Shown piece by piece: positions 1 through 64,000 of a DNA stretch of 64,000 nucleotides. The DNA comes from Tubulanus polymorphus. Lineage: Eukaryota > Animalia > Nemertea. A program made the position numbers and the translations under genes. Numbering within the stretch: the stretch's first letter is position 1; each line of letters opens with the position of its first letter. The stretch is from positions 11,668,962 to 11,732,961 of the forward strand of contig NC_134034.1 in assembly GCF_964204645.1 (NCBI RefSeq), given 5' to 3'. The notes under the pieces are model-generated. The model did not search any database and had not been told where the DNA came from. It saw only the letters and a program-made list of their open reading frames with translations.

Positions 1-5
1 TCTAG

Positions 6-640
6 ATGAGGAGAGAATCGCACAATGATAATGAAAAGTCCGAAAATGAAACTTCGAGATAGTAGTTTATTTCAACGTTTCGACTATATTTTAATAGTCA
101 TCGTCAAGAATAAATCATTATTCCTGAAGATGACTATTAGAATATAGTCGAAACGTTGAATAAACTACACTAGTTTAAGGAATACAGTATTCCTGAAGAT
201 GACTATTAGGATATAGTCGAAACGTTGAATAAACTACACTAGTTCAAGGAATACAGTATTCCTGAAGATGACTATTAGGATATAGTCGAAACGTTGAATA
301 AACTACACTAGCTCAAGGAATACAGTATTCCTGAAGATGACTATTAGGATATTGTCGAAACGTTGAATAAACTACACTAGCTCAAGGAATACAGTATTCC
401 TGAAGATGACTATTAGGATATAGTCGAAACGTTGAATAAACTACACTAGTTCAAGGAATACAGTATTCCTGAAGATGACTATTAGGATATAGTCGAAACG
501 TTGAATAAACTACACTAGCTCAAGGAATACAGTATTCCTGAAGATGACTATTAGGATATAGTCGAAACGTTGAAATAAACTACTATCTCGAAGTTTCATT
601 TTCGGACTTTTCATCATCATTGTGCGATTCTCTCCTCATC
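6..640. mobile_element. Foldback/inverted-repeat element enclosing the ribozyme array (probable inverted Penelope pLTR fragments)
   Basis: About 6-112 is the reverse complement of about 533-640. The left arm carries an antisense hammerhead copy with core TTGACGA. Confidence 0.7.
119..585 (+). ncRNA. Tandem array of 7 minimal type-I hammerhead ribozyme motifs (69-bp unit), Penelope-like
   Basis: Cores CTGAAGA start at 124,193,262,331,400,469,538 (period 69). Unit: stem I TATTC/GAATA, core CUGAAGA-U, stem II GACTAT-loop-ATAGTC, GAAA, 2-bp stem III AC/GU (palindromic ACGT), cleavage triplet GUU, then AATAAA. Confidence 0.8.
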
Positions 641-1137
641 GCGTCAACACGGATATAGTGTTCTACCAATCGTGATCGATATCTAGACCCTACGACCCCT
701 TTCAGGATGGCCACTGACCTGGAACACTCAGGGAATCGGAAAAATCGAGAAAAAAATCTGGGGGAAAATTTTACCAAAAAAACTGAAGAACTAAGGGAAT
801 TTGGATAATGCTATTTCACTCAGGGAATTTGGGTAATCGCATGGAAAAATTAGGCAAAACATGGGAGATTTGACAAATTTTTACCAAAAACCTGGAAAAC
901 TCAGGAAATTTAGATAATGCTATCGACCACGTGTTTGTTAATCAGTGCGTGATTCAATTAAAGATGAATGAATCGTAACGTTTTGAGCCTAGAAATTTCG
1001 TCGAATCTCTGGAGGGGAATTTTGTGATTCACATGGTTAAATCAGTAATAATTCAAGGGATTTGTAAATGGGCTGAAAGTGGTCACCCTGGCTTCGAATT
1101 GATATACATGTATGGTTATAATCGACTCCGTTTTCAG

Positions 1138-3152
1138 ATGGAAATGATGCAAGCTCGGTTGAATTGTTACGAAAGAGGTGAAACGCCGCCACCTAGCCCG
1201 TGTAACATGAACCATTCTGGTATAAACAACTCATCGTCAGTCGGTGGCGGTCTGTTGTGTGAAGCCACTGAATATGAGGTATGTTTCGCCTAAAACTGAC
1301 CCAAATTAAGTGCTGGAGATAATTTGAAAATTTTGAAATATCCCACCCCAGTATGTTCAATAACGGATATACCGGGTACTGCTATAGTGCGTCTGCACCG
1401 CAGTATTATTTCATCAGTTCATATTCATCGCTTAAAAGGATTTGTTTTTGTCGTTATTTCAGTATTTAAAGAACATTCTTTATCAGTACATGCTCGGCAA
1501 AGAAACAAAAGTAAGTTGTGTATCTCAACTGGCCCCTTGTATCCTAGACCCAGTTCCGCAGTTGCAACATCAGAATTGAACTCATTCTGAACTGTTAACC
1601 CTTTCAGTGCTGGCTAATTAATACCCTATAGTGCTGAAGATAATTTGAAAATTCTGAAAAATTCCACCCTAGTGTTGAATAACGGGAATACCACTATAGT
1701 GCGTCTACACCACAGTGCGGTGTATCGTTAGTTACTAATATTTCACTATGTTTGACAGGTGCTGCCATCTTTCAAGAGAGATAATTAGTAATTACTAATT
1801 AAATCAATACACCGCAGTGCGGTGTACTAGCAAAATCCATCACTGATTCATACACCGCACTGCGGTGTAGACGCACTGAAAGGGTTTTAAAGAGTCGGAT
1901 TTAATCAATAGTTCATAGCTGAGTTTGTGTTTTCGTATTAAGTGACTGATTTGATTTGTATTACAGGTTTTAGCGCGAGTTCTATGCACAATAATGCGAT
2001 TTTCTAAAGACCAAGCGCAACACGTTATAGAACGCGAAGAAGCCAAACTTGTCGTAAGTAAAATCTACGAACACCATTTATTTGTTTCACGAATGCCGTG
2101 CTTTTACTTGAAAAACTAACCTTTATCTATCTGGATTCGCATAAAAATGAATCTATGATTGTAAGATCAAGAGATGTAGTTTTAAGGGGGGGGGGTCAAC
2201 ATCAGACCATCTGGAAATTTCATTGTTCAATCAATGAAAAGTTTTTGCATGTTTGCCAGGGCGAACTTCAGTTTCTCGATTCTTGACTGTGGAACTAGAA
2301 AACAAACGCACAACTACAGTAGACTCTGTTTACGCTGGAGCAGATTGCCTCTGATTAACCCATGCCGCGAACTCAATGAGTCGATTGCCTCTGGATTATC
2401 ACTTGCCCTGCCTGAAAATAGACAAACAATTTTCTTACTCCGTGAGAACGATCCATCCGTCTGCCTCAGAGGAATTTACATACCTCAGAATATATAGGGG
2501 TCATTCATTTATTACGTACGCATTAGGGGAGGGGGAGGGGTAAGTGCAATTGCGTACTGTAATATTTAATGTATATGAAAAAATGGCTGATTTTGCGTAC
2601 AGAGGGGGAGGGGGGTAGAAGAATTCTAATTCTATGCGTACGTAATAAATGAATGATCCCATATTGGTCCCGTGAGATCTGGGGCAAGCACCGTCTACTG
2701 TATGATAGTTCGAAGTATTTTACTTTAGTGTCGGCTATCCTCATTCAGGCTTTAATTCGCGCTAACTGACGTTCGCTCGTAGAAAACAGACAAATTTATG
2801 CGCCCCCTGTTGCCTGTTTCGTGTACTAATTACCTTTCTCTAATGCTTATTCTCCTGACTCTTTCAGCACTGACAAACGCATGCTAGATAATAACATACC
2901 CCGGATTATTTAAGATACCGGTTAGTGGGATTAGTCACTTTTAATTGATAACAATTCCAACGACGAATTCATATTGATTCGTATTTTATGATTCTTTCCG
3001 CTTTTGAGACATGCTTGCGCAAGAAATACATTTTCCGTAAAACTCGAAATTTGTAACATGAAAAATTTTTGTTTCGTCGTTTGTGTTGAGTTTATTTTAA
3101 TAACTTGTTTTGTTTATATTTTCAGAGTTGGTTGCGCCCGGTGAGAACGTGA
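1138..3152 (+). CDS. GOLGA4: Golgin-245/GOLGA4-like, last 4 coding exons (GRIP domain); 5' part lies upstream of the window
   Basis: Exons 1138-1278, 1463-1510, 1967-2053, 3126-3152 (all GT-AG, phase 0) give ...EATEYE-YLKNILYQYMLGKETK-VLARVLCTIMRFSKDQAQHVIEREEAKLV-SWLRPVRT*. This matches the GOLGA4 GRIP C-terminus (EFEYLRKVLFEYMMGRETKTMAKVITTVLKF...EREDARLMSWLR). Confidence 0.9.
1599..1884. mobile_element. piggyBac-like MITE, family A copy 1
   Basis: Termini CCCTTTCAGTGC...GCACTGAAAGGG with left TTAA. Other copies at 5328-5608, 11456-11737, 41234-42033; partial copy near 1308-1410. Confidence 0.8.
2497..2660. mobile_element. Small MITE with TIR GGGGTCATTCATTTATTACGTACGCA
   Basis: About 25-bp terminal inverted repeats; second copy at 29192-29364. 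Confidence 0.75.
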
Positions 3153-3206
3153 AAACTTTTCAGGTGGATTTTAAAAACGCATTTAAATCATTCATATCGA
3201 GGTTTG

Positions 3207-3440
3207 ACAGTCTCTAGTAGCAGACGATCGGTGTGCGCCCTCTAGTGGATCAGTCTCACAGTCTCTGGTAGCAGATGATCAGTGTGCGCCCTCTAGTGGA
3301 TCAGTCTCACAGTCTCTGGTAGCAGATGATCAGTGTGCGCCCTTTAGTGGATCAATCTCACAGTCTCTGGTAGCAGATGATCAGTGTGCGCCCTCTAGTA
3401 GAGGTTTCAGGGTCTCTTGAAGCAGACGATCAGTGTTCAA
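3207..3440. repeat. 51-bp minisatellite (about 4 copies) in the GOLGA4 3' UTR, carrying CTCF-like motifs
   Basis: Unit cagtctctggtagcagatgatcagtgtgcgccctctagtggatcagtctca. GCGCCCTCTAGTGG is the reverse complement of CCACTAGAGGGCGC. Confidence 0.85.
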
Positions 3441-5327
3441 TATTCGAAAAATTTTCTTATGAAGGACCCCTGACCCTTAAGAGGTGTTCTATTCACCTTC
3501 GGCCCGCGGATCTGGCCCAAAACTCTATCAGGTGTCCTGATATCAGCACCTTTTCAGTGTAAACCTGTGTGTGATCGTCAATGGAATATTATCTAATTTT
3601 ATTTGTTAATAAATCGTCGAATTTGGGTGAAAGGAATTTATATGAATTTATCTCCGAACAATACCAGTGGTATATGTGTTGTGTGTGAAAACCACCACTA
3701 GTTAGAAGAAAAAAAAATAATTTATTTGTGGAATCTATTGGACCGGGTTTCGATAGTCCGTTGCAAGTTTTACATATTCAAACTGAAACCCAGTCTCACG
3801 TGAAATCCACAATTGCGGAACTGGTTCCACCAGCCTTCAATTTATGTTTATGAATTTCAAAAATTCAAGCCACTCAAAAGCCAGTTTATGAAGAGTATGT
3901 TGTTTTATCAGTCAGTCAAGGGGGGTCTGTTCGCTTGTGGGAACTCTATTCTATTTGTTAATGATAAAATCTTGTTTATTCTCTATATTGAATGTATTAT
4001 ATAAATGATGATGCTGATGTATTTATTTATTTTGTTGGATCAAAGTTTTAAGTATTATTATTATATATATAGTATGTATATGATGAAATATAGGTGTAAT
4101 ATATTATAATAGTATTGTGTGATTCGACTGAAAATATGGGGAAAAATAATAAAACTGACCATATTGGTCAAAATATAAAATGAAAGAAAACGTTCAATCT
4201 TTTATCAAATCTGAACCAGGAGATCCAGTATCACTGTGACACATGCTGCAGTTGTAGATTACCGGGTTCAAACCCGGAACACCCACATGCATCCTCTATC
4301 AGTGATCTCTGGGTTCAAACCCAGGACACCCCTATACATCCTATATTCCAGCATCAGGACCACTCTGAATCAGTATCAACGATTACTGGGTTCGAACCCA
4401 AGACAACCCTGTACATCCTTTATTCAGTATCAGGGCCACTCTGAATCTGGGACATCCTCTATTCAGCATCAGGATCACTCTGAATCTAGGAAATCCTCTA
4501 TTCAGCATCAGGATCACTCTGAATCTATGACATCCTCTATTCAGCATCAGAATCACTCAGAATGGGCGTAATTACTTTTTTCCAAACCAGGACACCACAC
4601 AGAGTTCATTCTCTATAACTTGGAATCAGTACCAGCAATTTCCGAGTTCAAACTACGTATCTTCTGTATCACCAGAGTTTTTTTAACCCAGTAAGTAATC
4701 GATTTCTACTTAGGAATTTTATTGTTCAGCATTATTCCAATAGATGGCGAATGCTGTCATTATCTATGTACCAGTATTGAATATCCTCCTTGGTTTTAAT
4801 TCCTATGCTCCTTCAGGACCACTCAGTACTTGGGTTTAGTCTAGTATCTAGCCGTTGTTCCTCATGACCGTAACAACGTCTGGTATTCAGACTATACTTC
4901 GTCCACCGTTAATCTCCTCTTATCAAAAGACGTGTAGATATTTTTCTTCGGGTTGATAACATTTTTTATTCGTTCATATACATATTTTACACATTGACAA
5001 GATTTTCAAACAGACAAAATACATTCAGATTATGATTCACATGTACAGGTACAGGTACAGTACTTTGCATATACACAGGTACAGTAGTTACAGCATATAC
5101 ACAGGTACAGTAGTTACAGCATATACACAGGTACAGTAGTTACAGTACCATGTTAAAACTATTAACAATATTGAGACTGAGAGGAAGACAATCATTAATT
5201 CATAACCAGTATGAACAGTGTTATTCGTCAGACAGACCTGCTGCTGAACCTACGAACTATACTATACTAAACTAACAGTCGTTATCCCGATCAGAGGATC
5301 TGAACCGAAATATTCTGTAGAATTTAA

Positions 5328-5608
5328 CCCTTTCAGTGCTGACTAATTAATACCCCATAGTGGTGGAGATAATTTGAAAATTTTGTAAAATTCCACACTA
5401 GTGTGTTGAATAACGGGAATACCACTATAGTGCGTCTACACTGCGGCGCGGTGTATCGTTAGTTACTAGTATTTCACTATGTTTGACACGTGCTGCCATT
5501 TTTCAAGAGAGATAATTAATAATTACATCAATACACCGCAGTGCGGTGTACTAGCAAAATCCATCACTGATTTATACACCACACTGCGGTGTAGACGCAT
5601 TGAAAGGG
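5328..5608. mobile_element. piggyBac-like MITE, family A copy 2, in the gamma-tubulin 3' UTR
   Basis: TTAA on both sides (5324-27, 5609-12); CCCT/AGGG ends. Confidence 0.85.
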
Positions 5609-6239
5609 TTAACCGGGAAAGAACACCAGGCCGTATTTAGAATTTAAGTAGGTTCACGAATACTAAGCACATCACTATAAAACAAGTCTTTTAAGTAGCT
5701 GTGTACATCAAAACTAGTCGAAATGCAATCACTGGACGATAACTGAACTACATAACAATAATTCCATTAACGCGAGTGAATTCACAAATTACTTCTATCA
5801 CCAGCACAACACGAAGAGAGCTCATTTATCGCTCTTAACACCTTCAGCCTGAAAATACAACCAATTACTATTATTTCACAATATCTTAAATACTAGCATT
5901 TCTTTATATTCTGGACCCAATTCGACAGAGTTAAGATTCGACTCAAAGAGTTATTAATTCATTGAAAATGAACTAATTTCAAATCTGTAGAATATGAACT
6001 TGAGTTCATCTATACTGAATACTTTAGTGCGGGGTCATAGACTAAATTGTGCGACTAGCTATAGAACTAAGATGGTCTGAGTCCTGGGGTCAGTTGGTAA
6101 AAGATGATCTCAGCAGGTAAATACCATATTTACAATGAACTTTTATATTCAACTATCCACTGGTTAACTGTAACCAACTTTTGAACAACAGACCCCCGTG
6201 TAACTGTGAGGGGGGGGGGGAGGGGGTGAATAATATGTG

Positions 6240-9200
6240 TTAACGAACCTGTTGAGTTCCCCACGAGATATAATCCGGTTTCGTAGCGCCGTTGTATTCG
6301 TCGACTAATTGTTGTATGACCTCGCGGGAGTTGTCCAGTTCGTCGAGATTGTTCGCGAAAATCTCCTCCTTTTTGAACTGATCCAAAAACGCTTCTCGTT
6401 TGCGCAGTTTATCGTAATGACGCAACGTACTTTCAAATAACTACAAAATAAACAGAAATCTATTCATCGGTTGCTCAAACATTTTCATGGATCAGGACCT
6501 CGGGATTCTTGCAGATAAGGGAATGCGACCCTTGATCAAAGATTTCTGATTAAATTATGAGATATGCTCAGTGAAGGCTGTTTCTTAAAAAGATGTTCTT
6601 TGTGTCACTCATCACCAGCAAGAACAACAAGACACCAAATATTCAAATAATCCCAGAATTTTCAAGAAAAGTCAGATTCCTAGTAATTTTCCCTGATCTG
6701 TGTTGGACCCTGTTAAATCCTGTTTCTAGGTTGAAATTTAATCAAAACATACGAAATGGACGAACAAGTGATCACCAGTTCTCTATAGAACCGACAGCTA
6801 GCCAGCAGCTGCAGCCAGCCTGGTTCTCTATAGAACCGACAGCTAGCCAGCAGCTGCAGCCAGCCTGGTTCTCTATAGAACCGACAGCTAGCAGCAGCTG
6901 CAGCCAGCCTGGTTCTCTATAGAACCGACAGCTAGCCAGCAGCTGCAGCCAGCCTGGTTCTCTATAGAACCGACAGCTAGCCAGCAGCTGCAGCCAGCCT
7001 GGTTCTCTATAGAACCGACAGCTAGCCAGCAGCTGCAGCCAGCCTGGTTCTCTATAGAACCGACAGCTAGCAGCAGCTGCAGCCAGCCTGGTTCTCTATA
7101 GAACCGACAGCTAGCCAGCAGCTGCAGCCAGCCTGGTTCTCTATAGAACCGACAGCTAGCAGCAGCTGCAGCCGGCCTGGTTCTCTATAGAACCGACAGC
7201 TAGCCAGCAGCTGCAGCCAGCCTAGTTCTCTATAGAACCGACAGCTAGCAGCAGCTGCAGCCAGCCTGGTTCTCTATAGAACCGACAGCTAGCAGCAGCT
7301 GCAGCCGGCCTGGTTCTCTATAGAACCGACAGCTAGCAGTAGCTGCAGCCAGCCTGGTTCTCTATAGAACCGACAGCTAGCCAGCAGCTGCAGCCAGCCT
7401 GGTTCTCTATAGAACCGTCAGCTAGCAGTAGCTGCAGCCAGCCTGGTTCTCTATAGAACCGTCAGCTAGCCAGCAGCTGCAGCCTGTGAGCGATGAGAAT
7501 AGTTACCGTAGCGATACTCGTGTGATTGGCTAACATTAAACCGCTGACTCGATGAGCCGATTGAATATACGGCGATTTCCTCGACAGCGCCACCTGTATC
7601 GACGCCGGACCCCACGGAATAAACTGCGCTAATTTACGTTCACGAATTCGCTGTAGACTTTTGTGCACCTGAAAAATAACGGTAAAATTCAAAATCAGAG
7701 AAAGAGTAAGAAGGGTTTGTTTAGCAGCAGAGTGAACGCCCACGGGTCTCTTGGTTTGTGTGATTGAATACAGGTGGCAGCAGAGTCTCTTGGTCAAAAG
7801 TTCTTCTCATGCTGGGAAAGCAGAAAGGGTCTGAGACGAGAGGTATTTTGATATTTACCTGTGTAGGATCGACATTGATATATAACAGTCCGAGGGGAGG
7901 GAGGGGGGAGGGGAGAGAGGTATATTGATATTTACCTGTGTAGGATCGACCTCGCCCTGTATTACATTCAGTATTGATACATAACAGTGTTCCGAGGGGA
8001 GGGACGGGGGAGGGGAGAGGGAGGTATTTTGATATTTACCTGTGTAGGATCGACCTCTCCCTGTATTATATTCAGTATTGATATATAACAGTCCGAGGGG
8101 AGGGAGGGGGGAGGGGAGAGGTATTTTGATATTTACCTGTGTAGGATCGACCTCTCCCTGTATTATATTCAGTATTGATACATAACAGTGTTCCGAGGGG
8201 AGGGAGGGGGAGGGAGACGAGAGGTATTTTGATATTTACCTGTGTAGGATCGACCTCTCCCTGTATTATATTCAGTATTGATATATAACAGTGTTGCGCG
8301 TGTCTATGAACCGGTGTTGATACCATCATATTCTTCGGCTGAAGCAGACGCCTCATTACGTCTAATACTGTCGTTTTACGCACGCTCGCCACCTGAAAAT
8401 AAATTCAAATATTCGAATGTCAAACGCCGATTGATGTACAAAAACCTTTAATCCTGAAAATCTCTTGAGGGGAGACTGTGAGGTTCTCTGAGGGGAACCC
8501 GCTGTGAGGTGTTTATCACAACATTGAGTGATGAGTGAAAGTCTAGTCATGAATGTAAGATGTGAAACATGTCACTAGACCGGCACCCATCACTCACTGA
8601 TGAGATCCTCCTTGTGGACCACTCACTGATGAGACCCTCTTCAAGGAGCGAGAGAATCACTCACTGATGAGATCCTCGTCGAGGAGCGAGTGCATCACTC
8701 AATGATAAGATCCTCCTTGTGGACCACTCACTGATGAGATCCTCGTCGAGGAGTGAGTGCATCACTCGAAGAGTGGTTGTATCACTCCCTGATGAGACTG
8801 TGATACTCCTCTATAAAGAGGGGGTTAAAGTGTTTGTGATAAACCGTTGTTTAATCAGATGAGTGAATATCTAGTCATGATCTGTATTCATTAACACATG
8901 TACCAGACATTCACACATCCAACTAAACCGGTAAAAACAATCTCCGCAAATCCGTCTGCTTAGAAATCCTTGACCCTTTCAGGAATCCATTTCGAGTTTC
9001 AAACGTTTCGTTAGTCCGTCTGCTGTGTGTCGATTCGGTTTCGAGTTTTTAAAACGATGAATTTCTGCGCAAGAAGAATCTTAAGGGATGAGTGTATATC
9101 TAGTCATGAAATAAACTAAATACATGCACCAGACATACAAACATCTCCTACTAAACTTCAGTCATCGGTCCTCAACTGTGGAAATGGGTTCATAAGTGTG

Positions 9201-12200
9201 GAACTGGATCCTGAACGGTGGAGCTGGAGTACTGCACTGTGGAAGTTGGTCCTTAAGTGTGGAACTGGCTTACTGTATGGAACTGTGTCCAGAATAGTGG
9301 AGCTGGTGTAATGCAGTGGAACTAGAGTACTTTATTGTGGAACTGTGTCCAGAACAGTGGAATTGGTGTACTGCACTGTGAAATTGGTATACTCTACTGT
9401 GGAACTGGGTACTGCACTGTTGAACTAGGTCCTAAACTGTGAAACTAGGTCCTGAACTGTGGAACTGGGTCCTGAACTGTGGAACTGGGTACTGCACTGT
9501 GGAACTAGGTCCTGAACTGTGGATTCTATGTGGAACTAGGAGCTGAATGATATGCATAATAGAAGTATACCTGTGAGTCAGTTGTAAGTGGGGTATAACC
9601 AGTCATCAGATAATGTAATCTCGGAGTAGGAATTAACGGAGCGATCAATCCGATCAGATCATTGTTCATGTAACCCGGGTAACGTAACGTCGTCGTACTA
9701 ACGGACATCACCGTGGAAACGAGTTGATTGATTTGGGCGAACGTCGGGTTCTCGATGTGGAGCCGGTCGGCGGCGATACGGTGCAAAGCCGTGTTGTCCA
9801 ATACTACCTGAAATACATTCAAACAAACATCTTCACTTCTGATCCTAGTACAGTAAACCATGCCTGAACTTGGGACTAACTGGGGCCGCCAATATTGGTT
9901 CTAGTTAAGCAAATATCGATAAGAAAAACAAGATAAGAAATAATCTTGTTTCTGAGATGGGCGAGGACTCCTGGGGCCGGTTGCACAGTCATGGCTTAGA
10001 CTTAGAGAGACCAGTCTACGACCAACTTAGTTCTAAAGCCAATCTAACAACTTAAGACCAGTCTAAGACCAACTTAGTTCTATAGCCAATCTAACAACTT
10101 AAGACCAGTCTACGACCAACTTAGTTCTATAGCCAATCTAACAATTTAAGACCAGTCTACGACCAACTTAGTTCTATAGCCAATCTAACAACTTAAGACC
10201 AGTCTACGACCAACTTAGTTCTATAGCCAATCTAACAACTTAAGACCAGTCTTAAGATTTAAGACCACTTTGGGACTGAAGTCACGACTGTGCAACTGGG
10301 TCCAGTAATCTAAATTCTACGAAATTAACTATGGAATTGATTCTAGAACTATTTTTCTTAACTCAATTGAGTAGAAACTCAATTGTACAGCTTTAAAACG
10401 TATCGGTGCGGTTCTGATCCTAGAATTGGAAGTTATGTTTTCTTTCTTTGTAACAGCTCCGATATTGACACTTACGACACAGTCAGCGTTCAACGTCAAT
10501 CGTTTAAGGGTTAATATTGAATTGTACGGCTGAACAACTACATCGCTCATTTCATCCTGATTCGGGAAAACTGAATACGCTTGAATCAACTTCTTCGGAA
10601 ATCTGAATATATATACGAAATGACATCTAAACAATTCATACCAATACTCACGATAACTTTGGTCCCTAACGTATTTGACATAAAAAATAATAGTTTAATT
10701 GAATGTAATTAGTAATAATTCTAGGCCCAGTTGCTTTAAGATAGCCAGCCGATAAATACTTTAGTAACAATGAACTTTCAACTGTCATTATGTCAACTAT
10801 CCACTGGTTTTAACTCTAACCGACAAATATCTTTATACTCAGAACTGTGGAACTGGATCAAAGCGTGCAGGGTTTCAGTATTAACCTGGACCCAGTTACA
10901 CAGTTATGAGTTAACTAAGAGTTGAAATCAGTTCATTTTCAATGAGTTAATGTAATGCAGAGTCAAATCTTAAAATCTTCAAACCGTGGAAATGGATCTA
11001 GATCTGTCGAGGAACTGGGTATGGAAAATAATCTTACCTATCGTTTAGATTCTCAAGAATATATGATCCCATACCGGAGCCCGTACCACCGGCAATAGAA
11101 TGACAAACCACAAAACCCTGAACAAAAAAAAATATAAAGCATTTCGACGTGATGACAGTTTGCAGCAGGTTTTTAAGAAAGGATAGGTTTAAATAATAGG
11201 AACCAGTAACCATTTAAGAAAACAGAAGGTGACAAATAGGATCTCATTAAAATCCGACCCAGGCTAAAGAATTGGTTTGAACCGTCAACCCAAAGGTCTG
11301 TTTCATCAAAAAGTCCAAGCATAAAACGGTTAAGTTCGAATTGTTGTCCTCATTCGACATAAGTAGTTTAACTGGACTGCGCCTGAACTAAGACAACCAC
11401 CACAGGAATTTCAAACTAGGAACCTCAAGACTATCACATTTTACATGTTGTTTAACCCTTTCAGTGCTGACTAATCAATACCCTATAGTGCTGGAGATAA
11501 ATTTGAAATTTCAAAAAATTCCACCCAAGCGTGCTGAATAACGGGAATACCTCTATAGTGCGTCTACACCGCGGCGCGGTATATCGTTAGTTACTAGTAT
11601 TTCTCTATGTTTGACAGGTGCTGCCATCTTTTCAGGAGAGATAATTACTAATTACATCAATACACCGCAGTTTAGTATTTAGCAAAATAGCTAACTAACT
11701 AGCAAAATCCATCACTGATTAATTCACACTGAAAGGGTTAACCGGACTCCACCTAAATTAAAGAGATTTTCAAACTAAGAACCTCTAGACTGTCGCTGCC
11801 GTCTGCTTCGCGGTCAATAATATCGAACACCTCCTCGTGAAGTTTCCCGGCCTGACAGTAGCCGCTCGCCCAGTTATTACCGGCTCCACCGCCGTGTTTC
11901 GACAGGTAGATATTCTCGGGGTTATACAGATTCGCGTACGGCGAAGACATGATCGAATTGATAACACGTGGCTCGAGATCGAGAAGGACGGCGCGCGGGA
12001 TATAGTGTTCATCATCGGCCTGAAATATAAACATTTACTAATTATTACTGGTTTAATTAATTTGAGGTTTAGATTTAAAACCAGTCCAAGCTTATTTTGG
12101 TTTTATAGCCAATATAACAACTTGAGACCAGTCTATGCTCATTTTAGTTATAGCCAATCTAATAACTTAAGACCAGTCTCTAAGCTCATTTTGGTTCTTT

Positions 12201-12876
12201 AGCCAATCTAACAACTCAAGACCAGTCTAAACTCATTCTGGTTCTATAACCAATCTAACAACCTAAGACCAGTCTGAGCTCATTCTGGTTCTATTATAGC
12301 CAATCTAACAACCTAAGACCAGTCTGAGCTCATTTTGGTTCTATCATAGCCAATCTAACAACCTAAGACCAGTCTGAGCTCATTTTGGTTTTATAGCCAA
12401 TCTATAAACAACTTAAGCTCATTTCGGTGTATAACCACAACACAAGCCTGTTAGTTTATACCTGATAGAAGAAAACATCTTTACGATCAGTGCCTTCAGT
12501 AGCGTATGATTCTAATATTCCCTCTGAAATTCAATAACAAATATCATCGTTTTTCTCAGTAACAACAACAAACATTATATTCTCAAAACACAATAAGCGT
12601 CTATTTGTGGAATATCGGGTTTAAAAACGTTCCGAATTGTCTCTTACCTGGATTGATGCCGTGTTCAGCGCAAAGCTGCTTCCAAAATTCCATTCCAACT
12701 AAACAAAAAAAAAAATAATCACACAACATCATTAATTAACAAGTGGAAATAATTAATTGAATTGAATTGCGGAAGAAAATGACGGAGAAAGTTTAGAGTG
12801 AAGAAAGTTTTTTTTTTTTAAACTGACTTTGATTTCCACATTGTCCCAGTTGAAGGGTGATGATTTCACGCGGCAT
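6240..12876 (-). CDS. TUBG1: Gamma-tubulin, complete, 10 exons, 452 aa
   Basis: Exons (-): 12828-12876, 12648-12698, 12462-12523, 11783-12019, 11038-11117, 10476-10602, 9571-9807, 8240-8392, 7507-7668, 6240-6440 = 1359 nt, in frame. Start [18 protein letters not shown]; motifs [11 protein letters not shown] and [10 protein letters not shown]; end [10 protein letters not shown]. PolyA signal on - strand at 4965-4970. Confidence 0.97.
6777..7485. repeat. 44-45-bp minisatellite (about 16 copies) in gamma-tubulin intron 9
   Basis: Unit tggttctctatagaaccgacagctagccagcagctgcagccagcc. Confidence 0.95.
7840..8292 (-). repeat. About 100-bp tandem repeat that duplicates the 3' end of gamma-tubulin exon 8 plus its donor site
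   Basis: GTCGATCCTACACAG|GTAAATATCAA recurs with exon ends at 8240 (true), 8137, 8040, 7936 and 7859. Confidence 0.9.
9170..9542. repeat. Degenerate about 20-bp tandem repeat (ctgtggaactggg)
   Basis: Repeated (c)tgtggaactgg motif; the same motif is used by arrays at 45100-45430 and 47020-47480. Confidence 0.8.
9973..10302. mobile_element. MITE family B with an internal 47-bp tandem expansion
   Basis: Ends GGGGCCGGTTGCACAGTC...GACTGTGCAACTGGG; unit agaccagtctacgaccaacttagttctatagccaatctaacaactta. Unexpanded copies at 39832-39970 and 43177-43311; related arrays at 12075-12420 and 24355-24510. Confidence 0.8.
11456..11737. mobile_element. piggyBac-like MITE, family A copy 3
   Basis: TTAA flanks at 11452-55 and 11738-41. 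Confidence 0.85.
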
Positions 12877-13459
12877 CTCGTTCAGAAAAGTCTCGCCGTT
12901 CGCGAGTTCCCTCTCAACTGTATCTTACTCCCGTTTCTAGATGAGTAAATTACGAATTGTCGCCTGAATTCTTCGCAAAACTTCGTTTGAACAGCAATAT
13001 GGCGGGCTGAGCGCTAATTACCGATTGGAACCGTCGATGTATTCGATCTATTCCGAATGTGTAGATTAAGAAAATGCCGTTTTATTTCCTAGTTTTACAA
13101 TCTGAAATCATAAATCTGTTGAAAGACGTCGAATTGATCTGAATAGAATTCGTAAGCTCGATAAATTTGGGTTTTGAAAAGTTTTAAATGTTATATCTGT
13201 GTGCGTTTGTACTTAGCATAACTAACCAGGAAGTGTTGGGTTGTTTCCCGATGCAATTCTTTATCGGTAGATTTTCGCTAGGTAGCGCTGCAAAAATCTT
13301 CGACGAAGCCTACGATGACGGAGCTCGAATCCTCCCGCCTAGACTACGATGGAGTACGAACATTTCGCGGGCTTGCGCGAAGTTCCACGTTAGTTAACTC
13401 TTCATCGATCTACAGTGCAAAAGGAGCGCACCACACCAGCTGTACACTACTGTTTAAAG
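12877..13459. promoter_or_regulatory. Bidirectional promoter between gamma-tubulin and CDCA7 with E2F-like sites
   Basis: 583 bp between divergent ATGs, CpG-rich. TTTCGCGG at 13363-70 next to GCGCGAA; CTCCCGCC near 13332; GGCGGG near 13001; ATTGG near 13024. Confidence 0.65.
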
Positions 13460-16400
13460 ATGGATCGTCTAAAATCGGTGAGTTCAACTTCGAACTCTTA
13501 AATCATAATTGAATTCTGACAGTTTTGTCTGAGGTAGGTCTTAAGCGTTGATGGAGGAGACAAACGAGAGTCGCTTCAACAGGTTTTCTGAACTTCGTTC
13601 CACCACAGGCACTTGAATATGGGCTTTGATAATGGATAAATATTTGATAATTTACCAGCGATACGTTAATCCTACTTTAATAGATCGCCATGTTTTATAA
13701 TAAATTTACCCATGATGCAACGCGCGCCAGTCGTTTAGCTATACTATACAGAAAGGCTGGAAACGATCCTATCTCCGTAATGCTTTAATCTACCCGCAGT
13801 TATCGGGACAGATGACGTCACAGCAATCCCGAAGAGGCATCGCGAATTTTCAAAAATCAATTTTGTTGCCATTTAAAATCTTTAATGGAGCTAAAACAGT
13901 GTCAATGTTTCCAAAAAAATCATCTACAATTGAAATTATGGGCGCTCCTATATTTCAGGATTAAAATTGACACTAAGGACGTACTTCGGCAATCATCGGC
14001 AGTGTTCGGCTGTCCCGATAACTGCGGGTAGATTTAAGCATTACGGAGATAGGATCGTTTCCAGCCTTTCTGTATAGTATAGCTAAACGACCGGCGCGCG
14101 TTGCATCATGGGTAAATTTATTATAAAACATGGCGATCTATTAAAGTAGGATTAACGTATCGCTGGTAAATTATCAAATATTTATCCATTATCAAAGCCC
14201 ATATTCAAGTGCCTGTGGTTCCACCTTGAATCATGAATGATAATAATCATAAGGGTTCACTTGTTAAATATTGATTGAAGAGAGATGTGTCTGCTGTGGC
14301 TTCCCTAATAAACTCCAGCCAAGTACTACTGCTAGTTAACTGCCCTGGGCCTGCTGTGGCACCTGGACCGTGGGCACTGACTGTGTTGTAATGTCTATTT
14401 ATTAATTGATGAGACCTGTTTTTCTTGGATATTTTGCTTACTTTTTGGGGTACATACCTCATTTATGTCTTAACAGAATGCCAAAAATCGCGGACAACAA
14501 CTGAATATCCGATATATTTCCAGATCTGTACAAATTAGATGGATTGGCAAAAAGACTCCTTAAGTCCAATTGAATGAGAGAGAAAATCCTCCATTTTGTC
14601 AAATTATTTAATTTTTTTCCATTGTCACCATGCCTACGAAATGAAGTTATTTTTCTTGTGGGGTCTCAACAACTAAATCAGGGTGGCGTAGGCATGGTAA
14701 CAATGTTCAAATCCAAGAAATTTGACAAAATGGAGGATTTTCTCTCTCATTCAACTGGACTTAAGGAGTCTTTTTGCCAATCCATCTAATTGGTACAGAA
14801 CTGGAAATATATCGGATATTCAGTTGTTGTCCGCGATTTTTGGCATTCTGTTAAGACATAAATGAGGTATGTACCCCAAAAAGTGAGCAAAATATCCAAG
14901 AAAAACAGGTCTCATCAATTAATAAATAGACATTAGTGTATCTCATTGCATGATGTGGTCATAGGTTTTTTAAATGTTTGACAAATGATGATTTTTTCCT
15001 CCTTTTTTCAGAAATTGAGCGAATATGAACTCGAACGTTTGGAAAATATTCGTGAAAATAAAGAATTGGTTCGTTGTCCATTATTCATATATTTATTGTG
15101 GTTCATAGTATTCACTTCTAGTCCTGATGTTGGTCTTTAATTGAATTGTGTATTTCGTTCTTATTTCTAGCTGTCGAGATTGATGGCTGATTTAGACACT
15201 TACGAGTTTAAACAAAGCGTAAGTTAATAGGAAAAAATTTTGAAACATTATTTCTTATTTTACTCTCACCACGTGCGGTTACAGCGTAGCTATAGGCGAT
15301 CGTCAAAATCTCCTACGGGTGATGGGTACATGTCTGGTCCTGCTAATCTTTAAAATCATGACTAGATATCTACTCATCGTCTGTGGGCTAGATAGTAGTT
15401 ACCACTGGACGAAATTCGAAACCATCATTCTAATGAGACCGTGGTGAAAATTGATGAATTTGGCCCCCACATTCTGATTTCTAGTTAAACGGGAGTAATT
15501 TCAAAGACTTCTTAAATGTGCCTTGAACTTTGATTTAAGCTAGAGACACCTTCATTTTTGAGATATGAAAAAATGCTTTATAGAAGATGTTTAGATTGGT
15601 ACAGTTGGGACCAGGATTTGTGTTTATCCCCGATCAGACAGTTACCAAATTAGAATTACAATTTAGTTGTGTAAGGATGAAAATTTGCTTACAAACCGTA
15701 CAGATTTTTTGGGAGCCTACGCCATTTGATTCATTGCAAAAAAAGTGATACCAACTCGCGGAAAATTTGAAGTTATCTCTTTGAAAACTTTTTATATCCA
15801 GAAATAACTGTAGGGAAACAGTTTTAAATCCCTTTGATTCTTCTACAGATGATGAAAGCGAAGCCGCAGAAAACTCAGAAACGTTCGAAGCGCGCGTCGT
15901 ACGAAGCAGACGGACGAACGGCGTCTGCTCGTGTCCGTCGTCTCGTCATGACCGACCGCAGTCCGCCGAGAACCCGGTCCCGTGCGAAGAATCCCGATTT
16001 AAACGGCGACCATAGCGACGATCAATCCGATGAGAAAACTGAAAACGTGCGTTTAGATCAAAATTTTGAAATTCGGATTACAGAAAACTTCGGTTGAATA
16101 ATTGGCGCACGTTGTATATTTTGAATTCTAGAGAATGGTGATTAAATTAGGATTTTTCGGTTCGACGAAGAGGAAATTCGATAGCGATGATGATAATTCG
16201 AATGATTCTTGGGACGGAGTGGTAAGTGGCCGTTATAAAGCTGTCGTCCTTAAAATTCCACACTTCACTCGACGCCAACATTTTTCAGCGAACAAAATTA
16301 CTCGATCAAATCAGAATTTATTTTGAATTCGTTAATTTATGGCTTAATAACAGGACTTTTTCTCTGGATTAAAGAACAAGTTTTGATGGTTTCCATAGAC

Positions 16401-18468
16401 AAGTGGCTGTCCAATATCAATAGTTGACAAAAACCCACGATAAAAAGAAAAACTATCTGATAGTTTGACGTTTCGACTCAAATCTATGAGCCATTTTCAA
16501 AAACTATTTTTTGAAAATGGCTCATAGATTTGAGTTGAAACGTCAAACTACCAGATAGTTTTTCTTTTTATTGTGGCTTTTTGTCAACTAACAAGTTTTC
16601 ACTTGAAACTGAGAAACTGTTGACTTGCTTCATCATATTCTTTCACAGTTTGATGCGATGATCTATTAATAAATGAACTCGTTTAATTGTAGAGTCCCCC
16701 GAAGCGAATTCGTGTCACGATCGAACGCGACTTTCGATCGGCAGACGACATCACTCAGGACGACCTCGACATGGTCGCAGACGTCGTATCGGTAAAAAAA
16801 TACGACCATATTCGCGTAAGTGTGCTAATTTAGAATTAGTTCATTTTCAATCAGTTAACTACGAGTCAAATCTTAACTCAAAACTGTGAAACTGAGTCCG
16901 TGGTATCCTCCTCAGGGAGTTGATCGTGTCCTTGGTATCCTCCTCAGGGAGTTGATCGTGTCCTTGGTATCCTCATCAGGGAGTTGATCGTGTCTTTGGT
17001 ATCCTCATCAGGGAGTTGATCATGTCCTTGGTATCCTCCTCAGGGAGTTGATCGTGTCCTTGGTAGCCTCCTCAGGGTGTTGATCATTTGAATTGATTTT
17101 GATTATTTCAGGGTACGACTTGTCATCAATGTCGACAGAAAACGTTCGATATGAAAACGATTTGCAGATCTCCGCAATGCGTCGGCGTCCGAGGCCAGGT
17201 ACGTGAGAGAGCGGAGAATTTTAAACTCGGTTATTGCGAGGAGAATTAAGCATTAGTAATGAATTTCAATGTGTTATTTTCAGTTTTGTGGAGTTTGTTT
17301 ACGCAATAGATACGGTGAAGATGCGAAGGAAGCGTTGAAGAATTCAGTGAGTATTTTCTGACAACTACTTGCATTCACTAAGACCTTTTTAGTGAAGTGC
17401 ATAGACTACTACATCTCAATCAATAGGGGCCAGGATTGCTGGCCAATTAGGCGGTTACCAAATTGAATAGAGGAATTTGCTTACAAAACCACCAAATTAA
17501 TGGTTTAGCGAGGTAAAACCTGAGGAGTCTACTCAAATTGAGGCATGCTAGTGATGTAGATGCTTTGTCAAAATTTGAAATTTTCTCCTTTAAATCTCAT
17601 TAAAAACTCCTTATATCCAGGAACGAGCGATCTGTAGAGACCCTGCGTTCATCTGAACTAACTTTTGAGTGGATTCTATTTTATTCGATAATGAACTCGC
17701 GAACTGTTGTGAAATCGACTAAATAGAATGAGTAATTATCGTGGTTTGTTTGTGTATTTATAAAAGGAATGGCATTGTCCGCCGTGTCGTGGTATTTGTA
17801 ACTGTTCGATCTGTCGTCGTCGAGCTGGTGTTTGTTGTACCGGTATCCTAGTGCCGTTGGCGCGTGAACGAGGATTCAAAGACGTCAACGCTTACTTACA
17901 AAGGTACCGATCTTCTATCGCATTGTCTCTCTCATTAGAATATTATTTGATCGGACTTAACTAAACTGGGTGGCCTCTGACCTTGGAAACTAAGGGAATC
18001 AGAAAATTCGAGAAGAATTCGGATAATGTTATTGACCACGCGTTTCTAATCTTTATCAATGAAAAATGAATGAATTATAACATTTTACGTCTAGAATATT
18101 CTCTGATTCACTGTAATCAAACCAGGGAAAACTTAAGGGATTCGTGAGCTGGGCGGAAAGTGGCGCCACCCTGCTCGAATCAAATTAAATCTAGGTGCCT
18201 AGATGTATCTTGCTTGGTATTGGCTGATAAGTATGCCAAGTATTCTATTGGTGCTGTTCTATGTATCAATTAGGTTTTCGTTAAAAAATGACCCTCGAAT
18301 TTGGTGATCATACCCTCAAAAGCCCCTCAAATTTCATATCGATGATTCTGTAGGAACCATGTATGTTGGAATTGATCAGATTTCTTCTCTTCTGACTGAT
18401 TGAATTGTGTATTTATTCAACAGACCCCAAATTAATAATTCTTTCATATTTTCAGTTTAAGAGGTTGA
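13460..18468 (+). CDS. CDCA7: CDCA7 (zf-4CXXC_R1 hemimethyl-CpG sensor, HELLS partner), 10 exons, 277 aa
   Basis: Exons 13460-13477, 15012-15068, 15171-15218, 15849-16046, 16132-16221, 16693-16815, 17112-17198, 17284-17346, 17767-17903, 18456-18468 = 834 nt. Zinc finger [11 protein letters not shown]...[24 protein letters not shown]...[18 protein letters not shown]...TGIL. N-terminal helix [19 protein letters not shown]. Exon 1 is the least certain. Confidence 0.93.
13604..14217. mobile_element. Non-autonomous DNA transposon with about 205-bp TIRs and 7-bp TSD (P-element-like termini)
   Basis: CACAGGCAC...GTGCCTGTG with near-perfect long TIRs; GTTCCAC duplicated at 13597-13603 and 14218-14224. 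Confidence 0.85.
14391..14933. mobile_element. Palindromic MITE family C (543 bp, TA TSD)
   Basis: ATGTCTATTTATTAATTGATGAGACC...GGTCTCATCAATTAATAAATAGACAT with arms of about 250 bp; near-identical inverted copy at 41475-42016. Confidence 0.9.
16421..16590. mobile_element. 170-bp hairpin carrying variant hammerhead motifs on both strands
   Basis: Near-perfect palindrome. The minus arm reads TTT-TTGAAAA-T-GGCTC-ATAGATTT-GAGTC-GAAA-C-GTC-AAA (U3-A8 core variant). Confidence 0.6.
16901..17086. repeat. 32-bp minisatellite (about 6 copies)
   Basis: Unit tggtatcctcctcagggagttgatcgtgtcct. Confidence 0.9.
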
Positions 18469-19492
18469 AAAATCCGGAGACTTTAGCGGCTATTGGTGGA
18501 TGATTAGTTACGGTTATTGATATTTTTGTCGTTAAGAGAATTGATCAATTATTGTTAAACGTTATACTCTCAAAAATGCACAAGCACGCAATTTGTATAG
18601 TTAGAGGCTATTCATGAAATACATAGACCGATAGTTTGGAAATATCCGGTATGAAATTACCAAAATCATCTGGACTCGGTATTCTAGGTTTGTAATAAGC
18701 GATGAATCGTTATAATGAGGTTCCACTGTCGTATTCTTTTAAACACAAGTCTTAGAACGCTGCATACAGAATGTGAATTAAAATTCCACTGTCTAAATCG
18801 AATAACATCGCAAATCACTGGGCCAAATTGATACGAGTTGAATGTACTTTAATGAATAGCCGTTTATTGCTTTTATGGTGATTAGTTTGATGCAAGCATT
18901 TATACTTAATTAATTAAACCTACCAGAACAATGCATTTCTTTATAGGTACTAGATTATATTGTATAGTTATGATTATAAGGGCTGGGAAGATTTTTGATC
19001 ATAGGTAGTGTCGCGATATACTCCTTACTGATGAAATGAAATAAATATTTGGAGGAGTGTATAACTACAGCATAATGTTCGAGCTGGGCTTTGACTAAAT
19101 ATGATATATATAATGAGGTCTTGCACCGTTTAAATCAAGTGATTTTGTTTTTAAAAAAAAGATTTTAAATATGGAACAAATTTTGATAATTATTCCATTC
19201 GGACTTCGATGATTTATTTTACTCGTGTGATTATTATGCCACTATATTTTTGTACTTACGATTTTAAAAATCAGATGAAATAAATAATAAATTGTTAACG
19301 CTTATTAGAAAAGTCAGTTTTGTCATTCCTTTGGGATATTGTCGCCACCCATCCCTGATCTCTTGATGTGGCGATCTCTGTAGTCTGAATTCCTACAACC
19401 CGTTGTTTGGGGAGGGAACAACGGCTACGTACTAGACTAGCATCTATGGGGCTTAACTCGGGAACGTGCCGTCGCACCCATTACTTTAATCG

Positions 19493-19697
19493 GTAACCTA
19501 TCTGTCGTGGTTTAGTTTCACGATCGGATATTTTCACAAACCACATATTGGTATAAGCCCATCCAATTATAAAAAGCTTACCACCAAAGATTAGGTAAAT
19601 CGTTGGTGGTAAGCTTTTTATAATCGGATGGGCTTATACCAATATGTGGTTTGTGAAAATATCCGATCGTGAAACTAAACCACGACAAACAGGTTAC
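19493..19697. mobile_element. About 205-bp near-perfect hairpin (MITE-like)
   Basis: gtaacc...accaccaa / ttggtggt...ggttac inverted arms. Confidence 0.7.
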
Positions 19698-20578
19698 TGA
19701 CTATGACTACCATTACTTACTTAAGCCAGATCATCAAGTGCTTGACACAACTTAACTTGGCCCCTAATTAGTTCAGGCCTAATGGTACTGTCTCAGAAGG
19801 TCACCCAGTTCAGACAGACATTAGAAACATTTTCCCCAGGACACTGGCTACGATTCTGAATGAGGGAGTTACCAGTGCTTTTAGGCTAATAAAGTTTAAT
19901 TTGAATTTTTTAGCAAGCCCTTGCACGCGAGGTTAATCATTTTCGGTTTCGAAGATTGAGTCACGCGATATTACCTATTCAGTGGGGGCATTATCATTGA
20001 CTTCCGGGTTCGAAAATTGCGTAAGTGAAATTAACCTATTTCAGTTAATTTAGGTAATTAGGAGGGAACTAATTAGTGATTATTTGTGGATTTATGGAAG
20101 GCTATAGACGGGGAAGCAAACAGTCTGTCAGATTGTCACTGACAGTGACAAGCTGTCACTCTTCTGTCACTGACAGACTGTCAGTAGTGACAGTGACAAG
20201 TTCAAGTTGTCACTCTATCTAGACAGTCTGTCAGTGTTTTCTTTGCTTGTCGTTGTTGAAAAAGTAAATTTCTGCCATTTGTTGATAGCTTCACACCTCA
20301 CAAAAATCATCTCACTTGTGGCTATGGTGACCGACAGACGCACCCTCGGCTCAACAACCAGTTAACTGATCATGTCACTTTCTCTTGAAGCCGATGTTTT
20401 GCTTGAAAAATGTGATGACTGGTTAAGTCTAATGTCTATTTCAACTTGACTTGAGAGGACATCAGGTGGCCTAGCTCGCTCAGTTTTGATTGATGTCTAT
20501 TTCATCTTTGAATTTCACTTTCAGGTTTTTCAACTCACGTACAGATACTTCGGATAAAAGTCAATAAAGAGATGCGCG

Positions 20579-23500
20579 ATGGCTTCCTACATCAGCAACA
20601 TGCTGAAACGCCCGAAAAACCGGGAAGCAATCGCCGTAGTAACGAGATACCCGTCGCCGGGCTCGTGTAAAACGAAATTGATTCCTGCGATCGGCGGTCG
20701 AGGAGCGGCGAGAGCTCAGTTATTGATGGTCAGTTTATTTTAACTGGATTTACTTCGATTTAAGCAATCCACCCTGACAGCGGGAACAGGGTGGTGCCGA
20801 TAATCTGGAGAACTCAAGGAATCAGAAAAATCCCGAATGAATCCAGGCTAACTCGGGGAATTCGACAAATTTAACCAAAAACTTGAAAAAACTCAGGGAA
20901 TTTGGATAATGTTATTGACCACATGTTTCTTTATCAATACATGATTCAAAGAAAAATTAATGAATGCATTTTCAACCTGGAAATCTCTCTGGTTCACTCA
21001 GGGAAAATCGGATTTGTAAATAGGCAGAAAGTGGCGCCACCTTGAGGAAGTATCCTCACTTGCCGCAGTAGCTTACGATGTTCCCAACTAATTTCTGTTC
21101 TCATTTCAGACGGAACATCTTCTGTCGGAAGTCCAGACGGTGAAATTATCGAAACCCGATCTCCAAGTGTTCGTGTATTATTGCGGAGCGACCATTGATG
21201 ACATGCGATATTGGTTCGATCGTAAATACCCGGGATTATCGCCGATCTTTAAACAACAAACCGGGCTAAACCTCGGTGAAATCATCGCGAATATCTTCAA
21301 ACAGACTTTCGCAGCCGGCAATGAACGCACTATAGTCGTAGGTAACAACACCAAAAAACATTCGCTTTTCTGCTCTTCGTGTTTAGATTAGTTTTCATAT
21401 TGATAGTTGTTTTATGTCTCGGAAAACGAGATGATTTTAACCCCTTTTCTGGTTTCCATTTTCCCATGGTTTCAATATAAATAAAATGTTTTCGTAAAAA
21501 TTCTGCCGTACATGAAGCAGCTGTGGTTGTTTCGAATGAAGACCCTAACGATGACTCCTAGTGGATCCTCACTTGCCACTTGTGGAAACCTCTATCGCTA
21601 TACAGTAGTTGATATCCTACTGCACACTAGCGACACCTGGTGGATCCTCACTTGCCACTTGTGGAAACCTCTATCGCTATACAGTAGTTGATATCCTACT
21701 GCACACTAGCGACACCTGGTGGATCCTCACTTGCCACTTGTGGAAACCTCTATCGCTATACAGTAGTTGATATCCTACTGCACACTAGCGACACCTGGTG
21801 AATCCCTGCTTGCCATGAGCAGAATCCTCTATTGTTGCAGTAGTTGGTGTCCTACTGCACACTAGCGACGCCTGGTGGATGGTCGCTGTAGCGTTCAAGT
21901 TTCCCCATTTCTAATCTGTTGTTGTTTTTGTTTTTTCTTGCAACGTAGGTAGTGACATTCCTGGAGTTAATTATAACATTCTCGAAGATGCGTTGAGTTT
22001 GTTGAAATGGGATGAAAACGACGTTACGATCGGTAAAGCGCTTGACGGAGGCTACTATCTGATTGGTTTAAACCGCAGAACCAGCGCGTTGATTGGTCAG
22101 TTTAAATTTTAACTAGTCATTTTTCGAAAAGTTTGAATTGTTTAGCTGTAAATGGTAGAATGGGGGGCAGATCCAGATGCCAATTTAAACTTGCTTGTTA
22201 CATCCCAAAAAGGCACTTCGGTGTCCCAAAAGGCATTCTTAGGTATAGGCGTAATCCCACACTGATGGGCTAATTGTAAAGAATTTGTCAAGTTCCAAAG
22301 GGCACTTTGAGGTCCAAAAGGTAGTATTAAGTGCAGGCATACCCCTGCACTGAAATGCATGAATTATTGTTGTTGACAAAATTATCAAAAGGGCGCTAAA
22401 AAATTTGATGAACTTTGTACACAAGCTCATAAGTCTCCCTGGATCGGGCCCTGTGAGTGATTGTTGAGTCTCCCTGGATCGAGCCCTGTGAGTGATTGTT
22501 GAGTCTCCCTGGATCGGGCTCTGTGAGTGATTGTTGAGTCTCCCTGGATCGAGCCCTGTGAGTGATTGTTGAGTCTCCCTGGATCGAGCCCTGTGAGTGA
22601 TTGTTGAGTCTCCCTGGATCGGGCCCTGTGAGTGATTGTTGAGTCTCCCTGGATCGGGCTCTGTGAGTGATTGTTGAGTCTCCCTGGATCGAGCCCTGTG
22701 AGTGATTGTTGAGTCTCCCTGGATCGGGCCCTGTGAGTGATTGTTGAGTCTCCCTGGATCGGGCCCTGTGAGTGATTGTTGAGTCTCCCTGGATCGGGCC
22801 CTGTGAGTGATTGTTGAGTCTCCCTGGATCGGGCCCAGTGAGTGATTGTTGAGTCTCCCTGGATCGGGCCCTGTGAGTGATTGTTAAGTCTCCCTGGATC
22901 GGGCCCTGTGAGTGATTGTTGAGTCTCCCTGGATCGAGCCCTGTGAGTGATTGTTGAGTCTTCCTGGATCGGGCCCAGTGAGTGATTGTTGAGTCTCCCT
23001 GGATCGAGCCCTGTGAGTGATTGTTGAGTCTCCCTGGATCGGGCCCTGTGAGTGATTGTTGAGTCTCCCTGGATCGGGCCCTGTGAGTGATTGTTGAGTC
23101 TCCCTGGATCGGGCCCTGTGAGTGATTGTTGAGTCTCCCTGGATCGGGCCCAGTGAGTGATTGTTGAGTCTCCCTGGATCGGGCCCTGTGAGTGATTGTT
23201 AAGTCTCCCTGGATCGAGCCCTGTGAGTGATTGTTGAGTCTCCCTGGATCGAGCCCTGTGAGTGATTGTTGAGTCTCCCTGGATCGGGCCCTGTGAGTGA
23301 TTGTTGAGTCCCCCTGGATCGGGCTCTGTGAGTGATTGTTGAGTCTCCCTGGATCGAGCCCTGTGAGTGATTGTTGAGTCCCCCTGGATCGGGCTCTGTG
23401 AGTGATTGTTGAGTCTCCCTGGATCGAGCCCTGTGAGTGATTGTTGAGTCATCCTGGATCGGGCCCTGTGAGTGATTGTTGAGTCTCCCTGGATCGGGCT

Positions 23501-26500
23501 TTGTGAGTGATTGTTGAGTCTCCCTGGATCGGGCCCTGTGAGTGATTGTTGAGTCTCCCTGGATCGGGCCCTGTGAGTGATTGTTGAGTCTCCCTGGATC
23601 GGGCCCTGTGAGTGATTGTTGAGTCTCCCTGGATCGAGCCCTGTGAGTGATTGTTGAGTCTTCCTGGATCGGGCCCTGTGAGTGATTGTTAAGTCTCCCT
23701 GGATCGGGCCCTATGAGTGATTGTTAAGTCTCCCTGGATCGGGCCCTGTGAGTGATTGTTGAGTCTCCCTGGATCGGGCCCTGTGAGTGATTGTTGAGTC
23801 TTCCTGGATCGGGCCCTGTGAGTGATTGTTGATTTTCTCTGCTGTAGAACCGTTGTTCATGAAGGGGATAGAGTGGGGAACGGAACGCGTTTACACTCAA
23901 CAGATCGAAGCCGCCGAATTCCTCTCGTTGAAAGTCGCCACTTTAGAACAGCAACTTTCAGACGTGGTAATTATTCACTAACGACTGAGAAATCATTACG
24001 AGATTCTGAGTTTGATATTGTTTCATACCTCAGGATCCAGTTCCAAAGTTCCGGGGCTGTGTTGCACAGACACGACCAGTCTAAAAGTACCCGCCAGTCT
24101 TAAATCTAGAGAACAGTGACTGCAATTAACTGATATCTATCTATCTCAGTGTAGAGTTAACAAATAAAAACCCACAGTTAGATCTATAAAAACAGTTTAT
24201 TTTCCTTACAGTTTCGAGGCTTTAATTAAACCTCATCAGAGGAACAAGTGTTTTTTGTTCCTCTGATGATGAGGCTTAGTTGAAGCCTCAAAACTGTAAG
24301 GAAAATAAACTCTTTTAACAGATCTAACTTAGGGTTTTTATTTGTTAGCTGAAGAATGGTCTTTAAGTTCTTAGATTGGTTATAGAACCAAAGTGAGCTT
24401 AGACTGGTCTTTAAGTTGTTAGATTGGTTATAGAACCAAAGTGAGCTTAGACTGGTCTTTAAGTTGTTAGATTGGTTATAGAACTAAGATTGTCTTTAGA
24501 CTGGTCTTTAGAATGTAAGCCATGACTGTGCAACAGACCCTGCGGATTATTACGACCTGATCTGTGAATCGTGTTCTAACTGTCGAACTGTGGTCCGTCG
24601 TGTCGTTTTGCAGGATGTCGCTGATGATTTGAGAGTTTTAGAGGATTGTTTATCGGTAACGACGGATGAATTAGTCAATCCTCAGTGGTCGATTATAATT
24701 CCTGTGTTCAACGAAGAAGACGTCATCGCCGAAACTCTGGATACGCTCTTTCAGGTATTTCGCAATACGTTCTTCTAAAACGATCGACCGACCCGTAAAT
24801 TATTGATGCTTTAAGTTGAGCGTATTCATTGAGATTTTCCTAACTGATACGCAGTTAACTCTCCATCTTGTGTGAAGATTATGAATTCGCTGATCAGAGC
24901 AAGTGGTCAGATTGATCAAAAGCGATGAAAATGTGTGTAAAAATTTGAGAAATTTCATATGAAGACATATGATCAGTAACCGCTTGCGTTATTGTGCCTT
25001 GCTCATCGAAAAAAATCGAAAAATCCTGGGGCTGATTTTACAGACTGGTATTACCTTTTACTCGGGGGCTTGCTCAACTCATTTTCAATTGAGTTAGCCC
25101 CTGGTTTAAGGGTAATACCGGTCTATAAAACCGGGCCCTCGTATTATGTTGTTAACAAATGTGAATAAAGCTGATGAGAAGATGTGAGATCATCAATCTG
25201 AGTCTCGCAGTCAATTATAAAAAGGTAGTTCATCTTCGTCTGAATTCATGGTCAGCGTTGGTATCTATTGTCAGCAACGCTGTCTTGATTTTGTTCCACC
25301 CTAGCCACCCCTCTCCCTCCCCGCCCTTCTCTCCCTCCCCCACCTCTCTCTATTTTCACCCCTCTCACTTCCTGCCCCTCTCTCTCCCTGCCCCTCTCCC
25401 TCCCTGCCCCTCTCCCTCCCTGCCCTTCTCACCCTCCCCACCTCTCTCACTCCCTGCCCCTCTCTTTCCCTGCCCCTCTCCCTCCCCGCCCTGCTCTCCT
25501 TCCCCGCCTCTCTCACTCCCTGCCCCTCTCTTTCCCTGCCCCTCTCTCCCTGCCCCTCTCACTCCCTGCCCCTCTCTCCCTGCCCCTCTTTTTCCCTGCC
25601 CCTCTCTCTCCCTGCTGCTCTCCCCCTGTTTTCAGTGTATGATTTTGTTGATTGTTAGAATATCGATGGCAGTAACAGTATAGAAGTGATAGTAGCAGAC
25701 GGAGGAAGCACGGACTCGACGATCGATAAAGTGAAACAAGTGATGAGTAATCATCCGGAAGCTAAATTCTCGCTCATGGAAACGAAAGCTTGTAAGTATT
25801 TTTCATACCGGTATCGTAGAGATGTGGAGACAGATAGCACGGCGGTCAATAATCGGTCTAACTCTCGTCTTGAAAATATGAACCGGTCTTATTACCTCAG
25901 AAAGATCATTTCATGTTTGTGCGAGTTAGTGAAAAGTCTGAGTTGGCTATGTCCGAGTAATTTTCATCGGAGTTGGCTATGTCTGAATAAGGCAAGACAT
26001 TAGCAGGATTAGCAATCTTCTTATGCGTCTCAGTAGTTTTTCTCGTGCTGAGAACTTTAAACGTTATGTGTGTGTGTTTGTAGGTCGAGGTCACCAGCAG
26101 AAGATCGGAGCAGATGGCGCTACCGGTGATATTCTACTGTTTTTGCACGCTGATACGCTGTTACCGCCGAACTATAACACGCTGGCCAGCGATTGTCTGT
26201 GGACGCCGGGCAACGTCGCCGGAGCATTTCAATTCAGTGTTTCGAAAACTGAGTGAGTTTTGAAAATATCCGGGAATCAAAAGGACTAGGGGTCCAGGGA
26301 CACCGTGCCCACTTGGGAAAAAATTTCTATATTCCATGCCCCCTGGTGAACATATACTAAACCAATGACCTGGAAACTCACCACAATCATAGAAAATATC
26401 ATGAGCTACAATATGCAATGGATTGTGGTAACAAAATATGTATAGGTATCAATATAAATAGACACATAGTATATGACTCCAATATTTAACTGCCCCTGGC

Positions 26501-28340
26501 GGCAAGAGCAATAAATTTGGTGATCCCAGATTCCTTGTGAGGAGATGTATCCTATCACTCTGCTAATTGATAATCAAATATAAAGTCTATAAGTTAAAAC
26601 ATGTTGATTTTCCACCTACGACTGAGGACTGATGACACTAAGATGGCCGGCAATTACGTGATATTTGACTGATCACAAAACCCATCTCACTTGCTGAAGA
26701 TCCCTTCTTGCCATTTTCTGATTTCAGATCATCTACCAAGTTCCAAGATTTTCAAATAAAAATGTTAGAATGGGGAACGAATTGCAGATCAAAGTATGTC
26801 GGTATGTGTTATCAGATTATCTTCTTCCTGAGACTTTCCGAGTCTGACTGACTTCTTCCTGAGACTTTCCGAGTCTGACTGACTTCTTCCTGAGACTTTC
26901 TGAGTCTGACTGATGTCTTCCTGAGACTTTCTGAGTCTGACTGACTTCTTCCTGAGACTTTCTGAGTCTGACTGACTTCTTCCTGAGACTTTCTGAGTCT
27001 GACTGACTTCTTCCTGAGACTTTCCCAGTCTGACTGACTTCTTCCTGAGACTTTTTGAGTCTGACTGACTTCTTCCTGAGACTTTCTGAGCCTGACTGAG
27101 ACTATTGGACTGATATTGTTTCCGTTCTATACATGTTACTGCTAATTTTTTTTAGAATTACCGTATGGAGATCAAGCTCTGTTCATCCGTAGATGTTATT
27201 ACGATAAAATCGGAGGAATCCCCGACCATCGGCTGTTCGAGGATTTTGTTATGGTGAGTTTATTGCAAACGTCGGAACAAACGAGCAAAAGAAATACGGG
27301 GTGGCGCCACTTACCTGGAGATCGGGGAACAGTCAGGGAATATTCTTTTCTTTTAAAAAGTCGGGGAATTTTGTAACAAAGGACTCGAAGTTAGGGAAAT
27401 TTGCTGAGAAAGTTAGATTGCATGTAAAATCATTGCGAGTAAAATCAAACGGTCTCTGTCTATGTCTTACATGATGTTGATTGATTGAATTCTTAGCAGA
27501 TCAAGTCAGGGAAAAGTCAGGGAATAGTCTGATCAAAAGTGGCTGACCTGAGAAAAGAATGATTTTAACATTTAACTGAATTCGTCCTGGCCTGCACCTC
27601 CCCTCTTCAGCAGCCTCAAAAACTCAGATTCAATGGATTTTGATTTTAGGTAGAAGCGGCAAAGAGAATCGGTCACATTGGAATAGTAGCTGCACCGTGT
27701 CAGACTTCCGCTCGTAGATATCAACGCAATGGCTTTTGGCGGGTGAGAATTTCTAATAAATGGCAATATGCTCGGTCTACTGTACAAAAAACCGCATTTC
27801 TTTGTGAATTTGGTCGTCAATGAGCAAAACTAACAGTCGATGAGGGATCATTTATTTATTCTGACATTTTTAAAGTTTTGATATTGGTAGAATTTTAATT
27901 TCATCGCGATTTATTTTCAGAACACATGTTTAAACAGCGCGATGATCGCGGCCTATAAATTCGGATATCACCCGAACGATATCGCTAACTGGTACTACGG
28001 GAAACCACCGACGGACACAGATCATCGCGAACTCGGCGAAGACAAATCCTCATCAGCAGACGATGACAGTCGTGGCGAGGAGGAGAGAGAGGAGACGACC
28101 GGTAGTCAGGTGACGGTAGACGCATCGACTCCAGATAGCCGGGTAGGGGAAGCAGACGTCAGCCGGGGTGGGCAAATTGATGTCAGCCGGGGAGGGGAAG
28201 CAGACGTTAGCCGGGTTGGGGAAACAGATGTCGTCCAGGGAGGGGAAGCAGACGTTAGCCGGGGTGGGGAAACAGATGTCGTCCAGGGAGGGGAAACAGA
28301 CGTCAGCCGTGTAGGGGAAGCAGACGTCACTTCCAATTAA
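20579..28340 (+). CDS. Fused TIGR04282/DUF2064-like transferase + TIGR04283-like GT2 glycosyltransferase (families linked in bacteria to arsenosugar biosynthesis), 11 exons, 591 aa
   Basis: Exons 20579-20728, 21110-21341, 21949-22095, 23848-23966, 24614-24754, 25659-25791, 26084-26252, 26728-26801, 27156-27253, 27650-27742, 27921-28340 = 1776 nt, GT-AG, frame-consistent. N-domain motifs: TRYPSPGSCKTKLIPAIGGRGAA, QQTGLNLG, VVGSDIP, IGKALDGGYYLIGL, LFMKGIEWGTERV, LSDVDVADDL. C-domain motifs: SIIIPVFNEE, EVIVADGGSTDST, ATGDILLFLHADTLLP, AGAF, LPYGDQALFIRR, GGIP..LFED, TSARRY, YKFGYHP..IANWY. Confidence 0.88.
21555..21880. repeat. 79-bp tandem repeat (about 4 copies) with a CTCF-like motif
   Basis: ggatcc at 21563, 21642, 21721. 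GCGACACCTGGTGG is the reverse complement of CCACCAGGTGTCGC. Confidence 0.85.
22432..23832. repeat. 35-bp minisatellite (about 40 copies) filling much of intron 3 of the transferase gene
   Basis: Unit gagtctccctggatcgggccctgtgagtgattgtt. Confidence 0.97.
24156..24349. mobile_element. Hairpin with degenerate hammerhead motifs on both arms, nested in a family B MITE (about 24054-24540)
   Basis: Plus arm 24260-24301: CCT-CTGATGA-T-GAGGCTT-agttg-AAGCCTC-AAAA-CT-GTA-AGG (G12 mutated). The minus arm keeps GAAA but has a small deletion after the core. Confidence 0.6.
25297..25632. repeat. Polypyrimidine low-complexity tract (G-rich on the - strand)
   Basis: Repeated ccctgcccctctc motifs just upstream of the exon 6 acceptor. 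Confidence 0.9.
26821..27098. repeat. 31-bp minisatellite (about 9 copies)
   Basis: Unit cttcttcctgagactttcYgagtctgactga. Confidence 0.92.
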
Positions 28341-29191
28341 TCTATTATTGTACTTAAACTAGAATTTCAAAAGATTGATCAGATTTGTTACCTGGGTCCG
28401 CAGACCCCTCATTGATTACCGACAAAATATATTTCAACTCGTAAACGATCACATTTTCCAAGCAATTGATCAAATGAAAAGGATGATTAATCAAGAGTTC
28501 AATGTAAAATGATACGAAGTGTTCACATGAAGAATTGGCATGGAATCAATTAACGGTACTAGTTTCAATTTCTCTTCTGCGATCAAATGTTGTGAAGATT
28601 GTTTGTTAGATGTAAATAGATGCATTCAGCAATATCTCGTCGATTTGAATACGGCCCCCCATCATGTTCAGCGGGAGTTTACGATATGCGCGTGGCATTT
28701 GCAATTCGCTGAACGTTTGATATCTAAAAATCTATTCCACAACAATTTCATGGCTTATCATTCGTAGTTCCCGACGTCCAATCTCGGTTGTGATTAACCT
28801 GCATTTTGTGGCCATCAAACCGCTCAAGATAATTACACCACTCAATAATTAGTTCAAAACTACAGCTTTTCTATACGTATGTTTGTATGTTTGTATGTGT
28901 GTTTTTTGTGCCATAAGGATTTTTGCTTGCAATTCGTCAAAGCTTTCCTTTTCACTCTACCGTGTATATCTGCCAACTATAGACTTATCGACCTACCATA
29001 GGCTTGTATGCCGACTTGTCTGCCTACTGGTACATTTCTGTTCGTACCTCGCTCAAAATTATGAAAAATACCCTTCGAATATTGAACTTGTTTCGACTAG
29101 TTTTACGTAAATGACAATAAACCCTGGCTCCTTGGGTTCCATGATGTAGCCTATTATGTATGTTCGCGTAGAAGGCAAGTCTCTGGAGCAA

Positions 29192-29364
29192 GGGGTCATT
29201 CATTTATTACGTACGCATTAGGGGGGGAGGGATCAGTGCTTTTGTGCACTGTAATGCTTAATGTAAACGAAAGAATGGTCGAATGGTATACGAAAGAATG
29301 CGTGCAGTGGGTGAGGGGGTGAAAAATTCAAATTTTATGCGTACGTAATAAATGAATGATCCCC
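29192..29364. mobile_element. Small MITE, second copy of the 2497-2660 family
   Basis: GGGGTCATTCATTTATTACGTACGCA...TGCGTACGTAATAAATGAATGATCCCC. Confidence 0.75.
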
Positions 29365-29994
29365 GATCTGACAATTCTGCAAAAAATCATTCCTTAAAGA
29401 CAGGAAAAAACGGTTAAAATCATGTTATTCTGATAATTAGATTATAATTTGATATCATTGTAAATATATGTAGTATATTTAATAATAATACGTGCTTTTC
29501 ATTGATATTTTTATTAAGTTTATCGAAGAAATTTCGGGTCGTTTATTTAAATAAAGAAAAAATGACAAAATAATATAATTTTGTATATCGTATATTCGTG
29601 TAAATTGTTCACTCGTTAAAAATGGGAGAAATAAAGATTTAATTTAAATAGTTGAATGAATTTTTACGGATTATTTTCCTTCTTTCGAAGGGAGCCGGTT
29701 CAAATTTAACCGTTTAAACTTCAGATAGATTTTTGGACCACTGAATATTTGCAAGGAGGATTCGGACAATAGTTTATTAGATCTAGGGAAGCTGGGTGGA
29801 AGGGTGGAATAATGATGTCATATGGTGAATTACGATTCCTATCAACGTGGAAATAATAGATTGCAATGCATCGAGGTAAGTTTGAAAAATGGTTTCTGAA
29901 CCATTAATTGTAAAGTCTATGCAGGTTTAATTGTGATATGTATTTTAATTTCAGAATGATAACATCATGCTGTAATCAAAGAGAATATAAGCAT

Positions 29995-30141
29995 AGGGGC
30001 TCGTATCAGAGTTGTAGGTAATGTAAAAACGATAATCTGTTAATCCAATGTATATATAAAATAATTATTTTATATATACTATATACATTGGATTAACAGA
30101 TTATCGTTTTTACATTACCAACAACTCTGATACGAGCCCCT
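29995..30141. mobile_element. 147-bp hairpin (MITE-like)
   Basis: AGGGGCTCGTATCAGAGTTG...CAACTCTGATACGAGCCCCT. A half-copy (ggctcgtatcagag...gtaaaaacgataatct) recurs in each 1436-bp macro-repeat unit. Confidence 0.75.
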
Positions 30142-30760
30142 GTGAATATAAGAATCAGCACTAGCTGTCATGAAATGAGATTCCAAATAACAGGCGGTGA
30201 AACTCCTTGATTCTGATAAACTCCGAGTACCAGGTAAATTATCAGCGGATTTATCTGATACTTACAGCAATTAATGTCTTGCCGTCCATTGTAAAGGGCA
30301 ATTTTGATATCGCTCGAAGCTATGCAGATTCGAAGAGACGCCATCTTAACAAGGAAGTAACTTACTACTTTACATGTTTGGCCTTACTTGACAATTCAAT
30401 TCAATATATCTTTATTATTCCGTAATGCTTTATATTATTGGTTTTGCACAATAAAGATGAGAAAAAAAGATGAAAAACAGTATAAAATATTAGAAATTCC
30501 TTAACAGTTTTTACTTTTTGTACATGATAGGAAATTATATACATATCTGGCATAGTTACTAGTAAGTGTGACCGGCCTTATTTCCTCTATCGAATGACAG
30601 CAACCGATCGATTTCGGGGTTCTGGAGATCCACTTCTACAGCTGTGTTTCGCCGACTCCTCACGGTCCGAGACCAACAATAGCCAAGACAACGATCGACA
30701 AACCTGCGGCAACAGGAATAAACAATATATAAGTTTATTAACACACATAGGTGTTGTCGG

Positions 30761-33429
30761 GGCTCCTACTAAAAGCCGACCAGCGCCGACCAGCGCCGAC
30801 CAGCGCCGACCAGCGCCGACCAGCGCCGACCAGCTATCAAAAGCGCCGACCAGATACGCTTACCAAAACGGATAACAAATTCTTAAATTGAAATAATAAC
30901 TTTTATTTTTATCTTTTTACTTTTATCTATTTAACACGATTAACTCGATTGATCGTTTAAACTAGTGTGTCGGCATCAAAAGTCAAAAACAAGATACTTA
31001 GAGCTACAATACATTTGCAAAGAAATACTTATTTAACTTTTTTCATTGAATTAAATAACAGAAATATACCAATATACAAATTTACATGTTAACAATTTAC
31101 ATTCAGGCTTATATTCACTATATTTCTCAGATCTGAAATTTACAACGGTTGATAGTCTGATAGTTTGAACTTTGTCATCAAAAACATGTTGAGCTACAAT
31201 AGCAATACTTTAACTTTTTCAGTGAATTATTAATTACAAAAATATATACAAATTTACAAGTTTACAATTTACATTAGGACTATTTCACTATTATAGTGAA
31301 ATAGTCCTAAAATTATACACGTTAACACATATCACTGATATTTCTATTAACCTAACCTTAATTTTCGACTTTTTGAATTTTCCGATTCGCCGTTCTTTCA
31401 CTTTTTACGCGTTTCCTCTGACCTGGTTTTTTTGCAATATTTCCGGTTTTAGGAATAGTCAGCAGACCATCTGTTGATGTCATTGTATTAATTGGTTTTG
31501 TTGGCCTTATCGTGGCTTTCATGAATTTCTCAAATAGTTTTTTTTTTATCGTTTTCAGTTTTTTGAGTCCAAATGGCATGGCTGACAGTATAGCTTTTTA
31601 ATTTTGATACGATTTCGAAGTTTCCTTGGTTGTGAATAGCTCTGCGAATATCGATATATTGTAGTTTCACCATTTTATGTAATTCCTCGATTAAGTCCGG
31701 AATCTTTAATATCTTCCATTTGGTTGAAAGTTTTATGATACTGTTAATTGTCTCGCAATTGTTGTTGGTCCAACCGATTGAATGGACCTTTTTCACGACT
31801 GACGGAAAGAACACATACTGCTTTAGTCGCGGTTCCAGTTTGTTGAAATAGGCTATAAACTCTGGTGCTGATTCCATTATGTCTGCCTTTGTTTCAATCA
31901 TTTTTTGTTCGTATTTGAATTCGTCATCCTGATGCAGCGCTCTACTTTTACCGAATATCGCATCGACTATTCTATCTTTAACTTTATCGTTGACACCAGT
32001 TTTGTGCAACAAATGTCTTTTTACATTTTCGATAAGATGCCGGTAACACAATATTTGATTAGCGGAGGGGAATGCCTCTTTTACCGCCTTAAGCAACGCT
32101 TTTTCTTCATCAGAACCGAAAGTCAGAGATTCACTGTAGGCGATTTCAGTCGTTGTGACTTCCGAGTCAAGCTTCCCTTTGATGTGTGCGAAGAAATGCT
32201 GATAGGTTTCGGTTTCCCCGTCCCAATGTAAAAACAGAGGGCCGATGAATATCGGGTGTTCCTGAGTTTCCCGGCGAAGTAAATGTGTATTCTTAAAAAC
32301 GGTAATTGTCAAAAAACACGCACCAACGTTAAATGTCCTGTCAACACCAAGGATAGATCCAGACTGTACACAGAATGTACGAATGTCTTTAATTTGTTGG
32401 TCTGTATATAGAATAGCCATTGGTGGTTTTCCTTTCAATGCGAACACTTCTCGTACAAAATCGTTTTCATGAAGCATATTAAAGAGTTGTTGAATGTCAT
32501 CGGCGACATTTTTCCTAGTCAATTAGTCAATGGAATTGATATATTTATAAGTTTATTTTATGTCCATTAATCTTAAAGTCAATTGGTCAACGGGTCATTG
32601 TTTTAACAGATCAAAAGAATTACTCAATTGGTTTTTGATGACAAGCCCAGTAAAATTCAAACGGTTTAAGTAATTATATCTTAAAGTTGCGTGTGTCGAA
32701 TGATTGCACACATCTAATTAGTGGATGATCACAGTTATTTTATTCCTTTCATCAGTAATTCCTTTCTTTTATTTAATTGAGAAGTGCGTTCTTGACTTCA
32801 GTTCACATGCTACTTCCCCTGGACCAATGATCAAAGCTGTTATGAACGTCCTTATTAATTTTAGCGCGTGTACGTGACGAGAGTAGTCTTGCGTAAAAAT
32901 CTATTAGGCAAATATCATACGAGATGTATGATATACACATAAACATACATGAAAAAGAAAGAAAGATTTTAAGTTGTTTGCATTTTCTTTTATTTCAAAT
33001 AACGATAGTATATGAAATCCCAGTCATATTTAATGCAAGCTTAACATGAAAAAATAAACCTGATCAATATACCAATTTCAATTTAATTTTGCCATATGAA
33101 ATTATAAATCTAAAAGTACATCAGACAGCAGAATACATTTTAACGAATATTGTCTTGGACATGAAAACTCAGTAAAAAATTAACACGAACACAATGCAAT
33201 CCAAGTAAATATAACCATTTGAATCTAATTTTGCATGTAGTCATAGGTAAGACAGCAGCATACATTTTTAACGAATTGTCTAGGAAATCGGGGCTTGGAC
33301 GGCGCCGGTCGGCGCTTGGACGGCGCTGGTCGGCGCTTGGACGGCGCTGGTCGGCGCTAGTGGGCGCTGGTCGGCGCTGGTCGGCGCTAGTGGGCGCTGG
33401 TCGGCGCTGGTCGGCTTTTAGTAGGAGCG
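30761..33429 (-). mobile_element. Mutator-like (MULE) DNA transposon, 2.67 kb, with tandem-repeat TIRs
   Basis: TIR GCTCCTACTAAAAGCCGACCAGCGCC at both ends with subterminal (CCGACCAGCG)n; 8-bp TSD GTTGTCGG at 30753-60 and 33430-37. Confidence 0.92.
31358..32522 (-). pseudogene. MULE transposase, N-terminally incomplete, frameshift near 31540
   Basis: DDE motifs GVDRTFN, GSDEEKAL and TNNNCETIN, plus CYRH (CxxH). The C-terminus continues in another frame (KKPGQRKR) across a poly-T run. Confidence 0.85.
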
Positions 33430-34697
33430 GTTGTCGGTAAGGACAACAAACAATGAATAATTGCCGCGAAAAACCAGAACGCCACCTACTTAGAAAAAGG
33501 ATGGCAGCACTGTACGGAACGGTTTCCCCTACAAGTTCACCCGGTTACATAAGTATTGTTTCTTTATTTACAGCGGGTTTGTTTTGCTAAGCCAAATATA
33601 TTTGCCAAGGTTATGAGGCATCAGGGGTGAAGACATAATGGTGATAAATTAGTTTTCAGGGGTTGTAAATTTCTGTTCGGAAAAATGGGTATCAAAACAT
33701 TTAATTAGTTCAACTCTGTAGCTATCAAATTTGGTACACTGCATAATAAAATGACATGCATGGAACAAGCCCGGAGTTGTCTGGTTTCCAAACATGTAGA
33801 CGTTGACCCTTGACTAATCCCTTAGGAATTTACTATTGTCTTGAAAACTAAATCCAAAATATTTCTAATTAATCCGAGACATACGTACACTGAACCTGTA
33901 CCAAAAGCAAATTATGAAACGTTAAATGATCGTTAAGCCAAAACTTGTCCGTTTGTGAATTCCTAGTGAACAATAGCAAATATAAATCATTAGTCGAAAC
34001 ATGCCCGTTTAGGAATTCCCAGTGAATAGACTTGTATGTCTTATGAACATACAACTGCTATCGATTTACGCACGTTTTATAAATATCAAAATTTGCCTAT
34101 CATAACAATACAGTCCTACTTTCATATTCGAGGGGATCACCGATTGATGTTATTACATATCGGGGAACTTTGGTTACTGATTGCCTTCAGCCAGTTTTGA
34201 TTGCATTGACATAATGAAATGAAAATGGCGACGCGGTGTATTTGAGTGCAGCGTATAACAACATCAGACGATGAAGTTTTGGCCTTTACCATTTTCTAAT
34301 ATTCTTGCTTATCTTTTTCATTTCTGATCAATACCATCCGATAAATTAACTATTCAAGTGTGAAAAAACCATTTTTTTTTCAATTAAAATGAGTGTATCT
34401 AATGACCTATCGAAACTGGGATAGTGTACTAAGGAACATTTGCTGTTATGAACCGTATAGCAGAGCGGGTTCATTTCTGTTCGATCTGTCATTACACATC
34501 CCGATTACTATTCATTGGTTTCTGCTCCTTCGTTTTTCTCTTCCCGAGTAACTATAGAATGTTGCCGGAATAATGATTAAGAGGCGATGTTCAATCTTTA
34601 TTCAACCCTGAAGCCGCTTAAACGTCAACACGCCAACGAATCCGATCTATCGTCGCCGGCACCAGTTGAGACAACGACACCAAGAGAATTTGCAATA

Positions 34698-35109
34698 CGG
34701 AAGCGATAAGGGGCCTCGAGTTGTCGCGTTCCAACTCGACAAGTCGCCATATTTGTGTCGACATATCGCGATATATCGCATCAAGTCGACATGAATATGT
34801 CGACATATTGTGACGTTTACATGACAAATTTCGCTTTTTTGCCCATTTTCCTCGGGACAAGCCGTCATTTGAAGACATGTGTAAATGTAAGATGAGGACA
34901 CCAGTAATATGACGACTGAGTTTCAAGTCGTCATGAATATGTCGACTTGTCGCGAGGAAAGTCGTCGAAAAAACGAAATATGTCGTGAAAACGTCACGAT
35001 ATATCGACATACTCATATCGACTTGACGCGATATATCGCGGTATGTCGACATAAATATGACGACTTGTCGAGTTGGAACGCGACATCTCGAGGCCCCTTA
35101 TCGCTTCCG
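34698..35109. mobile_element. CpG-rich palindromic MITE family D copy 1
   Basis: CGGAAGCGATAAGGGGCCTCGAG...CTCGAGGCCCCTTATCGCTTCCG with TA on the left. Confidence 0.85.
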
Positions 35110-35497
35110 TTCCGTAATACATAAACAGCGATACATCACAATAATTATAATATGCATTCAATTTTATTATCCTAGTTTCTCGTAACATTCGTAACATTTC
35201 TTTAATATCTGTGTACATAATTCAGAATATGAATTAGTAGCATGGAGTAATTGCGTATAAAATCATATCCAGTAACATTTCGACACATTTCCCATACCGC
35301 GATATATGTAATCTCAACAACATTTTTTTCGTGTGTTTAAGGCCTTGAAAGTACGTGTTACAATGTACCTCCAATGATGTCTGAAGCGCCGAGAGCACTT
35401 CTGGTTTCGTTTTCATTATCGTTACCACAACTTTAAATTTAGACAGAATTCACGACTTAAGATTTAGACAGAATTTACCCGAATATACAGCTTTTTA

Positions 35498-35909
35498 CGG
35501 AAGCGATAAGGGGCCTCGAGATGTCGCGTTCCAACTCGACAAGTCGCCATATTTATGTCGACATACCGCGATATATCGCGTCAAGTCGACATGAATATGT
35601 CGATATATCGTGACGTTTTGACGACATATTTCGTTTTCACGACCACTTTCCTCGCGACAAGTCGACATATTCATGACGACTTACAACTCAGTCGTCATAT
35701 CACTGGTGTCCTCATCTTGCATTTAGACATGTCTTCAAATGACGGCTTGTCCCGTGGAAAATGGGCGAAAAAGCGAAATTTGTCGTGAAAACGTCACGAT
35801 ATGTCGACATATTCATGTCGACTTGACGCGATATATCGCGATATGTCGACATAAATATGACGACTTGTCGAGCTGGAACGCGACATCTCGAGGCCCTTTA
35901 TCGCTTCCG
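35498..35909. mobile_element. CpG-rich palindromic MITE family D copy 2 (opposite orientation)
   Basis: Same TIRs, TA on both sides; the internal asymmetric segment is inverted relative to copy 1. Confidence 0.87.
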
Positions 35910-35963
35910 TAGCTTTTCATAAATGTAAACAGCAGCATAGCAGATTCTAAATGGTATTGAATT

Positions 35964-37520
35964 TTAGTTGGATTCCTTTTTGACACATGTTTCTTGTACA
36001 TGAATCTCATTTTCGATTTCCTGCAAACTCGATGGTGTACTATCGTTTTGACTAAAGGTACCGTATTCGTTTTTTAGAGATCCACCCGCTTTTTCGAATA
36101 ATTTAATACGTTCAGTATAAACGTTTCCGTCGCAAGCGATCCAAATAATCCCACCTAAACAAACGATATAGATTGCTGCTTCAATGACAAACGCCATTCC
36201 CGGGAATATCTGGAAAGTTACGGAGTATAGATTTGTGAAGATGATTGCCCCTAGTAGATTCGAGGCCGTCTCGCCACTCGAAAGCAAAGAGAATATTTTA
36301 CCAATTTCATCTTCATCAACCAACTTACTAATGATTGATTTTGAACCGGATACAATCATACCGCTGACTGAACCGACTATTACTCCAACAAAAATCATCC
36401 ATGTTTGGTCGCTGACTGATACGAAAACTAACCGGGAAGTTTTGAAAACTATACCGATGATAACTAAATTCACATCTTGAATCCTAAATATAACCGATAA
36501 TAGTGGTAAGAGCAAACACAAAGCTAACCCTAGACTTGCGTAATCGACGGCTAACAAGTAACCGTACAATGATTTGGACCAACTCAACGGGTAATATCTC
36601 ACAAAAAGTAAAGTTACATCGATTTCTCCAGCTTTACAAATCTGATTCGCGATAACTACGAAAAAAACGACAACAAGGTGAAATCGCGAATGCCCCTGTC
36701 TCGGTTTGATAAGTACTTCCACCGAATCGCGAATGTTAACCGGGTTGAATAAGAATGGTTTACCGTTCTTCTTCGTCGGTTCTATTTCGGGATAAATGTC
36801 GTTAGATTCGATTCCGGGCACACTTTCCTTCAAAAACATAAGCAGTACTATTACGCACGCGGCCAATATAGCCATAACGATGAGGAAAATGAAGTTAAAA
36901 CTGAGTCTATCCAGAAGTGAACCGGCCAACAATGACCCGAGAAAAAGTCCGAAAAAATTCATCGCCAAAAGTTTACTCAGTTTTTTGGTTCGGTTTTCCT
37001 TACTGCTCACATCCGAAACGTAGCTGTATACAGCCATACTAAGTACAGCGCTTTTTCCAAAACAGCCATTGATGGCCGCTCCGATTAAAACAAATGCAAG
37101 AGCGGACGATTGAGGTAGCATGCCAAACATATAAAACAAGCACGCAATGATGGCGCCTACGCAAGGAAGAATCATCAGCAACTTTCTTCCAACTATGTCG
37201 CTCCAAGCTCCGCAAAATAATCCAAGAACAATCGCTGGAAAATTTAGCAAAATCTTATAATACATTATGTAATATGCCGAGAGTATTTGGACGTGGGTCT
37301 CTTCAGTCGGGTGTTTGCGTAAACTATAACATAAGCCATGATCCTGATACTCGATTAAACATACTTCTTGATAAATGAGTAACTTGACAGTTGGTTCTAA
37401 CAGTGACTCAGCCGATTTGTACATTAAAAACACCATTTCGGCAACGATTGCACCACTTTTTATGCACTCCATCGACGAACAAGGAAAGCACGATTTAGGC
37501 CTACTGTCCTTGGCGCCCAT
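35964..37520 (-). CDS. SLC46/PCFT-like MFS transporter, intronless CDS, 518 aa
   Basis: Single ORF with about 12 hydrophobic segments. Motifs GAWSDIVGRK (MFS motif A), YSYVSDVS...RT, FLKES, SIISKLVDEDEIGKIFS, and a Cys pair in loop 1, all typical of SLC46. Confidence 0.88.
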   Translation of the reverse strand: MGAKDSRPKSCFPCSSMECIKSGAIVAEMVFLMYKSAESLLEPTVKLLIYQEVCLIEYQDHGLCYSLRKHPTEETHVQILSAYYIMYYKILLNFPAIVLGLFCGAWSDIVGRKLLMILPCVGAIIACLFYMFGMLPQSSALAFVLIGAAINGCFGKSAVLSMAVYSYVSDVSSKENRTKKLSKLLAMNFFGLFLGSLLAGSLLDRLSFNFIFLIVMAILAACVIVLLMFLKESVPGIESNDIYPEIEPTKKNGKPFLFNPVNIRDSVEVLIKPRQGHSRFHLVVVFFVVIANQICKAGEIDVTLLFVRYYPLSWSKSLYGYLLAVDYASLGLALCLLLPLLSVIFRIQDVNLVIIGIVFKTSRLVFVSVSDQTWMIFVGVIVGSVSGMIVSGSKSIISKLVDEDEIGKIFSLLSSGETASNLLGAIIFTNLYSVTFQIFPGMAFVIEAAIYIVCLGGIIWIACDGNVYTERIKLFEKAGGSLKNEYGTFSQNDSTPSSLQEIENEIHVQETCVKKESN

Positions 37521-38057
37521 TTTCCCAAATTGGCGATAAGAGTTGAAATCCGCTTTTTATGAAGTATAAGCAACTTTGAGACGGATTCGGTAATATATCA
37601 CAAGTTATATAATTCGTACGGCACAATCGAAATTTTCAGAAGAGATTTTCCAGTTATCGCCCAAAATCGACTACAGTAACAGTACGTCTACTGATGAATG
37701 CACACACGTTGGACGGTACTGATTTCCGTGTCGTTGGAGATTACTTGTCCAACAGCAATCTAATCTGATTTCCAGTTTGAAAGCTCTCGCGACGTGTCTG
37801 GTAGACTGGTCGCCTAGTAGACTAGTCTGCCCTTAATTGCTGGTCACTCAGATATTAGTACCAATTTAAATAATGGCTTTTCTCCACATAATTCCCTTCT
37901 TTCTAAGTATATTACTTCATGCCTCGCCAAACACTAATTATTTACTCACTCACCAATCAATTAACCTGTCCTCCTCTGTATATATACCCCTGTTTTTAAT
38001 CTATATCCATAGAACTATAACGGAATATAGTTCGGTTATAGTTCTATGCTATATCTT

Positions 38058-38099
38058 ACACCTGACGATGATCTCTAGGGTGAGATCGAAACGTCGTGT
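38058..38099 (+). ncRNA. Canonical minimal hammerhead ribozyme motif in a probable Penelope pLTR remnant
   Basis: ACAC-CTGACGA-T-GATCTC-tagggt-GAGATC-GAAA-C-GTC-GTGT, followed by AATAAA near 38120. Confidence 0.8.
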
Positions 38100-39519
38100 C
38101 TTTTATATATTTTTGATTGAATAAATGAATTCTGGTTTTTAAATTCGTTTAATCTGTAAATAGTGGGATTTTATCTTATTGGTCGCCGGTCTCTACCTTT
38201 CAGCTACTATTTTGACTGCGAATGCAGGTGGCGCAGAATTGGACAGGCGACCAGTCTAGTCTATGAAATACACTCGCTAGACTAGACTGGTTGCCTGTCC
38301 CATTTTGAAGCTAGATCAGTTGGGTGGCGGGCCGGGAATGGACTGAAAAATCCCAAAATTCTCACAATACTACGCACTGAAACTACGAAACTGCCATAAT
38401 TAGTTTAACCATCTTTGAAAAGATAAATTCAGCAGGCTTTTTATTTTATAAGTATACTATAAGTCGTGCAGGAGGTGTCGCCTCTACCGGTCATTTCGAG
38501 CACTAAATCGCCATTACCAGGAAGTAAACTGTGATGGGAGTTGTTTGATAAAAAATTCGATTTATTTCACCGAAATTCTCAGAAATTCAGCGACCGCGAA
38601 ACGAGATGAGAATCTCAGATTAATTAGCGAGATTCGATAGGGGATATCAGTAAAACAGGTGAGTGAGACAAGCCGTCACTAATCGGTGACTGAGACCTTA
38701 AACCCTGCCAAAAAGGCAAAAATCAACACAGTTGTGAACCAGGGTCGCAGCACCACAAGTCAGACATTGACGGCTCATCCCTATAGTTTCAATTACTGTT
38801 ACTCTCAGCATGTTAGTAATCAGAAGGGTGATATTATTATTGTTCTCATATTGGATTTGTTTGTACTAATATTAGGCTTTTTAAAGCAGGCTATTAGTCC
38901 CGGGCTATTAGTCCCGGCCCATTAGTCCTCTGCGGTGTCTGTCAAACAGAGAGGTCATAAGTCAATCATATGAATAATGAACTCGGTCGGGTCCTGTGAG
39001 AAAGAGAGAGAGTTGGGCTTGTTTTTCACAACGGCCCCCTCTTCACCCCCTCTGCTGCATGCATGTCTAACTTATGTATAAAGGGTATATATGATATTTA
39101 AATGACTTGTTTTATCAATAGGCCTAGGCTATAGGTCTATAGTGAGGATTATGGGGGCCAAATGTTGCCTTATGTTTTCTTACTTTCTACATTAAGGCAG
39201 GATGTCAACATCTTTTCTTCCTAGTTGTAAAAGTAGCAAATAACGAAGTTAATTAGCCTAATTAGAATTTTCACCAATGGAAAGCTCTCCGCTTAACATA
39301 AGTCTGTTAGACCTAATTATGATAATTTAGGTCTATTTACATTCCTATTTACATAATGTATGTGGACGGTTCCGTACTTAATAACCTTCACGTCGTCCAT
39401 TTCCATAGCAACAATTATTGAATTTCGTCTTATATTTTTTGTAGATTTCGATTTTGAGAAAAATTTGCCTGCGTTTTGCACCACGCCGGAGATCGGAATA
39501 GAGGAAGGACGACGACGAC

Positions 39520-40792
39520 ATGCCAGGGCCTCCTCCTCCGCCCCCGCCACCCCCGGGGCCACCACCGCCTCCAATGCCCGGTAAGGGCTCGTCCGGGCCG
39601 CCCTCGTCGAAGGATCGCAGCGCGTTGCTGTCGTCGATTCACGGAGGAATGAAATTGAAGAAAACCGTCACTAATGACCGCAGCTCTCCGCTCGTCGGAG
39701 GTAAGAATCTATCGCGAGTTTAAACATTTTTCCATTATTTATTCTTAATAGAAAATCAAGTCATCACCGATTTACAGCGGATTCGTTTATTCAGCTATCA
39801 CTGGATCATACGTAGTTTAAAACCTCACCAGGGGCCAGTTGTACAGTCGTGACTTAAGTCAAAAAGTGGTCTTAAATCTTAAGACTGGCCTTAAGTTGTT
39901 AGATTGGCTATAGAGCTACGTTGGTCTTAGACTTGTCTTAAGTCTAAGTCATGACTATGCAACCGGCCCCTGAAACCATTCCCTACTAAAACAATTCATT
40001 CAAGTAATAACCATTTTAAAACTAGTTTCTCCATTAGATTCATTCTTAATCGAACTAGAGCTTGGATTTACGACGCGGCTGAGTTTCATAGATGTGACGG
40101 TAAAATAATCCGAGCTAGGAACGTTTCAAAATTTGTCCGATGTTATCATGGTTTCTCGTTGTTACTTCGGTTGAGAATTTATTCCGTGGGGTAACTTTGA
40201 TTTGATACCCGATCGATGAAACTGGGCCCAGGTTCTGGATTTCCCCCCCCCGGGTTTAACTCTTAAATCGATTTAATTTCTTCATTAATTCAGTTTATCT
40301 TAAATCGATTTAGGCCTTTAATCCTTTTCGTGAAACTGGGCCCAGGCCCGGTTTGAGGATTTACCCGCGGTCTATGAAACCAGGCCGAGGTCTATTTCTT
40401 CAGCTTGTACCCTGCACCCTCTAAGACATCCATCCTTACATTTTCACATCGGTACTTCACCTGAGACTTCTTAAACTAAGCTACCAAGATAATGAACTAC
40501 AAACACCAGACATCAGACATTTTATCTGCAAACTTTCAAAAACTAATCGTCAAGAACTCATGCTATAATTGTGAATGTTTCAATGGGTGCAGGTATCAGG
40601 CTTAATAAACCAGGTCCGCTTTTATTAACCGGTATTACCTTTAACCTGCGGGTTAACTCAATTCATTTTCAATAAATCTAGCCCCTGGGTTAAAGGTAAT
40701 ACCGATGTATAAAACTGGCTCCAGAATATCTTATAGCGGTTCGATATATTTTTCATCCTCTGCTGTTTATATATAACACAAATATTATATAT

Positions 40793-40834
<42 letters not shown>

Positions 40835-43800
40835 CGAAGTCTATAGCGAATTTCTCTCTTATTCTTTATCATCGAACACGCGTACGTGCAGCTGCGGTGA
40901 TCATCTCGACGCGACGCAGCAGCACCAGCGGCACCGGGGGCTGGGGCGGTAAGAAAAAACGCCCGGCGCCCCGCGTGCCGCTGAATAATAACTACGAAAA
41001 ATACGACGATCATCATCATCACGACCTGCCTCGACCTATTAAATTCCTACCTCCCCGACATTCCTGGGCTGCAGGTATCAGCGCACTCTCTCTCGTCGTT
41101 CATCTCAATGTCTCTCTGTCTCAATGTCTCAATGCTTTATATGTCGTCCGCAGTTAGTAAATAGTAAACAGTAGTAGGCCTACAGTAGACCCCGCTTAAG
41201 TCAGATCCAATCAACTCAGAGATAACTGTTCAACCCTTTCAGTGCGTCTACACCGCAGTGCGATGTATGAATCCGTGATGGATGGTGTATTGATTTAATT
41301 AGTAATTAGTTTTTATCTCTATTGAAAGATGGCAGCACCTGTCAAACATAGTGAATTAACGATACACCGCGCCGCGGTGTATACGCACTATAGTGGTATT
41401 CCCGTTATTCAACACACTAGGGTGGAATTTTTCAAAATTTTCAAATTATCTCCAGCACTATAGGGTATTGACTAATGTCTATTTATTAATTGATGAGACT
41501 TGTTTTTCTGGGATATTTTGCTCACTTTTTGGGGTACATACCTCATTTATGTCTCAACAGAATGCCAAAAATCGCGGACAACAACTGAATATCCGATATA
41601 TTTCCAGTTCTGTACCAATTAGATGGATTGGCAAAAAGACTCCTTAAGTCCAGTTGAATGAGAGAGAAAATCCTCCATTTTGTCAAATTTCTTGGATTTG
41701 AACATTGTTACCATGCCTACGCCACCCTGATTTAGTTGTTGAGACCCCACAAGAAAAATAACTTCATTTCGTAGGCATGGTGACAATGTAAAAATTCAAG
41801 AAATTTCACAAAATGGAGGATTTTCTCTCTCATTCAATTGGACTTAAGGAGTCTTTTTGCCAATCCATCTAATTGGTACAGAACTGGAAATATATCGGAT
41901 ATTCAGTTGTTGTCCGCGATTTTTGGCATTCTGTTAAGACATAAATGAGGTATGTACCCCAAAAAGTAAGCAAAATATCCAAGAAAAACAGGTCTCATCC
42001 ATTAATAAATAGACATTAGTCAGCACTGAAAGGTTAATTAAATCATCAGAGATAACTGTTTAAGTTATCAGAGATAGCTGAGCAGAGATAACTTTAACTC
42101 AGATGATGTTAGTTGAAATATTTGTGTGACACCATAAATAGGCCTGGAATCTAACTTGAATATCACTATAGTCACGAGTTGAAGTCCTATTTGAGCGGAG
42201 TCTACTTTTCATCTACAGCGGAACTCGCTGCTTGCTCTGTGTAAAAAGTTTAACTGTTTCCTAGTAGCGGCCCATCTCTTCACCCATCGCGCCTCGTGGT
42301 GTGCCTGATGTGACTCAACAGAAAAAAAAAACGAATGAAAGATGAATGAAAAACTGTCACGAAATTGAGTCATGAGTGATGACAATTTAATAGGTTATAG
42401 TGATACGGATCAGAAGAGTTCGTTCAACTGATAACATATATTTCTCACTCCCCGGCTAGTTGTACAGTTGTGGGAAAGTCTAAAGCACAAGAACCAAAAT
42501 TTAATTTTTGCGCATCTTCTTGGCCCCACTGGGATTTGAACCCGGATCTCTTACTCGCCAGCGTTTTGTCCTAACCACTAGACCAACGGCGTGTACTGAT
42601 CGACTGAGTGTCCGGTCAATGTGGTGGTCGTTTTACTGTGCTGGCCAGTTATGCGCGTCTGGTTGGTTGTGTCACTATTTACTAACAGTTTCACTATCAT
42701 TATCTGAAGAGCTCGCACTTGGTTTTAGAACCAAAACGAACATTGTAAGATCTAACCCGTTGACTAACTGTGCAGCTGTCTCCTCGACTTCTGCTGATAA
42801 CCTAATGATGTTTTTTTTTTGTTGAAAGCATGATTGTGATGCATGTGATGTTGATACGTATAAGTGTTGAATATTCTCATAATTCAGGGGCTGATCCAGG
42901 AATTTTTAATAGTGCGGGGTGGGGTTAAAAAATCTGAGGCCTATGCGGTACTTAGTACATGAACGCGAGTGCCATAGACGCAGATTCTTTAAGCAGGTTT
43001 AAGGGGCCCCAAGGAAAATTTTGAAAATAACGGATCATTTGTAGGTTCTAGAAACAAAATGACCTGCAATTATTTGCCACTTGATGTGTAATTTTCTTAA
43101 GCCAAGTCGTGAAAATTGTGATGGGGGGAGTAGGGGACCACGGAAGAACCTCTTGGATCCTCCCCGTATGTTTCCCAGGGGCCGGTTGCGTAGTCGTGGC
43201 TTAGACCAATCTAAGACCAACTTAGTTCTATAGACAATCTAACAACTTAAGATCAGTCTTGAGATTTAAGACCACTTTTGGACTTAAGTCACGACTGTGC
43301 AACTGGGCCCCGATGAAAAAAGTGTCCTTGAATCAGAAATACATGGGTTGGAAACTGAGCGGCAGCAGCAGCGGCAGCAGCAGCAGCAGCAGCGGGGCTT
43401 GAGAATGAGATTGAATAATGCAGCATACATTCTCCTGCTCGGTTTGCTGCTCCTATTCTGTTACGAGATGCTTTCTTAACGTAAAAAACGTCGGTCTAAG
43501 GGGTACAGTTAGCAGCACCTACTCTAGTGTTAAGTGAGTCTATTCTGGGGATCTATTTACTCACGCGTGTACCACTGTGAAAGTCGAGTACCTTTAGTTT
43601 AATACATCTGCACTGTAATAATCATAATATTTGGGTTACGGTTTAATATGAATCTAGGTTTGAACAGTCTGAGAAAAAAGTGTGTTCTCTGAGTTCGGTC
43701 TTAGAAAATGTATGATTATCAAATTAGAGTCTACTGTATTTCACAAACTCTTACTCAGTATTTGACACCAACTCTGGGTAGAATTTTACCAGTTTCAACT

Positions 43801-46800
43801 TTACCGCAGTAAGAGACAGAGTCTACTGTATTTCACAAACTCTTACTCAGTATTTGACACCAACTCGGGGTAGAATTTTACCTGTCTCAACTTTACCGCA
43901 GTAAGAGACAGAGTCTACTGTATTTCACAAACTCTTACTCAGTATCTGACACCAACTCGGGGTAGAATTTTACCAGTTTCAACTTTACCGCAGTAAGAGA
44001 CATAGTCTACTGTATTTCACAAACTCTTACTCAGTATTTGACACCAACTCTGGGTAGAATTTTACCAGTTTCAACTTAACCGCAGTAAGAGACAGAGTCT
44101 ACTGTATTTCACAAACTCTTACTCAGTATTTGACACCAACTCGGGGTAGAATTTTACCAGTCTCAACTTTACCGCAGTAAGAGACTGAGTCTACTGTATT
44201 TCACAAACTCTTACTCAGTATCTGACACCAACTCGGGGTAGAATTTTACCAGTCTCAACTTTACCGCAGTAAGAGACAGAGTCTACTGTATTTCACAAAC
44301 TCTCACTCAGTATCTGACACCAACTCGGGGTAGAATTCTACCAGTCTCAGTATTTTTACGGCAGTTAGAGAGAAAGAGCCTATTCGTGCCGATATTAGTC
44401 CTTGATACAGTTTTTAAACCTTGCATGAAAGTCAAGTATTAGCACAATATGATAATGAATTCATGGAAGAAATATATTTCTATCGGTCTCGTACAGTAGC
44501 GTTATCTGTTACCTGTTTACATTTATGAAATAAACCAAACAAAAAACTGAATATTTTATGGAACTTTTTTTTTTTTAAAGAAGTCAAGAGTCCACGTAAC
44601 GTTAACCTCATGTATAGAATTTGCTTTTATTTTCTCTGCAGGGAAGTCATCGAGCAGCGCCTCCTCTGGCGGGGGAGGTGGTGGTGGCGGCGGTGGCGGT
44701 ATGGGCGGCGGTCCACCGGGCCTCGGCGGTCTGTTCGCCGGCGGCATGCCGAAATTACGTTCAACCGGAAACCGATCGGCTACGGGTAGGTGTTCGATAT
44801 TCGTGTAATTTTCGTCCCATTAACAATGCATGTAAATGAATTTACGTTCAGATTTTTTTACGATACTAATATCGTATTTCAATTTGTGTTACACAGTTCG
44901 CTAGGAGTCGTAACTAATTCAATGCAACTGGTTTTTGTCAAATGTTTATCGCGTTTTCTAACCGGCTTTTTACTAGTTTTTGCTTTCAAACCTGTCTCCT
45001 TGTTGCTTTGTATTGAAAACATTTTGATTTTTGTTGCTTTCATTTCGATCACTATTGAGTGAATTGTAGAAATTAATAGAAATGGATTCATATTCAAATT
45101 AAACCCACTCCACTGTGGAACTGGGTCCGGAGACAAATTAAACCCACACAACTGTGGAACTGGGTCCAGAGTCAAATTAAACCCACACAACTGTGGAACT
45201 GGGTCCAGAGTCAAATTAAACCCACACAACTGTGGAACTGGATTTAGAGACAAATTAAACCCACACAACTGCGCATACACAACTGTGGAACTGGGTTTAG
45301 AGACAAATTAAACCCACACAACTGCGGATACACAACTGTGGAACTGGATTTAGAGTCATATTGTATACTGACGAAACTGTGGAACTCGATTCCGAAAAAA
45401 TTGAACCCATACAACTGTGGAACTGGGTTCAGTCAAATTAAACCCACCCGGTTTGTAGTTAGGCCTAAGCGGTAACAGTTTTTAAAACTGGAGTGGTGAT
45501 TTTTCGGAACGGGAAGACAAACTTTTATGGAGAATCGAGAACTTGAATGGCGCAGAATAGAATGTGTAAGTATATGATGTATTATTGGAAGCATGTCACA
45601 TAGCAACACAACAACAGCAGCGGCAGTTACACGTATTATAGCATGAGAACCTGGATGCTTATTCCGTTTAAAACTAACTACCATTAATATCATCACATCG
45701 AATCAATCAAATAAATAAGAACGACAATCCCCTAATTCCACGATAAAAAACCCAAAGCAAAAAAATATAGCTGCAAAGCAGCGATTTTGGGTTTTCTGCC
45801 TAGCAGCATCATTGATATGCCAACCTTTGGAAATTTTTTAGATACAAAATATAGTTGCAAAGCAACGATAACTGGTTTTCTGCCTAGTAGCATCATTAAT
45901 ATGCAAACCTTTGGAAATCATAAACATAAAATGTAGCTGCAAAGCAGCGATATTGGGTTTTCTGCCTAGCACTGTCCTTCAAATTCAGAATGTAGGGAAT
46001 TATAGAAACAGAAAATATTTATATTATCCTTATATATGTTTTATGAGTCTTAAAATTACCCTCAAAATCTACAGGCTCCGATCTAGCGCTATACATATAT
46101 CTGTTAAGAATATCACAATAAAACAAATTCGTTACTTAAGATTTCAATTCATTTCAAATCGTTCATTTTCAACGTCTAAATGACTTATTATTTTTGATTT
46201 CAGGTAAGCTGAAACTGCAGAAAAAAACCTACTAGACTCGACTGACAGCGAAGGGCAGCGCTTTTAAATATAGTTCATGACATTTATGATTCGCTAAATA
46301 TTACAAATATATGATAATTTTTGTAAAATATTTCCGCTTCAGGTTCTTGTTGTTAAATGCTTTATTCGTGATTAAAACGTTACTAATTACCGCAGTTAAT
46401 AATTAAGAAATGTTGATTAACGATTAATTAATTGCGTGTTGAATTCTAATGAAGTTATATTTCATTGTTTACAATAAAAAAAGATTTGAGAAATTTAATT
46501 TATCTGTTTTTTATTTGGTTCAAGCGGCTTATCAATTTATGGCTGCCATCAAATGATCTATAAACATTTTCATCAAAGATGGCTGCCTTACTATCTCCCT
46601 ATGACACCATCAAATTGATAAGCTATCTAATTTGAATAAAGCCGAATGATCATTGATGTCAAAGGGGATTAGGGAAGGGGTGGGCATTATTCTTCAGTAG
46701 TTACGCGGTTTAGATATCCATAGAAACAGTTTCCCGGTTACCCGCGAGGGTAATACCACGGAAATAAAATACCAGTGAAATTAAAATCTGTCCGAGGGTT

Positions 46801-48971
46801 TGTTTTCTCTGTTATCGATGACTGGTGTTGGTCGCACAGCTGTTCTATGAGTATTGGATTCATTCAGGGATTCGTGATATCTCAGTATTCAATAGGGAGC
46901 TGTTTGTCTGCCACGCATCACTACAAAATCAAACTCGTAACTAAATCATCCTTCAGCGTAAGTTACAACATTTTTGCGGTATGTAGTTTAATTTCACTGA
47001 ACACTTGCTTAGACTATATCTTCCAGTTCCACACTTGTGTGGGTTTAATTTGACTCTGGACCCAGTTCCACAGTTGTGTGGGTTTAATTTGTCTCTGGAT
47101 CCAGTTCCACACTTGTGTGGGTTTAATTTGACTCTGGACCCAGTTCCACAGTTGTGTGGGTTTAATTTGTCTCTGGAACCAGTTCCACAGTTGTGTGGGT
47201 TTAATTTGTCTCTGGAACCAGTTCCACAGTTGTGTGGGTTTAATTTGACTCTGGACCCAGTTCCACAGTTGTGTGGGTTTAATTTGACTCTGGAACCAGT
47301 TCCACAGTTGTGTGGGTTTAATTTGTCTCTGGACCCAGTTCCCCAGTTGTGTGGGTTTAATTTGTCTCTGGAACCAGTTCCACAGTTGTGTGGGTTTAAT
47401 TTGTCTCTGGAACCAGTTCCACAGTTGTGTAGGTTTAATTTGTCTCTGGACCCAGTTCCACAGTTGTGTGGGTTTGATTTGACTCTTAATTTGATAATGG
47501 ATTTGTTTCCACTCTGGATCCGATTCCACAGTTTTGCAGGTTTCATTCTACATTCTGCGTGTATGACTCGAATCGAAAAAATTGGTATTTCTAAGTAATC
47601 TTTGTAATTTATATCGCTTTCAGGTAACAGTTCTACAGTTCCGCGTCCACTGAAACCACCTGTAACAAGTGATAAACCTTTCTCTACAGCCAATAATAGC
47701 GTGCCTAACAATAACAGGACTAATACGAGTAGTAGCGGTGGACAACCACCGCCGCCGCCACCTATGGGTGGTAGACCGAACTTTAATCGTATTAACAACA
47801 CAGGTGCTAATAATGTGAAAGACGTGAATCAGAACTCGAAACCCGAACTACCGAATAAAGTGATACCGGGAATGAACTCCAGTCGACCGGGGGCGCCACC
47901 ATCACCTACCGTAAACAACAGACCGGCTCCGACACGCGGTAAACCAGGACCACCTCCGGTACCTCCGCAGCAGCGTCGACCTCCAGCCCCTCCGGCGTGG
48001 AACAAACCCGATACATCTATACCGCCTCCCCCTCCTCCGAGCCGGCCTCCGACCGCTGCCATCACGCCGCCTCCACCCCCGATAGCTTCTATACCGCGCC
48101 AAACTAGCATGAAACGACCTACAAGTTCATCGGGCGGCCGACCTCTACCACCGCCGCCCCCGAATAGAAACGTACCGCCTCCACCCCTGCATAAAGCACC
48201 GCCTTCGAGTCATCGGCCGACAGCTGCCCCGCCCCCGAGACCGCCCTCGAGTCGGCCGCCGCCTCCTCCGCCGCATAGGGGCTCCAGTCAATCGACCGCG
48301 TTACCCCCTCCTCCCCCCTCACCGCGATTACCCCCTCCATCACCTACCACGCGAGCGGCGCCGAATGTACCCCCGCCGCCCCCGTCGAGGAACTCATGGG
48401 CTCCTGCGCCACCGCATCCTCACAACAACAACAACGCAATAAACGGTAATTCAGTTTTTATACTTTGAATTTTATGATGAAATTTTGTCGATCGTTTCGT
48501 GAATAATTTATTTTTCGTGTTTGTGCGTTTTGTAGATTTCGAATCACGGTTTTATTTCCATGACGTGAATGAATTTCCGGCTCCGGCCGATTATCGTAAT
48601 AATCCGAAACATTACCCGAGTAAAAGCAGCCGGAAATCGGGTAAGTATTTATAGAATCTGGGTTTTCCCTCTATTCTAACCGAGTTTCACTTTCCATTGA
48701 GCCAGTTCCACGACCCTGTTCCCGCTGACCCTGTTCCCGCTGACCCTGTTCCCGCTGACCCTGTTCCCGCTGACCCTGTTCCCGCTGACCCTGTTCCCGC
48801 TGACCCTGTTCCCGCTGACCCTGTTCCCGCTGACCCTGTTCCCGCTGACCCTGTTCCCGCTGACCCTGTTGCCACTAAATGACTAATTAGTGTTTCTATT
48901 TTTCAGGTACGAACCAGCAGCCGCGTCCTCCACCCGGAGTCAGAGCTCCTCCACCTCCTCCGATGAGGTGA
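39520..48971 (+). CDS. WIPF: WASP-interacting protein (WIP/verprolin family)
   Basis: Exons 39520-39700, 44642-44785, 47624-48445, 48536-48640, 48907-48971 (phase 1). Poly-Pro start; WH2 [26 protein letters not shown]; second motif [16 protein letters not shown]; Pro-rich middle; WASP-binding DFESRFYFH...P.P..Y....K.YPSK. Probable non-coding exon 1 ends at 38658; possible cassette exon at 40892-41074. Confidence 0.92.
41234..42033. mobile_element. Nested MITEs: family C (41475-42016) inserted into piggyBac-like family A
   Basis: Family A sequence is interrupted at gggtattgacTA / TAgtcagcactgaaagg. Confidence 0.88.
42521..42592 (-). mobile_element. tRNA-derived SINE head or tRNA pseudogene
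   Basis: Minus strand has A-box TGGTCTAGTGG and B-box GGTTCAAATCC and ends GGGCCA; anticodon and acceptor stems pair poorly. Confidence 0.6.
43726..44350. repeat. 91-92-bp tandem repeat (about 7 copies)
   Basis: Unit agagtctactgtatttcacaaactcttactcagtat...taccgcagtaagagac. Confidence 0.92.
45093..45445 (+). repeat. 39-bp minisatellite array (forward)
   Basis: Unit tcaaattaaacccacacaactgtggaactgggtccagag. Confidence 0.9.
47022..47535 (-). repeat. 39-bp minisatellite array, inverted relative to 45093-45445 (about 12 copies)
   Basis: Unit ccagttccacagttgtgtgggtttaatttgWctctgga. Confidence 0.92.
48712..48870. repeat. 15-bp perfect minisatellite (about 10 copies) in the last WIP intron
   Basis: Unit gaccctgttcccgct. 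Confidence 0.95.
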
Positions 48972-49429
48972 AGTCGTACTAATTACCAAAACGAATTATT
49001 TATAGGAAATTATTATGCAATAAAATTTCGAAAAAGCGTGTACCGCGCGCGCAGCACACGCCTGGCACACGCTCGGAGAAGGGGGCACACGCACCTGTTA
49101 GAAATTAAAAAGACACATTTATGAATTTTTAAAGATGATGATTGTAAGAGGCTCACGCCATTGTTAGAGAGCGTGTTGAACTATTATCGCACTTAGGGAA
49201 CGTTCTTAAAGTACATACGCAAAAAATAGAGCTACCGGTATTTTTGAAGGCGCTACTTGGTGGCGCTTCAAACGATATTGCTAATGACCTCAAACCTTAT
49301 GTATGCCAGTAGACGGATTACAAAAATTACGCACATGTCATGCGTGAATGTGGTCGCATGCAGAGCTGCCAACTGTTTACTGATTTTCAGAATTAATAAT
49401 ATTTTATGATAAGAAATACTGATTTGATT

Positions 49430-49695
49430 TATTTGAAATATGAAAGATGTTACCGAGGGTCTTACTGTTGATTACCGATTAATTTGAACAGAAATATGAA
49501 AGATGTTACCGAGGGTCTTACTGTTGATTACTGATTAATTTGAACAGAAATATGAAAGATGTTACCGAGGGTCTTACTGTTGATAACTGATTAATTTGAA
49601 AAGAAATATGAAAGATGTTCTTACTGTTGATTACCGATTAATTTGAAAAGAAATATGAAAGATGTTCTTACTGTTGATTACCGATTAATTTGAAT
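49430..49695. repeat. About 46-56-bp tandem repeat in the WIP 3' UTR
   Basis: Repeated gaaatatgaaagatgtt...cttactgttgattaccgattaatttgaa. Confidence 0.85.
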
Positions 49696-50302
49696 ATTTC
49701 TTTCATATTTCAATGAAATGTTACTGAAAAAATTAAATTCATTTCTGATGACACCACTTTTCAGATGTCGGCAGCCCTGCGCCATGACTTTTTTTGATGG
49801 CTACCTAGCTATGTACGCATATCGGGCGCTTTCGACGGCGAGGTCCTACCTACTGTTACTTGCATATGTACTTTACGGGCGGTTCCTTTCAAACGCGGTG
49901 ATTTTATCATCAAGAATTAATTTATTAAGAGTACATGTGAACCCGTACTGTATACAGATCTGGTTTTATAGATGCCGTTTTTAGACGCTTAGTAATGTGC
50001 TATCGAGGACTTCGGTCGCTGCAAATTTGTTAATACTTCGTTTCTGAAATCGATATCTAGAGATGATTTTAATGTATGCGGTTTGAATATTGAGCTCGTT
50101 TACTGCGCAACTGTTGCCCGGCTCAAAGAACTACGTAATTCGGTCAAAAACTGTAGAACCTGTTCCTGTTCTGTAAAACTGTGTCCTGTTCTGTGGAACT
50201 TGGTTTTGTTGTCTGTTTTTATTGTATGAATCTTCCATCAATAGAGTCTTTATTTCTTTGTAATATTATCAATATCCGAGTGTTTAACTGTTTGATTTAA
50301 GC

Positions 50303-50980
50303 CAAACAGTTGAACTGTTTGAGTGAGGCCGCTCTGTGAGGCTGCTCTCATTCAAAACAGTTGAACTGTTTGAGTGAGGCCGCTCTGTGAGGCTGCTCAC
50401 TCAAACAGTTGAACTGTTTGAGTGAGGCCGCTCTGTGAGGCTGCTCACTCAAATAGTTGAACTGTTTGAGTGAGGCCGCTCTGTGAGGCTGCTCACTCAA
50501 ACAGTTGAACTGTTTGAGTGAAGCTGCTCTGTGAGGCTGCTCACTCAAAACGGTTAAACCGTTTGAGTGAGGCCGCTCTGTGAGGCTGCTCACTCAAACA
50601 GTTCAACTGTTTGAGTGAAGCTGCTCTGTGAGGCTGCTCACTCAAACAGTTGAACTGTTTGAGTGAGGCCGCTCTGTGAGGCTGCTCACTCAAATAGTTG
50701 AACTGTTTGAGTGAGGCCGCTCTGTGAGGCTGCTCACTCAAACAGTTGAACTGTTTGAGTGAAGCTGCTCTGTGAGGCTGCTCACTCAAAACGGTTAAAC
50801 CGTTTGAGTGAGGCCGCTCTGTGAGGCTGCTCACTCAAACAGTTCAACTGTTTGAGTGAAGCTGCTCTGTGAGGCTGCTCACTCAAAACGGTTAAACCGT
50901 TTGAGTGAGGCCGCTCTGTGAGGCTGCTCACTCAAACAGTTCAACTGTTTGAGTGAAGCTGCTCTGTGAGGCTGCTCAGT
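50303..50980. repeat. About 45-bp minisatellite with higher-order structure
   Basis: Unit caaacagttgaactgtttgagtgaggccgctctgtgaggctgctcact, with an internal hairpin aaacagttgaactgttt. Confidence 0.92.
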
Positions 50981-51842
50981 GAGACTGCTCGCTCAATTCA
51001 ACTATACTGCACTGTACATTCTCATTATAGTAATCTAGTGAATCATGTTAGAAAAGTTGAATGATTTAGTTGTTTACTCGCGACTTCTCGAAGATATACA
51101 GTGCACAGGGGCCGTATTTAAAGTTTGGAGGTGAACTCAAGATCATCTAGTATCCCTGATACTATCAGGGATACTGGATGAGCTAAGATAAAGTTCAGCC
51201 CCAAACTTTAAATATGTGCTCCTGTGATACAAAACCACTAAATTGGTGATGAACCGGGGGTATTGAATTGTAATTATTTTGGTTGCTTTCGTTTCCGCAC
51301 TCGGTAATCTGAACACGTTCGGGGTTGGTTTATAAATCGCGCGTTGCGTCATCCGGAATAATGCGACGACAAGTTTTAAACATTTAAAAACGGCGCTTAC
51401 CTGCGTTATTTCAAATATTCAGGTTTTGTTAATTTTAATTAATATAGATACAATTATTATTATTATTATTATTATTATATTATTAATATTAGAGAGAAAA
51501 GCTATTGTAATATTGTATAGCAGTGGATTTGATTAGTTCGATTGTTAATTAATTAAAGTAGATGATTGTATCGTAGTGTATAAATGTAAAGATATAACGA
51601 ATGACTGATTTCTATTTGTTTAATTTGAAACGAATTATCGAAACGTAAAAATTGAAACGTATTATATTTAAACTGGAGAAGAATAAATTTTCATAAAGAC
51701 AACGCATAATTCAGTGATATTCTTATCATGTACCAACGTGAAGACATGTAGTACAATGGAACCTCGTTACAACGATAGCCTCAACTTATACGATGAAATT
51801 CCCGGACATCCTTGCGTTCCAGCATTCTCTTAACATCCAAAC

Positions 51843-52033
51843 TCATCCTCCCCCGGCAGGGATTCGAACCTGATGGCATCGAGATTATACAACGAGCAAT
51901 CTGATTGATGCCGCCAGTTTTCGTTCGGAAAGCTGCGCATGTACCTGCGCACCCGGTCTACTGATGCAGGGGTTCGTGCCGTGGCTGAGTGTAGCGATGC
52001 CATCAGGTTCGAGTCCCTGCAGAGGGAGGATGA
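51843..52033. mobile_element. Inverted-repeat element built from tRNA B-box-like arms
   Basis: tcatcctccc..gcagggattcgaacctgatggcatc versus gatgccatcaggttcgagtccctgc..gggaggatga. Confidence 0.6.
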
Positions 52034-52119
52034 TCAAAACTTGGAATATGCAACACTGTACTCGAAGTGCAGTGAAAATCCTCCAGAGGCGCTGAAATCC
52101 GAAATGGGCTTAACTGCAC

Positions 52120-54347
52120 TAAAGTCACTTCATTTAAAATGTAGTGAAAATTCTATCAAAATCTTAACAAAGGATCGTTTATGATTTTAGTTCAGCAAAA
52201 ACCCGGCAGAGGGCGTAAAACGTTGATATACCCTTTAGACCTTAGAGAAAGTTATAAAAACCTCCCGAATTGAAACTATACAGTGTTTGAAATATATCTG
52301 AGATTTCAAAACCAGTTCAAATTACTCGTAAATTAACTAATTAGGCAACGTAATTATTTGTCTAACGTATTTGAGGTATTTTAGAAACGACCGTTAATAG
52401 TCGCTGGATCACAGATTTCCACCCGAAATCCGTCAGCTACTGGTATCTGAGAATGTAGTACAGTCGTTTCTAAATAAGTTCAAATACGTTAAACAAATAA
52501 TTACGTTGCCTAATTAACTAATTTACGAGTAATTTGAACTGGTTTTAAAATCATAGATATATTTCAAACACTTTATAGTTTCATTTCGGGAGGTTTTTGT
52601 TACTTTTTCTGGGGCCTAAAGGGTATTTCGATGTTTTGCGCCCTCTGTTAGATTTTCGCTGAACTAAAATCACAATAGATCCTTTGTTGAGATTTTGATA
52701 GAATTTTCAATACATTTTACATGAAGTGAATTAAACACTGTTTTAAACACTATATAACGAATTCTTGCCCCGGGTTTAGATCCGGAATTACATCACCGCT
52801 GATCCAGAGCCTTGTAGTGATGGATAGATTGAGGTCCTAGGTTCGAACCCAACTGAAAACTGATTCAGAGCCACTAAGAGGCTGTTTCCGTGATCTGGAT
52901 GCTGAATAGATGATGTACAGGGGTGTCCCGGGTTCGAATCAAGTAATTACAGAAAGCGAATGTGAGTGATCCCGATGCTGAATGGACGATGTACAGGGGT
53001 GTCCCGGGTTCGAATCAAGTAATTACAGAAAGCGAATGTGAGTGATCCCGATGCTGAATGGACGATGTACAGGGGTGTCCCTGGTTCGAACCGGTAATCA
53101 CTGATACTGATTCAGAGTGACACGGATGCTGAATAGAGGATGTACAGGGGTGCCCCGGGTTCGAACCCAGTAATCACTGACACTGTTGCTGAATAGAGGA
53201 TGTACAGGGGTGTCCCGGGTTCGAACCTGGTAATCACTGATACTGATTCAGAGAAACACTGATGCTGACTAGAGGATGTGTTTAATTCACTTAAAATGTA
53301 TCGGAAATTCTACCAAAATCTTTACAAAGGATCGTTTGTGATTTTAGTTCAGCAAAAATCCAACAGAGGGCGCAAAACACCGAAATACCCTTCAGACCCC
53401 AGAGAAAGTTACAAAAACCTCCCGAAATGAAACATTATAGTGTTTGAAATATATCTATGATTGCGAAACCAGTTCAAATTACTCGTAAATTAGTTAATTA
53501 GGCAACGTAATTATTTGTCTAACGTATTTGAGCTTATTTAGAAACGACTGAAATTTTCATTGCAAGTAGTTCCCTGAAATTCCGTGTGATGGCACCACTT
53601 TCTTTGACGATCGTTTTTCCTTCCCCGAAAAATTCAGTCGTTTCTAAATAAGTTCAAATACGTTAGACGAATAATTACGTTGCCTAATTAATTAATTTAC
53701 GAGTAATTTGAACTTATTTTAAATTCATAGATATATTTCAAACACTGTACAGAAACATTTCGGGAGGTTTTTGTAACATTTTCTGAGGCCTAAAGGGTAT
53801 TTCGATGTTTTACGCCCCCTGCCGGGTTCTTGCTGAAACTAAAATCACAATAGATCCTTTGTAAAGATTTTGATAGAATTTTCAATACATTTTACACGAA
53901 GTGAATTAAGCACTGTTTTAAACACTATATAACGAATTCTTGCCTCGGGTTTAGATCCGGGATTACATCACCACTCATCCAGACCCTTGTAGTGATGGAT
54001 AGATTGAGGTCCTAGGTTCGAAATCAAACTCAGTAAACTGATTCCGAGCCACATAGAGGCTGTGATCTGGATGCTGAATAGAGGATCTACAGGGGTGTCC
54101 CGGGTTTGAACCCAGTAATCACTGACACTGATGCTGAATAGAGGATGTACAGGGGTGTCGCACGTTCGAAACAAAATCTTTACAAAGGGTCTTTTTTTGT
54201 GATGTCAGTTCAGCAAAATATTACTGAAATGAAACTTTAGTGTTTGAATTATATCTATGATTTCAAAACCAGTTCAAATTACTCGTAAATTAGTTAATTA
54301 GGAAACGTAATTATTTTCTAACGTATTTGAACTTATTTAGAAACGAC
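52120..54347. mobile_element. Cluster of long-TIR MITE family E copies (52461-53550, 53635-54347, partial copy ending near 52390)
   Basis: TIR CAGTCGTTTCTAAATAAGTTCAAATACGTTA...; internal gggttcgaacc / gatgctgaatagaggatgtacagggg repeats also occur at 4260-4560 and 59150-59460. Confidence 0.8.
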
Positions 54348-57300
54348 CCGATAACCGCGTCTAATGCCCAGAAACCTTAGTTCAACGTATCGTCGATAGA
54401 TGGCGCTTGTGAAATATGGTTCATTGTGCGAAAATCTGCGCTAATGTCAATCAGGAAATTTCGGTAGTTCAGTGAAATTCCAATAGATGGCGATCATGTC
54501 GTAATACGTAGACAATGTACCAGTGTATTCTACTAAGCAGTTTCCTCATTTGCTTTCCTTTTCAGCTTCTCTGAACTTATTCATTGCAACCAGTATCACA
54601 GAGGCTCGTATCAGAGTTTTGGGTACTGTAAAAACGATAATCTTCATCAGTAATCCAGTATCCAGTTGACGAGCATCCAGTTGAAAAAACCCAAACACTG
54701 AATTTTTTAAGATGACAGATGATTTATTTACTAATTTATCACTTCAGTTTCAACTAAAACACGGGAAAAACTAGAAAATGAAGAAACCAAGATTGCACAA
54801 TAAACTCTATCTTTATAATTAAACCAATGACAGCTAGAAAGAAAGACCACGAATTTTATGGGAACTAAATAAATAAGTTCAAATACGTTAGACAAATAAT
54901 AACGTTGCCTAATTAACTAATTTACGAGTAATTTCTGATTCTGAGTGGTCCTGATGCCGAGTAGAGGATAAATAGAGGTGGCCTAGGTTCAAACTCAGGT
55001 ATTTCTGACTGATTTTGTATGATCCTCGTGATGGATGAGAAATGAATCGGAGTGACCTAGTAACTTAAAGCTAAATAGATGATAAATTACAGATTTTAAG
55101 TCGTACCCCAGGTTCAAAACCGGTAAGGAATACATAAAAGGTTTTTATCAAGCAAATGAATTATCGAGAGTAACAATATAATGCTTTTAAGAGAAAAAAA
55201 AATAAAAGCAGACATCAGATCGCAGATTCGAACCCGGGTCTACTATTCGTGAGGCCACCATTCAACCAATGAGCCATGGCACTTCGCGACCAAAACCAAG
55301 CGCATAGTCAATGTCGTTTCTAGGTTTCTGGGTATAGTCAAACTGCTCAGAAATATCGATCATTCAAGCTATTGTATTTTAGATTTCAGAGATTTGTTTC
55401 GAACCTGGGACCTCAATCTATCCATTACTTCAGGGCTCTGGTTGAGTGGTGATGTAATTCCGGATCTAAACCCGGGGCAAAAATGCGTTATATAGTGTTT
55501 AAAACAGTGTTTAATTCACTTCATATAAAATGTATTGAAAATTGTATCAAAATCCTAACAAAGGATCTATTGTGATTTTAGTTCAGCAAAAATCCAATAG
55601 AGGGCGCAAAACATCGAAATACCCTTAAGGCCCCAGAAAATGTTACAAAAACCTCCCGAAATGTTTCTTTACAGTGTTTGAAATATATCTATGAATTTAA
55701 AATAAGTTCAAATTACTCGTAAATTAGTTAATTAGGCAACGTAATTATTTGTCTAACGTATTTGAACTTATTTAGAAACGACTCAATAACCGCGTCTAAT
55801 GCCTAGAAACCTTAGTTCAACATATCGTCGATAGATGGCGCTTGTGAAATATGGTTCATTGTGCGAAAATCTGCGCTAATGTCAATCAGGAAATTTCGGT
55901 AGTTCAGTGAAATTCCAATAGATGGCGATCATGTCGTAATACGAAGGCAATGTACCAGTGTATTCCACTAAGCAGTTTCCTCATTTGCTTTCCTTTTCAG
56001 CTTCTCTCAACTTATTCATTGTAACCAGTATCACAGAGGCTCGTATCAGAGTTTTGGGTACTGTAAAAACGATAATCTGCATCAGTAATCCAGTATCCAG
56101 TCGACGAGCATCCAGTTGAAAAAAAACCAAACACTGAATTTTTTAAGATTACAGATGATTTATTTACTAATTTATCACTTCAGTTTCAACTAAAACACGG
56201 GAAAAACTAGAAAATGAAGAAACCAAGATTGCACAATAAACTCTATCTTTATAATTAAACCAATGACAGCAAGAAAGAAAGACCACGAATTTTATGGGAA
56301 CTAAATAAATAAGTTCAAATACGTTAGACAAATAATTACGTTGCCTAATCAACTAATTCACGAGTAATTTCTGATTCTGAGTGGTCCTGATGCCGAGTAG
56401 AGGATAAATAGAGGTGGCCTAGGTTCAAACTCAGGTATTTCTGAACCTGATTTTGTATGATCCTCGTGATGGATGAGAAATGAACCGGAGTGACCTAGTA
56501 ACTTAAAGCTGAATAGATGATAAATTACATATTTTAAGCCGTACCCCAGGTTCGAAACCAGTAAGGAGTACCTCAAAGGTTTTTATCAAGCAAATGAATT
56601 ATCGAGAGTAACAAAATAACGTTTTTAAGAGAAAAAAAATAAAAGCAGACATCAGATCGCAGATTCGAACTCGGGTCTACTATTCGTGAGGCCACCATTC
56701 AAACAATGAGCCATGGCACTTCGCGACCAAACGAAGCGCATAGTCAATGTCGTTTCTAGGTTTCAGGGTATAGTCAAACTGCTCAGAAATATCGGTCATT
56801 CAAGCTATTGTATTTTAGTTGTCAGAGATTTGTTTCGAACCTGGGACCTCAATCTATCCATTACTAAAGGGCTCTGGTTGAGTGGTGGTGTAATTCCGGA
56901 TCTAAACCCGGGGCAAAAATGCGTTATATAGTGTTTAAAACAGTGTTTAATTCACTTCGTGTAAAATGTATTGAAAATTCTATCAAAATCTTAACAAAGG
57001 ATCTATTGTGATTTTAGTTCAGCAAAAATCCAATAGAGGGCGCAAAACATCGAAATACCCTTTAGGGCCCAGAAAATGTTACAAAAATCCCCGAAATGTT
57101 TCTTTACAGTGTTTGAAATATATCTATGAATTTAAAATAAGTTCAAATTACTCGTAAATTAGTTAATTAGGCAACGTAATTATTTGTGTAACGTATTTGA
57201 ACTTATTTAGAAACGACTCGATAACCGCGTCTAATGCCTAGAAACCTTAGTTTAACGTATCGTCGATAGATGGCGCTTGTGAAATATGGTTCATTGTGCG

Positions 57301-58997
57301 AAAATCTGCGCTAATGTCAATCAGGAAATTTCGATAGTTCAGTGAAATTCCAATAGATGGCGATCATGTCGTAATACGTAGGCAATGTACCAGTGTATTC
57401 CACAATAAGCAGTTTCCTCATTTGCTTTCCTTTTCAGCTTCTCTCAACTTATTCATTGTAACCAGTATCACAGAGGCTCGTATCAGAGTTTTGGGTACTG
57501 TAAAAACGATAATCTTCATCAGTAATCCAGTATCCAGTCGACGAGCATCCAGTTGAAAAAAACCGAACACTGAATTTCTTAAGATTACAGATGATTTATT
57601 TACTAATTTATCACTTCAGTTTCAACTAAAACACGGGAAAAACTAGAAAATGAAGAAACCAAGATTGCACAATAAACTCTATCTTTATAATTAAACCAAT
57701 GACAGCAAGAAAGAAAGACCACGAATTTTATGGGAACTAAATAAATAAGTTCAAATACGTTAGACAAATAATTACGTTGCCTAATCAACTAATTCACGAG
57801 TAATTTCTGATTCTGAGTGGTCCTGATGCCGAGTAGAGGATAAATAGAGGTGGCCTAGGTTCAAACTCAGGTATTTCTGACTGATTTTGTATGATCCTCG
57901 TGATGGATGAGAAATGAACCGGAGTGACCTAGGTAACTTAAAGCTGAATAGATGATAAATTACAGATTTTAAGCCGTACCCCAGGTTCGAAACCAGTAAG
58001 GAGTACCTCAAAGGTTTTTATCAAGCAAATGAATTATCGAGAGTAACAAAATAACGTTTTGAAGAGAAAAAAAAATAAAAGCAGACATCAGATCGCAGAT
58101 TCGAACCCGGGTCTACTATTCGTGAGGCCACCATTCAAACAATGAGCCATGGCACTCCGCGACCAAACCAAGCGCATAGTCAATTTGGTTTCTAGGTTTC
58201 AGGGTATAGTCAAACTGCTCAGAAATATCGGTCATTCAAGCTATTGCATTTTAGTTTTCAGAGATTTGTTTCGAACCTGGGACCTCAATCTATCCATTAC
58301 TTCAGGGCTCCGGTTGAGTGGTGATGTAATTCCGGATCTAAACCCGGGGCAAAAATGCGTTATATAGTGTTTTAAACAGTGTTTAATTCACTTCGTGTAA
58401 AATGTATTGAAAATTCTATCAAAATCTTAACAAAGGATCTATTGTGATTTTAATTCAGCAAAAATCCAATAGAGGGTGCAAAACATCGAAATACTCTTTA
58501 GGGCCCAGAAAATGTTACAACAATCCCCGAAATGTTTCTTTACAGTGTTTGAAATATATCTATGAATTTAAAATAAGTTCAAATTACTCGTAAATTAGTT
58601 AATTAGGCAACGTAATTATTTGTGTAACGTATTTGAACTTATTTAGAAACGACTCGATAACCGCGTCTAATGCCTAGAAACCTTAGTTCAACATATCGTC
58701 GATAGATGGCGCTGTGAAATATGGTTCATTGTGAGAAAATCTGCGCTAATGTCGATCAGGAAATTTCGATAGTTCAGTGAAATTCCAATAGATGGCGATC
58801 ATGTCGTTATACGTAGGCAATGTACCAGTGTATTCCACTAAGCAGTTTCCTCATTTGCTTTCCTTTTCAGCTTCTCTCAACTTATTCATTGTAACCAGTA
58901 TCACAGAGGCTCGTATCAGAGTTTTGGGTACTGTAAAAACGACAATCTTCATCAGTAATCCGGTATCCAGTTGACGAGCATTCAGTTAAAAAAAACC
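54240..58997. repeat. About 1436-bp tandem macro-repeat, about 3.3 copies
   Basis: Identical ORFs at 56167 and 57603 (offset 1436), with the same landmark at 54731. The unit is a mosaic of MITE arms and a tRNA-like segment. Confidence 0.93.
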
Positions 58998-60046
58998 AAA
59001 TAAGTTAATTAGGCGTCGTGATTATTCGTCTAACGTATTTAAACTTATGGAGAAACGACTGAATTGTTCTTCGTTAACAGTTCCCCGATATTCCGGGTGA
59101 GGGCGCAAACTCCTTTAATTTGATATAAGGATTTTTTTAATCATCTGCCTATCCTCTATTCAGCATCGGTATCAGTATCAACCTTAATCGGTATCAGTAA
59201 TTATCAGGTTCGAATCCAGACACTCCTGTTCATCCTCTATTCAGCATCGGTATCACTAAAGCCCTACTATAAGACCGGGCTCGAACCCGGGATGCCCCTG
59301 TTTCATCCTCTATTCGGCATCAGGACCACTCCGAATCAGTACCAGTGATTACCGAGATTGAACCCGGGACACCCCCTGTACATCCTCTATTCAGCATCCA
59401 GATCACTCTTAATCAGTGCCAGTGATTAACGGGTTCGAACCCGGGACATCCCAGTACATCTACTATCCGGCAACAACCCTAATCACTACTAGGAGACCGG
59501 GTAGGAGACCACTCAAAAAAGGAACTAACGACAAATATGTATCAATTATTGCATAAAGGTTTATTATGCCGTCACGTGACAGAATGAAACAAATAACATA
59601 AAGAGATTTAGCCCCAGAAACCAATATTTTCTCATCAAAATATCCGCCTTTCTTCTGCGACACTTCTAACAAGATATAATGTATATACTTCGCCCCCGAA
59701 CGTTTTCTTTACTTTAAACACACAACTAATTAACACATGTAACTAATTAACAATTAATCTTATAACAGCAGTTTTGCATATATCACAGTTAAACGTTATA
59801 TCTATCATTTCAAAAATATATACATTAAATCTTTCCTTTTCGACGCACTTTTGATTCAGACTATGTTTTATGTAGTAACTATTTTCTCCTAGTTTTATCG
59901 TTTTTATTGTCAATTTTTTTTTTAAAGTTTTTTTTTCTATTTTGCATAAGATAGAAGAGCGTGTCACGTGACAAAAATGTAGAATTCTCTTAGTCCGTTA
60001 TTTCGTTTTGCATTATTGTCGGTAGGTGTCTCTGATATGCCATAAT

Positions 60047-63000
60047 TTACATATTCAAATTTAAGGAGCCGAGAAATTTCTTTGCGAGATTTCGGCTGGC
60101 TGATCGCTTTCCACGTCCTCCTGGTCCATTCTGTGCTCCTGGTCCATTTTGCGCTCCTGGTCCATTCTGTGCTCCTGGTCCATTTTGCGCTCCTGGTCCA
60201 TTCTGCGCTCCTGGTCCATTCACCGCTCCTGGTCCATTCTGTGCTCCTTTAGGAGGTATTCCAGGGTTCGAGCAGCCCGTACAAGTACACGAGTCCGGGA
60301 CTTCGTATTGAATCGATTTCGTCGAGCCATCGGCTGGAAAACAGAATATGACAACATTTCACCAACTGCTTCCTTGCTATTGCTATGATTATGATTTAAG
60401 ATCGTTAGATATTACAAGAAAATAGCGCTGTGTAGGATGATAAAATTTACAATATATAAAGGGTTTTGAATTAGCAAGGTGGGAGAACACGTCCTTCCGA
60501 GGAAGGAAGACGTTCAGTATCATAAATAAAGCGAGTTATCTCAACTTAATCATTCGAGTTTATTACGATTTATTCAATCTAAAAACATCTAATAAGGTTT
60601 ATACGCATGAATCCAGGGATGGAAATCCGACACAGCAGTATTTACGTCAATACATTTTAGTCAGCGTTCTAGAATCATGTTTACTTACTACAAGTAAGTT
60701 GCAATGATTTCTTGGACGTTGTTAACGGTTGGCAACATTTGCAGTCTGCTACAAGTTTGAATACTCCTCCTGCCGGTCCAGCGGCGAAGTCTACGGCAGC
60801 ACCGCCCGCGCATGTACCCGCGCAGGATATTACATCTACAGGACCGCTTGATTTACATTTACCGACTTTGACTTCGATGCTCTGTGTTTTCGGTTGACAA
60901 GTTGGCACTACAACAACGATTAGTGGACCATTTATTCCCGTTATACTACATCAATGCCGTTTAATTGTGAATATTTGATATACTTTTACTTACCGCAGAC
61001 CGGGCAGCATTTACCGACTACATGTTCCAGACGACCCTGAATAGATGAATACAACTTTTCAATCAATGTTGTTCAATAAGAACGAATAATGAAACACCCG
61101 ATTATAATTTGATATGTTCAAAAGGCTATCTTCCCACACAATACCTAGATTAAGACCGTTCTTAGACTTTCAGGTTTCATTGCCACTGATTAAATTAACC
61201 AAACTAACATAACGCAAGCTTTAGGAATGTGTGGGTCATTCTAAGTATGACCGAGTGCACATAGCCCTGTTCATGTAATGGTAGTATAACGTACATTATC
61301 ACAAGTTGTGTTACAAGTATCTCGTTTGTCTGTACAGACGATATTTCTATCAGAGTTACAAGTGCAGTGGTCACACGTCGAGTTGCCTTCGTTCCAAGTT
61401 TCGTTGACCTGAAACATACGAGAAAAATTGCAATAGTGTAATAATCATTTACAATGAACTAATTGATGAACCACAATCGATGATATAACGCCAGGAGAAG
61501 ATGGACACCTTCGTACAATCCCCTAAGTGACATCACTGGTAGAGCGCTATTACATAAAATTGCGTATGATTAACCAGGGCATTGAAACTGCAGGGGTAAG
61601 TGGAAGTCAATGATTACGTCAATAAGCAATTTGATGCTGACAAAGGTTGTTTCTCATCCTTTTATGAAGTTTAGGTAAAACTCGTATTTCGAACCGTCCT
61701 CCGTTTAATCACATACCTTTCGAACTTTCTGGTTATTGTCAACGCAATATCCTGCAGTAGGCGTAACTGAAAAAGAAAATTGATTTCTATAAAATGCCCA
61801 CGACAAGATCAAAATGCAAAACGAATACTCTCAAACACGCCTACCTGGAGTTGAAGACGGTGACGTGGTTGTAACGCTAGGTGTTGTACCAGGCGTTGTG
61901 ACGGTAGATGGCGTGGCCGGTCTTGACGGGCCGGTTGTTGGTGGAGAGGCAGAAGATGGTGAAGGTGATGTCGCAACGGATGGCGTTGTCGGCTGAGACG
62001 AAGGCGCTGAATAGTAAATTAAATAAAGCAAATATAAATGTGGATGCAAGAGGTTATTGCCGTTTTACCAGAAGATAGGAAATGAACTCTATAGGAAACG
62101 AACTAACAACATCGTGGCAAAATTGATCAATGTTATCCAAGCACGAAACCTTTACATTTGAATATGGTTGATATACCAGAAGGTTTAGTCTAGAGATTAG
62201 AGTAAGGTCGTCGGATAGCATTTCGTCCTTGTATACATTTCATCAAACAGGAAAAGATTTATTCGGGTCACAAAACACATGAACATAGAATGCGAGGTTT
62301 ATTTTTATTGTGATGTGCTTCATGTTTGGTTCAACACATTTCGACAATGTGTTTTACAAAGTGCTTCTTCGTGTTGAAAGTTTTGTTTTTTTCTAATTGA
62401 AGTGTATATTCCTGAAATGAAATAAGCAATTCGAATGTGAAAAAACTGGACGATGTCAATGCAAATGAACTAGTGCAACACAATAATTGCGATTGCAATT
62501 TGAAATTATGTTTTAAATATTAGTGAATCATTTACTGCGTGATTATGAATATGATTACCTGGCTGTACGGTTGTTGTAGCTCCAGCTTTACCTACACAGG
62601 CGGCAAACACTTCCAAATGATTGATAGCATACATCGTTTCAGTCGGGTCATAGGTTAATTTGGGAACGAACAACAGTTCAGCGACATTTGTCAATGGTGG
62701 ACTGAATGAAATGCTGGCATTCATGTTATCAAAAGATTCATTTGTCGCAACTTTTGTAAACGATGTCTGTCCTGTTTTCTTGACGAATACATCGGCAGTA
62801 AATACGTTTCCATCTATTATGATTTCGTGAACCTCTGCAGCTCCATTAGAACTAGGAGGAAGGATAAACGTTAGATTTGCATTCGTTTTGGACTTCGGAA
62901 CTTCCCATCCATTTCCACTTCCAGATAATAGAGATTTCACATCAGTGTTCGGGTCCGTAATAATTCCAGATTCAGTGACAATTTTATTTGATATGACATC

Positions 63001-64000
63001 TTTTACCGGTTCCTTACAAACAGCTATAAAAAGGAAGAAAAGGTAAAATGTTCATAAATTTGTAGGAAAAAATTGAAAATTATTTTCCTTCAGATATAAT
63101 TCAATAAACCATGACTCACGTGGTATCGTAGTAGGCTTGACACTTGGTGTTGTAGATGGTGTGCCTGGTGGAGTCGTAGTTGTAACAGGGGGTACTATGG
63201 GTGTTGTAGCAGGAGTTCCCGGTGTGCCTGGTGGAGTCGTAGTTGTAACAGGGGGTACTATGGGTGTTGTACCAGGAGTTCCCGGTGTGCCTGGTGGAGT
63301 CGTAGTTGTAACAGGAGGTACTATGGGTGTTGTAGCAGGAGTTCCCGGTGTGCCTGGTGGAGTCGTAGTTGTAACAGGAGGTACTATGGGTGTTGTACCA
63401 GGAGTTCCCGGTGTGCCTGGTGGAGTCGTAGTTGTAACAGGAGGTACTATGGGTGTTGTAGCAGGAGTTCCCGGTGTGCCTGGTGGAGTCGTAGTTGTAA
63501 CAGGAGGTACTATGGGTGTTGTACCAGGAGTTCCCGGTGTGCCTGGTGGAGTCGTAGTTGTAACAGGAGGTACTATGGGTGTTGTAGCAGGAGTTCCCGG
63601 TGTGCCTGGTGGAGTCGTAGTTGTAACAGGAGGTACTATGGGTGTTGTACCAGGAGTTCCCGGTGTGCCTGGTGGAGTTGTAGTTGTTATAGGAGGTACT
63701 ATGGGTGTAGTAGTAGCACCAGCTTTGCCCACACATGCGGCAAACACTTCCAAATGATTGATAGCATACATCGTTTCAGTCGGGTCATAGGTTAATTTGG
63801 GAACGAACAACAGTTCAGCCACATTTGTCAATGGTGGACTGAATGAAATGCTGGCATTCATGTTATCAAAAGATTCATTTGTCGCAACCTTTGTAAACGA
63901 TGTCTGTCCTGTTTTCTTGACGAATACATCGGCAGTAAATACGTTTCCATCTATTATGATTTCGTGAACCTCTGCAGCTCCATTAGAACTAGGAGGAAGG
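60047..64000 (-). CDS. Gel-forming-mucin-like secreted protein, 3' part (repeated globular domain, Pro/Thr repeats, VWC, cystine knot)
   Basis: Exons (-): 63120->64000, 62559-63023, 61845-62006, 61717-61766, 61295-61408, 60994-61036, 60689-60907, 60047-60333, frame-consistent. 19-aa PTS repeat; VWC (ETWNEG..CDHCTC...CCPVC); CTCK (CAGTC...CKCCQP...LTC.DG...SCTC..C). Confidence 0.87.
63140..63712 (-). repeat. 57-bp coding tandem repeat (TTPIVPPVTTTTPPGTPGT-PG/PA), about 10 copies
   Basis: Alternating PGTT/PATT units give a higher-order repeat. Confidence 0.9.

What the first reader, a model, noticed from the sequence alone, without database searches (positions are those of the whole stretch)
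20579..28340. Spliced animal gene fusing both bacterial arsenosugar-associated transferases (TIGR04282 + TIGR04283)
Seen: 11 GT-AG exons join into an uninterrupted 591-aa ORF that the ORF track shows only as fragments. The N-terminal half carries the DUF2064/TIGR04282 motif set (TRYP.PG..KT.LIP, GSD.P, DGGYYLIG, I.WGT..V, L.DVD...DL). The C-terminal half carries the TIGR04283/GT2-like-a set (SIIIP..NE, DGGS.D.T, LLFLHADT.LP, LPYGDQ.LF, ED, TSARR). The junction lies inside one exon (24614-24754), so the fusion is not an artefact of my exon joining. Established: in bacteria these two families are partners of the radical-SAM enzyme ArsS and the methyltransferase ArsM in gene clusters assigned to arsenosugar biosynthesis, and marine animals are generally assumed to get arsenosugars from diet. 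Inference: this animal may encode part of an endogenous arsenosugar or arsenolipid (or related) tailoring pathway. Ten introns and ordinary animal neighbours argue against contamination and for long residence (old HGT or patchy retention).
Basis: partly seen in the sequence, partly recalled or inferred. Interest (0 to 1): 0.9.

Follow-up and report, generated by a model that had tools for sequence, protein, structure and literature searches.

The report
Ancient animal arsenic-sugar enzyme pair gene
This ribbon worm has an intact, spliced gene joining two enzymes that bacteria often keep beside their arsenic-sugar genes; sponges, molluscs, sea urchins, lancelets and a single-celled relative of animals have it too, so sea animals may build or rework arsenic sugars themselves, though this is untested.

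Summary
Observation confirmed. Eleven GT-AG exons encode 591 aa, identical to Tubulanus polymorphus LOC141912113 ('uncharacterized'). It passes both curated cut-offs (TIGR04282 138.8/134; TIGR04283 195.9/182). One run, probably RNA, shows all seven introns tested, including both flanking the fusion exon.

The fusion is not an animal invention and not nemertean-specific. It is common in bacteria, next to arsM-arsS in some. Orthologues occur in Spiralia, Ambulacraria, amphioxus, the sponge Amphimedon and the choanoflagellate Acanthoeca. They form one clade (100/100), and all ten introns correspond to sponge introns (eight exactly), so the gene predates animals.

The N half has a CofC/FbiD nucleotidyltransferase fold and the C half an inverting GT2 fold. 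Best model (inferred): activate a ribose phosphate as an NDP-sugar, then transfer it to a glycerol or lipid acceptor, the uncharacterised late step of arsenosugar synthesis.

Arsenic as substrate is unproven. The family names rest on gene neighbourhood, ArsS lies near only 10 of 82 bacterial loci, and stand-alone TIGR04282 also sits in cyanobacterial hps glycan loci. I could not test for an animal ArsS. No paper on the animal family was found; no earlier scan note in this genome mentions arsenic.

The parts
20579..20728 (+). Exon 1 coding part (Met1-Met50; RYP-PG--KTKL nucleotide-binding loop). An in-frame stop at 20555 and an acceptor-like AG ending at 20524 suggest a spliced 5' UTR (inferred).
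21110..21341 (+). Exon 2 (TIGR04282 profile 35-102)
21949..22095 (+). Exon 3 (GSDIP, DGGYYLIG; DUF2064)
23848..23966 (+). Exon 4 (WGT; first Asp of DVD); donor at 23967 shown by a read joint
24614..24754 (+). Exon 5: end of TIGR04282 domain, linker, start of TIGR04283 domain (the fusion junction)
25659..25791 (+). Exon 6 (DGGS)
26084..26252 (+). Exon 7 (HADT, the DxD-equivalent)
26728..26801 (+). Exon 8
27156..27253 (+). Exon 9 (LPYGDQ; ED with the presumed catalytic base D418)
27650..27742 (+). Exon 10 (TSARR)
27921..28340 (+). Exon 11: end of GT2 domain, lineage-specific acidic tail, stop; transcript runs on past 28600
20630..24631 (+). Span encoding the TIGR04282/DUF2064 domain (residues 18-222), CofC/FbiD-like nucleotidyltransferase fold
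24689..27995 (+). Span encoding the TIGR04283 GT2 domain (residues 242-477)
28137..28329 (+). Coding 24/48-nt tandem repeat in the acidic tail; one 48-nt unit is missing in the X4 contig

Best explanation
An intact, expressed two-domain enzyme gene inherited vertically from before the origin of animals, ultimately of bacterial type (well supported). Most likely mechanism (inferred, not shown): 'activate, then transfer'. The N domain, CofC/FbiD-like, uses an NTP to convert a phosphorylated ribose into an NDP-sugar. The substrate is most plausibly 5-dimethylarsinoyl-ribose-1-phosphate, released from the ArsS product DDMAA by a nucleoside phosphorylase. The C domain, an inverting GT2, transfers the sugar to a glycerol, glycerophosphate or phosphatidylglycerol hydroxyl, giving the beta-riboside of arsenosugars and arsenosugar phospholipids. 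Most animal orthologues carry an N-terminal hydrophobic anchor followed by basic residues, which fits a cytosol-facing membrane enzyme with a lipid acceptor; the nemertean and brachiopod proteins lack it. Whether the arsenic precursor comes from the animal's own ArsS, from food or from symbionts is open.
For: Both curated NCBIfam cut-offs met. Family-invariant or near-invariant residues are kept in both domains: R23, K31, G128/D130/P132, D160, D215/D217/D221; D277, H329/D331, G393/D394, E417/D418. AlphaFold model pLDDT 95.6. N half nearest to 3CGX (same family, Z 26.2), then guanylyltransferases 7P97 (Z 20.0), 2I5E (19.8), 6BWG (17.5) and IspD (16.2); C half nearest to WrtF, TarS, TarP, SpsA (Z 20-22). 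Some orthologues also hit TIGR03552 CofC. The bacterial fusion lies in arsM-arsS clusters in Planctomycetota (L016, L040). ArsS makes DDMAA (PMC13598754) and acts with ArsM in the initial steps (PMC8552651); products are beta-D-ribofuranosides (PMC10456119). Alpha-1-phosphate, nucleotidylation and inverting transfer give beta (my knowledge of CofC, phosphorylase and GT2 chemistry). Tree, introns and anchors.
Against: No enzymology found for either family; the names rest on neighbourhood (the primary ArsS paper could not be read). ArsS lies within about 8-10 kb of only 10 of 82 bacterial loci and 3 of 23 fusions (a lower bound, many contigs are short). Stand-alone TIGR04282 sits beside hpsJ-like genes in 6 Nostocales loci. 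No ArsS or ArsM near the gene in any eukaryote locus held. The worm protein has K for the otherwise conserved R33 (112 of 116 have R). A shared fold shows no substrate.
Confidence: 0.45

Rival explanations
1. Same activate-and-transfer chemistry on a non-arsenic substrate, such as a 5'-methylthio- or 5'-deoxyribose from SAM turnover, or an NDP-glycerol or polyol unit for a glycolipid or glycan. Arsenosugars would be a side product or a bacterial specialisation.
For: Kept for the whole history of animals, also in a freshwater mussel (Potamilus). Most bacterial homologues have no ArsS nearby. TIGR04282 lies alone in hormogonium-polysaccharide loci. No arsenic partner near the eukaryote genes.
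Against: Direct arsM-arsS-fusion clusters exist in the closest architecture class. All named eukaryote carriers but one are marine, where arsenosugars are abundant. Adjacency to hps genes may be positional only.
Confidence: 0.35
2. The animal enzyme reworks or breaks down dietary arsenoribosides (aglycone exchange, re-lipidation, or the reverse reaction as detoxification) rather than building them.
For: Arsenosugars reach invertebrates through the food chain (PMC10456119). Carriers include many filter feeders, grazers and deposit feeders. No ArsS seen beside the gene. GT and nucleotidyltransferase reactions are reversible (own knowledge).
Against: Both domains are intact and fused as in the presumed biosynthetic bacterial form; simple breakdown would need only a hydrolase.
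Confidence: 0.15
3. Contamination, a recent horizontal transfer into this worm, or an artefact of exon joining.
For: The two families are otherwise annotated almost only in bacteria.
Against: Spliced contigs across the junction; public model identical; gene tree recovers Nemertea, Spiralia, Mollusca in part and Ambulacraria; intron positions shared with a sponge; gamma-tubulin-like, CDCA7-like and MFS neighbours.
Confidence: 0.01

Closest known systems
Bacterial TIGR04282+TIGR04283 fusion ('rSAM/selenodomain-associated transferase 1/2'; NCBI 'arsenosugar biosynthesis glycosyltransferase') of Cyanobacteriota, Desulfobacterota, Planctomycetota, Myxococcota
   Same: Same two domains in the same order, 35-40% identity over the full catalytic length, same invariant residues.
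   Different: Ten spliceosomal introns; a separate eukaryote clade; N-terminal membrane anchor in most animals (absent in this worm); acidic repeat tail in this worm; no arsM/arsS cluster around it.
PDB 3CGX, Desulfovibrio 'putative nucleotide-diphospho-sugar transferase' (DUF2064)
   Same: Same family as the N half (E 1.5e-53; Z 26.2, rmsd 2.3 over 211 residues).
   Different: Stand-alone domain; its title calls the function putative.
CofC/FbiD phospho-acid guanylyltransferases (7P97, 2I5E, 6BWG; TIGR03552)
   Same: Nearest characterised fold of the N half (Z 17.5-20), weak HMM hits in orthologues.
   Different: About 15% identity, far below the TIGR03552 cut-off; F420 pathway context absent. 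It may work like CofC but is not a member.
Inverting GT2 enzymes WrtF, TarS/TarP, SpsA; DPM1
   Same: GT-A fold of the C half (Z 20-22).
   Different: 10-19% identity; HMM scores of other GT2 families at most 37 bits against 196 for TIGR04283. The 'DPM1' label on amphioxus copies looks like a misannotation.
RefSeq 'uncharacterized protein' orthologues of marine invertebrates (Lineus LOC135490645, Lingula LOC106159171, Branchiostoma LOC118415510, Amphimedon LOC100636312) and Acanthoeca EP00035 P032954
   Same: Orthologous, same architecture, shared introns.
   Different: They are database entries without a described function; I found no paper on them.

Membership tests
TIGR04282 (DUF2064) | Curated HMM score of at least 134 over the full model | tested here: met
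   138.8 bits, profile 1-189 of 189
TIGR04283 | Curated HMM score of at least 182 over the full model | tested here: met
   195.9 bits, profile 2-221 of 221
TIGR04282/TIGR04283 | Conserved active-site motifs intact | tested here: met
   All family-invariant positions checked are kept; R33K, P157K and W445Y depart from near-invariant columns
CofC/FbiD guanylyltransferase (TIGR03552) | HMM cut-off 105 | tested here: not met
   No hit for P0001 at E 0.001; orthologues reach 20-39 bits. Fold similarity only.
DPM1 or other named GT2 families | Best family score and cut-off | tested here: not met
   All other GT2 models score at most 36.6 bits, far below their cut-offs
Arsenosugar pathway (ArsM + ArsS + transferases) | arsS and arsM clustered with the gene | tested here: not met
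   No tblastn hit of ArsS or ArsM in the 64-kb window or in the amphioxus, urchin, sponge and protist loci; clustering is not expected in animals
Arsenosugar pathway (ArsM + ArsS + transferases) | ArsS (TIGR04167) encoded anywhere in the animal genome | not testable with these tools
   No animal genome search is offered; protein searches list only the best 120, and the atlas returned bacterial clusters only
Arsenosugar pathway (ArsM + ArsS + transferases) | Enzyme activity on a dimethylarsinoyl-ribose substrate; arsenosugar formed in vivo | not testable with these tools
   Needs an assay; no such data found for any family member
Ancestral (vertically inherited) animal gene | One animal clade with a species-like tree and shared intron positions | tested here: met
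   Animals 98/96, animals plus choanoflagellate-containing protists 100/100; each half alone 99 and 97; 8 of 10 introns identical to the sponge in column and phase

The most novel reading that the evidence does not exclude
Many marine invertebrates inherited a complete arsenosugar/arsenolipid pathway from their single-celled ancestors (AS3MT, an unrecognised animal ArsS, a phosphorylase and this fusion), so part of the organoarsenic in shellfish is made by the animals themselves and not only taken up from algae.
Probability: 0.2. Interest if true: 0.9.

Novelty: new variant of a known kind. Interest (0 to 1): 0.62.

Why it matters
Arsenosugars and arsenolipids in sea animals are described as passed up the food chain from algae (PMC10456119), and the step from DDMAA to the finished riboside has only been proposed, in what I could read. 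An enzyme pair of that presumed step, conserved since before animals and present in oysters, mussels, clams, abalone, urchins and lancelets, gives one protein with which to test both questions. If it acts on arsenic, it changes the account of where seafood organoarsenic comes from. If not, it points to an unknown small-molecule or glycolipid pathway of marine animals and to a misleading family name.

Tried and rejected
Exons were searched one by one by reference and joined only inside scripts to check the reading frame. Full-length work used the database record P0001, which the exon-7 search returned and which matches exon for exon.

Rejected: exon-4 donor at 23964 (reads show 23967); contamination; recent or nemertean-specific transfer; an animal-made fusion; DPM1 identity.

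Led nowhere: looking for a eukaryote or animal ArsS through the atlas (bacterial clusters only), viral contigs (one fragment), flanks of animal and protist genes and earlier scan notes (no note holds the words arsenic, arsenosugar, ArsS or radical). The single-sequence fold of the N half failed (pLDDT 38) and was not used. The bacterial donor lineage is unresolved. Xue et al. 2019 is not held. A search for arsenosugars in vent bivalves found no paper.

Absence from cnidarians, arthropods, nematodes, tunicates and vertebrates is only 'not seen in the top 120'. The word-limited search also missed known members of its own alignment, so losses are not proven.
Full report
Observation. The region reads as an 11-exon gene on the + strand. 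All ten introns are GT-AG and the frame is open to the stop at 28338-28340. Searched one by one, exons 1-4 match TIGR04282 and exons 5, 6, 7, 9 and 10 match TIGR04283, each in profile order; Pfam gives DUF2064 and Glycos_transf_2. Four public runs hold the stretch. Laid on 23840-28600, run X4 has contigs that skip introns 4 to 10 at the modelled ends with depth 225-430, including both introns around the junction exon; X1-X3 cover introns and show none of these joints. X4's library is not on record, so calling it RNA is inference, and all four runs come from one study.

Method note. The exon-7 search returned a 591-aa database protein, P0001, which contains every exon translation in order and is Tubulanus polymorphus LOC141912113, 'uncharacterized'. 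Full-length work used that record. It passes both curated cut-offs, TIGR04283 195.9/182 and TIGR04282 138.8/134; other GT2 families reach at most 37 bits. Neighbours are ordinary animal genes: a tubulin (gamma-type by my reading), a zf-4CXXC_R1/CDCA7-like gene, a MULE transposase and an MFS transporter.

Distribution. Full-length orthologues with the same fusion occur in Lineus, Lingula, Owenia, oysters, Mytilus, Mya, Ruditapes, Pinctada, Solemya, Potamilus, Patella, Haliotis, Liolophura, Ptychodera, Saccoglossus, Glandiceps, Lytechinus, Amphiura, two crinoids and Branchiostoma, the last with paralogues. One hit clusters with the sponge Amphimedon XP_003383021.1, and another is from the choanoflagellate Acanthoeca spectabilis. 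Below these come bacterial fusions at 35-40% identity. Among 82 bacterial loci, 23 carry the fusion in the same order, across Cyanobacteriota, Desulfobacterota, Planctomycetota, Myxococcota and others. The fusion is therefore not an animal invention. No cnidarian, ecdysozoan, tunicate or vertebrate appeared, but the search is lossy, so these losses are suggested only.

Origin. In the careful tree of both halves (53 rows), animals form one clade (98/96) with Nemertea 98/98, Spiralia 95/98, Ambulacraria 100/99 and Hemichordata 100/99. Animals plus Acanthoeca and three environmental sequences form a clade at 100/100; the bacterial sister is unresolved. The sponge groups with amphioxus (98/89) rather than at the base, which does not match the species tree. 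Each half alone also gives the eukaryote clade (99 and 97). The root is not inferred, so transfer from bacteria to an early choanozoan or holozoan is inference from the far wider bacterial spread. Introns are the stronger evidence: worm, sea urchin and sponge each have ten, amphioxus nine. Eight worm introns match the sponge in column and phase. Intron 7 has the same phase inside a variable-length loop, and intron 2 is shifted by 4 nt in the worm only. The gene and its exon structure were thus present in the last common ancestor of sponges and bilaterians.

Anatomy. The alignment-based model is confident (pLDDT 95.6, pTM 0.93). The N half matches 3CGX, a family member with only a putative function. 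Its nearest characterised relatives are nucleotidyltransferases: 3-phosphoglycerate guanylyltransferase 7P97 (Z 20.0, rmsd 2.5, 191 aligned), 2I5E (19.8), FbiD 6BWG (17.5) and IspD (16.2). The C half is nearest to WrtF, TarS, TarP and SpsA (Z 20-22). Conserved acidic and basic residues of both sites are kept. Of 12 coding differences seen in the runs, 9 are silent and 2 are Asp-to-Glu in the tail; this is a small sample but fits a working gene. Most animal orthologues and the P0236 lineage have an N-terminal hydrophobic stretch (17-residue mean hydropathy 1.5-3.0) followed by basic residues; Tubulanus, Lineus, Lingula, Acanthoeca and the two bacteria checked do not.

Mechanism. Shown: two intact GT-A-fold domains, one nucleotidyltransferase-like and one GT2. 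From the literature: ArsM and ArsS perform the initial steps (PMC8552651), ArsS forms DDMAA (PMC13598754), the products are beta-ribofuranosides of glycerol, phosphate and lipid aglycones, and later steps are given only as proposals (PMC10456119). Inferred, from my knowledge of these enzyme classes: phosphorolysis of DDMAA gives an alpha-ribose-1-phosphate; the N domain makes the NDP-sugar; the inverting C domain delivers the beta-riboside to a glycerol or phosphatidylglycerol hydroxyl. An alternative division of labour, in which the N domain activates the three-carbon partner as CofC does, is not excluded. I put 0.45 on an arsenoriboside-building role.

Limits of the arsenic link. ArsS lies within the fetched flanks of 10 of 82 bacterial loci and 3 of 23 fusions, with clear arsM-arsS-fusion clusters in L016 and L040. 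In Nostocales a stand-alone TIGR04282 gene sits among hormogonium-polysaccharide genes, between hpsE and hpsJ in L081. No ArsS or ArsM is near the gene in any eukaryote locus held, and I could not search animal genomes for ArsS. A non-arsenic substrate (0.35) and reworking of dietary arsenicals (0.15) remain real rivals.

Novelty. The families and the bacterial fusion are known, and the animal proteins exist as unnamed database entries. The library held three papers naming the TIGR ids; the two listed are not about animals, and none names DUF2064. Most subscription journals are not covered. What appears undescribed is a eukaryote branch older than animals, usually membrane-anchored and widely kept in marine invertebrates. 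I rate it a new variant of a known kind, interest 0.62: well supported as a gene family and a testable lead on arsenic metabolism, but unproven as a pathway.

Noticed in passing
window 21342-21948 (intron 2): Intron 2 is shifted 4 nt (phase 0 to phase 1) against amphioxus, sea urchin and sponge, with GTAG at both junctions: a likely case of intron sliding.
   Followed up: partly
window 28137-28329: Coding tandem repeat in the acidic tail; the X4 contig lacks one 48-nt unit, an in-frame length polymorphism.
   Followed up: partly
window 22432-23832 and 21553-21880: A 40-copy 35-bp satellite in intron 3 and a 79-bp repeat in intron 2; these produce the spurious 341-aa ORF on the minus strand.
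   Followed up: no
window about 7400-12660 (-) and 13460-18500 (+): A tubulin gene (gamma-type by my reading) head to head with a CDCA7-like zf-4CXXC_R1 gene, directly upstream of the finding.
   Followed up: partly
window 31530-32522 (-) and 35964-37520 (-): A MULE/Mutator transposase ORF and an intronless 518-aa MFS transporter (SLC46-like by my reading).
   Followed up: partly
window 119-583: Seven-copy 69-bp tandem array; earlier notes s1-500364 and s1-500205 call it a hammerhead ribozyme array. Not checked here.
   Followed up: no
window 47701-48468 (+) and 62506-63861 (-): A proline-rich WIP/verprolin-like exon and a mucin-like Thr/Pro repeat ORF; no Pfam hit.
   Followed up: no
L081:6355-9763, also L051, L061, L070, L071, L073: Stand-alone TIGR04282 gene inside the Nostocales hormogonium polysaccharide (hps) locus, next to an hpsJ-like gene.
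   Followed up: partly
L085:117-1739 (P0236, P0366): Intronless, 70% GC marine-metagenome gene with strongly animal-like inserts and an N-terminal anchor; an unidentified protist lineage inside the eukaryote clade.
   Followed up: partly
L088:10001-11119 and L089:811-1341: Environmental, probably eukaryotic contigs with only the TIGR04283 half, grouping with the eukaryote clade in the C-half tree.
   Followed up: partly
P0172, P0175, P0399 (bacterial): Longer bacterial fusions add an NTP_transf_3-annotated region (about 680 aa) or an FAD oxidoreductase (about 830 aa).
   Followed up: no
L011:5757-7869: A Thermogutta fusion is preceded by an ArsM-like gene and a different radical SAM enzyme (weak Rv1681-family hit) in place of ArsS.
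   Followed up: no
P0007: A Lineus-like second copy in which several motif residues of both domains are changed; possibly a diverged paralogue.
   Followed up: no
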